DNA of 64,000 bases from Strigamia acuminata (lineage: Eukaryota), in NCBI GenBank assembly GCA_949358305.1, contig OX442314.1, forward strand, positions 12,896,001-12,960,000. Reading direction: 5' to 3'. Below, in pieces: positions 1 to 64,000 of the stretch (its first letter is position 1; every line of letters starts with the position of its first letter). A program made the translations under genes and the position numbers. The notes under the pieces are model-generated. The model made no database searches. It was given only the letters and a program-made list of their open reading frames with translations, and had not been told where the DNA came from.

Positions 1-1262
1 GAGAGAGACACATAAAAGTATAGTTAGAAGTTGTCACGCCACCACAGAAATTAAAATTCGCTTACCGTTGCGAAACATTCCAATCGACTTTATCTTTTTT
101 GGTCAGGAAAACGCATGCGCTTAAAGATAATTGGGGTTGACCCGAGTTGACGAACGAGAGTATTCAGAAAATCGTCAAGAAAGAACTGGCGTTGGGCCCA
201 AAACTCCCGCTATTTTCTCTAGAGAAGGTTTTATGTTTGGGTGGAGTTTCAGTGCAAAATCCATTAAGCCATTTCTTATCTGGAATTTCTTTGTCGACAA
301 GTCATGTCTTCGTAAACGCTGAAACGGCTCGTTCGTACACACGAATAATTTATTTTAATCTTGGATATTAAGAAATTAGGCCTATCGCCCGCGAGAATCG
401 TTTGGAAACAAATGAGAACCGTTTGTCAGCGATAATCTCCCGAAGAAAAATTATCAGTTAGCCAAAATTACTTCAAATTACAATTCAGTCTTGAAAGGGA
501 CCCAAAATTACACTCCTGACGTAAGTTAACAAAGAAACCAGTCTTGTTTATTAAATAATCTTTCCAAATTACCACTCGAAGCGGGAAATTATCATTGATA
601 ATTAATTACTAAAATTCTCCAGAATAAACCTCTTGCGCCCTCCGGAGACAAATTCATCATTTATTCAGGAACAAGAATTTTCGTTTCGTTACTACTGAAA
701 AGAATATTCAATAGTAGTGTCCACTCATACGTTATAATGATGTGCACCCGAGAGTCCAAGTATGGATCCCACGGTCGAGAATATAGATCAAAGTGGCCAT
801 ATATTATTTAAATCCCAGGATAAACGTAAAAATATGGCATACTGCATAATTCATTATAGAATAAAAAATTTAATCTTAAACCATTAGTTGTAAGATCTTC
901 AGTTTATTTGAACTGCGGCTTTGCATGTTATATTCATTAGACGCATTTTCACATTTCTCGCGTTAAACCTGAGTACATCTTGGAAACATAACAAACAAAA
1001 GCAGCCGAAAACATGTTCTCAACTGTGAATAATTCTCAAAGTTAAATACTTACATTTTACAATTAAAATTACTTATGAATTAAACATCAGAATAAGAACG
1101 TATATGTGCAGAATGAGCAGAATTCAAGTCGTTGGAATGTCGCAGAAGCGTAAATTAGAAGTAGTCATGCGAAAAACTAAGCATTAATAGTTAATCCAAC
1201 CAAAAAATTAAATAAAAAAACAAATTATTCAATACTTTTCCCCCAATTATTCATGTACTTAC

Positions 1263-4200
1263 CCGCACTGACGGTAATGGCTTCCATGAACTGATCCTTC
1301 CATGATGATGTACCGACCATCAAAGAGACATTGGCTTTTTTTAACAATTTGTCAACCGTGTTCTGTATTAGTCGGATCATCAAATAAAAGAAATTGAAAT
1401 ATAGATATCACGAGGTAAACAAAAAAATCGTGCTGTAATGCGACGCATCGATCTATATCGTGTAGTTTTCAACGAAAATGACAGCGTTACCTTGAATTCT
1501 TTGTTCTCTTTTATCCTGATTTGTGTTCTCACTAAATCACCCAATCGTGGTCGTCCGAGCAAGGCAATTCGTTCGTCGTCCGACAATTCGGTTGCATTGT
1601 GCGCTTCGAATTCCACACCTGTTCCTGAGTCGGCGTCTCGTTCTGATTCTGTTTCAATGAAATAAATGAATAAAAGATATATTAAAAAAAAAAATAAGAA
1701 GAAGAAATTCTTCTTTTTAAAAAATCCAAAGTTTTTTTGCCCAAAAAATAGAAAAAACGAGAAAAAAAATGAAACCTAAAGTGCAATTTCAGTCGTGTTA
1801 GAGGACACGACTCTTTGTACGTCGAATCATGAATGACGTCAATGCTTTTTTTGTACATTCAGAAATCTTTGAGGTAAATTGCATTCTTTGTCAACCCTTA
1901 AATGGAAAGTTCAAGAGAAGAAAAAGAGATTTGTTTGCTCGTGCACGATTTGCATTTTTAACATCAACTAATCTTATTTACCTTTGATCTGTTTTGGTTC
2001 TCCCAATTCGACAAAAAATATGATATCTTTTTCGTAGGAATCCTCGTCTATCACCTGAATAATGATGTCTTGTCTGTGATAAAATAGAAATCAAACGATA
2101 AATTAGATATTAAACGTCAAACAAAACCTTGAAACGTTTTTTTTGTTGTTGTTTTTAATTAGGATCTTTACTCAACGTGTGAATTTGATTCGTTTTCTGA
2201 GCAAGGAATTAAAAAGGCCTATCTGTGTGATCCCTCGAGAAACGGGTCAACATCGCACAGAACTCGTTAGCATCACTTTGATTGTGGCACAAGAAATCTG
2301 TTCCATTTAGCAGCAAACCAATTAATGTAAAAGGTTTCCACAATGGAACGAGTGCAAGAGGATAAAGAGTTCGGAGAGAAAGAAATACGAAAAAAGAAAA
2401 ATCAAAATAGAGAGATCTTTTCATTCACGCCATTTTTTTTTATTTTTTATTGAAACAAGACCAAGAAACGGGAGAAAAAAAAATGTTATTGATGGTTTTT
2501 CATTTTCAATTTTTTGAATCCAATTCAAGTTTTTCTTCCCCTTCAACCTCTAAAAGATAATACAATGCAAACACTGGTAGTGATGAATTACAACAACCAG
2601 CACAAACCACAAAAAAATTTATTTTTCTCTTTTCGTTTTGTGCTTGGAAAAAATATAGGCAAATAAAATTAATCATGCCACATTTAATTACGAACCTCCA
2701 TCGCAGTGAAATTAAATCACTGAGGAGAATAAATGTAAGAGGAATTCAAACTAGAAATTACTCACAACTGCGCACTTGCGCATTCCTTCTATTTAATCTC
2801 TCATTTAATTCTCCGTCTAACCACCCCGATTGCGCCACTTCATCCAAAGTATATTAAACATTCATCGCATCCATTTGAATACGATATTTACCCATGAATT
2901 AAATCGAATAACAAGTAAATTGAGCTTCTCAGGATCCGTCAAATCACTGAACTGAAGAAAATATTGATTTAAGAAGACAAAAAGTGCTTTTATCCGGGTC
3001 TGCCGCTCTCGACGTAAGCCTTTTTCTCCGTGCACATTGTCATTGCACGAGGCGTTGTTACCTTGGAATAATAGTTAATATTAAACTAATCTGACATGAA
3101 TTGGGTTTAGCAGATCATCTGTGAGTATGTCTGTATAAATAAACTTAAAAATTAAACAATAATGATATTTATTCTTCTAGCAGCTGTGGTTTACCCGACT
3201 TAAAACTCAACAAGGATTTACGCCGGTGCTGAAGCAGTCCATTGTGTAACACAACTTGTTTGCGTTGGACGGAACCGCAGAAAAGCCAAATGAAATGAAT
3301 GTTACACTGCATGTTGGATGTCATAGTAACTGCACATAGGATTTACGGTAAGCCACTATCCATTCTAACGGCCGGATTCGCTAAACTCCGTGTTTCTTTG
3401 CAATTTAAAAGTTATTTTTGGTCTTGTTTACAAAAAAATTAGTCATTTCCGATATATCGATTGGTTATTGATGAACATTATTTATTTCTAACTACCTGGA
3501 GGTAAAATCAAACTCCATGATTTACCCAGGCTCAAATTTGCATAATTGCAAGGATTTCATTTAGTTTGAACTTCCTTTATCAATTAAATTAACTGAATAA
3601 AGTTCGTGTCAGTCAAAGAGAGAGAGAAAAAACAAGCTTTAGCTTTTATTGTCGTCAATAATTGAATATCTGATTAAAATTGAATGAAAAAAGACAGATT
3701 ATGGTCTGTCGAGCTGATAAAAAATGTATGAGTCTGGTAATTCCCCCTGGAGAATTCTCCAAAGTAAATAAAGGGTCAAAATGGCAGCGAAAAATCTTTG
3801 ATCACTTTTACCCAACCTTGGCGAGGCGTTGTAAAGAGCTGGGAAAGGCAGTTTGGTAATAAACAGTGGAGAAATGAGCATCAATCAATCTCAATGAATG
3901 TTTGGACAAAATTACATCTGGGAGGTGTTAAATATCGGCAAGGGACTGTCATATCGTTCAACTTTATTCATAACAAATGAAGCTAAAAGAAGGCGCTTTT
4001 TTTCCTTCCTGAAAAAGACCATAAAAATGTCAAGCCGCCATTAAATGTCAGCAAATATCAAAGTTTTGGACAAATGTTTTATGGCCCAGGAAATATTCCC
4101 ATTCCAATTGCGTCCGCCGTGACAAATTGAGCACAGTGTGACTTTTTTTTATTATTTTTTTTTTAAATTTTAAAATTAAAATGCCCTGGAAAGATTATGG

Positions 4201-7200
4201 TAATCATCATTAATTACAAGCTGCAGTTTGAGCATTAAATGCGAGTACTTTCGTTAGAAGTAATTGAAAAGAGTGAAAGATGTCATGAACGTGGCTTTTC
4301 TGGTGATAAATGCAAGGTTTTTAAGGTTAGAAGGCTTGAAGTTGTGATTAACCTCTCATTTCTCACGGTTGATGAAGGAGAATTCTCCAACTTCATTAAT
4401 CATTTCAAAAAGTGGCCCGACTTAAATGGAAATGTTTATTAGAGTATGACTCGTTTGTTACCGTTCCATTTAGAAGTATTGCACCACCCAATTCCTTACA
4501 GTCACTATATTGCTGTAAGTTTTCAAGTTGCCATGGGGACTGAAACTACTTTGTTGTCAAGGTTACACTGATAGTGATGAGATAACAACCTGAGCACGTG
4601 AGATAAACCTCAAAAAGTATTAAAATAAAAAAGAGAAACATTTTCCAAAATTAAATTAAATTTCAGTCCATTTTGTCAATTCTCGTGTTTCTTTATCTGT
4701 CGTTTATGGAAATGTTCCCCAAGGATAATTTATATTTATACAAACTTCTGAATGTCAAGATATTGACGAAAACATTTATTATAATCACTTAGCAACCGAT
4801 TCGGTCCGGAAATCCGTTCTCTAGACAGTGAACATTCTGCCATTTTCTTTTAAATCCAATGTTTTCGCACGATTGCAGCATCGCAGGAAATGTAGAAGAA
4901 AATCATTTAAAAAAAATAGAGATTGGAGCAAAAGCTTTTTAAACAACATTAATAATTTTCCAAGCAGAAAAACAATCTTAAAATAGCTTAGAAACCGGTA
5001 ATACCCTACTTAACTACTTCTGCACTTGCATTTATCATTATTATCCTAAATGATATCATCTAAACTGACACAATAAACGATATCGATCAAATTAATTTGA
5101 AATTCTGATGAAAAATATTGACCGAACTAAATTTGCCAATTTCATCAAACTAATACAATCAAAACTGTAATCACAAAATCAATTTTTCATTTTCTTTTTA
5201 TCCATTTATAATTACATACCTGATGGCCCCAATATTTTTTTAGAAAAAAAGCCGCAAGTGGGGCTTTGAATTCTAATTTAAATGATTAAATTCATCCACA
5301 ACTTGGTCCCAGCCTGTTTAATTAACATTTAGTAAGGAACTTTTATTTTTTCCTCGTGTTATGCACGTCGGGTCAAATTGCCTGTCAAAAGAACCCATAG
5401 AAAATCCATTACTTGGAAGTTGACTCGAGTTATGATGAAAACATTTGCTTGCTGCAACCCATTTACGATTTTTTTTTATTTTCGCTTGAATATCGTAAGC
5501 GTTTTCGTATAGTGCGTCAAATGAATTTTTTTCCTCCAAATTTGATGGAGTTCGAAGCATCAAAGTAATGCGACAGGTGTTGTCAAATTTCCTTATATAT
5601 TGATTTTCTACCACCCATCGTTGCTCCATTTTATATATCTCTTGCAAAGTGTCTGAGAAAGTTTGAAAGAGGGAAAAAAAAAAAGTTGTACGTGTGTTGG
5701 ACTTGAAAGCCCACAGGAAAGTCGTCGTTGTTTTTCATTTTGTTCGACGGTTCGACGCCATTAAAAAAAAAAAGCTGCTGGTGGGATGGCGAATTAGCTC
5801 AATTACGCCGTTTGCTATCGATTTACTGAAGCCAAACGCGCAAACCAAAGCGAACAAGGAACTAGATTCACCCATTAATCAAAACCCACGACACAAAATG
5901 CATCGAATGGTTTCTAAATCAGATCAAACTCATTAGAAAAGTTGGCAAATAAACAAATTATCATCATTTTTAAAATATAAATCATTAATTTCTATTTTCC
6001 ATCAATCGATGTCGATTCAAACAAACTTCCAAACTCATTCAAAACTCCCATTTTGTGCATCGACTGAGTAAAATTACGTCACGCGATGGTTGCATTCCTA
6101 GGTTTATTAATTGTGTGCACGTGTCGTGTCATTTCTACGAGAACGAGGCGGGAGCTGCTCGCTTTCATTTGTCCATTTACAGAGCCGCTGTTCGTGAAAT
6201 AAAAATGCTTTGTTATTTTTAAAGGGATACCATAACCGCCTTCAACCTTCCGGCTACTAAGCTAAAGAATAATAAATATTCTTTTTGCCTGCAACAAGAA
6301 ATAAACAGGTGCCAGCATCTGTCTTTATCCGCCATTAAAATTCCGCCAATAGCAAGTTTCGTCTGCCCACTAGCGCCGCCATTTTTTAGTTGCCCTTTTT
6401 TAAACGTGTTTATCTTAGCCTTGCACTTAACATTTTTGTAGATTTAGCAGTAAAAGTAAAAAGCACTCAACCATGTTTGGTCGATCGTGTCACTTGATCT
6501 ATTGGAACTTTTATTTTAAATCTTCAATTACTGTTTGCGCAATTACCAACAACAATAGTCGCTCGCCATCATGTGCAACTTTGCACAAACATAATGAAAC
6601 CTTCAATTAATGTGTTGAAATAAACATTTCGTCGCACATTAATGATAAATCTTGAATTAGTAACCAATATTTATATATTTATGTACGTGGATTTTAGCTG
6701 ATCATGTCTTGTGATAATAAATTTAAGAAGAATTGAGTTTACAATTTTGTCTGATAACTTTTGACACATTTTCTTGTAAATTTTCACTCGAATTAAAAAT
6801 GTGAATTTAATTAGCTAGTTAATTAATGGAATGTTAGATTGAATAATTGGTCTATCGATTTTTTTTCTTCTTTTTTTTTTTGCCATCTATTTTGTTGATT
6901 GCAAATCGTAAATTGTATTTTCTCCTTTTGTTTCAAGATTCTTATTTCTTATTCAAACTGCATTTCCATTTTACTTCTATTCGAATGCAAATCCTTCCCT
7001 ATTTTCTAAATGTGTCGCGCTTTAACTAGACACACAAACTAGCTGTCTGTTGATTCACTTGGCACTTGGCACAAAATCCGCCATTGTATCTCATTTCGTA
7101 AAACCGGTACCCACAAATTTCCCTCGAGTTTTATTGCTCATTGTAATGGCATTTTTTTTCAAACTTTTATTTCCCATTTTCTCGAAATAGATGCAGACAA

Positions 7201-10200
7201 ATATCGACAGAAACTTGAAAAATGCGGTGTGAATCATTTATTTTTTAAAATAAAGAAATATTTTTATCTTCTAGTTTTTTTTTTGAATAATCGCCAAATT
7301 CATTCGATTTTTGGTCTAAAATTCAAAATTTTGACTTTTTGAAGGTCTAAAATACAAAATTTGGATTTTTTTGAATTTAAAAATCAAAATCTAGACTTTT
7401 TGCGAGTCTAAAATTCAAAATTTGGATTTATTGGAATTTTAAAATCAAAATTTAGGTTTTTTTTTTGTATACAAGGCAGAAAAATGACGATTTATGCATT
7501 TATTTTACGAATTTCTGCATTTATTGACAATTTCGGCTATTTACGCAAAATAATATACATTAATAACATGCATTTATCCGGGCTCTACGTTTAAATATCA
7601 AAATACCATAAAAGTCCTTCCAATTTAATGAAACGTTATAATAAGAAAATGCATCCAAGTTGTTGCCAAGGAAACACAATACTTATGCTTTAGTTCACAC
7701 AGACCAAGAAGCATTATGTACACTCAATTAAATGTCGTAACTGTACCAGTGCAGTGCATCATTAGCTGAGGGTGTGGTCCAGAGTTTTGCTTGCTTTGCC
7801 GACTCGTAATAAATGAAATTAAAGTGTCAGTGTTCGGGATCGACAGTGATAAATCAATGTGGGAATCGAATGGTTCACTTCAATTAAACTTTAAAACTTT
7901 TTTTTACCGACTGACAGATTTAATTCCCTTCGATTGATCCCAAAAATTGATTTTTGTTTCACCTCCTGCAACCACGTAACACATTTATACAAGCAACTCC
8001 TGACAAACTTGCCTGCAATGCACAAACATCGAGCAGAGAAGCTCTACACACCCCCTGCAATTTTCTAGGGCTGCAGCAGACAGCTGAGAGAGATTTATGA
8101 GTTTTCAAGTGCGCAACCAAGAGTGTCGTACAGAAGAGCTGAAGAAGTGTGAGTAATAAAAAGACCACGAAGTTAAAATTTAAAAAAAAAATAATTATTT
8201 AACCATTTTTCATAAACAAAAAAAAAAATTAAATTTCTTATAAATTTATTTTAAGAAAAATTAATCGTGGGAAAATCCAACGGTGACTCATGTTAGTTGT
8301 TGATTTGTGAGTCGGTGATTTGTGTTAGGCTTATCGGGAGTGTCGCGTGCCACCTCCCGCGCGGTAACAGTAGGCGCTTGTTCAGGCCTAGGGCTCAGAA
8401 AGAAAATACTGACACGTCAATATTGAGAGACCAGAGCCTTCAAGTTTCGCGATAAACGTCGTTAAGATAAAGTTATATCAACTTTTCTCTAAAGAACACA
8501 CACTTGTTAGTATAAAATATGAAGTAAATCGATAAAAGTGTGGTTTATAGCACTGGGAGAAGGGAAAGAAACAGTCGCATGCCCAGTAATGATGGGTGCT
8601 ATCTCCTTTTTATCGTAATGAGTTGTTTGAACATGTGAAACGAAGCTATATTGATGGAAATTTAATTGACCTAATTTTCTTGGCACAGACAATCCCAAAT
8701 AAAAATTTATTGTTTCTACAATTACTTTTTATTAACAATTCTCATGTCTTGAGCCTTCAACACTAATTGAGACGCTTAAAACAGTAATAAACTAATAAAA
8801 ATAGTCGTAAATGATAAAAACTATACAATTTTAGCCCTCTAACAGGCTACTATTTAAGGCAGACGGCTATTCTGTCATTCACAGTAAATCAAATAGTTTA
8901 GTCTACTAAAATAGAACTCGAAAAAACACGAAATCGTCGCGAATCCACATTTTCGCAACTTCTATTTTTATTTTAATCTGTTTTTCATTTCTGCAAGTAT
9001 TTTCGTGTTCAATACCCATGTGGGTCAAGACGATCGCCAACACGGAGCGTCCTACTCAAATTCACCACTCCCAGGAAGCGCGAATCGATTTTTATTTTTA
9101 TTTTTGCAGGTGACTTCAAACATGTTTCCCACTAATGTATGAAGGAAAAAAGAAAGAAACCCGAGCCCAATTTCAGCTCCAGCACCCAAGTCACATCTAC
9201 CAGCTCCCCCTTGAGTCAATTCCATTTCCTAGAGAGAGGAGAGAGAGCGGAGGAAAAAAATGACAACTCGCGACTATCTTCATTCCAAGGAGGCACTCCA
9301 GATGCCAAAGATAGCCAATAGAAAGAAGCTTTTTTTGTATGCTTGCCCTATCTGAGGAAATCCTGGAAGGTGCAGCATCCTGCATCTCTCGAGATCTCTG
9401 CGGAGAGACGCCCAATCTTCAAAATTAGGTCAACGCGATGCTCAGCTAATCTTAGCCCACCTGGATACCGCTTAAACTTTGGCCGCCACACTTATTTTTT
9501 TCATATCTTTTTTTTTTCTTTTTAAATTCAAAGCCTTCTATTTTTTTACATGAAAATTTAGACATTTTATTTGTGTACAAAAATTGGCAAAACATGAACT
9601 TCCTTTTGGAAAATTACAGGAATTCGCTTCCCTATTTATTTTTTGTTTTTATCTTTTGTATTTTTGTTTCATTTAAATGATTTGTGTGTGGAATTTAATT
9701 TTGAAAACAAATATCTCGTTGTTTTTCTCGGTTTTTAAAAATGTATCAAAGAAATACATCAAAGAAAAAGAACTAGCGATGAAAATTTATACATCTGTAC
9801 AGTATCATCTAAATTAAATTTTACTTTAGATTTCTTAAATCTCGAGTCAGCATGACTTTGCCAGCTGTATTTGCTCAAAATAAAGCCGAAAATTGTGTTA
9901 ACATGCCGATGTATCACATACTATAACGTTAACATTCTAATTCCGCCATGTTTAACCTGGAACTGAGAATGTCTTACATCACACCAAAGAGCGACGAAAC
10001 TGTGGCACAGTTTCAGACATTTCAATAAAATAGTTTTTAAACGATTTTTCTTTTTTCGTAAATTCTTCAAAATTATCTCTTGAGAAATCTAAATTGTCAC
10101 GGTTGATAATTTTTCCACTTAGTCATGTTTGCACGAAACCTTTTTACACCTAATTAATTTTAAAAAATTAAAATAATTCTCTCCCTTTATCTCTTGATGC

Positions 10201-13200
10201 TAAAATCATTCTGCGGAGACGATTTTCTAATTCCAGTTGTTATTTAGCAGTATTAAGCCTAATGTTAGGCCTAATAATGCTAAAATAAAGTAAATACTTC
10301 GTAAACAACAGCATAGTACCAAAATATCGTTGTTTTATTGTCATTTTAGCATTATTAGGCCTAATATTAGGCTTAACACTGCTAACTAACAACTGGAATT
10401 ATAAAATCGTCTGCGCAGAATGGGATGTGCAGTACGAATTTAGCATCAAGATACCGGGCGCGAACTGTAGCTCGAGTCACGATACACCTCCAGGAGCACT
10501 GAGGCATCGACATGATTTATGGACCTCTAAGGGCTGTTTTTGCATCTTTGTTCAAGTTGATCCATCGCACTTCTTCCCCTGAGCATTTCAACTCGTTTCT
10601 GTGCCAACAAGAAAGAATGGAACCTATGTATCAAATTTTTTTCCCTTTATAAAAGGCTTTAAGGTGTCAGCATTGATGCACGTACATCAAAAGAAGTGCA
10701 AAGAGAATAGAGAAAACTCATAGCGCAGTGAAGAAAGGAAAAGACAATTTGACGACAATACGTTCAATTTGACTCGGATGAACGGAATTGAAAGCATCTA
10801 GTTTTATCTCCTTCAGTCCAGTCGAGGATTGCGGACTCGAGATAAAGCGCTTGAAAGAAAGGAAAAAAAAAGAAGAAAAGCCGTTGATAATCGAGCCGGG
10901 TTTTATCGAGGGCGTTTCCATTCTGCTACAAGACAAATTTAACTGCAGGATTATAAAAATCATGCATTGAAACACCAGTGACATCACAGACATTAAATTG
11001 ATGGATGTAATTTGTTTAGGTAGCAATTAATTGACTTAATTTCCCTTAACGGCCACAAGTTGAGCCGCCATTAAATTCTTTTCCTTTTATGTTCGCGAAC
11101 GGCAATTAATTTCCAGCAAAATCTGGTTACTAAATAAGTGCCAATAAACTGATAATTGATCAATGTGTCTTCGCGTGTAATGAAATAAAGAAATTTGAAT
11201 AAAGATTGGCAATAACTGGGGATCTTATGCAATGGGAAGTAGCCAGATGACCCTTTTTCAAAGTGATAAAGTGCTCTTCATTGCTCTTCACTTCCGTGTA
11301 ATGTGACAAGGAAAAAAAATCTCTAGTTGTGCACTTTGTAAAAAAAAAAATAAAAAATAAAAATTACTTAATGTAGTATGCGCAAATGGATTGAGTGATG
11401 AGACGGTAAATTCGCGCTTTCATACGGATAAGTAAATTTGTCTACCACTTAAACATTGCACTAAAAATGTATATAAAAGTTTCCTCATCCAATCAGAAAG
11501 CGTGGCAAAAAAAAACGCTCGTTTTACGCTCTGAGAAGTTGAGCCCCCGTAGGAAATTTATAACTTCCCTTACGTCTATCGAACGCATAAAAATTGGAGC
11601 AAAAGTGACACAAAATGTGGATAAAGGCGCATCTGACCTAAATCTACTTGAACGGAATAAAAAATCCCATCAAACAGAAAGGATTTCATAGAAATATAAA
11701 GATAAATCGATGGGCAAACTGTCCGTCTGTCGGCTATTAATTAAAAATGAAACCGTAATCGCAATTTTTACTACGCTTCTTTTCTTTATATCGCGATAAA
11801 CTCGCAGGAACTTACGACCAACACACAAGATTTGTCCGTGTTTTAACTGCTCTGGTGTCATATCCAGAAACCGCCATTAATAATAGATGAAAAGCTATGA
11901 ATAATTTTTCCCCCGTTTTATGTCGCTCGTTTATATTTCACTCTCCTCCCTGTTTGTGTAAGCTTAATTTACCCAGTAATGATTTCTACTTTTTTCTCTC
12001 TGGTTCAACACCCAACGACAGATGGCGTTTCATAATTACCATTTTTTTTTAATATATCAACAACATTTTTTTCTTAATGACGAAACAAATGCTTTTAAAA
12101 ATGTTAAATTACACTTTGTGCAATTTAGGAAACTTTTAAATTACTCCTTTATCGTTCTGGCAATTGTAAACATGTTAAAGCCATTAAAGCAACCGAGTCA
12201 AAACTGCACGCAAAACTTCAAATAGAAAAATCCAATCAGATGAAACTCCAAAAAATCGAACATTTAAACTACAAGTAGTCAAATTGCAATCAATTTTGCA
12301 ATCAAGTAAGGCACACTCACTACAGAAAACGATTTTCAAATTACATTTGCTTTTAAGATACAGTACACAATTGATCAGTTTCATAGCAACTAAAATCTAC
12401 ATTTTATGTAACCAATGACAAAATCATTGGACAAAATCTTTCTGGTCATCCGGCGTTGCAAAAAACATGATAATTTCGAGGGATGTTGAGTGGAAAATTA
12501 AACAAACAAGCATGACGTCTACCAGTTGTTTATTCTCTTGCAAATGAATCAAATTAATTGAACGGCGCTCGCACATGCTAAGCAGCTTCTGCAGAGTGTC
12601 TGATAGATATTTGTAACAAAAAAGTTAAGAATTATCTTTAAAAAAAAATAAACCTGGACAAACTCTCGCTTTAAAATTACAGCAGAACGTCGATTAAGCG
12701 AACACGAGTTTCGCAGTACTGATTACGCAGTAGACGGTTATTACAACTACAATAGTTCATTAAATATTTTACCTTCCTACGGTTGAATAAAATGCTAAAG
12801 CGGAAGCAAACAAGTATTACATAAAATCCTGCTCACATAAAATGTTCACGCTACTGCAGTCTGGCCTTTAGTGTTAACATTTTCAAACCTTCACTCACCT
12901 AAGCGCGCAGGATTGTATATAAACTTGTAATGCAATAATATAATCAACATTTCACAGTATAAATAAAGTATATATATAAAAAAAAAAAGTTACTTACTCA
13001 GTCTGGTTATTTTCAAATATAATTTCTCCAGCTGCAGCAACGTAATGTTTTCCAGCTTTGGCAGTCCCGTCCATAGTCCAGTAAGGGACACTGACGCACC
13101 CTCGTGCACCGCTAAACCGCGAAACTTTAAGTGGAAATTCGCCGATCGTTTCAGTCGTTTCGTACTCCCTCTCGAGAAAATTATAAATCCCACAATGGTC

Positions 13201-14718
13201 GTCGTCTAAAATCATAACAGTGGCTAGGCTCGGGCTCACCAACTCGGCGGGTGCTGTTGGATACGGTTGCGACGGATCCGTGATGGTCAGCACCCCCGCC
13301 TCAGCACGTAAATTGAAAAGTCGAATGTAAAAATGTTCATCTTCTTCAAAAACGTCGTCATCAATAACTGCGATCGAGAATTGTTTATGCGTGTCTCCCG
13401 GACGAAAGACTAACGTGCCTTCGGTGTATACGTAATCAGATCCAGCATTTGCTGTTCCATCTTCAGTCTTGTAATCGACCTTGAGTGTGGTGCTCAAATC
13501 ACCGCCTTCTCGCGTGACGGTAACAGCAAATTCGCCCACATTTTCCATGACGGTATAGTGGCCCGGATCGAAGAAGACTCGAGTGATGTGGTCGTCAGCC
13601 TTCACGTCGCTTACGACGGGCTTGCTGACTTCTTCGCTCTCCCTCCGATCGTGTCGTTTCCGAAGCACGTTGCCTCCGCCCGTGAGTTTTCGTGTCGCCT
13701 GAATTCGGTAAAACGCGCGACTCTTCGGACCACTGTTCATGATCTCGTCGCGCGCCATGCTCTCTAGAGTTTCCATGTCGCAATTGGGATTTTTCTGTCT
13801 CAATTGACGAAGAAGTTGAATGAACTCGCGACGATGCTCCTCAAACTCGATCACCTCCGCCGAGGCGTCTTCACCATACAGCTTGACGCCCGAGTCGGGC
13901 ACGTGATTGAGTTTCGGCCCCAACTCCACGTCGCCTTCGCCCTCGACGATCACGCCGCGCTTGTTCATTCGGTATTTCTTTGACAGGTACTTGTAGATGA
14001 GGAATCGGCGATCGGCAATGTACGCCGTCGCCACCGTTGTCGGGAAGAAGAAGAAAGTGAGCAGCGCTTCCCATACCTCGATCACCGAGGGTGAGATCAC
14101 TTTGAGAATCAAGTAGAGCCACACGTAGGCGAACACGCTCCACGTGGCCGTGATGAAGAAGACGCGTAGATGTTTGATTCGTCGGTGCTGGTTGCTCGGA
14201 ACCACCCAAACGCACAAAGCGATGATGACGAACAAGTTAAAGGCAGCGCTGCCCACGATCGTTCCCGGACCTAATTCACCAGCGTTGTAACCTCGACCGT
14301 AGATTTCGATTATTGACAGAAGAATTTCGGGTGCTGAGGAGCCCAAAGCCATTAAAGTCAGATTAGCCACCGTTTCGTTCCATACTCGCACCACCACCGT
14401 TTGCGTGTCCCCCTTTGGCCGTTTGATCGTAATTTCCTTCTCTTGAGATGTGATCACTTCGATTGCCGCCATGAAACGGTCGGCCACGATGGATACCCCC
14501 ACAAACAAATAGCACAGGCAGATAAAGTAAATTACTCCTCGTGCAACACGGTCGCCAACACTCAAGTTGTCGTCGGGTAACCAACGAGGCACTAATAAGC
14601 CGCTCTTGCACGCAGGGTTGGACCCGTTGCTGTTGGCAGCTGCCTTCAAGGGGCAGCTTACAAGTGCCAGCAAAAGGGCCCATGTCCACCACGTACACGC
14701 TCTGCTCCAGCTGGCCAT
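1263..14718 (-). CDS. Calx: Sodium/calcium exchanger (SLC8/NCX family, Calx ortholog), 5' portion; remaining exons lie left of the window
   Basis: Coding exons with GT-AG borders that join in frame: 14718-12998, 2073-1982 (QDIIIQVIDEDSYEKDIIFFVELGEPKQIK), 1648-1491 (SERDADSG...IALLGRPRLGDLVRTQIRIKENKEFK), 1362-1263 (NTVDKLLKKANVSLMVGTSSWKDQFMEAITVSA). Signal peptide, alpha-1 repeat (VANLTLMALGSSAPE), XIP segment (RRFLIYKYLSKKYR), Calx-beta domains (IDDDVFEEDEHF, ILDDDH). Confidence 0.95.
10191..10452. mobile_element. MITE-like inverted-repeat element in the NCX intron
   Basis: CATTCTGCGGAGACGATTTTCTAATTCCAGTTGTT...GCCTAATAATGCTAAAAT (~10207-10286) is the near-perfect reverse complement of ~10343-10422, with outer TCTTGATGCTAAA / TTTAGCATCAAGA. 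One arm recurs at ~42272-42338. Confidence 0.75.
12998..14718 (-). CDS. Calx: NCX first coding exon (signal peptide, N-terminal TM helices, XIP, CBD1 and start of CBD2)
   Basis: 574-aa ORF in the track. Ends at donor ACTGA|GTAAGT (12998/12997); acceptor TACAG|G at 14876/14875 lies upstream of the ATG. Confidence 0.96.
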
Positions 14719-17700
14719 TGCCAGGCACTATCTTCTCCCTAGAACGTCCACAGGCACTAGGTGACGACTGCTACAACCCAACACTACTGAACTCATCCGA
14801 AGCATTTTAGTCGTTCCGTTGCATTAGATAAGCATTTGATGATAGCATGCTCTTTTGCTCCAACTTTGGACGGGCCTGTAGATATGCAAGTTTCTATTAA
14901 AGAAAAAAAATTGATTAAATTTCTCGTTTCGTATTTCTGTTTCAGTGCAGTTGAGATTAAACCAACTTTTTTTTTTCTTTTTTTTTTTGCTGTAAAGTGG
15001 AATATTCCTTGGAGAATTGGATTTTTTTGTATTGCGCATGCACGCGGTTGCACCAGAAATCTCATTACTGAAAAATAGTGGCCCATGAAAACACTGGTTT
15101 TTCTCGGCAAAATGTAACCATAACCGATTTTGCTGTCGTTAAATTAAAGCTAATAGTATTGTTTTGTTTACCCGCGATGCTTCACTCGAAACATTTGAAA
15201 TAATAAATTGATAAAAATAAAAAAAATAAATAAAAATTAAGAAAGTAGAAAGCAAACCGAAAGACATGTGCTCACCAGAGTAAATAACATGAATAGGACG
15301 TTAAACATTCTAGAAATAGTCTCGTGTTTTCACTGCACTTACTCCACGACTTGTGAAAACAAAAAACCAAGATGTAAAGAAAGAAAACAAAATAAAAATA
15401 ACTATATACTAAACTTATTAAATAAGCATAATCTAGACTGACACCCCGCGACATACCCGTCATCTAAGAATGAAAAATGTCTCGAAAGTTTCCACCAATT
15501 AAACGTTTCATGCATGGCGACACCCAAACAAAAATATCCCGAAACTCGGCAAAGAATTCGCAACGAGCAGAACGAGATCTAAAATTCCCTCCCGATAATT
15601 CTCCCACCTCCCGCAATGTCTACTAAATGTCCCCGAAACATGTTTATAACACACCCCATCCAAAAACAACAAAACCATGCAACAAAATCTAAAAAACTAA
15701 ATAAAACAATTCAACCAAAGCATCAAAAATCAACGCGCGAACAATATTAGGGTTAATAAGAGTTAGGCAAGGACAGTCCCACCGAAAATAAAACCGGAAA
15801 AATCGAATCGCCTTTCTGCTGCTAATTAAACTCATCTTACATAACGCATAACTATTCATGGTCAGCTTTATATACATATATGTTTTTTTTTCCAGCTTCC
15901 TTATTCCAGGAATATCCCACCCCTCTTTTAGTTGATGCTACTTCACCTCTGTGTCTTAAGTGGGTTCCTCCGATGTTCCCGTCTGGTTTTCTAAATTTAA
16001 AACAAAGCCTTTTCGTTTGTTTTTCTCCTTGCACCGGTCTCTGTTCAAAAAGATTATTCGATATTGCCTACACGACAATTTTCATTAATATATTTCGCTC
16101 AGCAATTCGGGACTAGCAACATTCGAAATCGCGTCGAGTCAGTTATTATTTGTTCGTTACGACGACCTTCGAGCACTCGCTATAAAAAGCGACTATCTCG
16201 GCTGCCTTCTTCGGTCGCTGTCTCTAACCAATGTGGCCCTGGAGAATCGACATTCTAGTCGTTGCTTCTTCCCCATCTACCGTTCCAGTACGTTTTGGAT
16301 CCTCCCCTAATCAATAGGAAGCATTCCTCGTTGCATGCTGGTACTTCCTGCCCAGCCCACATGGTGATCAAACACTGACCTCTCTCTACTTGGTCTGCAA
16401 CAAAAACGTTCAACTTCAAATTATTTCAACCGATCACGTGCTCCGTCTAGCTCGATACACCACATTATTTTTTTTAGAAATATTAGTATTAGTCAGAGCA
16501 AAATTTAGGCTTTCCTGCACGACTTGCTTAATTGAATGCAATTTGCAAAGGCGAGAAACGGTCTAGAGCAGCAAGCAAAAGCGCGTGATTTAATTGAAGT
16601 TGTTTAGTGTCTTACCGTTTGGATTTTTTCTCCCGAGTTTAGCAGGCCTCACTTCATGTTGGCGAGCCGGGCGAGCGTCTGCGGCGGACTGATCGCGCAC
16701 TCAATATTCACTCACTATAGTGATCCGGGGCGCCACTATCGCGTGTCGTTCGTTAGTCGCTGATCCACATGCGTGGCCTATCGCTATATTCGAGACTGGC
16801 ACGGACAACATAGCGGAAACAAGTGAGTCATTTCGACGATGTGGATTAAATGTTAAAATGCAATCACAAAGAGCATCAAGCTGCTGCATTATGGATATTA
16901 TTCAACGCCACGTTTAGGGCGTTATGAGTATCGCGCATGCGCATGTTAAAAGGCGCATATCGTCTGCAATAGCGCCAAGTTTTAGAAAAACGACTTTAAA
17001 ATATTTTTTTTTTCTTTTAAATAAGCAGAAAACTATTTTTTTTGATTTAAACGTGTGGCAAAACGTATGTTTTAATAAAATATTACAGGTGAGATTTAAT
17101 ATTAAATTATATATAAATCTTTAATGGTAAATTGTAAAAATTCAAAAAAATGCACTTGCCCTGTTTTATAAATTCTTCACTATGAAGGTAGAATAACCAA
17201 AAAAAAAAAATATTAATCTTTACCACACTCCAAAAAAATTAAAGAAAATAAAATCTGAACATCGGAATCCACATTTTCCCAAATTTTTCGCTCGTCTCGT
17301 TCCGTGCACAATATATTTTCGACTAGATGCATTTGCATTGCTCACGAAGGTCTTTCAATCCTTGAGGTCACAAATCTTGAACTGCAGCTAAAAAGATGCA
17401 ACTATCTTGTGCAGTAAATGCAATAAATTCTCCAAAACAAGTGACTGACAGTCCGTCTCCGTAGGATTTGAAGTGGCTCGAATATTAGATACATCAATGC
17501 AAATGGCAAGTTTGGTATAATCTCACGTCAATCAACTTTGAATTTGAACATTCGGTTATAGAATAGCTGAATGGGCGTCAATAATAAGGTTGTTTGTACA
17601 AGTCAGAGTGGCTGTTCAACACATCGCAACAGCATGCTTTTCACATCCTTTCATCTTCTCGCATCCCATCCCTCGTTACCGCCGTTCTCTCTTGATTTTT

Positions 17701-17730
17701 ATTACACGATGTAAGGTCGCCTTTGGGAAT

Positions 17731-20700
17731 TTACGCCTGCGTTTTCCCATTTTCTAATTCCCCATCGTAGGATGGCTGAAAGTTTAAAAATAAATCGAAA
17801 CAAAGTCGCCTTAGGATCCTTCTCGCAACGATATATGAGAAAGTTTCAAAATTTAATTCACCTTGTAGGTTGGGTTTTCATAGGCACTTTGGGATTTGTG
17901 AGTAGAACTCGGCGCAGTGGCAGAATTTCTTTGTCTCCTGAATAAGAGAACTAGCAAGGCTACGAATCCCAGTACACATATGGCGGCGACGACGGCCACA
18001 GCGATCAACGCTTCGTAATACGAATTATTTCCCGACGTTTCTGTTGTTGATGGTCGGCTCACCGTTTGCGATGTCTCCAGACGTTCTATATCGGATAAAC
18101 AAGATTAATCAATTTCACATGTAACTCGATGATACCAAGCTTTTTTATTACTCCGTATTATTATACCTTTCTCGGGTTGCTTTTGTGCAACGCCAGGTTT
18201 GGTTACAACTTCCAAAGTGTTGGATTTTCGGATACCACCGTTGCTCAAAATCGCTTCCATCCAGATTTGGTACCTCAAATTTAAAAAAAAAAATTAATCA
18301 AATTAACAGTTTGATTAATGATTTATGTCAATGACGAATGTAGATTAACAGATGAAAAGAGAAGATTACATTTTAAATAATTGATGATCAAGGAATTTTA
18401 ATAAAGCGCCAAATGTTAATCTTTAAGCACATCTCTCTTTATTAAAGGTCAACTCAAACTAACCTGTTTCCAGGCTTAAGACCTTCCAAAGTGATTTGCT
18501 CGACTTTAGGATGTTTGTACACTGTTTGGAAATCGGTTTGCGAGTCCATTTTGTACTTAATCACGTACAAATGCACGTATTTATGCATCGGAAACGGCAC
18601 GCCCGACCAATGCAAATTCATCGACGTTATTAGGACTTTATCAACTGTCAAAGTTAGATCGAATGCATAATCGTCTGAAAACAAAAGAATTTAATTAACA
18701 AATGATGCGATTAATATTTAATATTTAATTAACCCATACCGTGGATTGGATTCGTTTGGAAAGTGATGAGATTGAGTGTTTCAATGTCGGTACTGACCCC
18801 GCTGATAGGCGTCAGTGCCATGTCCACTTCGTAGGCCGTATTTGGTTGTAGGTCTCGCAGAACATGCGACGTGACATCTCGATGAATCATGGTCGTCAAA
18901 CTCCATGTTTCGTCCCCTTGGATTCGATATTTAAGTTGCACCCCGTCCACTAAATTCTTCTCTTGTTCCGTTAGAGGTCGCCAAGAAAGTCGAATCGACG
19001 TCGGTTGCTTGTCGGTGATGTTAAACGATGGATCGAACGTGATACGACTTGGTAAAGTGGTTGCGGATGTCGTACTCACTACTAAAAGAATTAAAAAATT
19101 AAAAAATTAAAAAATTAAAAAATTAAACACACTTAGAAATTTTTTTAATTCGATTAAAAACAAGATTCGTTGCGTTTAATTCAATTAACTCACGTAAAGG
19201 TGGAGTTCGTACAGTAACAACGCCGCTAGTGGCGGTGTTCGAGTTCCCACTGAGAATAACATCGGCTTTAATGTAATAAGTGGTGTCAGGCAAGAGTAAA
19301 TTAAGTTCGTGCTGCATTTGTGCTTCGGCAAACATGTCGTTTATATGCGAAAACACTTCTTTGTTCCAAGTAGACGTGTTGGTTTGAGTGGCATCATCCG
19401 TGTAAAGAACTTCAACTTGTCCGTACAAACCGACGTACAGTTTCGGTATAACCAAATTCACACGAACTGAAGTCGCATTGATTGCCACGGCGGTTAAATT
19501 CTGAATGCTGCTGCCTTTAAAATAAAGTTTTAAAAAAATTACTAAAAAAAAAAATACAAATTTAATTTTTTTTTTTTATAAATACCCGAGTCCGTTTTAT
19601 TGCACATAACATACGGGCAAAAACACGTGTCATTCGGAGTGACGAGCACCGGTAAAGGACAGCCGGAAGTTGGCTTGAGGTACTTTTCGATGGGAGAACA
19701 ACCGCCTGTGCATTCGACATTGGTTGAACCGTTGCTCAATAAAACACAAATGCAGCGTCTCGAACGACACCCGGGTGATTCTTCCCATTGCTCCCCGACG
19801 ACTCGGGGCCCGTCGGTAGTTTGGCACTCTAGATCGAGAAAAATCTCCATTTAATTCGGCAGTAAAATAAATGATTTTGAATTTAACCTTTCTCTGAAAA
19901 TGCGGTGCTTATTGGAAAATTTTGCATGTTTGTGAACCCAGGGTAATTAGGGTCGTCACCAGGATGGAATCCAGTTTTGAAAATGGCGTCCGAGCCTTCT
20001 TCGTGAGCAACTGGGACTAAAAATGGATTCTGTGGAAAGCCTTTCCCCGATGGTGTGGCTGAAAAAAAAAATATTTATGAAGAAAACTTTAAATTTATGC
20101 AATTTTCATAATTTCTATGATTTACTATAAACTCCTTTTAACGAGGGCACGAAACTTCCTTGCAGTGAATCAAAATCCTCTTCATGATTCCCAACTATTC
20201 AAGAAATAAAACAAATTAAGTCATTTAAAACTTGCAAAATAATGTGTTTTCCGATTAGCTTACTCATTAAATTCGGGCATTGCCACGCTTTGCAGCATTT
20301 ATCATGTGGTAATGGCAAAATCTCAGCGGTGAGCATTACGCAAGTGAGCGTTAATGGCGGCTCCGAAGGCACGGGAGCACAACGAGACTCGCAAGAAACG
20401 TTTCCGTTCATGCACCGGCATTCCAAGTCGCAGGACGGTACAAAAGATGGCGGAATCGGTTCAAAGTTGACGAACGATCGGCCGTTGTATTCGCACGAAA
20501 TTCCAGTTGCAACCGGCACTTTGGCTAAACAAACCGCTTCCGCACAACAGTTGTTAAGTTTGGGCACAAAATCTCGATCGTACCGCCAATCCAGACAACC
20601 AGACACTTGAGGTGGTTGTGCGTACGGACAACTGATAGGAACACACACGGTTTTGCCGCCATCTTGGCATTTACACATTCTCTGACAACCGTCGTTTATT

Positions 20701-23700
20701 TCTTGCCCAATACTCATTTGATAACCGTTTAACTCACAATGAACTAACAAAAAGCAAAAAATTTAAAAATTTAAATATAAAAATACAAATATCTTTTTTT
20801 TCTACTATACCATCATTATTAAGTCCCGTAACTTTATCTTCCAACTTCCTTCCTCTATCCTTCTTGTCGACTTTAGGAAACAACAAAGAAATCGTCGAGG
20901 TTGTTGTTGCAACCATTTCCGACGTTTGGTGCTCCGAAACATCCTTCATTGCAGAAACATCGGATTTTTTCTCCAGACTAGTCCCAATGGAGTTTTCAGC
21001 TTTACTCATTTCCGGCGTCACGTCTTTCCCCGCTTGACTAATTTCCGAAGTTTCAGTCGTCGTCGCAGTAATTGTAGTTTGAGGTAACGTCGTTTCTTCC
21101 AATTTACTCGCTTGCGTCATATTCGCGATCGTCCTAATGGCTTTAGCAGTTCCCTCACCCTTTTTCGCCGCATCAGTTGAACCCAGTTCGTTAAACGCAT
21201 CCTTGGTGGGCACAGGCAAGTAATTTTCTTTGCTAAAATCGCTTTTATTCTGTATTTTGGTCACCGTCGGCGTGGTTGAAGGCATTTCAGTCGAAGTAAC
21301 GTGAACCTCGCTCGTAATTGTGGTATCAGTGACTAAATTAACCTCTCCTCGTCCTTCGGTAGTATTCAAATCGTTCACTTTTAAATCGTCGGGTAATCCA
21401 GTTATGTTGCAGATGGTAACGTTGCAGCACGAATCGATGGGATCAGGAAGTGACACACAACCGGAGCCGACCGAAGCCGTTCGTGGACATCTGATAATAA
21501 AAACATAAAATTGCAATGAACCAAGAATGCAACCGGGTAAAAATTTCCATATTGCATACCTGGGAACACACGAGATGGAACCGTGACCTTGGCACGTACA
21601 TTTCATGCTACAACCCTCTTGTATAGTATCTAATTTTTGGTACGTTTTATTTTTGTAGTAACAGCCTTCCAAAGAGTCCAATTTAACTGTAATTAAATGT
21701 TTAAATTACTGTATATATTTTTTTTACTTTAAATTCATGTTTTCTACTTTTCTTTGATACTTCTTTGACCGAGTGCGAGCCACAGATGGTTATGTTACAA
21801 CAACTATCGTTCGGATCGGGAATCACGTGACATGTAGGGTCGTTAAGAGACTCTGCAGGTGGAGCACATCGTGGCTGAAATTTAAACATTGGAAAATGTA
21901 AATTTTTTCTCTACATTTTTTTTTTTTATTCTTCTAGAAGATTCTTACTTCGCATTCAATTTCGGCATTTAAATTGCACAGACATCGATATTCGCAGCCA
22001 TCGAAAAAACTTTCTCCGGGTAAATGAGTGCTATTATTAAACGAACATCCAGCACCGAACGAAGTGGGAACCCCTGCGAGACCCAAACATACAAGTCAAC
22101 AAAATGTGAATTCATTCTCAATTTGTTTCTTCACCTGCAATACACCCATGGGTGTAGTCATTAGGATTCCCAACCGTTCCTTCATTGCATTGGCAAACAG
22201 CTAATCCGCCGATAAATTGACATTTCGCTTGCGGTCCACAAACAACATTCAAACACAGATCGGTTTCATTAACTTTTTTTAAAAAAATAAATAAATAAAT
22301 TAGAAATAAATCTAGTCTATATAAATAAAAATGTAAATGTGTTTTCTGTTCATTATCTATAATCTCCGAAAGTTCTTCACCGATTGCTTTGAAATTTGGA
22401 CACAACGTTGAGTTCGAATTGGGGAATGTTCTTATATACCTGTGATACCTGTGACAGGTTTTTATACACCTGTAACAGGTTAAAACGTGCTTTTTCCAAA
22501 CAAACATGGCGGCCGTCGGTTCTAGCGCCATCGTTTGCACGCTTTGCGCCCTATTCAACAAAGGATGACTCGAAAACCTGGTATCGCAATTCGGCGAATG
22601 TGCGCGAATGAAACCGATCGCCTTAGCCATTGATTCGTGATTTGCACAGGATTTATTTTCACGGGATTTCTATGGGATTTCCACGAGATTTCCACGGGAT
22701 TTATTTCCAAGGGATTTATTTATTTCCAAGGGATTTATTTATTTCCACGGGATTTCCACAGGATTTTCATGGGATTTATTTCCACTGGATTTATTTATGA
22801 GCCACAGCAACGCATGGCCGGGTACAGCTTGTTACTAATATATTTTTAAAAATTACCTGATGAAACACTTGCATTGGTGCACACTTTTGCACCGCAAGAT
22901 GTCGGACAACACACTTGGTCAGAAGCCGGACATTCGGCATCGGTTTTGCAGGTCGACACACAATGATCCGTGTGGGTGTCACCAGGGGCGGGACAGAGAG
23001 AAACAGCTTGAGACGGGTCTGTGTGTCAAGCAAACAATTATTTTCCGTTAAAGGAGTTTTACGACCAACATGATATGCTAACATGATTTAATGAGACACT
23101 CTTGACTTTTCACCTGATTCCTCGCAGCGGAGACTCACGCAGCACGAGTCCTTGTCAGGCACAGGCGTGCAATGAGCGTCGGCAGAAACAGTGTCAGCTC
23201 GGTATAATGGCCGAACACATCGCTCGTTACATTCCAGCGTATTGTTCGAACGACACGTGCATTTCAATTCGCACCCTTCGTTCCATTCGTCATCCACCCT
23301 GTACGTCGTATTGTTTTTCAAACAACCGTCTGCAGAATTCGAAAGAGATAAAAATTATTAATCTGATAAGCAAAAACACATCCGGAACGATGATTTATAT
23401 TCGCAATAAATGAATTTCCAAACACCCCAGTAGCCGTAATTACATCAACTATTCAACTATCACTGTAATGTAGGACAAAAAACGAGAACCCAATCACCTT
23501 CACTTAATCCAGTTTGACCGCTTTAGTTTAAAACGGCCTTGGCTTCCGTTACTTTGCATAATAATGAACCTTCAAAGGGAGTAGGACTGGTTTGATAAGT
23601 TCAGATCAACGGCTTACCTGTCGTAGTCACATTAATGAACTCCGAAGCCGAGGTCAAGTTATCCTGCTCGTCCAAAATGGCGACTCGCACCTCGTATCGA

Positions 23701-26700
23701 ACGTTCGGGGTCAAGTTCTCGATGGTTTCCATGTTCGTATTATTGACCTAGACATTATAAACAATGTAGCACTCGCAACAACATCCACTCCTCCAGCTAC
23801 ACCCATCACTTGGTCATTTACCTGCAATTGTATCCTGTTGGCCTCTGATCCTGCCACGCGCACTTCCAGTACATAACCACGTTCGTAGCTGGGAGGCTTG
23901 AAGTCATCCCAAGCAACACTTACGTTGGAAGGTCCTCTACCCGTTACTATCAGGTGGGGAGCCGAATTCGCCTCTTCTAATATAATATAAACGTATTTTA
24001 ATTATTTAATGCACGTTTTTGGTTTCGACTCAATTCTGCACGCACTTATCTGCGCACATGCGTATTCTACGCAACAAGCGTCGACTGTGCTCGGTACTTC
24101 GGCGCATAAGGGGTCGGTTATGCTGCCGGGAAGATGTTGGCATCTTGCGGAGCAGTTCAGCACCCCATCTGGATGGCACGTGCACCGACGTTCGCATCCC
24201 TCCGTCGTACTTTCGCCCTCGCTGAGCCACGTGCCGTTAACGTCACAAACATCTAAATTTTACACGGAAAAAGAATATATCATCGAGTGACGTCATAAAG
24301 AAGCGGAAAAACAAGTCGCTGGTTTAGCCGTGACCTGTTTTCACGATGAAAACAACAAATTTTTAAATCGAGTGTTGCAGTAAAGCCCGCCCATGTTCAG
24401 CATCAAGGTCCCATTTCGTATTTCAATAACATTTGTAATTGTTGTTTGTTGTTACGAAACGCAATTAAAAATTAGATCATTGTTTTCGAAAGAGTTTTTA
24501 TTTGTGCTTAATAACCTACTTTTAGTCTGCACGAAAATTATTTCTGAAGTGTCGGAATTTTCTGCTTCCAAGTGGAAGAAATACGTGGAATTTGGTTCGA
24601 GTCCCTCTATAGTTAAAGTGTCGTTTGATGGCACCTGGAAAATGTTTGGAAAAAAAATATTGGGAGTAAAAGTGGTAGTAAAAGTAGCTAATTGTACATT
24701 TCCACAATATTTTTTTTTTGCATGCACGCAAGAACATGTTATCCACGCACTTCTTTGTCCAAAAGGCAATATCCTTTTTTAATGTCTAAATACCATAGAT
24801 AATTGACGCCAATTGCAATGGCACTCGACTATGACACACGTTAAAGTAGCAGACATGTGTGACCTTGGTGGTAGCCAAACTGGTTTAATAGGAAAAAGCT
24901 AAACACCAATTTAAGCGGCCTTCAACTGCAAAAGGGTTAATTATAACGCATAAATTTATTAGGGTGTCTTTTTCTAACTGCAATGATTTTGTTACACTTT
25001 TGCCAATGGGTGAACCGGTGAACGCCATTTTTCCGTCTTTTGTTTGTGGATTATATATACAAAAACAATTCTATTACCATGAAAATGAGTGCGTGTGGAT
25101 TCTAAAACCACTTTTAGCTTCAGCAATAGGAAATTGTGAATAATCAAAAAGAAAAATCTCATAAATAGCTATTCATTTGAAAATCGTACCTGTTTTCGAG
25201 CCCAATTGTCTCGAAGATGAAGATCTCGTCCGTATAAAAGCGCAACCCAATTCCCATGATGCCATTGAATTACTGTGGAATTGTACGTAGTGTTTACCGA
25301 TTTCAATTTCGAAATTCCTACAACAAAACAATCATTTTTAAAAATATTATTAGGCAGATTAAATAGATTGGATAAAATATTGACACTAAAGATGCTATTC
25401 TAAATTCTTTATGCAACGCCCAAGGTAAAGAGTCTAATGACCGAGAGCCAGAACGCTACAAGTTCCTTGATGTAAATAAAAGAAGAAAAAAAAAAAACAC
25501 CTTCCAGCCCACCCCTTAACACTCTCCTGCTGTGCACCTGACAAAAGTGCACGCGAGTTTCCCATTATAGCATCACCACCTCCCACCCCCGCAGACTCAA
25601 GAAGGCAGCTGACCTTGGAGGAAAAAAGAATCTATTGTACGTTGATATTGAATAGGTAAATTGCATACATACATGCACTTTGATTAAAATTCATATATAC
25701 AAAAATGTGCATTCAAACTACTGTGATATAATATCTCATCGCGGCCTCGTATGACCCGAGTTGTTGTTGCAGGTGCGGCTCTTAACTAGTAAACTAGTTA
25801 AAAATCAAGTTCCGGATTTGCTTGCACATTTTTTTTTCTTATACAATATTTTTTTTATTCTTCTCTTTCGAGCGAAAAAAGAGGAATTTTCGTGCAATTC
25901 TTTTGAAGACGTGCCGCCATTAGGCCTATTCTTTTTTCTTACGAAATACGTTGCAGGTTATTACACCTATAAAGAAGCACGACGAAGTGCAATCAAGGAA
26001 AAATCTGCTCTGGCATCAGCTTTTTCTGCCCGTATGGAGTCAATAATCTCAAGCAGCATTCTGAACGTCACTATACTTGATTGAATGCGAGGGTATAACC
26101 CTAAGGTGTACACACACACGCCATTAAGAGAGGGGGCTTTTAGGAAATCGGGTTTTCCCCCTCCAGATCACTCGGAGTTAGATTCACCCACATTTTCTTC
26201 AGACCAACTTCACACTTCTTTTATTCCACCTGCCATGTTTCTCTTTGTCCGTAATCAGAAAGCGTTTACGTCTGAAACATTAACCTTGACTGCGGAGAGA
26301 TTTTTTGTTTTAATTCTCCATTTTTATTTATTTTTTTATTTTTTTCTAAAATTGTATTTTCTATTTTTTTTTGTCCAATCTTTCAACACCATCCATGGAA
26401 TGTAGTTTATAGCTTTAAAATTCGGTCTCTTCGTCCTGGCAATTCAAAAGCAGCCGGATACCGAATAAAAAGTCAAAATGGGTTTTGACACCAAAAAATG
26501 TCGTCGATGCATTAATTCAGAGTTCGTTCCGATTTAATATATGATTAATCAAACTAATGGAACGGAATGGAATCGGAAATAAATTCTCCAAAGGTGTGGT
26601 TGCGTGAAATATAAATCACGACTCGAAAAAGTATTTCTTAAATATTTAAATAGTCCTAAAAAAATCAAAGATTGCAGCTGCAGTTCGTCAACAAACATGT

Positions 26701-28607
26701 CCGCACACGCAGGCGCTGCTGCCCTTATTTGTTGATTAGGGTCATTTATTCGCGGCCTTTAAATCTGAATCTAATTGCTCCCAAACGTCCAGGTTAACGC
26801 AGAAACACTTCAAACCCCTATGGCTTGTCGTCCGCCATTACTTCCTGGCACAAGCCATTCAGCTACTGCAACCCCCGCTGACTGCGCGCCTGCACTAAAC
26901 GAATTGAAGTGTGAATTAGAGATGAGACCTCAATAAAATAAATTAAATTTTCACCTCAACCTAAATTCATGCAAGGTGTTCTGGAAATGGAACTCCTACC
27001 ACGCATTCATCTGCTCCGAATACATCTTTAGGAATTTACGCGCAATTGTTTGCAAACTATTCTAGATTCACAACAAAGAGTTAAAATTGTGCTGTTCCGT
27101 GTCAAAAAGTTACGAATCTCTTGTTTATTTGTTAAAGAAGGGAATAGGGTCAGTAGAATGATCAAACTCGAACGTTTCGTTGTGGATTTACGTCTGCTGC
27201 ATCTCCCACTTGACCGATCGAATTGCCTTACGGGGAAAAGGCGTGGTGGCCAGACTGGACACGAATAAGGAATTCGATTATTATTAGCAAAAAAAAAAGT
27301 TGTATTAATTGGCCGTAAACGTTGGAATGCCACTTTAGATTTGCTAATTAAATTTCTAGGTCGGTTTATGGTTATAATCCCGTTTTCCTTTCTGTTTCAT
27401 CGTTTTTCCTTGGGAAATTCACCGCAACTTTATTCGTTTTAAGCCTTTTCGTTTCACACAAAAGACGGAATTGGATTCATCTCGCGGATATTTGCAATTT
27501 AAAATCCACCGACGGTTATTATTAGGCGACAATAAACTCTTTAACTCGTTGCCACCTCCGAATTTCGAAGAACGGATTGGTTAATGAAATTCATAATAAA
27601 ACGGTAAGTGTTTTTCTTTGTCGTTGTGTTCGTGACACCGGATGCACACACTCCCCACGGCTCTTCTGAATGCATCAGTCTTTCAGGTGTGCATATACAT
27701 GAGAGCAGAAAAGAATTGATAATACATATTTACGATCGAAAGGGGACGATGGAATGAAGACGGGCATTCAAGGGCCCCGAGGAAAATGACCTACTCAAAG
27801 ACGTCGAGGAGCCAGAGGAACAAGGCCAAAAGACAAATTTAAAATTTAAAGTGGAAATTAAAAATAAATAAATAAGAAAAAACGGGGGGAAGAAAAAATA
27901 ATTGTTTTTGTTATTTTATGCAAGCTTCTAAGTACGAAATAAATAAAGAAAAATCAATTATGACTCAGAACCAATTTGTGATTCATTAGAAGCCATCGGC
28001 CTTTGCCGCCTTTGTTTTTTTTTTACATTTAAAAAAATCCTTTCAAATGCAAATCACCCGACGTGAAAATTTATCATTTTCGAGTTCACGTCCTCAAGAT
28101 GACCATCAAAATAACTAAACAGTCGCACGAATAACGTGCAATACATTATTTTCCGGTCTAAATCCGCGCATCCCCAACGATTATGCATCGCATCTTGGAG
28201 GTCTTCAACCCTTTCGTTGCCCCTTTGGCTGAACGTGCAACAGGTGCACGTAAGAAACTCATTGCAATAATTATTCCATGTAAATGTAAATCCAAAGCCA
28301 CATTAAACATTTCGCTAAAAAAAAAATTAATCCATAAACAAAACTCACCTTGACAAGTTGCGTTTTTGTCGCAGATTAATTTCAACTCGCTGTCACAAAG
28401 CAGAGAAACATAGTCACATGTCTCACCTGTCTGGCGCGAGCAGACGGGGCAGCAAAGGCAATCAGTTCTAAAAGATACCCGGCCAGCTGGACATGCCAAG
28501 CCCGCCGTGTTGGTGCAACAAGGGCACGCGGAGTCGTCTTGGAGATGCACAAAGTCGAGGAATAAAAGCGTCGTAGAAATCACCAACCACAAAAACAGTG
28601 GGGTCAT
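17731..28607 (-). CDS. sas: Sas-like (putative epidermal cell surface receptor) type I membrane protein: SP, IGFBP-like, FN3, VWC-like, FN3, VWC-like, WAP, EGF, 2x VWC-like, S/T-rich, 3x VWC-like, 3x FN3, TM, NPxY tail
   Basis: About 23 GT-AG exons joined in frame by hand: 28607-28349, 25317-25190, 24634-24520, 24252-24046, 23976-23822, 23747-23618, 23329-23114, 23018-22857, 22272-22135, 22073-21949, 21874-~21747 (donor uncertain), 21686-21560, 21490-20811, 20743-20264, 20194-20126 (less certain), 20058-19888, 19828-19586, 19514-19194, 19081-18740, 18674-18464, 18273-18167, 18085-17862, 17775-17731 (TAA). The VWC-like repeats, three juxtamembrane FN3, TM (ALIAVAVVAAICVLGFVALLVLLF) and AYENPTYK tail match the Sas layout. 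Confidence 0.85.
22643..22797. repeat. Intronic minisatellite (GGGATTTATTTCCAC-like units)
   Basis: About ten degenerate GGGATTT(ATTT)CCAC units in the intron between the WAP and EGF exons. Confidence 0.8.
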
Positions 28608-29884
28608 GATTGGCGCGCGTTGTCAATTGCTGCTGCCTGCATTAGCTACACGCTCCTTCAGCGAAATGAGGGGAGCAGCGAGCACAAGCCACTGACGTCA
28701 CGGACAGGTTCCGTGAAGAGAAGCCCGAGGGGTTGCCTTTACACCTGGTAAGGGAGGTAGTCCACAGCGAAGTAGGTTGAACGTATTTGCAATTGCTGTC
28801 CAATAGGCGGGAAGGTTTTTCTACTGCGCCTTAATGCTCGTTTGGTAATTGTAATCTTTCCGTAACGTAAATGTTATAATTACGGCAGATGAGCGGATGA
28901 TGTAGTGGAGGAAACTTGCACTTTGCACAATGTTGGGAAAAATTCGCTTCGGCTAATCTATACATGGAAATGATGAAGCAGAATTTTTTCGAAGTGAATA
29001 TTTTCTACTTTCTATTTTTTTTTTCTTGTTGTTTCTTTAAATGTTAAAGTGTATTGAGTCATCGAGTATTGTATTGAAACATTCCTTGTTTTTTTTTTGG
29101 TTTTGTAAATTATTTTCCCTGGGAAATCCATGTGGAGACTTTCTTTGGTGGAAAAGGGTAACGCCTGTGAATTTTATTTTTTTTAATTTTTTTTTTTTAT
29201 TAAAAACTTTTGGTGTGTCTAGTCTGTTCAGTTCGACAGTCTAATGAAACACGAAATGATGTGGTCTTGGAATAAATAAAAAATAAGAAAGAGTTATGTC
29301 ATTAATGAGAACATCGCCTATAGCATATTCAAGTTGTGTAATGACAGGGTTGTCGTTGGAAAAATAACAAGTTCAACCGTCATTTGCTTTTTTGACTGCG
29401 AATTGCGAAACGTCTTGTCGAGATGTTTATTAAATTTTTTTTGGTATTTATCATTATTAACATTCATTTTTTTAAATTTCGTAGCAAAATAAATTGTTTT
29501 ATTTTATCGGGATTAAATCAATTTCGAATTATCAAACGGTTTCAAAACGGGAAAATAATTCCAAGCTGATTCATAATTTCATAAACAAAACCTGTCGCAT
29601 TAATGAGGGCAAATGAAATGTCAAGTGAAAGTCACAACCCTACTAAACCAATCATTTATAATTCATGAGTGGGAACAGAATGAACGGTTGATCTGCGGAG
29701 GACGAAAGGCGGCATTTTTAGCAAGTTTGTTCGAACTCAAAATGCTAATTGCAACCTTGACTACTATCGCATAAATTAATAAACCATGAATGATTTTTAT
29801 TGAGAAAACGTAACAGCCATACTGAAACAAACATTCCACACATTTAAAAATTAACACGGCATAATTTTATCGATGAAAATCTTC

Positions 29885-32420
<2,536 letters not shown>

Positions 32421-32715
32421 CGCGATAAATTCAAATTTTTAAATTGCTGTAGTCCGAAGTTCCGTAACCGCCAAACCCGGTTTTTGTTTGTTTTCGTATC
32501 AAACCAAAATTAATCAAATAAAAAATATGATGAGAGTTCTGTAAAAATAAAATATATAAGTTTCATTTCGAAGAAATTTAACTTATTACTAATTATAATT
32601 GATAAAATTTCTCTCACGAATCATAAAATGTCCACCATCGTTATTCAAGTTTTGAGCGCAGTGCATTATGGACGTACTAGCGACAGCACAATGCTCAAGG
32701 CCATAACCGTAAAAG

Positions 32716-33708
32716 CATAGAGTAAAGATGGAAAGAGTCGGCACTCTCCCCTTTTCGGAGCAATCAGGCCACGCCTCCAATCGACACTAGCGCTCGTAGT
32801 GGTGGGTTAGCTAGGATTGTGCCTCACAGCACTAGGTCAACGTGCAATTATTACAATTCTTGCAATTATTGGCCAAATTGAAATAATTGGACAATGACAT
32901 CTATAAAGAGCAATAGACATTATTGCAGTGCCTATAACTCATCAATTTTGGAATCAAAAATCATTAATTTTGACCAATTTGAATTGAAAATCATTAATTT
33001 TGACAAATGTGGATTGAAAATAATCAGTTTTTGATTAGAATTGAGCAAAATTCAGCAGCCTTTGACCAATTTTGATAAAAATTTATCAGCTTTTGACCAA
33101 TTTGGGCCAAAATTCATCATTTTATGAACAATTTGGTTCAAAATCCATTATTTTATTACTAATTTGGTCCAATATTTATTATTTTATTATTAATTTGGTC
33201 CAATATTCATTATTTTATTATTAATTTGGTCCAATATTCATCATTTTGTGACCAAAACAACCAAAAGAAATTCATCAGACTTCACTACATTTTTTACCAA
33301 AATAAAGCCAAATCACTTTGCTTGGATTCTGTTGTTGTACCTCTTTTAATTAAACATTACTCACTACCTATTTTAACCTATTCAAACTAATTTAACTACA
33401 TGTGTCAACAGATGACATTAAAACTTGAGCTTATTATATTCATCTCTCAATGTATTTCTGTTCTGGAATGAAATAAAAATTTTGTTTTTAATAAATATAT
33501 TAATAATAATATAAAATCTTAATTTATCTAATGAATATTTGGACATTTACGGCTCAAATACATTGCTAGCTAGTAGCTGAGCCACACGATCAGCTAACCA
33601 ACCACGCGAGGGCGCCACCGTCGATATGACGTTTCTGACGCAACAATGATTGCACTAACTTCAAAGCTTCCGACAGAGAGTGCCAGCTCTTTCCATCTTT
33701 ACTCTATG
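32716..33708. mobile_element. Non-autonomous TIR element, probably P-element superfamily
   Basis: TIR CATAGAGTAAAGATGGAAAGAG...CTCTTTCCATCTTTACTCTATG, 7-bp TSD GTAAAAG (32709-32715, 33709-33715), internal ~32-bp AATTTGGTCCAATATT repeats, absent from copy 2. CANRG ends with a 7-8 bp TSD fit P-like elements. Confidence 0.85.
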
Positions 33709-34742
33709 GTAAAAGTAAGCTGGAATCTGCATGACGTAGTGTAGCTCGTAAAAATGAAAATAAACATAAAACAAAAAATAAGTATTTACATTTTCTTATA
33801 ATTTTGTTTGTTGCAAACTACGAGACTATTAAATTTTATTCTTTAAAAAAATGTAATTTAACTTAAAAGTAAAGACTGGAACAAGAACCCGGAACAACTA
33901 CTTTTTCTGTGATACTTGTAAAGGTGTATGACGCGATATAAATGTCTTTTCGCGTTCACAACTGAACTAGAATCCGATTTTTCTGGTACAGTTTTATGTC
34001 TACTTTCCAACTAATGTTAATTGCAGGTTAAATGTAGTTCCAAGGGAGAAAAAACTAAATTACAGCGAAAGTTACGCTAATCGGAACGCCACCTGGCGAA
34101 TCCCGTATAATGGAGGCCAAAATGTTCGGCCCAATACGTTTTTTCATGTTTTCGATATTAAAAAGAGGTCGAAAAATTCTGAATCCAGGCTCATTCGATT
34201 GGAAATTGCATTCTGCACGAGCCTCTATGTTTTTGTTTTTGGTTTGATCAAGAAAAAGATTTGTTTCGGGCGATCGAAGCCGGCGACCGCATGGCAAATT
34301 CAGTGGGAAATTTAAAAATGTGCATTGCATTGCAGTGAAGCCAGCAGGGATACAGCTTAAAAGCCTTTTTTTTTAAAAAATCATAGTTTGTTTTATTTAC
34401 TAGTTTTTGGTGAACTCAACTGGAGTGTCCACTGACCAGTCGATACTCCAACATTGATCCGTCATCTAGAAAACCTTGTTTAAAATAATAATTAGATTTG
34501 TGACATCACAATTCGCGTTTTCATAATTTGATGAATCATATTTTATCGAATAAGAGTCGCCCTCGAATTGTAGCCGCGGCTGAGACACCAAGAATACCGT
34601 ATTTTTCCAAAAGTACGGTGAAATTATCTATGGAACTTCTTTTTATAGCAACTAGTAAACTCATCCATACATGTGGTCATCTGGTCAAGTGTTTGATTGG
34701 TCCAAGGACCCCCTTTTCATCTTTGCACACGGTGCATGGATT

Positions 34743-37444
34743 TATGGGGGGCCGAAGGTCTCAATATTAGTACCTATGCTATGACATGCCATCTGGGAAT
34801 GACATGCCAACTCTTCATGCCATCTCGGCATGACATGCCAACTCTTCATGCCATCTCGGCATGACATGCCAACTCTTCATGCCATCTCGGCATGACATGC
34901 CAACTCTTCATGCCAACTCTTCATGCCAACTCTTCATGCCAACTCTTCATGCCAACTCTTCATGCCAACTCTTCATGCCAACTCTTCATGCCAACTCTTC
35001 ATGCCAACTCTTCATGCCAACTCTTTATGCCAACTCTTTATGCCAACTCTTTATGCTAACTCTTTATGCTAACTCTATATGCTAACTCTTTATGCTAACT
35101 TTTTATGCCAACTCTTTATGCCAACTCTTCATGCCAACTCTTCATGCCAACTTTTAATAGACCCTGACATTTTCCTAAAAGACTCTATTTATCTTAATTT
35201 GCATTTTTTGTTCAGTTTTCACTGTCTACACTTAAAAGTCAAATCCATTTATTCTCATACTCTTGTGAAAGTGTTAGAAATAAAATATTTGGATTGACCC
35301 CAAATTAAATCCAGTTTTAATTAAACCTTGAAATTTTAAGCAGTTAAATACTTCTCAGATACTCGTTTCTTCAACCCCACTTCTTTGATTTTTTTTTGTC
35401 TGAGAAATGACCCATTTGAGAAGTGATTGTCTGAGAAATAACCCCTTAAATTTAAAATTTTTCCGGATTTTCGAAGAAATGAAGGATATCCGTTCAATTA
35501 ACGTTTCTAGTGGAGTTTTTTCCGCTCATTCGTTTGGTGTTTAGTTTTTAACAATCCAAGCTTTTGTTCTCGAGATACTTGCAATTTTAATCAATTATTG
35601 TCCGAATTCGCCAAGTTTAATTGCACTAGTCACTCTTGAATTTTGTGGTACTTTTTGAACCTCTTCAATAGTACTTTTATGGATTTCTTCAGATGCACCA
35701 GTATGAGATTTTGCTTGATCTTGTGAGATTTTGTAAGATTGTGCTTGATTTTGTGAGATTTTGTAAGATTGTGCTTGATTTTGTGAGATTTTGTAAGATT
35801 GTGCTTGATTTTGTGAGATTTTGTAAGATTGTGCTTGATTTTGTGAGATTTTGCTACATTTTTTAAGATTTTGCTGAAGTACAGTCGTATGGTACTAAAA
35901 AGTGTTACAGGTACTGTACCAGTCCCACAAATTGCGGTATTTTTTGAAAAGTACTGTGTACCTGTACCGGTACCGGTACTGCTGAAGAAATCCACAAAAT
36001 TCCCACAAAATCTAAAATTCAAGCTGACTACCGTCTTTACCCGAAAATTACACCATGGCCACAGATTAGAAGAAGACACAGATGCGACAATCCTTTGTTA
36101 TAATGCGTTACCGGCCACCAAGCGGAAAAGTTTTTCCCTATCGATTCAAAATACAAATTCATTGTTGTCAGACCCCAAAATTATTATTTTTTTTATTTTT
36201 TTATTTTTTATTTTTTTTATTTGTATTTTGAATCGATAAGGAAAAACTTTCCCGCTTGGTGGCCGGTAATGCATTATAACAAAGGATTGTCACATCTGTG
36301 TCTTCTTCTAATCTGTGACCATAGCGTTGTACAGTATTCGAGTTTTGTTGAAAACTGGGATTTTTGATACGTTGTTGAAAAATTCGAATATAACACCACT
36401 TCAGCTATAACACCATGGTGTTATATTCGAATATACACCCATGGTGTTATATTCGGATTTGGATACAAATATTTAAGCCGTACAGTATACCCTTGTTTTT
36501 GTTAATTTATATTTTTTTTTGTTTTTTTAATCAGCCTAATGAATACAAATTAACAGAGTAAATAACAATTTTACTTTTTCGACAAACTCACATAATATTG
36601 GCTGATTATAACACCATGGTGTTGTATTCGGGTGAAGATGGTAGTGCCATCAAACTTCGAAAATTCGGACAAAAATTGATGAAAAATGCAAATATCTCGA
36701 GAACGAAAGCTCGAATCGTTCAAAACTAAACACCAAACAAAAGAGCAGAAAAAACTTCATTAGAAACGTATTTTTATTATTTCAAGCCAGATTGGCATAA
36801 GATTTTGTTTATGGTACACTTTCTTCAGATGTACAAGTATATCTATTTAACTGCTTAAAATTTCAAGGTTTAATTAAAATTGGATTTAATTTGGGATCAA
36901 TCCAAATATTTTATTTCTATCACTTTCACAAGAGTATGAGGATAAATGGATTTGACTTGTAAGTGTACAAGTAGACAGTGAAAATTGAACAAAAAATGCA
37001 AATTAAGATAAATAGAGGCTTTTAGGAAAATGTCAGGGTCTATTAAAAGTAGGCATGAAGAGTTGGCATGAAGAGTTGGCATAAAGAGTTGGCATAAAAA
37101 GTTAGCATAAAGAGTTAGCATATAGAGTTAGCATAAAGAGTTAGCATAAAGAGTTGGCATAAAGAGTTGGCATAAAGAGTTGGCATGAAGAGTTGGCATG
37201 AAGAGTTGGCATGAAGAGTTGGCATGAAGAGTTGGCATGAAGAGTTGGCATGAAGAGTTGGCATGAAGAGTTGGCATGAAGAGTTGGCATGTCATGCCGA
37301 GATGGCATGAAGAGTTGGCATGTCATGCCGAGATGGCATGAAGAGTTGGCATGTCATGCCGAGATGGCATGAAGAGTTGGCATGTCATTCCCAGATGGCA
37401 TGTCATAGCATAGGTACTAATATTGAGACCTTCGGCCCCCCATA
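34743..37444. mobile_element. Foldback element with ~600 bp+ TIRs containing 13-bp tandem repeats
   Basis: Ends TATGGGGGGCCGAAGGTCTC...GAGACCTTCGGCCCCCCATA, flanked by duplicated TGGAT. (ATGCCAACTCTTC)n is mirrored on both arms. A 30-bp array lies at 35705-35850 and a nested palindrome at 36055-36322. Absent at the paralogous site 48661-48675. Confidence 0.9.
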
Positions 37445-37550
37445 TGGATACACGTTTTGTCTAGCTACGTAAACGTTCAAGTGTCGTTCACATGCCGTGC
37501 ATTTGACTTGTGTAAAGAAATTGTTCGAGACTTTTATCATTCGTGTCGAC

Positions 37551-39897
37551 ATGCCACGCAGAAAATCAACCCAGAGTCTACAAGAATTGTGTTTAAACGT
37601 GGCGACAACTCGATTTGAAGAGCTAGAGATGCAAGGTCAACTGGTAGATAAGCCTTCCATGCTTATTAATAGCATATTTCAAAGACTGTGCTTGCAAAAT
37701 AGGCCTACAACTACAAATCGTTTGTTGTCTTCAATCATTTTTATTCATTCCGGCACCCTATCACTGCGCCATTTGGATCAGTTTGATCTGCCCATGATTC
37801 TTCTAATCGATAAAATAGGGCAAGTTTGTACGAACCTTGTGAATATAACATTGGAGAGAGATTTTGATCGAAAAATAACATCCAACAACTGCATCAAGCT
37901 GGTGCAAAGTTCACCTAAACTTGAACGTTTAGTCCTTTCTTCGTTGAAACAATGCACGGATGAAGTTGTTGCTGCGATCGGACGGAATTGTCCACTCATG
38001 ATACATCTCGACATTGAGGGTTGCTTCAACGTTACTGACATCGGATTTCGCTTATTAAGTGCTTGTACGAAACTGGAATATTTGGATGTTCGATCGACTA
38101 GTGCCACAGTCGAGGCGTGTTTGTTCCTTCTCAACCAGCTGCCACTTTTAAAACGATTTGAACATAACCATTGGCGCAAAATATTCACCGAGTTGGCAAA
38201 ACTACCGAATGGAAACGAAACAGTGCGCACTTATTCCATTGAAATAATTTCACGGATGAATAACGAACATATTCCCATCCTGAGGACCAAGTTTCCGAAT
38301 TTAAGAAGGTTACGTTTGTCAGATGGCGGAATAACTCTTCTGAATTTTAATACTATTTTAATATGGCCCCAACGATTGACGAGTCTCCAACTGTTTGAAA
38401 TTAGACCGGTCAATATTCGACTTATTGATCGTGCTTGGCCAATGTTAGAGGTATTACAATTAGAAGGATGTACAGTTGTGTTCAAAAAAACTGGACCCTC
38501 ACTCTGTGCTGGCAATTGAAATTGTGAGTAATTCCGTGTTTTGCCACTAGGTGAAACACCAGACATCAACAGGTGATAATATAGCCTTGTCCTCAGTGAT
38601 CCTTTCATAATTTAGTGGACAGTTTAAAAAGGAAAATATAAGTTATTTTCATAGAAAAAGTGTATGGATATTTAATATTAAGAAATAAAAAATTAATTTG
38701 TTTAATATTTTCTAACAATAAAGAATATTTTCTAACAGTAAAGAATATTTTCCAACAATAAAGAATATTTTCTAACAATAAAGAATATTTTCTAACAATA
38801 AAGAATATTTTCTAACAATAAAGAATATTTTCTAAAAATGAAGAATATTTTCTAACAATTTTTACCACTTTAAGTGAAAAACCTCTCTGATGCACCCAAA
38901 ACACGCTCATTTTGGGACCACTTTAAGTGAAAAACCTCCCTAATGCGACCAAAACACCTCATTTTGGGACCACTTTAAGTGAAAAACCTGTCTGATGCAC
39001 CCAAAACATGCTCATTTTGGGACCACTTTAAGTGAAAAACCTCCCTAATGCGACCAAAACACCTCATTTTGGGACCACTTTAAGTGAAAAACCTCCCTAA
39101 TGCGACCAAAACACCTCATTTTGGGACCACTTTAAGTGAAAAACCTCCCTAATGCGACCAAAACACCTCATTTTGGGACCACTTTAAGTAAAAATTGTTA
39201 GAAAATATTCTTTATTTTTAGAAAATATTCTTTATTGTTAGAAAATATTCTTTATTGTTAGAAAATATTAAACAAATTAATTTTTTATTTCTTAATATTA
39301 AATATCCATACACTTTTCTATGAAAATAACTTATATTTTCCTTTTTAAAACTGTCCACTAAATTATGAAAGGATCATAGAGGACAAGGCTATATTATCAC
39401 CTGTTGATGTCTGGTGTTTCACCTAGTGGCAAAACACAGAATTACTCACAATTTCAATTGCCAGCACAGGGTGAGGGTCCAGTTTTTTTGAACACAACTG
39501 TACAATTTTAAATGAAAGTGATGATGTTAATTATTCTCCACTGAAAAACCTACGTCAACTGTATTTATTCTATAAAAACTTAATTACCGAACAACAATTA
39601 AAAACGTTATTGGTACAATGTAAAAGATTAGAACAGTTGACACTTGATGGGAGTGAAATAATTTCAGACAATTTAATTTTGGAACTTGTTGACTTAAATG
39701 CATTACTATGTCTGAAAATTTTACTATTTTATATTTGCCCTTTTATTAGTTTCATTTCGATTATAAAATTGTTGGGAGTGCCAAGTCCAATGAATGAGTT
39801 ACACATCGGAGGTTGTAATATTGGCGCTTCAGGTTATGAGAAAATTATTAGTTATGTCAAAAGTAGGAATTTGGATTTGAAAATACTATATCAATAG
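37551..39897 (+). pseudogene. BC-box/LRR protein paralog A, interrupted by a TIR insertion
   Basis: Joining 37551-38472 to 39503-39897 gives 1317 nt, an uninterrupted 438-aa ORF colinear with 48795-50129. With the insert it terminates at 38519. Confidence 0.88.
38473..39500. mobile_element. Tc1/mariner-type non-autonomous element (1028 bp)
   Basis: TA|CAGTTGTGTTCAAAAAAACTGGACCCTCAC...GTGAGGGTCCAGTTTTTTTGAACACAACTG|TA. TA TSD confirmed by the empty site ATGTACAAT at ~49721. Long TIRs, a 20-bp array (AAGAATATTTTCTAACAATA) and a ~50-bp array (CCACTTTAAGTGAAAAACC...). Confidence 0.92.
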
Positions 39898-40238
39898 GGG
39901 TGATCAACCAAAATATACCTTAAAAAAGAAACAGTGTAAAATAAAGAAATAAAAATTATGCCTAATTAAAAGTAAACATTTGTGTTTTTATGAAAATGTG
40001 ATTTATTAATCAGAAAACAAAATGCTGGTTATTTTGAGGAAATAAGATAAATTACATCTGATTTAAATGCCAAATGCAAAAATGAAGTGACAAAATTACA
40101 CAATCTAGTGTGTCGGAATGTAGTGTGTGGATTAACCACACACATTCCTTATCTTAGATTCCTTGCATGGATTTTTCAAGAATTCGTAGTCTTCTTTGGG
40201 ATAACCGTGTAAAAATTCCAAATTTCGTTTTATTACAG

Positions 40239-40601
40239 GTTGAGAAATTGTTTGAAAAATTCTCTAGTGAAATTGAAGCAATCCTTTTATTTTTATCGCA
40301 TCTTGAAACCATAGAAGTTTGGAATAGAAATTCTCAAGTAAATGTAGCAGCTGACTATCGAGTTAGTTTATCTCCCAACTCTATTGAAACGGTGCAAAAT
40401 AAAAGAGCTGAATTGAACCAGGTAAGGACCCAATACAACGCACTTCTATTTAATTTTTGATTTTTTTTATTTTTCAATTTTTTTTTACAGAAAATTGACA
40501 AAAACGATGAGTTTAGAAAACGTCGTATTGAAATACGGAGTGACCAGGTCGTGAATATTTACCCCATATTTACCCCATTGTGGAGTAGTATCACACCTTA
40601 G
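40239..40601 (+). pseudogene. Orphan sacsin-like exon (40239-40421) plus short terminal exon (40491-40601), copy 1
   Basis: TACAG|GTT...CAG|GTAAGG exon encoding VEKLFEKFSSEIEAILLFLSHLETIEVW, resembling the sacsin repeat-region LLFL motif (recognised from memory, not searched). No upstream sacsin exons are visible. Confidence 0.6.
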
Positions 40602-40939
40602 TGTTTGAAAATAGGTGTAAATGGCAAATAAAAGCAGTTGTTTTTGAATAAAATGGTCTTTTATTTTTTTCAAATGTAATGAACAATTATTTAGTGATTG
40701 ATGAAAAAAAATGTGTTTTGCAATGCGAGGAACAAAAAAATTAATCTAAATTAATTCAAAAACGTTCGAAAAAATTAAAAAAAATCCAAATAATCCAAAA
40801 ATTCCAAAAGCTTTTTTAAAAATCCGAAAAAATTTTAAAAAAAAATAAAAAAAAATTTAAATTTAAAATCTTGAATTAATTCGTAAAAAATATATATATA
40901 AATAGAAAAATACAACAAAATAAATAAAAATTATCGACT

Positions 40940-41576
40940 TAACACGTAAAACTCGATTCTCGACCTCTCAGCGGTATCTTGACTTCCTTCTCGACGCTTT
41001 TCCTCGTCCCACTCGCGCCCGCGCATTCCAAAACGCCCCAAAAACGCTCGGACTTGAGTTTTTCTTATGAAACCAACTTCCCCTCGAATTGTATCGACCA
41101 CAACTCCGATTTTCGAACACCATTATTCGTCTCTGCTCGCCCTTCCGATCGAAATTCGTTTTTTCCGCTCGAAATCGACCTTGTGGCTCTAAAAAAAAAC
41201 AATTTTTAACCCAAACGAACCATTAAAAAACCAAAATCACACTCCACCTTGACTCAATTGCAGACCCACGAGCGAACTGACCACCACGGCGATCGCTGCG
41301 AGGGACAAATTCCTTCGCGTTGACGGTCATTTCAACGTTTTTCTCCCGGAAATTGCTTTTGTTGTTGTTTTTGTTGTCCGGTTTCCATCGTCTATCGTAG
41401 CCCGACGCTCCACGGTAGCCTCTACGCGTGGGCAACTCGTTGCGACGACCAGAAAAGTCTTGTCGACGTCCCTGGTTGAAGTTGCGCTGATTGCCACGTT
41501 ACTGCGGGGAACATGAAGTCGAGGCCCGCGGTTTATTTTCGGTCGCGTAGGACACGAGCAAGTCTCTTTCCATCAA
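40940..41576 (-). pseudogene. PAM2-motif/RG-rich ORF, degenerate copy 1
   Basis: Paralogous to 51456-51809 but CAA>TAA at ~41499-41501 truncates it; retains MTVNAKEFVPR. Confidence 0.45.
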
Positions 41577-42728
41577 TCTATCAATTGGAGATGGTGGGGA
41601 AATGTGTTTGATTATGGTTTTTATCGTTTAACTGTGTTGCAATATTATCGTAATACCGGAAACACGAAATTTGCACCTCCGTTGTCACCACATAATGTGC
41701 AATGTTAGGTAAGATTAAAGATGGAATTTCTTTCTGTCACGTTGCGGTGCTGGTTTACACTTTTTTACCCCATGTCAGTTCACACCTCCCACTTACACCT
41801 ATATACACCTTTTAGAAGAATTACACCTTTTAACAAGAAGGTGTAACTGTGCCATTTTACACCATTTTTACTCTATTTTCGTTCACTCCTCCCCCCTGTT
41901 ACACTTTTTTAGCTGTTAACAAAATTTAAAAGGTGTATTTGATGCTTTTGCACCTTTTTACACCTATTATTTCTCCCAGTGTAGCCGCGGCTAAGACACC
42001 AAGAATATCGTATTTTTGAAAAAGTACGATATAGTTTCCGTATTTAACCTCACGAACGACGAACGTACGCTTCGTTCGTGACGTTCAGACTTCGTTTGTT
42101 ACATTAAACAAATGTAACAAACGAAAAACCGAAATTGTAATTGCTGACAAAAATGGCAGTTTTGAATAATCGATAAAATACGGTAGCTACGGTATGTGCA
42201 GTAACTGTTTGGTGAACTCATCATTAAAAGTAATTTACACCTGTGACTAAAGTATTGTTGTTTATTTCTTTTATTTTAGCATTATTAGGCCTAATAATAG
42301 GCTGAATACTGCTAAATAACAACTGGAACTAGAAAATCAGTGTCTTGTAACATTCTGACACGATTTCTTGCATCTTCCAAAAAAAAAATTTTGAATCAAA
42401 TGCATACACACCGTTGTGACTGTAATGGAATGTAATGGAATGTAATGGAACTGTAATTTTGCAAAAAGAAATAAGGAAATGTTAAAAACATAATTTCAGT
42501 GCAGATTTTCTGTAGGGATACAGCATGGATACTACTATCCTCCATTTTGAACATAAATACCGCTACACGAACGAAAAAAAAAAAAATTTTTTTTAAACTG
42601 TTTGATTTTTTTTACAAACACCACACAACAATTAGTTTTCATTAATTTCAGCACAATTTGCTTTTTTTATTGACATTTTTATTAATATTTCTTTTATTCA
42701 TTTTAAAAATAAATCCTATTTCTTAGCA

Positions 42729-42801
42729 TGACCTCTGCCAGAATTGAACCTGGGATCCTTTGTTCCAAAGACCATCGCTCTATCCTCTAGGCCTGTACAG
42801 C
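42729..42801 (-). pseudogene. tRNA-derived sequence (tRNA-Arg-like SINE head or pseudo-tRNA), left arm
   Basis: Reverse complement GGCCTAGAGGATAGAGCG...CAGGTTCAATTCTGGCAGAGGTC has A- and B-box-like motifs at tRNA spacing; stems are degenerate. Confidence 0.6.
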
Positions 42802-43587
42802 TAATACTATGTACGTGCGTAACTTCTGTTATATAGCTTTGTCAACAACTGTTCATTGTGCACAGAAAATACCACGTTTCTCATCAAACTGTTTTTTCCA
42901 CCAAATAAAAAAAAACATTAACTTTACTTTCCATTTTATAATTGAGTGAAGTCAAATGTTATATGCAATACAATTACAACTAATCTTTATTCCAATGCAT
43001 ATTCACACCAAAAAATGCTTTTTCAGACACAAAAATGCTTTTTCAGATACAAAAATGCTTTTTGCAGACTAAAAAAAATGCAGCAGATGCAAGTTGTTCC
43101 TAAAAGCGGCCCCACAAAACTACACTGCAAGACACTGCGCAGCAAAACCAACCAAAAAAAGTTTCTGCAGCCCCAAAAAAAACACTTTTTTAGATAATTA
43201 TCACTACTGTTTCATGATAAAATATCAGATTTTATAAATAAAAGTGTGCAAAATCCATTGAATCAGTTCTTTTTTAGCAATTGTACTAATCTTGGCGCTT
43301 CAGCTTGTGACAAAAGAAAAAAGTTTGAGAGTTATGCGCAGGTAATTATTACGCAATGACTGCGTAAGTGCGTAAGTGCGGGATTGACAATACAGAGTAA
43401 AAGGCGCGAAAAGTGGCCAGTGTCACTCTTTTCCAAAGATGGCTAATGATACACGTATAAACACATTATTCAATAATGGTAGTGAGGTTTGCGTCGCCGC
43501 ATTCCAATTGCCAAATAATCGCTGGGGTGTTGGCGCATCTTGGGGCTATTTGCACAAAGAGTAAAAAATAATTTTTTTTAGTTTTCT

Positions 43588-43983
43588 TTTTAGACTTCTA
43601 AACCTGATGTTTAGAAAGTCTAATAAAACGACTCTGTCTGCCTACTGTCTGTCTGTCCGCATCCATATCTCAAAAACTATAGCAACTAGAACCAAACGGA
43701 CAACTGCAATGAACTCAGCATACCTGTATTAGGTTCCTAAGGTATTTTCGTATTTTTCCGACCTCCGGTTTAATAAAAAAAACCGGTTTTATTCGACTTT
43801 TAGCGTTCTATTACACCTGCTACCGGAAATGACGTATTTGGCCAAAATTTTTATTTTTTATTACTTTATTTTCTTTTATTTTGGTGTTTAATTTAGGGAC
43901 AGACAGACAGATATATTTCTATACCGAAAAGTGTAGAAGCGGTTTAGAAGTCTAATATGCATTACAGACATTTACTTGTTTTA
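43588..43983 (+). mobile_element. Helentron-associated non-autonomous element (HINE/DINE-1-like)
   Basis: Starts in a T-run with TTAGACTTCTAAACC and an adjacent inverted copy GTTTAGAAAGTCTAA, then a (CTGT)n microsatellite, ATATCTCAAAAACTAT, a 3' subterminal inverted copy GGTTTAGAAGTCTAA at 43941-43955, ending CTTGTTTT. No TSD. Confidence 0.7.
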
Positions 43984-45568
43984 ATATAAATTTATTTACA
44001 GCAACTTTAGCAGCTTATTACCAGGAACCATTAGTACCAAAAATCGGGCCGATATACACGCTGCGCTATTGGCTGTAGAGCGGGCTCAAGAGAGAAATAT
44101 GAATCCATTACGAGTGTATTCTGAAAGCACGCATTTGGTTCGAGGTAACACCACCAACCTAAAAAAAATCCCTTACTCACCCAACCCGGGTCATTTTTGA
44201 CCCCAAGCCGAAAAACTTTTTCCAAAAAATGAGTGGAAATCATTTTATTCTCTGAGTATTTCAGGTTTATGAAGAAATTTAAGCAATTCGGTATTTTTCA
44301 AATGAGAGCGACAAAAATAATTGACATTGTATTCAAAACTAATAAGTAAACAAAGGAATTTTGTGAAAATTTTTTTTTGCGATTTTTAAATCTATTTATT
44401 GCTTGTTGTGATGTTTAAAGAAAATACATGAAATTTCAGAAAAAAAATCCCTTTAGTTTTCAAGAAAAAAAATAAAAACACTTTTGGAGGTCAAAATTGA
44501 CCCTAGGTTGGGGTGGGGAGGATTAATTTGACTTCTGTATTCATATATATATATATTGTTAGGAATGATGCTTCACCAATTAGGTGAAATAACCAACCAA
44601 TGGACGACTCGTACAGGTGTTGAATTAGACGACGCAGTCGACTTTCTACGCTTAGTGCAAGCAACGAATGGAATAAGAATCGTATTTGTAAATAACATTT
44701 TATTTAAAAGTTTTTTACTTAAAATTAACAATTTTAATTTTTTTCTTTAAATAATTATTTCTTTTTCGTAGAATCAATGTCCTGTAAATATTTGTATTCC
44801 AAATATGGAGAATGCCAAAACACTGGCGAAAGCGGCATTTTAAAACGGTGTGTATGCATTTGATTCACAATTCTTTTTTTTGAAAGATGCAAGACATCGT
44901 GTCAGAATGTTACAAGACACTGATAACATTTGGTTCCATTTCTACAGTGCTGCAAATTTCCTCCACGACCCGATTAAAACCCAAGTGATATTTTGGAAAA
45001 TACAATCATTTTCAGATGGTCAATCGTCCTTCTTCTGTTCCCCAGTAACCCCTGTTGAAAGTCCAACAGGTGGTTGTTTTTCTTTTTCAATATTTTGTTC
45101 TTTAGTTTGGTATGCAATAATTGTTAGAAGGTTGTGATCTAACCTAGATTTATAGTTCCCGTGGTTTGCTTTTGTTTTGTTTTTGAATAAAAATCATTAG
45201 TTTAAGTTAATTGATTACTGGTTCCTTAATTTTCCTTTTGTAGTTGTAGTTTTTATTATTGACTTAATGGCAGACGAGTGTCTCAGACACTCTGACACTC
45301 TGAAAAAGCATTTTTGTGTCTGAAAAAGCATTTTTGTGTCTGAAAAAGCATTTTTTGGTGTGAATATGCATTGGAATAAAGATTAGTTGGTTGTAATTGT
45401 ATTGCATATAACATTTGACTTTACTCAATTATAAAATGGAAAGTAAAATTAATGTTTTTTTTTATTTGGTGGAAAAAACAGTTTGATGAGAAACGTGGTA
45501 TTTTCTGTGCACAATGAACAGTTGTTGACAAAGCTATATAACAGAAGTTACGCACGTACATAGTATTA

Positions 45569-45641
45569 GCTGTACAGGCCTAGCGGATAGAGCGATGGTC
45601 TTTGGAACAAAGGATCCCAGGTTCAATTCTGTCAGAGGTCG
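45569..45641 (+). pseudogene. tRNA-derived sequence (tRNA-Arg-like), right arm
   Basis: GGCCTAGCGGATAGAGCG-ATGGTCTTTGGAACAAAGGATCC-CAGGTTCAATTCTGTCAGAGGTCG follows the pattern of eukaryotic tRNA-Arg(TCG), but the acceptor and anticodon stems do not pair fully. Confidence 0.62.
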
Positions 45642-46313
45642 TTGTAAGAAATAAGATTTATTTTTAAAATGAATAAAAAAAATATTAATAAAAATGTCAA
45701 TAAAAAAAGCAAATTGTGCTGAAATCAATAAAAACTAATTGTTGTTTGGTGTTTGTAAAAAAAATCAAACAGTTTAAAAAAAAAATTTTTTTTTGTTCGT
45801 GTAGCGGTATTTATGTTCAAAATGGAGGGTAGTAGATTTTTTTATATTGGAAATACATGAAATTTCAAAATTACACATTTGAAAATGTTTGTAAAGTTAT
45901 TGTAAAACAAGTAAACAAGTAAAACAAAAAACACTGCCATGTTTATGTAAAAAGGCTTTTATGCTGTATCCCTACAGAAAATCTGCACTGAAATCATGTT
46001 TTTAGCATTTTCTTATTTTTTTGTTTCAAATTTACAGTTACATTACATTACATTACATTACATTACAGTCACAACGGTGTGTATGCATTTGATTCACAAT
46101 TCTTTTTTTATATATATAAGTTTAAATAAAATTTTAAATATATAAGTTTCATTTTGACGAAATTTAACTTTATTACTAATTATAATTGATAAAATTTCTC
46201 TCACGAATCATAAAATGTCCACCATCGTTATTCAAGTTTTGAGCGCAGTGCATTATGGACGTACTAGCGACAGCACAATGCTCAAGGCCAGTAAGCTGGA
46301 ACCTGCTTGATGT

Positions 46314-47660
46314 GGGTGGCCCCCAAAATGTCTAATGACAAAATGTCTAATCCCAGAATGTCTAAGCCGAAATGTCTAATCCAAAATGTCTAATGGACAA
46401 AATGTCTAATCCGAAATGTCTAAGCCGGAATGTCTAATGCCAAAATGTCTAATCCAAAATGTCTAATGACTAATAATGTCTAATAATTTTATTTCATCTC
46501 AATTTTTTTTTAAAGGTTTTTATTTAACTTGACTTGAACGTTTGTTTCTGTCAACGTCCGGTCACGTGACCTGTAATGTAATGTTTCAACTTCCGGTACT
46601 TCCGGTTTGTGTAATGTCCACAAAAAATGAATTAAAAAATTAATCATAAGATTAGAAAGTAGACTTTTCTAGTGCAGTTTTTGGTCTACTTTCCAATTTT
46701 CATGATAAAATTTGTATTAAAAGTAGTTAAAAGGGAGAAAAAGCTAAATTACGGCGAAATGTAACAAAAACAGCGCCACCTGGCGAAGCCCGTGTCCTTT
46801 AATGGATGCCAAAATGTTCGCCGATACGAATTTTGATGTATTCGATACTAAAAAAGGTTCTAAAAATTCTGAAACCAGGCTAAACCTGGTTAAAACAAAA
46901 ATTCCTATCTGCCCATATTTTTTTTTAAAAATATTATTTAGAAAAAGTACTTTGTTGAAAGTTTTTTGGCACGATCACGGCAATCACGAAACAATCTGCG
47001 GTAGTATCGCACTTTGGCGGCAATTTGAAAAACCAATATAAAAGCCTTTTTCCAAAACGTAGTTTTTTATATTTACTTGTTCCATTTTTATTCCGCAGAA
47101 GAAAAACAAAAAAAATACAATTTTTTATAATTAATTCGTTTATTATTTTAAGATTACAAAAGAAAACACGAAATACAATTATAATTTCACATTGTGAGCA
47201 ATATACCACGCAGATAATCTAAAGTATTGCGGTTTGCCCTGTCGTTAAATATTGTAAGAACTACGATAACAATAACACGTGTGTTGTATAGAATCAATGG
47301 TGTTGTGAACTTGTTATTTATTATATTACTTTAGATTATCTGCGTGGTATTGCTCACAATGTGAAATTATAATTGTATTTCATGTTTTCTTAAAATAATA
47401 AACGAATTAATTATAAAAAAAATTGTATTTTATTGTTTCTATTGATAATTGTTTTTCTTCTGCGGAATAAAAGTGGAAAACAAAAATTTTTATGTCAAAT
47501 TTGGAGATTCATAAATAATAAAATTATTAGACATTTTGGCATTAGACATTATTTGATTTTGTCATTAGACATTTTGGATTAGACATTTTGGCCATTAGAC
47601 ATTTCGGCTTAGACAATTTGGTATTAGACATTTTGTCATTAGACATTTTGGGCTGGATCC
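46314..47660. mobile_element. Non-autonomous Mutator-like/foldback element
   Basis: 9-bp TSD GCTTGATGT (46305-46313, 47661-47669), G/C ends, mirrored subterminal (AAAATGTCTAAT)n / (ATTAGACATTTT)n arrays, internal palindrome at ~47085-47470. Absent in copy 1 at ~33728. Confidence 0.87.
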
Positions 47661-48794
47661 GCTTGATGTAGTGTAGCTCGTAAAAATGAAAATAAACATA
47701 AAACAAAAATAAGTATTTACATTTTCTTATAATTTTGTTTGTTGCAAACTACGAGACCATTAAATTTTAACTTTAAAAAAATGTAATTTAACTTGAAAGT
47801 AAAGACTGGAACAAGAACCCGGAACAACTACTTTTTCTGTGATACTTGTAAAGGTGTATGACGCTATATAAATGTCTTTTCGCGTTCACAACTGAACTGG
47901 AATCCGACTTTTCTGGTGCAGTTTTATGTCTACTTTCCAATTAATGTTAATTGCAGGTTAAATGTAGTTCCAAAAGAGAGAAAAAGTTAAATTACGGCGA
48001 AAGTTACGCTATTCGGAACGCCACCTGGCGAATCCCGTATAATGGAGGTCAAAATGTTCGGCCCAATACGTTTTTTCATGTTTTCGATATTAAAAAGAGG
48101 TCGAAAAATTCTGAAACCAGTCTCATTCGATTGGAAATTGCATTCTGCACGAGCGTTTATGTTTTTGTTTTTGGTTTGATCAAGAAAAAGATCCGTTTCG
48201 GGCGATCGAAGCCGGCGACCGCATGGCAAATTCAGTGGGAAATTTGAAAATGTGCATTGCAGTGAAGCCAGTAGGGATACAGCATAAAAGCCTTTTTAAA
48301 AAAAATCATAGTTTGTTTTATTTACTAGTTCTTGGTGAACTGATCAACGGGAGTGTCCACTGACCAGTCGACTCTCCAACATTGATCCATCATCTAGAAA
48401 ACCTTGTTTAAAATAATAATTAGATTTGTGACATCACAATTCGCATTTTCATAATTTGATGTGTCATATTTTATCGAATAAAAGTCGCCCTCGAATTGTA
48501 GTCGCGGCTGAGACACCAAGAATACCGTATTTTTGCAAAAGTACAGTGAAATTATCTATGGAACTTCTTTTTATAGCAACTAGTAAACTCATCCATACAT
48601 GTGGTCATCTGGTCAAGTGTTTGATTGGTCCAAGGACCCCCTTTTCATCTTTGCACACGGTGCACGGATACACGTTTTGTCCAGCTACGTAAACGTTCAA
48701 GTAAACGTTCAAGTAGCCTTGCAAGTGTCGTTCACATGCCGTACGGTTCATCTGTGTAAAGAAATTGTTCGAGACACTTATCATTCGTGTCGAC

Positions 48795-50129
48795 ATGCCA
48801 CGCAGAAAATCAACCCAGAGTCTACAAGAATTGTGTTTAAACGTGGCGACAACTCGATTTGAAGAGCTAGAGATGCAAGGTCAACTGGTAGATAAGCCTT
48901 CCATGCTTATTAATAGCATATTTCAAAGACTGTGCATGCAAAATAGGCCTACAACTACAAATCGTTTGTTGTCTTCAACCATTTTTATTCATTCCGGCGC
49001 CCTATCACTGCGCCATTTGGATCAGTTTGATCTGCCCATGACTCCTCTAATCGATAAAATAGCGCAAGTTTGTACGAACCTTGTGAATATAACATTGGGG
49101 GAATTCATGTATTTCGATCGAAAAATAACATCCAACAACTGCATCAAGCTGGTGCAAAGTTCACCTAAACTCGAACGTTTAGGCCTTTCTTGGTTGAAAT
49201 TACAATGCACGGATGAAGTTGTTGCTGCGATCGGACAGAATTGTCCACTCATGAAACATCTCAACATTGAGGGTTGCTCCAACATTACTGACATTGGATT
49301 TCGCTCATTAAGTGCTTGTACGAAACTGGAACATTTGAGTGTTCAATTCACTCGTGCCACATTCGAGGCGTGTTTGTTCCTTCTCAACCAGCTGCCACTT
49401 TTAAAAGTATTTGTACATGACCATTGGCGCGAAATATTCACCGAGTTGGCAAAACTACCGAATGGAAACGAAACAGTGCGCACTTATTCCATTGAAATAA
49501 TTTCATGGATGAATAACGAACATATTCCCATCCTGAGGACCATGTTTCCAAATTTAAGAAACTTATATTTGAATGATGACAGCATAACTCTTCTGAATTC
49601 TAATGCTATTTCAATATGGCCCCAACGATTGACGAGACTCGAGCTGTTTTCAGTTAGACTGGTCAATATTCGACTTATTGATCGTGCTTGGCCAATGTTA
49701 CAGGTATTAATATTACATAGATGTACAATTTTGAATGAATGTGATGATGTTAATAATTTTCCACTGAAAAACCTTCGTCAACTGGATTTATTCTATCAAA
49801 ACTTAATTACCGAACAACAATTAAAAACGTTATTGGTACAATGTAAACGCTTAGAAATGTTGATGCTTTATAACAGTGAAATATTTTTAGACAATTTAAT
49901 TTTGGAACTTGTTGACTTGAATGCGTTACAGTGTCTGAAAATTTTACAATTCTATGTTTGTCCTTTTATTAGTTCCACGTCGATCATAAAATTGTTGGAA
50001 GTGCCAAGTCCAATGAATGTGTTACACATCGTACGTTGTAATAATATTGGCGCTTCAGGTTATGAGAAAATTATTAGTTATGTCAAAAGTAGGAATTTCG
50101 ATTTAGATATATATTATGAACAGGGGTGA
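48795..50129 (+). CDS. Intronless 444-aa leucine-rich-repeat protein (RI/FBXL/AMN1-like repeats) with N-terminal BC-box-like motif, paralog B
   Basis: Open ATG-TGA frame with about 13 LxxLxL repeats (e.g. CPLMKHLNIEGCSNITDIGF, CTKLEHLSV) and N-terminal SLQELCLNVA followed by KPSMLINSI. AATAAA lies ~40 nt after the stop. Confidence 0.9.
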   Translation: MPRRKSTQSLQELCLNVATTRFEELEMQGQLVDKPSMLINSIFQRLCMQNRPTTTNRLLSSTIFIHSGALSLRHLDQFDLPMTPLIDKIAQVCTNLVNITLGEFMYFDRKITSNNCIKLVQSSPKLERLGLSWLKLQCTDEVVAAIGQNCPLMKHLNIEGCSNITDIGFRSLSACTKLEHLSVQFTRATFEACLFLLNQLPLLKVFVHDHWREIFTELAKLPNGNETVRTYSIEIISWMNNEHIPILRTMFPNLRNLYLNDDSITLLNSNAISIWPQRLTRLELFSVRLVNIRLIDRAWPMLQVLILHRCTILNECDDVNNFPLKNLRQLDLFYQNLITEQQLKTLLVQCKRLEMLMLYNSEIFLDNLILELVDLNALQCLKILQFYVCPFISSTSIIKLLEVPSPMNVLHIVRCNNIGASGYEKIISYVKSRNFDLDIYYEQG

Positions 50130-50464
50130 TCAACCAAAATATACATTAAAAAAGAAACAGTGTAAAATAAAGAAATTAAAATTATGCATAATTAAAAGTA
50201 AACATTTGTGTTTTTATGAAAATGTGATTTATTAATCAGAAAACAAAATGCTGGTTATTTTGTGGTAATAAGATAAATTGGATCTGATTTAAATGCCAAA
50301 TGCAAAAATGAAGTGACAAAATAACACAATTTAGTGTGTTGGAATGTAGTGTGTGGATTAACCACACACATTTCTTATCTTAGATTCCTTGCATGGATTT
50401 TTCCAGAATTCGTAGTCTTCTTTGGGATATCCGTGTAAAAATTCCAAATTTCTTTCTATTATAG

Positions 50465-50827
50465 GTTGAGAAATTGTTTGAAAAATTCTCTAGTGAAATT
50501 GAAGCAATCCTTTTATTTTTATCGCATCTTGAAACCATAGAAATTTGGAATAGAAATTCTCAAGTAAATGTAGCAGCTGACTATCGAGTTAGTTTATCTC
50601 CCAACTCTATTGAAACCGTGCAAAATAAAAGAGCTGAATTGAACCAGGTAAGGACCCAATACAACGCACTTCTATTTAATTTTTAATTTTTTTTATTTTT
50701 CAATTTTTTTTTACAGAAAATTGACAAAATCGATGAGTTTAGAAAACGTCGTATTGAAATACGGAGTGATCAGGTCATGAATATCTACCCCATATTTACC
50801 CCATTGTGGGGTAACATCACACCTTAG
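50465..50827 (+). pseudogene. Orphan sacsin-like exon (50465-50647) plus short terminal exon (50717-50827), copy 2
   Basis: Same as 40239-40601; the 61-codon exon differs by one residue (V/I). Confidence 0.6.
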
Positions 50828-51455
50828 TGTTTGAAAATAGGTGTATATGGCAAATAAAAGCAGTTGTTTTTGAATAAAATGGTCTTTTATTTTTTTCAAA
50901 TGTAATGAACAATTATTTAGTGATTGATGAAAAAAAATGTGTTTTGCAATGCGAGGAACAAAAAAATTAATCTAATTTAATTCAAAAACGTTCGAAAAAA
51001 TTAAAAAAAATTCCAAAAAAATCAAAAAATTCCAAAAGCTTTTTTAAAAATCCGAAAAAATTTTAAAAAAAAATTTAAAAAAACTTAAATTTAAAATCTT
51101 GAATTAATTCGTAAAAAATATATATATAAATATAAAAATACAACAAATAAATAAAAATTATCGACTTAACACGTAAAACTCGATACTCGACCTCTCAGCG
51201 ATATCTTGATCTCCTCCTCGACGCTTTTCCTCGTCTCACTCGCGCCCGCGCATTCCAAAACGCCCCAAAAACGCTCGGACTTGACTTCTTCTTATGAAAC
51301 CAACTTCCCCTCGAATTGTATCGAATCGACCACAACTCCGATTTTCTAACACCATCATTCGTCTCTGCTCGCCCCTCCGATCGAAATTCGTTTTTTCCGC
51401 TCGAAATCGACCTTGTGGCTCTAAAAAAAAAACAATTTTTAACCCAAACGAACCA

Positions 51456-51809
51456 TTAAAAAACCAAAATCCCTCTCCACCTTGACTCAATTGCAGACCC
51501 ACGAGCGAACTGACCGCCACGGCGATCGCTGCGAGGGACAAATTCCTTCGCGTTGACGGTCATTTCAACGTTTTTCTCCCGGAAATTGCTTTTGTTGTTG
51601 TTTTTGTTGTCCGGTTTCCATCGTCTATCGTAGCCCGACGCTCCACGGTAGCCTCTACGCGGGGGCAACTCGTTGCAACGACCAGCAAAGTCCTGTCGAC
51701 GTCCCTGGTTGAAGTTGCGCTGATTGCTACGTTGCCGCGGGAAACATGAAGTCGAGGCCCGCGGTTTATTTTCGGTCGCGTAAGACACGAGCAAGTCTCT
51801 TTCCATCAA
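51456..51809 (-). CDS. RG-rich ORF with PAM2-like motif (MTVNAKEFVPR); likely first exon of a small or degenerate gene
   Basis: 117-aa ORF with a possible intron 51480-51421 (AAG|GTGGAG...TTTTAG). Motif matches the xNAxEFxP PAM2 consensus. Confidence 0.45.
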   Translation of the reverse strand: MMERDLLVSYATENKPRASTSCFPRQRSNQRNFNQGRRQDFAGRCNELPPRRGYRGASGYDRRWKPDNKNNNKSNFREKNVEMTVNAKEFVPRSDRRGGQFARGSAIESRWRGILVF

Positions 51810-52589
51810 TCTATCAATTGGAGATGGTGGGGAAATGTGTTTGATTATGGTTTTTATCGTTTAACTGTGTTGCAATATTACCGTAATACCGGAAACACGA
51901 AATTTGCACCTCCGTTGTCACCACATACTGTAATGTGCAATGTTGGGTAAGATTAAAGATGGCGGAGTTTGGAATTTTTTTCTGTCACGTTGCGATGCTG
52001 GTTTACACTTTTTTACCCCATGTCAGTTCACACCTCCCAGTTACACCTATATGCACCTTTTAGAAGAATTACACCTTTTAACAAGAAGGTGTAACTCTGC
52101 CATTTTACACCATTTTTACTCCATTTTCGTTCACTCCTCCCAGTTACACTCTTTAACACCTTTTTAGGTGTTAACAAAATTTAAAAGGTGTATTTGATGG
52201 TTTTACACCTTTTTACACCTATTATTTCTTCCAGTGTAGCCGCGGCTAAGACACCAAGAATACCGTATTTTTGAAAAAGTACCGTATGGTTTCCGTATTT
52301 AACCTCACGAACGACGAACGTACGCTTCGTTCGTGACGTTCAGACTTCGTTTGTTACATCTAGGAGGCAACAAGAAAGTCTCATGTTGAGGTACCAACGG
52401 TATTTACCGACAAAAAAGGACCAAGAGCCGATTGGACGTATTATGTTGCAGGAAATTTACTATTTGCTGCATAAAAACAACTTGGATTTAACTTTTGCTA
52501 TCAAAATTGATAATTATATGAGACGAACTTTGATGTGGTTACCAATGTCTGAGGGTATACTTGACAAACTTGTTGAGAAAGAAGAACGG

Positions 52590-52790
52590 CCACCTGTTAG
52601 ACTTTCAACAGGGGTTACTGGGGGACAGAAGAAGGACGATAGACCAACTGAAAATGATCATATTCGCAGCTTATTAGAAATAGTTCATTTTCCAAAATAT
52701 CACTTGGGTTTTATTCCGGTCGTGGAGGCACTGTAGAAATGGAACCAAATGTTCAGTTATCAGTGTCTTGTAACATTCTGACACGATGTC
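52590..52790. repeat. Inverted dispersed copy of 44890-45075
   Basis: CCACCTGTTAGACTTTCAACAGGGGTTACTGGGG...CAGTGTCTTGTAACATTCTGACACGATGTC is the reverse complement of the 44.9-45.1 kb segment; its end also occurs at 42338-42364. Confidence 0.8.
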
Positions 52791-53233
52791 TGTCGCGCTC
52801 AACTCTAACCGTCGCTAACTCGTGGGTTGATTACTTAATTCGACTAACTCACTACCGCTTTGCTCAAGCGGTTTACCCAAAGAAATGATTACACAGATAT
52901 AGAAGGTAAAATATAATATAGATTTATTCTGTGGGACAATGTACAGATATATCTTATATATATATATATATAAAAGGTAGGTAAAAGGTAAATCGGAATG
53001 GGTGAAGGGAAATGGAAAGGTAAAGGTATGATGAAAGCTGGCTGGAATCGGCGAGGTCGTCTGTTGTCTCGGTCGTGTCCAAGATGGCGTCCTCGTTGTG
53101 GCAACGTGGTGTCGTCTTGGGCCGGCGTGGCAATATGGCGTCCTCGGCTCGTCTCTGGCTGGTCCTTCGGGCTCACGCTGGTCGGGCGCGAGTGAATGCT
53201 TAGTTAAAAGGCTTACTTCGGGCTGTTGTCTAG
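52791..53233 (-). mobile_element. Probable truncated solo LTR (R/U5 part)
   Basis: Begins TGT exactly where the dispersed repeat is broken. On the minus strand it reads GC-rich leader, pyrimidine/TA tract, AATAAA (52922-52927), ending ...GCGACA. The other end and TSD are not seen. Confidence 0.5.
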
Positions 53234-53570
53234 CCTTTTCGCGGATTGGCTTCCGTGAAATCCGCATTTCGGGGGCGACTATTCTGGGGATTCCGGGTGG
53301 ACCAAACTCTTCCGGAAAACGTCCGGGGTGGTGTTGGGAGTGTCAATAGACTGTTTTGTGTCAAGGTTGTCAATTTTCATGTGAGTATTGGAAGGTTCAT
53401 TTCTGCACATTCTCATGTATTTTTTTTCACAGGAGCGACAAGGAGCGATGAAGCGGGATCGAGCGAGAGTGGGTAAAATAAACTGGTTTACGTCTCCAAT
53501 GCGCGTTCAAGATGGAATACGAACTCGGAATCGACTCCAACACGCGTTCGCGTGACATACGGACGCATTC
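53234..53570 (+). repeat. ~340-bp direct repeat, second copy at 59867-60210
   Basis: CCTTTTCGCGGATTGGC...GAATCGACTCCAA(C/T)ACGCGTTCGCGT occurs on both sides of the foldback array in the same orientation. Confidence 0.85.
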
Positions 53571-53594
53571 ACGACCCAGATCAAAAAATGATCT

Positions 53595-54270
53595 CGTATT
53601 CGACTCGTTTTCGAGTCGAATGCAAATTTTGCCCTTCTTTGACGCGAAATCGTATTCGACTCGTTTTCGAGTCGAATGCGAAATCGTATTCGACTCGTTT
53701 TCGAGTCGAATGCGAGTTTTGCCCTTCTTCAACGCGAAATCGTATTCGACTCGTTTTCGAGTCGAATGCGAATTTTGCCCTTTCTCAACGCGAAATCGTA
53801 TTCGACTCGTTTTCGAGTCGAATGCGAGTTTTGCCCTTCTTCAACGCGAAATCGTATTCGACTCGTTTTCGAGTCGAATGCGAATTTTGCCCTTCTTCGA
53901 CGCGAAATCGTATTCGACTCGTTTTCGAGTCGAATGCGAAATCGTATTCGACTCGTTTTCGAGTCGAATGCGAGTTTTGCCCTTCTTCAACGCGAAATCG
54001 TATTCGACTCGTTTTCGAGTCGAATGCGAATTTTGCCCTTTCTCAACGCGAAATCGTATTCGACTCGTTTTCGAGTCGAATGCGAGTTTTGCCCTTCTTC
54101 AACGCGAAATCGTATTCGACTCGTTTTCGAGTCGAATGCGAATTTTGCCCTTCTTCAACGCGAAATCGTATTCGACTCGTTTTCGAGTCGAATGCGAATT
54201 CGTATTCGACTCGTTTTCGAGTCGAATGCGAATTTTGCCCTTCTTCAACGCGAAATCGTATTCGATTCGC
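53595..54270 (+). repeat. 56-bp tandem array (with 31-bp variants), left arm of giant foldback
   Basis: AACGCGAAATCGTATTCGACTCGTTTTCGAGTCGAATGCGA(G/A)TTTTGCCCTTCTTC repeated; each unit has the hairpin ATTCGACTCG-TTTT-CGAGTCGAAT. Confidence 0.95.
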
Positions 54271-54319
54271 TTTCGAATCGTATACGAGATGGTCGATTTT
54301 TGTTTCCCGGACTTTGATT

Positions 54320-57300
54320 TGTATTCGAGTTGTTACGAGTTCGTATTTTGATCGTATTCGTATTCGAATCGAATTCGAATCGTATTCGAATCGAATACGA
54401 ATCGAATTCGAGTCGTATTCGAGATGGTCGATGATTTCCACTCGCTCGTATACGCGTTGTATACGAGCTCGTATTTTGATCGTAATCGTAAACGAATCGT
54501 TTACAAGTCGTATACAAGTCGTATACGACGTGTATACACCTCGTATACGAACGAAGTTTGTGAAAACACAATTTCCAAATAAGACGTATGTGACTACTAT
54601 GTGTTTTCATGTCGTAGTAAGTGTCCGGTGGATTTTCCAAACTTCGTTCGTATACGAGGTGTATACACGTCGTATACGACTTGTATACGACTTGTAAACG
54701 ATTCGTTTACGATTACGATCAAAATACGAGCTCGTATACAACGCGTATACGAGCGAGTGGAAATCATCGACCATCTCGAATGCGACTCGAATACGATTCG
54801 AATACATCTCGAATACATCTCGAATACGAGTCGTACGAGTCAAAGTCCGGGAACGGGTCATCGACTATCTCGTATTCGAGTTGTTACGAGTTCGTATTTT
54901 GATCGTATTCGTATTCGAATCGAATTCGAATCGTATTCGAATCGAATACTAATCGAATTCGAGTCGTATTCGAGATGGTCGATGATTTCCACTCGCTCGT
55001 ATACGCGTTGTATACGAGCTCGTATTTTGATCGTAATCGTAAACGAATCGTTTACAAGTCGTATACAAGTCGTATACGACGTGTATACACCTCGTATACG
55101 AACGAAGTTTGTGAAAACACAATTTCCAAATAAGACGTATGTGACTACTATGTGTTTTCATGTCGTAGTAAGTGTCCGGTGGATTTTCCAAACTTCGTTC
55201 GTATACGAGGTGTATACACGTCGTATACGACTTGTATACGACTTGTAAACGATTCGTTTACGATTACGATCAAAATACGAGCTCGTATACAACGCGTATA
55301 CGAGCGAGTGGAAATCATCGACCATCTCGAATGCGACTCGAATACGATTCGAATACATCTCGAATACATCTCGAATACGAGTCGTACGAGTCAAAGTCCG
55401 GGAACGGGTCATCGACTATCTCGTATTCGAGTTGTTACGAGTTCGTATTTTGATCGTATTCGTATTCGAATCGAATTCGAATCGTATTCGAATCGAATAC
55501 TAATCGAATTCGAGTCGTATTCGAGATGGTCGATGATTTCCACTCGCTCGTATACGCGTTGTATACGAGCTCGTATTTTGATCGTAATCGTAAACGAATC
55601 GTTTACAAGTCGTATACAAGTCGTATACGACGTGTATACACCTCGTATACGAACGAAGTTTGTGAAAACACAATTTCCAAATAAGACGTATGTGACTACT
55701 ATGTGTTTTCATGTCGTAGTAAGTGTCCGGTGGATTTTCCAAACTTCGTTCGTATACGAGGTGTATACACGTCGTATACGACTTGTATACGACTTGTAAA
55801 CGATTCGTTTACGATTACGATCAAAATACGAGCTCGTATACAACGCGTATACGAGCGAGTGGAAATCATCGACCATCTCGAATGCGACTCGAATACGATT
55901 CGAATACATCTCGAATACATCTCGAATACGAGTCGTACGAGTCAAAGTCCGGGAACGGGTCATCGACTATCTCGTATTCGAGTTGTTACGAGTTCGTATT
56001 TTGATCGTATTCGTATTCGAATCGAATTCGAATCGTATTCGAATCGAATACTAATCGAATTCGAGTCGTATTCGAGATGGTCGATGATTTCCACTCGCTC
56101 GTATACGCGTTGTATACGAGCTCGTATTTTGATCGTAATCGTAAACGAATCGTTTACAAGTCGTATACAAGTCGTATACGACGTGTATACACCTCGTATA
56201 CGAACGAAGTTTGTGAAAACACAATTTCCAAATAAGACGTATGTGACTACTATGTGTTTTCATGTCGTAGTAAGTGTCCGGTGGATTTTCCAAACTTCGT
56301 TCGTATACGAGGTGTATACACGTCGTATACGACTTGTATACGACTTGTAAACGATTCGTTTACGATTACGATCAAAATACGAGCTCGTATACAACGCGTA
56401 TACGAGCGAGTGGAAATCATCGACCATCTCGAATGCGACTCGAATACGATTCGAATACATCTCGAATACATCTCGAATACGAGTCGTACGAGTCAAAGTC
56501 CGGGAACGGGTCATCGACTATCTCGTATTCGAGTTGTTACGAGTTCGTATTTTGATCGTATTCGTATTCGAATCGAATTCGAATCGTATTCGAATCGAAT
56601 ACTAATCGAATTCGAGTCGTATTCGAGATGGTCGATGATTTCCACTCGCTCGTATACGCGTTGTATACGAGCTCGTATTTTGATCGTAATCGTAAACGAA
56701 TCGTTTACAAGTCGTATACAAGTCGTATACGACGTGTATACACCTCGTATACGAACGAAGTTTGTGAAAACACAATTTCCAAATAAGACGTATGTGACTA
56801 CTATGTGTTTTCATGTCGTAGTAAGTGTCCGGTGGATTTTCCAAACTTCGTTCGTATACGAGGTGTATACACGTCGTATACGACTTGTATACGACTTGTA
56901 AACGATTCGTTTACGATTACGATCAAAATACGAGCTCGTATACAACGCGTATACGAGCGAGTGGAAATCATCGACCATCTCGAATGCGACTCGAATACGA
57001 TTCGAATACATCTCGAATACATCTCGAATACGAGTCGTACGAGTCAAAGTCCGGGAACGGGTCATCGACTATCTCGTATTCGAGTTGTTACGAGTTCGTA
57101 TTTTGATCGTATTCGTATTCGAATCGAATTCGAATCGTATTCGAATCGAATACTAATCGAATTCGAGTCGTATTCGAGATGGTCGATGATTTCCACTCGC
57201 TCGTATACGCGTTGTATACGAGCTCGTATTTTGATCGTAATCGTAAACGAATCGTTTACAAGTCGTATACAAGTCGTATACGACGTGTATACACCTCGTA

Positions 57301-58780
57301 TACGAACGAAGTTTGTGAAAACACAATTTCCAAATAAGACGTATGTGACTACTATGTGTTTTCATGTCGTAGTAAGTGTCCGGTGGATTTTCCAAACTTC
57401 GTTCGTATACGAGGTGTATACACGTCGTATACGACTTGTATACGACTTGTAAACGATTCGTTTACGATTACGATCAAAATACGAGCTCGTATACAACGCG
57501 TATACGAGCGAGTGGAAATCATCGACCATCTCGAATGCGACTCGAATACGATTCGAATACATCTCGAATACATCTCGAATACGAGTCGTACGAGTCAAAG
57601 TCCGGGAACGGGTCATCGACTATCTCGTATTCGAGTTGTTACGAGTTCGTATTTTGATCGTATTCGTATTCGAATCGAATTCGAATCGTATTCGAATCGA
57701 ATACTAATCGAATTCGAGTCGTATTCGAGATGGTCGATGATTTCCACTCGCTCGTATACGCGTTGTATACGAGCTCGTATTTTGATCGTAATCGTAAACG
57801 AATCGTTTACAAGTCGTATACAAGTCGTATACGACGTGTATACACCTCGTATACGAACGAAGTTTGTGAAAACACAATTTCCAAATAAGACGTATGTGAC
57901 TACTATGTGTTTTCATGTCGTAGTAAGTGTCCGGTGGATTTTCCAAACTTCGTTCGTATACGAGGTGTATACACGTCGTATACGACTTGTATACGACTTG
58001 TAAACGATTCGTTTACGATTACGATCAAAATACGAGCTCGTATACAACGCGTATACGAGCGAGTGGAAATCATCGACCATCTCGAATACGACTCGAATTC
58101 GATTCGTATTCGATTCGAATACGATTCGAATTCGATTCGAATACGAATACGATCAAAATACGAACTCGTAACAACTCGAATACGAGATAGTCGATGACCC
58201 GTTCCCGGACTTTGACTCGTACGACTCGTATTCGAGATGTATTCGAGATGTATTCGAATCGTATTCGAGTCGCATTCGAGATGGTCGATGATTTCCACTT
58301 GCTCGTATACGCGTTGTATACGAGCTCGTATTTTGATCGTAATCGTAAACGAATCGTTTACAAGTCGTATACAAGTTGTATACGACGTGTATACACCTCG
58401 TATACGAACGAAGTTTGGAAAATCCACCGGATACTTACTACGACATGAAAACACATAGTAGTCACATACGTCTTATTTGGAAATTGTGTTTTCACAAACT
58501 TCGTTCGTATACGAGGTGTATACACGTCGTATACAACTTGTATACAACTTGTAAACGATTCGTTTACGATTACGATCAAAATACGAGCTCGTATACAACG
58601 CGTATACGAGCGAGTGGAAATCATCGACCATCTCGAATACGACTCGAATTCGATTCGTATTCGATTCGAATACGATTCGAATTCGATTCGAATACGAATA
58701 CGATCGAAATACGAACTCGTAACAACTCGAATACGAATCAAAGTCCGGGAAACAAAAATCGACCATCTCGTATACGATTC
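54320..58780. repeat. 551-bp palindromic satellite: seven forward spacer-containing units followed by one inverted unit
   Basis: Equivalent ORF starts at 54601, 55152, 55703, 56254, 56805, 57356 and 57907 (period 551). Each unit has ~150-bp inverted arms around a ~77-bp spacer. Confidence 0.96.
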
Positions 58781-58789
58781 GAAAGCGAA

Positions 58790-59522
58790 TCGAATACGAT
58801 TTCGCGTTGAAGAAGGGCAAAACTCGTACTCGACTCGAAAACGAGTCGAATACGATTTCGCGTTGAAGAAGGGCAAAACTCGTACTCGACTCGAAAACGA
58901 GTCGAATACGATTTCGCGTTGAAGAAGGGCAAAACTCGTACTCGACTCGAAAACGAGTCGAATACGATTTCGCGTTGAAGAAGGGCAAAACTCGTACTCG
59001 ACTCGAAAACGAGTCGAATACGATTTCGCGTTGAAGAAGGGCAAAATTCGTACTCGACTCGAAAACGAGTCGAATACGATTTCGCGTTGAAGAAGGGCAA
59101 AACTCGTACTCGACTCGAAAACGAGTCGAATACGATTTCGCGTTGAAGAAGGGCAAAACTCGTACTCGACTCGAAAACGAGTCGAATACGATTTCGCGTT
59201 GAAGAAGGGCAAAATTCGTACTCGACTCGAAAACGAGTCGAATACGATTTCGCGTTGAAGAAGGACAAAATTCGCATTCGACTCGAAAACGAGTCGAATA
59301 CGAATTCGCATTCGACTCGAAAACGAGTCGAATACGATTTCGCGTTGAAGAAGGGCAAAATTCGCATTCGACTCGAAAACGAGTCGAATACGATTTCGCG
59401 TTGAAGAAGGGCAAAATTCGTACTCGACTAGAAAGCGAGTCGAATACGATTTCGCGTTGAAGAAGGGCAAAATTCGTACTCGACTAGAAAGCGAGTCGAA
59501 TACGATTTCGCGTTGAAAAAGG
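58790..59522 (-). repeat. 56-bp tandem array, inverted right arm of giant foldback
   Basis: GAAGAAGGGCAAAA(C/T)TCGTACTCGACTCGAAAACGAGTCGAATACGATTTCGCGTT repeated; reverse complement of the left array. Confidence 0.95.
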
Positions 59523-60479
59523 GAAAAACTCGTACGCGATTCAGTGAAACTAAATTTACATGTGCGCGTTGACGCGCGCGATTCGTGTGTTCTACGTGAG
59601 TAAATAGAGTGCGCGTCACATATGAATACAAAATGTCGACCATGCGTCGCCACGATGCCAGTGGACGAATTCTGCGAATTCGTGCAAACGCAGAAAGTTA
59701 AAAATATTCAAATTTGACGCCCACGATGACTCGTTCGTAGTAGACGCCTCCACAACTGCTTTTGAAAAGAATTTGATAAATGTTTGGAAATAATATTTAG
59801 GATTTTCTTTAATCATATCAGGAAACTGAAAACAGAAATAAAGTTTATACATTGGAAATTTTTTATCCTTTTCGCGGATTGGCGTCCGCGAAATCCGCAT
59901 TTCGGGGGAGACTATTCTGCGGATTCCGGGTGGACCAAACTCTTCCGAAAAATGTCCGGGGTGGTGTTGGGAGTGTCGATAGACTGTTTTGTGTCAAGGT
60001 TGCCAATTTTCATGTAAGTATTGGAAGGTTCATTTCTGTGCATTCTCATATATTTTTTTTCACAGGAGCAATGAGGCGCGATAAAGGGGGATCAAGCGAG
60101 AGTGAAAAAGATAAACTTGTTTACGTCTCAAATGCGCGTTCGCGATGGAATACGAACTTGGAATCGACTCCAATACGCGTTCGCGTCGCATACGAACGCA
60201 TTTACAACTCGTTTTCGACTTTGATTAAAAAGGAACAAATATGATTAAAAATCAACAAAAATATACAAAACTTGATAAGAAATGTATAAACATTGATTAG
60301 AAATCGACAAAAATCGACTGAAATCTGACAATAATCGAATAAAATCGGACAATAATCAATTCAGAATGACAAATAACAATTACAATTGGTAAAAATTGAC
60401 CAAAAATACAGAAAAATCGATTAAAAACCAGCAAAAACAAACAGAAAACGATTAAATCAATTAAAAATCAACAAATAAC

Positions 60480-63430
60480 CAAAATTGCCCTCAACACACC
60501 CCAACAACCTTCCACCACTCAAATTACACCGGAAAAAAACAAATTCAAACCGAAAAATCAACAAAGAATGCCAAAAAAAATATTGCAAACAAAGAGATAA
60601 GATCAATTCTCGAGGCAAATTCTCACCACAAAACAACGCATCGCCGCCGACATCAACTTTTTAAATTTGAGAAACTCGCGTTTTTACGTGTACCGGTGCA
60701 GTACCGGGACCGCGGTACTTGTACTGCGGTATACATTTAAGTGTACAGTGCACAACACTACTGTTTATTTTTAATGATCCAATAAATAAAATTTGAAACA
60801 AAGTTGAGTGGAATTGTACGTTTCTCGTATATTAAAGTTTTTATTTTTTAATTTTTTTTGTTCCATACTAGAATGGCGATTCGATACTTTTGTAGCTCGA
60901 ATTCACTGATATAAACGTGGTCGGTTTTCATCACGCGTCAATGCGCTCGTGCAATAGTATAGGCGCGCATGGCTTGATGCGCACAAAACTTGCAAAACTT
61001 GCACGGAATTTGGTCAATTTTTGACAAATTTCAGCAGATTTTTGCCTATATTTGACAAATTTCCACTGATTTTTGACAATATTTGACCCAACAACTGCGC
61101 CACGTTCCAGGCGCCGGTTTAGGCATTTTAGACCCGTTTTAGACCGTTTTAGATGGCGAAAACGTTCTCTCCATCATTTTCTACCCCTGGGTGAGGTTTT
61201 CAGCGTTCATGATTGATGAAAAAGCTGTTTTCTAACTAGCTGTCCCATTGCTAGTTTTGGCGTCAGGTTTTAGCAACCTTCCGATCCGACTCTGTCGTCT
61301 GCACGACCTCCAAGACTGTTTTAGGGTTAATTTGAGTCAAATAATTCATTCTGGGGGTTGTTTTGGGTTTTTTACAAGTGTGTTTTTGTAGTTTTTATTG
61401 GTTTCAAACATTGTCAATTCTTTATACAAGTGTAACTTTCATTTCTCTGTATTTTGAGAACTTTGCATTGCAGCAAAGTTCATTTCTTGCCCCTTAATTA
61501 TTGTGTAATTGTTGGTTTTGAAGCCCGTTTTTTAACAATAACTTTATTTGAAGTGCCTATTGTTTCAGGCACGTGCTTCCACGTGCCTTTTATTGTTGAG
61601 CAATTTCTTGGGCAGTTGCGCTCCTGTTGCTAGCATTGCCGCGCGTTCTCCGCGCGCGTACTCGCGTTTCGCATCACACACATTCGGATTCGATGGCCTA
61701 TCGCGGCGGCACATTGTGTGGCATAGCGCGGCACGTTGCAATTGCTAATGCTACGGTCGACGGCGATTCGCATGCGCTATCCGCTGCATCAAACCCCAAA
61801 TACCGATAAAAAATCGCTGAAAACACTAATCCCGACCCAAAAACCGCCAAAATTACCCTCAACACACGCAACAACCTTCCACCACTTAAATTACACCGGA
61901 AAAAAACAATTTCAAACCGAAAAATCAACAAAAAAGGCCAAAAAAATATTGCAAACAAAGAGAAAAGATCAATTATCGAGGCAAATCCCCACCACAAAAC
62001 AACGCATCGCCGGTATACACTTAAGCGTACAGTGCACAACACTACTGTTTATTTTCAATGATCCAATAAATAAAATTTGAAACAAAGTTGAGTGGAATTG
62101 TACGTTTCTTGTATATTAAAGTTTTTATTTTGTTTGTTTACACTTAATTTTTTTTTTCCATCATAGAATGGCGACTCGATACTTTTGTAGCTCGAATTCA
62201 CTTCGTAAACGTGGTCGGTGTTCATCACGCGTCAATGCGCTCGTGCAATAGTATAGGCGCGCATACAATTTGATGCGCGCAAAACTTGCAAAACTTGCAC
62301 GGAATTTGGGCAATTTTTGACAAATTTCAGCAGATTTTTGCCTGTATTTGACAAATTTCAGAAGATTTTTGCCTATATTTGACAAATTTCAGAAGATTTC
62401 CTCAATCCTCAAACATTTGCTGAAATTTCTCATAAAATTTCTAAAATTAATTGAAATTTGTCTGAAATTTGTCTGGAATTTGTCAAATATTGTCAAAAAT
62501 CCGTGGAAATTTGTCAAATACTGGCAAAAATCCATGTAAATTTGTCAAAAATTGCCATAATTCGGTGCAAATTGTGTTAGATATTGGAAAAATTTATTTT
62601 AACGCTTCCAACGCGCCAGTAAATCGCGCGTGCACACGCATGGATTTTTCGTCATAGTTGGATGCGCGCAAACCTCACGTAACTTGCGCCAAAATTTGGC
62701 AATTTTTGACAAATTTCAGCAGATTTTTGCCAGTATTTGACAAATTTCCACTGATTTTTGACAATATTTGACCCAACAACTGCGCCACGTTCCAGGCGCC
62801 GGTTTAGGCATTTTAGACCCGTTTTAGACCGTTTTAGATGGCGAAAACGTTCTCTCCATCATTTTCTACCCCTGGGTGAGGTTTTCAGCGTTCATGATTG
62901 ATGAAAAAGCTGTTTTCTAACTAGCTGTCCCATTGCTAGTTTTGGCGTCAGGTTTTAGCAACCTTCCGATCCGACTCTGTCGTCTGCACGACCTCCAAGA
63001 CTGTTTTAGGGTTAATTTGAGTCAAATAATTCATTCTGGGGGTTGTTTTGGGTTTTTTACAAGTGTGTTTTTGTAGTTTTTATTGGTTTCAAACATTGTC
63101 AATTCTTTATACAAGTGTAACTTTCATTTCTCTGTATTTTGAGAACTTTGCATTGCAGCAAAGTTCATTTCTTGCCCCTTAATTATTGTGTAATTGTTGG
63201 TTTTCAAGCCCGTTTTTTAACAATAACTTTATTTGAAGTGCCTATTGTTTCAGGCACGTGCTTCCACGTGCCTTTTATTGTTGAGCAATTTCTTGGGCAG
63301 TTGCGCTCCTGTTGCTAGCATTGCCGCGCGTTCTCCGCGCGTGTACTCGCGCGTTTCGCATCACACACATTCGGGTTCGATGGCCTATCGCGGCGGCACA
63401 TTGTGTGGCATAGCGCGGCACGTTGCAATT
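60480..63430 (+). repeat. Complex tandem duplication (~1.7 kb period)
   Basis: ~61015-61745 recurs at ~62700-63430 (offset ~1685) and ~60480-61065 recurs at ~61850-62390; includes TTTGACAAATTTCAG sub-repeats. Confidence 0.88.
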
Positions 63431-63547
63431 ACGTGACGTGGCACGTTGCTGTTACGTGACGCGATAGCCAGTATTTAAGCAGGGGATTCCATCATCGTTT
63501 ACACAAATGCGCATTGCAACGTGGAGGCGCATTCGAGTCCTTTTCCC

Positions 63548-64000
63548 AAGCGAAATCGTATTCGATTCGCTTTCGAATCGAATACGAGTTTTGTCCTTTT
63601 TCAACGCGAAATCGTATTCGATTCGCTTTCGAATCGTATACGAGATGGTCGATGATTTTTGTTTCCCGGACTTTGATTCGTATTCGAGTTGTTACGAGTT
63701 CGTATTTTGATCGTATTCGTATTCGAATCGAATTCGAATCGTATTCGAATCGAATACGAATCGAATTCGAGTCGTATTCGAGATGGTCGATGATTTCCAC
63801 TCGCTCGTATACGCGTTGTATACGAGCTCGTATTTTGATCGTAATCGTAAACGAATCGTTTACAAGTCGTATACAAGTTGTATACGACGTGTATACACCT
63901 CGTATACGAACGAAGTTTGGAAAATCCACCGGATACTTACTACGACATGAAAACACATAGTAGTCACATACGTCTTATTTGGAAATTGTGTTTTCACAAA
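63548..64000 (+). repeat. Further copy of the palindromic satellite unit, truncated by the window end
   Basis: 63601-63919 matches 54245-54560, followed by the spacer in reverse orientation. Confidence 0.93.

What the first reader, a model, noticed from the sequence alone, without database searches (positions are those of the whole stretch)
37551..50129. Paralogous intronless BC-box LRR genes with a hypervariable concave face: candidate diversifying cullin-ligase (immune?) receptor system
Seen: the first 47 codons of the two paralogs are identical, and the helical parts and the neighbouring sacsin-like exon are almost unchanged. Yet a hand alignment gives about 70 amino-acid substitutions and 3 in-frame indels against roughly a dozen synonymous changes. 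The changes cluster on the x positions of LxxLxLxx in nearly every repeat (A/B): ITLERD/ITLGEFMY, RLVLSS/RLGLSW, IHLDI/KHLNI, EYLDVRS/EHLSVQF, KRFEHN/KVFVHD, RRLRLSDGG/RNLYLNDDS, SLQLFEI/RLELFSV, EVLQLEG/QVLILHR, QLYLFYK/QLDLFYQ, QLTLDG/MLMLYN, ELHIGG/VLHIVR. Established: these positions form the ligand-binding concave surface, the pattern diversified in plant NLRs and lamprey VLRs. SLQELCLNVA fits the Elongin-BC box (S/T/P)LxxxCxxx-hydrophobic, and KPSMLINSI resembles a Cul2 box, as in PRAME- or ZYG11-type CRL2 receptors. Inference: a lineage-specific family of cytosolic substrate receptors with a fixed ligase adaptor and an arms-race target surface, possibly for degrading pathogen or selfish-element proteins, analogous to nematode F-box expansions.
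Basis: partly seen in the sequence, partly recalled or inferred. Interest (0 to 1): 0.88.

Follow-up and report, generated by a model that had tools for sequence, protein, structure and literature searches.

The report
Fast-evolving centipede-type ubiquitin-ligase receptor family
Two neighbouring gene copies, one intact and one broken by a jumping-DNA insertion, belong to a multi-copy family whose predicted target-gripping surface changes several times faster than neutral DNA while the end predicted to plug into the protein-destruction machinery stays identical, which likely marks a repertoire for destroying fast-changing foreign or selfish proteins.

Summary
B (48795-50129) is an intact 444-aa ORF. 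A is not intact: a 1,028-bp TA-flanked, high-copy foldback element interrupts it, and a second 2.7-kb element sits about 105 bp upstream. With the insertion removed, A and B differ by 70 substitutions, 3 in-frame indels and 13 synonymous-only codons. Exposed strand positions differ at 33 of 60 codons, against 37 of 378 elsewhere and 0 of 36 structural positions (ML omega about 10, p 3e-15). Helices and loops diverge at roughly the neutral rate, so they are not 'almost unchanged'. The fold is an FBXL-like LRR solenoid (pLDDT 88.7). Residues 9-18 fit the BC box; the Cul2 box is imperfect. A predicted complex with a stand-in Elongin C scored 0.67 against a best control of 0.17, through residues 6-41, all identical in A and B. 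Public contigs show many more variants, and the closest relatives are eight divergent Strigamia proteins with the same variable face. Best reading: an undescribed birth-and-death family of Elongin-C/cullin substrate receptors under diversifying selection, working like PRAME and nematode F-box expansions. Targets, expression and any immune role are untested.

The parts
48795..50129 (+). Copy B: intact single-ORF BC-box + LRR gene, 444 aa
48819..48848 (+). BC box of B (residues 9-18, SLQELCLNVA); identical in A at 37575-37604
   Evidence: against the consensus in PMC4878042; L10 and C14 at the centre of the predicted Elongin C interface
48894..48920 (+). Cul2-box-like segment of B (residues 34-42, KPSMLINSI); first position is K, not hydrophobic; identical in A at 37650-37676
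49080..50120 (+). LRR solenoid of B, 12 clear repeats plus 2 irregular strands; exposed strand positions carry the excess of amino-acid change
37551..38472 (+). Copy A, 5' part of coding sequence (BC box and first 8 clear repeats)
38473..39500 (.). Non-coding foldback (MITE-like) element inserted in A's coding sequence: about 307-bp terminal inverted repeats, TA duplication (38471-72, 39501-02), internal 20- and 52-bp tandem repeats; very high copy in public contigs; truncates A at 38517-38519
39503..39897 (+). Copy A, 3' part of coding sequence (last 4 clear repeats and cap), in frame with the 5' part if the element is absent
34743..37444 (.). Second inverted-repeat element (about 2.7 kb, arms 587 of 595 identical, short target duplication) inserted about 105 bp upstream of A's ATG; absent from B
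33719..42104 (+). Duplicated unit A (with its two insertions)
   Evidence: flank divergence to unit B 41 of 1013 upstream, 78 of 2200 downstream
47652..52359 (+). Duplicated unit B
40239..40421 (+). Sacsin-like exon-sized fragment carried in unit A (copy in unit B at 50465-50647); 2 of 183 bases differ
   Evidence: (SACS E 0.0029, below cut-off)

Best explanation
These are two copies (B intact, A broken by a transposon insertion) of a multi-copy LRR gene family whose strand face is under strong diversifying selection and whose invariant N-terminus is predicted to bind Elongin C, so that members likely act as cullin-RING ubiquitin-ligase substrate receptors aimed at fast-changing foreign or selfish proteins. 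Shown: the gene anatomy, the excess of amino-acid change on exposed strand positions, the unchanged N-terminus and structural leucines, and many further variants in the species' contigs. Predicted: the LRR fold and BC-box docking on Elongin C. Inferred: that the strands form the concave ligand face (established LRR geometry; exposure was not computed), that the cullin is Cul2, that bound proteins are ubiquitinated and degraded, and that the targets are pathogen or selfish-element proteins. Copies are born by segmental duplication, diverge at the binding face and die by insertion, as A likely has.
For: Selection: exposed strand positions pN 31.6% (45.9 of 145.5 sites) against 3.5-4.0% in the flanks; ML omega 10.4, LRT against omega=1 p 3e-15; counting each changed codon once still gives 4.2 times the synonymous rate (p 2e-12); with strands taken from the model's DSSP, 39 of 98 strand or just-after-strand codons differ against 15 of 129 helical (p 1e-6). 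Same face across the family: identity at positions 3,5,7,8 is 19 of 245 (7.8%) between B and 8 Strigamia proteins against 575 of 1530 (37.6%) elsewhere, and 14.6% against 34.8% among the Strigamia proteins. Adaptor: BC-box match at 9-18 (5% of shuffles have one in the first 40 residues, 0.65% with a loose Cul2 box at the right spacing). Predicted complex with a stand-in Elongin C: score 0.67, best of 3 controls 0.17, runs agree in at least 93% of contacts, partner pLDDT 51-55; the mark was reached by 51 of 78 solved microbial complexes and 2 of 108 mismatches, and by 39 of 65 novel eukaryotic solved pairs and 2 of 126 unrelated pairs. All 21 interface residues (6-41) are identical in A and B. 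Fold: pLDDT 88.7, pTM 0.86; best matches FBXL2 (Z 26.6, rmsd 4.4, 356 aligned) and, at rank 8, the Elongin-C-bound LRR protein Rad7 (Z 21.5, rmsd 5.3, 333 aligned). Family size: 342, 312 and 356 contigs of runs X1-X3 lie on the 1.7-kb B stretch, 190-205 of them under 90% alike; 26, 22 and 22 contigs carry one shared variant; loose ends cluster at strand borders. Eight Strigamia proteins from separate 50% clusters are the closest relatives.
Against: No expression evidence either way. The Cul2 box has K at its first, normally hydrophobic, position, so Cul2 use is not shown. The Elongin C pass may come from likeness to solved BC-box complexes, used a stand-in partner from unnamed metagenome contigs and no alignments, and no Skp1 control could be run. 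Outside the strands and the N-terminus there is no measurable purifying selection between A and B (omega 1.1-1.4), as expected if A has decayed. The omega estimate rests on one pair, and I chose the repeat register after seeing the alignment (controls address this). Pfam finds no BC/SOCS/VHL-box family in the N-terminus. Nothing links the family to infection.
Confidence: 0.6

Rival explanations
1. Same Elongin-C/cullin receptor, but the targets are the animal's own proteins (for example germline or developmental proteins), and the face diverges through repeated adoption of new host substrates or reproductive conflict, as proposed for part of the PRAME family.
For: PRAME genes are testis-restricted, expanded and selected on the concave face (PMC3037382, abstract and passages). 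Nothing here identifies a target.
Against: 33 of 60 exposed positions changed while neutral DNA moved 3.5-4%, in all 12 repeats; such a rate is easier to explain with a moving, antagonistic target. This is inference.
Confidence: 0.17
2. The N-terminus is a divergent F-box (Skp1/Cul1) or the proteins are ligase-independent binders or decoys that sequester a target without degrading it.
For: UniRef labels six of the eight Strigamia relatives 'F-box domain-containing protein'; the LRR type is FBXL-like; the Cul2 box is imperfect.
Against: No Pfam F-box match in B or in 11 relatives; BC-box leucine and cysteine are kept in register in centipede and vertebrate relatives (85 of 89 vertebrate rows each); Elongin C docking predicted.
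Confidence: 0.12
3. The A/B pattern comes from short gene-conversion tracts copied from more distant paralogs into the strands, or homogenisation of the helices, plus drift of a dead copy A, rather than from selection acting on this pair.
For: Many paralogs exist as donors; 14 of 20 codons with two or more changes lie at exposed strand positions; 141 identical bases at the 5' end have probability 0.006 at the flank rate; A is broken.
Against: Synonymous change inside strand cores (3 of about 42 sites) is not above the rest (10 of about 200; p 0.70); donors 20% diverged are disfavoured (p 0.02), though 15% is not excluded (p 0.11). Interleaved structural positions show 0 of 36 changes. Drift cannot give nine times the flank rate. 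The same face is hypervariable among Strigamia proteins, so conversion would only shuffle selected diversity.
Confidence: 0.09

Closest known systems
PRAME/PRAMEF family (mammalian CRL2 receptors)
   Same: N-terminal VHL box binding Elongin C and Cul2 (PMC4878042 passages), LRR body, lineage-specific expansion, positively selected sites clustered on the concave face in artiodactyls (8 of 12; PMC3037382 passages), conserved N-terminal ligase-binding element (PMC13015453 passages), PAMP/interferon induction reported (PMC3584020 abstract).
   Different: No PRAME-named sequence among named hits; repeats here are FBXL-like; arthropod host; single coding exon; imperfect Cul2 box.
Nematode F-box expansions (Thomas 2006, seen only as cited in PMC8665587; KSS antidotes, PMC12680543)
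   Same: Conserved adaptor end, positively selected substrate end, birth-and-death turnover, proposed to recognise foreign proteins (PMC8665587 passages); rapidly evolving F-box antidotes degrade selfish toxins (PMC12680543 abstract).
   Different: Those use Skp1/Cul1 through an F-box; here no F-box match and a BC box with predicted Elongin C binding; substrate domain is an LRR solenoid.
ZYG11/ZER1, LRR1 and yeast Rad7 (Elongin-C-binding LRR receptors)
   Same: BC box ahead of LRRs; Rad7-Elc1 is a structural neighbour (Z 21.5, rmsd 5.3, 333 aligned).
   Different: Conserved low-copy genes with fixed roles (recalled); ZYG11/ZER1 carry a C-terminal ARM domain (recalled), whereas this model is LRR to the C-terminus.
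Uncharacterised si:ch211-214j8.12 family (fish, amphibians, reptiles, birds) and unnamed arthropod and nematode clusters
   Same: Top whole-length structural look-alike of a Strigamia relative (TM 0.76); same MP-x7-L10-x3-C14 start and colinear repeats.
   Different: About 25% identity; one or two rows per species listed and no mammal among the 98 rows; orthology not shown (B's best domain score to that profile, 37 bits, is below generic FBXL hits); no paper found.

Membership tests
VHL-box (CRL2) substrate receptors | BC box (S/T/P)LxxxC/S/Axxx-hydrophobic | tested here: met
   Residues 9-18, the only match in B (consensus from PMC4878042); last position is Ala
VHL-box (CRL2) substrate receptors | Cul2 box (hydrophobic-P-xx-hydrophobic-xxx-hydrophobic) 8-23 residues after the BC box | tested here: inconclusive
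   Spacing and 3 of 4 defined positions fit; first is K in A and B. Full match in 4 of the 7 Strigamia relatives that have the N-terminus (consensus PMC3355856)
VHL-box (CRL2) substrate receptors | Predicted docking of the BC box on Elongin C | tested here: met
   Score 0.67, best control 0.17, L10/C14 central; prediction with a stand-in partner, may reflect likeness to solved complexes
VHL-box (CRL2) substrate receptors | Measured assembly with Elongin B/C-Cul2-Rbx1 and substrate ubiquitination | not testable with these tools
   Needs pull-down and ubiquitination assay
SOCS-box (CRL5) receptors | Cul5 box with LPxP (motif recalled) or Pfam SOCS_box match | tested here: not met
   No SOCS_box hit in B, its first 60 residues or 11 relatives; B has no LPxP after the BC box (sequence)
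F-box/LRR (FBXL) proteins | F-box domain | tested here: not met
   No Pfam F-box or F-box-like hit at E up to 0.1 in B or up to 5 in 11 relatives
F-box/LRR (FBXL) proteins | Cysteine-containing LRR solenoid | tested here: met
   FBXL2 best by sequence (E 5e-15) and structure
F-box/LRR (FBXL) proteins | Skp1 binding | not tested
PRAME family | Sequence homology to PRAME/LRRC14 | tested here: inconclusive
PRAME family | Expansion with positive selection on the concave face | tested here: met
   a shared way of working, not proof of membership
ZYG11/ZER1 | C-terminal ARM domain after the LRRs (recalled) | tested here: not met
   Model is LRR to residue 442 of 444
NLR receptors | NACHT or NB-ARC domain | tested here: not met
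   None in the 444-aa ORF

The most novel reading that the evidence does not exclude
Centipedes, and probably other arthropods, keep a cytosolic immune repertoire of tens of Elongin-C/Cul2 LRR receptors with antibody-like variable faces that recognise pathogen or selfish-element proteins and send them straight to the proteasome. It would be the expanded branch of an old, unstudied animal lineage whose low-copy vertebrate relative (si:ch211-214j8.12) also has a less conserved strand face (40% against 50% identity elsewhere).
Probability: 0.35. Interest if true: 0.82.

Novelty: new variant of a known kind. Interest (0 to 1): 0.64.

Why it matters
Arthropod immunity surveys list Toll, PGRP, Dscam and similar expansions in centipedes; the passages I saw of one such survey (PMC4833078) contain no ubiquitin term. 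The idea that expanded cullin adaptors destroy foreign proteins rests mainly on nematode and plant F-box genes and, loosely, on PRAME. A CRL2-type version in arthropods would be an independent case with very simple anatomy: one coding exon, an invariant 47-residue plug and about 60 variable positions. That makes the hypothesis testable, because a substrate trap can be made by disabling the BC box. It also suggests that proteins now auto-labelled 'F-box' in Strigamia, and an unstudied vertebrate gene, are Elongin C partners.

Tried and rejected
No whole genome was held, so paralogs could not be counted or put through PAML; tblastn of B on the window found only A and B. No RNA holder listed: no evidence on expression. 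Single-sequence folding failed (pLDDT 39.9). Word-indexed searches with B and with alignment A2 gave mostly generic LRRs. The Atlas could not take B itself; a Strigamia relative was used, and its N-terminal 55 residues gave no named family (best structural row AMN1 homolog, TM 0.73 over 49 residues, under the naming bar). No PRAME, ZYG11 or LRR1 entry was among the listed fold matches, which excludes nothing. Splicing out A's insertion: 7 in-frame GT-AG pairs exist, none with a pyrimidine-rich acceptor (5-8 of 17 bases), so judged unlikely but not excluded. Whether the insertion is fixed: a 76-base contig with 0 differences crosses the left junction in X1 and X2 but has only 25 bases on the element side, under the tool's bar, and these runs may be the source; none was listed for X3 in a cut table. 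Summed contig depth (about 55-80 times a single-variant contig at conserved helices) is not a copy number and is used only as a hint of tens of copies. Run X6 gave 8 short, mostly distant pieces: not used. A radical/conservative classification was uninformative. The tree is the quick version, 28 rows: A, B and 8 Strigamia rows group at SH-aLRT 83 only. Rfam: 0 matches in 33000-53000. Earlier scan findings: none. Thomas 2006 was not held. Literature searches that found no description of this family: 0 papers; 0 papers; subscription journals and supplements were not covered, so a description there is possible.
Full report
Anatomy. The window holds a segmental duplication: 33719-42104 (unit A) and 47652-52359 (unit B). 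Non-coding flanks differ at 78 of 2200 bases downstream (3.5%) and 41 of 1013 upstream (4.0%), which sets the neutral scale. B is one ORF of 444 aa at 48795-50129. A carries a 1,028-bp insertion at 38473-39500 with terminal inverted repeats (299 of 306 identical), a TA duplication and internal tandem repeats. Its ends are extremely abundant in the species' public contigs: summed depth over the repeat is more than 1,000 times that of an A-specific contig. Read-through ends at 38517-38519 after 322 aa, losing the last four clear repeats and the cap. A second inverted-repeat element of about 2.7 kb (arms 587 of 595 identical) sits about 105 bp upstream of A's ATG. Both sets of arms are more alike than the two units, which suggests the insertions followed the duplication (inference).

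The A/B comparison. With the insertion removed in a script, A gives 438 aa without a stop. There are 70 substitutions, 13 synonymous-only codons, 3 internal in-frame indels and 47 identical leading codons; whole-gene NG86 omega is 1.31. I defined 12 LxxLxLxx cores on B. Exposed positions 2, 3, 5, 7, 8 differ at 33 of 60 codons, structural positions 1, 4, 6 at 0 of 36, and all other codons at 37 of 342. A pairwise GY94 fit gives omega 10.4 for the exposed class (LRT against 1, p 3e-15) and 1.1-1.4 for the rest, not different from 1 (p 0.27); structural positions are below the rest (p 0.003). Because I chose the register after seeing the alignment, I ran controls: 0 of 394 shifted masks reach 33; strands from the model's DSSP give 24 of 60, the three residues after each strand 15 of 38, helices after residue 47 15 of 129, other loops 16 of 181; counting one event per codon still gives 4.2 times the synonymous rate. 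Synonymous change is not raised inside the cores (3 of about 42 against 10 of about 200 sites). So the strand face is under diversifying selection, while helices and loops move at about the neutral rate rather than being conserved.

Fold. Single-sequence folding failed. With a 50-row alignment the model reached pLDDT 88.7 and pTM 0.86: three N-terminal helices, then an LRR solenoid to the C-terminus, with strands at my register. Best matches are FBXL2 (Z 26.6, rmsd 4.4, 356 aligned) and FBXL17; Rad7 bound to Elongin C is at rank 8 (Z 21.5, rmsd 5.3, 333 aligned). These rows cover residues 25-444 and say little about the N-terminus. That strands line the concave, ligand-binding face is established LRR geometry; I had no coordinates to compute exposure.

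Adaptor. The BC-box and Cul2-box consensus were read from PMC4878042 and PMC3355856 (passages). B matches the BC box once, at 9-18. The candidate Cul2 box at 34-42 has the right spacing but K at the first position; 4 of the 7 Strigamia relatives with an N-terminus match it fully. No F-box or SOCS-box profile matches B or 11 relatives, although UniRef labels six Strigamia proteins 'F-box domain-containing'. I obtained animal-type Elongin C ORFs from metagenome contigs with a short recalled motif (Skp1_POZ match) and folded one with B 1-125. Score 0.67, best of 3 controls 0.17, at least 93% contact agreement, partner pLDDT 51-55; calibration 51 of 78 solved and 2 of 108 mismatched microbial pairs, 39 of 65 and 2 of 126 for eukaryotes. 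L10 and C14 are central and all 21 interface residues are identical in A and B. BC-box complexes are solved, so the pass may reflect likeness; it supports binding and does not show it. The cullin was not modelled.

Family. On the 1.7-kb B stretch, 342, 312 and 356 contigs from runs X1, X2 and X3 (two studies; one may be the source) align at 80% or more, 190-205 of them under 90%; 26, 22 and 22 contigs share one variant, and loose ends pile up at strand borders with consensus agreement of about 0.6-0.8. That means at least about ten loci and probably tens. Of 1.84 billion representatives, the closest full-length or N-terminal relatives are eight Strigamia maritima proteins from separate 50% clusters (34-42% identity over matched stretches), so the host is likely a centipede (inference). 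They show the same variable face: 7.8% identity to B at positions 3, 5, 7, 8 against 37.6% elsewhere. A quick tree groups them with A and B at SH-aLRT 83 (28 rows). Look-alike clusters exist in other arthropods, nematodes and chordates. The chordate one, si:ch211-214j8.12, spans fish to birds with no mammal among 98 rows, keeps L10 and C14 in 85 of 89 rows, and has a strand face less conserved than the rest (40% against 50%); its orthology to this family is not shown. The architecture is thus old and widespread; the expansion looks lineage-specific.

Mechanism. Most likely each intact copy plugs into Elongin B/C and a cullin (Cul2 by motif) through a fixed N-terminus and grips a target on the variable face, marking it for degradation. 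Plug invariance and face selection are shown for this pair; docking is predicted; ubiquitination and the nature of the targets are inferred. No RNA holder was listed, so expression is open.

Comparison. It works like PRAME (VHL box, LRR, expansion, concave selection; PMC3037382 passages; PMC13015453 passages; PMC3584020 abstract) and like nematode F-box expansions (PMC8665587 passages; PMC12680543 abstract). It is not shown to be a PRAME, and fails the F-box, SOCS-box, ZYG11 and NLR tests. Seven library searches found no description of the family (listings only); subscription journals and supplements were not seen. PMC4833078 (passages) surveys Strigamia immune genes and has no ubiquitin term.

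Verdict. A real and strong signal, a new variant of a known kind. Interest 0.64; confidence 0.6 in the conflict-driven cullin-receptor reading, about 0.77 that it is an Elongin-C-type receptor family whatever its targets.

Noticed in passing
P0157 and (not in the window): The uncharacterised vertebrate family si:ch211-214j8.12 has a conserved BC-box-like start and a strand face less conserved than the rest of the protein; no mammal among 98 rows and no paper found. A candidate unstudied Elongin C receptor.
   Followed up: partly
window 40239-40421, 40491-40547 and 50465-50647, 50717-50773: Sacsin-like exon-sized fragments with GT-AG borders ride in both duplicated units just downstream of the LRR gene; only 2 of 183 bases differ in the larger one. 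The rest of a sacsin gene was not found nearby.
   Followed up: partly
window 53594-59540 and 63500-64000: Large palindrome-rich repeat block with a near-perfect 551-bp tandem array (about 54321-58736) flanked by inverted 56-bp-unit arrays; looks like a foldback element or satellite.
   Followed up: no
window 42532-43068 and 45299-45835; 42336-42526 and 44844-46109: Further inverted-repeat pairs between the two units; the region is dense in foldback elements.
   Followed up: no
window 12994-14727 (-): Large exon of a sodium/calcium exchanger gene (Na_Ca_ex, Calx-beta).
   Followed up: no
window 19123-28622 (-) and 30444-30971 (-): Cysteine-rich exons with weak EGF, TILa, IGFBP and fn3 matches, and a JmjC exon (E 5e-10).
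   Followed up: no
window 37446-37550 and 48666-48794: A pyrimidine-rich AG lies about 85-115 bp upstream of both ATGs and may be the acceptor of a 5' UTR intron; B has a 12-bp tandem duplication there.
   Followed up: no
P0086: An unnamed 1,080-aa protein carries an internal BC-box and Cul2-box-like segment directly ahead of FBXL-type LRRs, showing the same pairing in another lineage.
   Followed up: no
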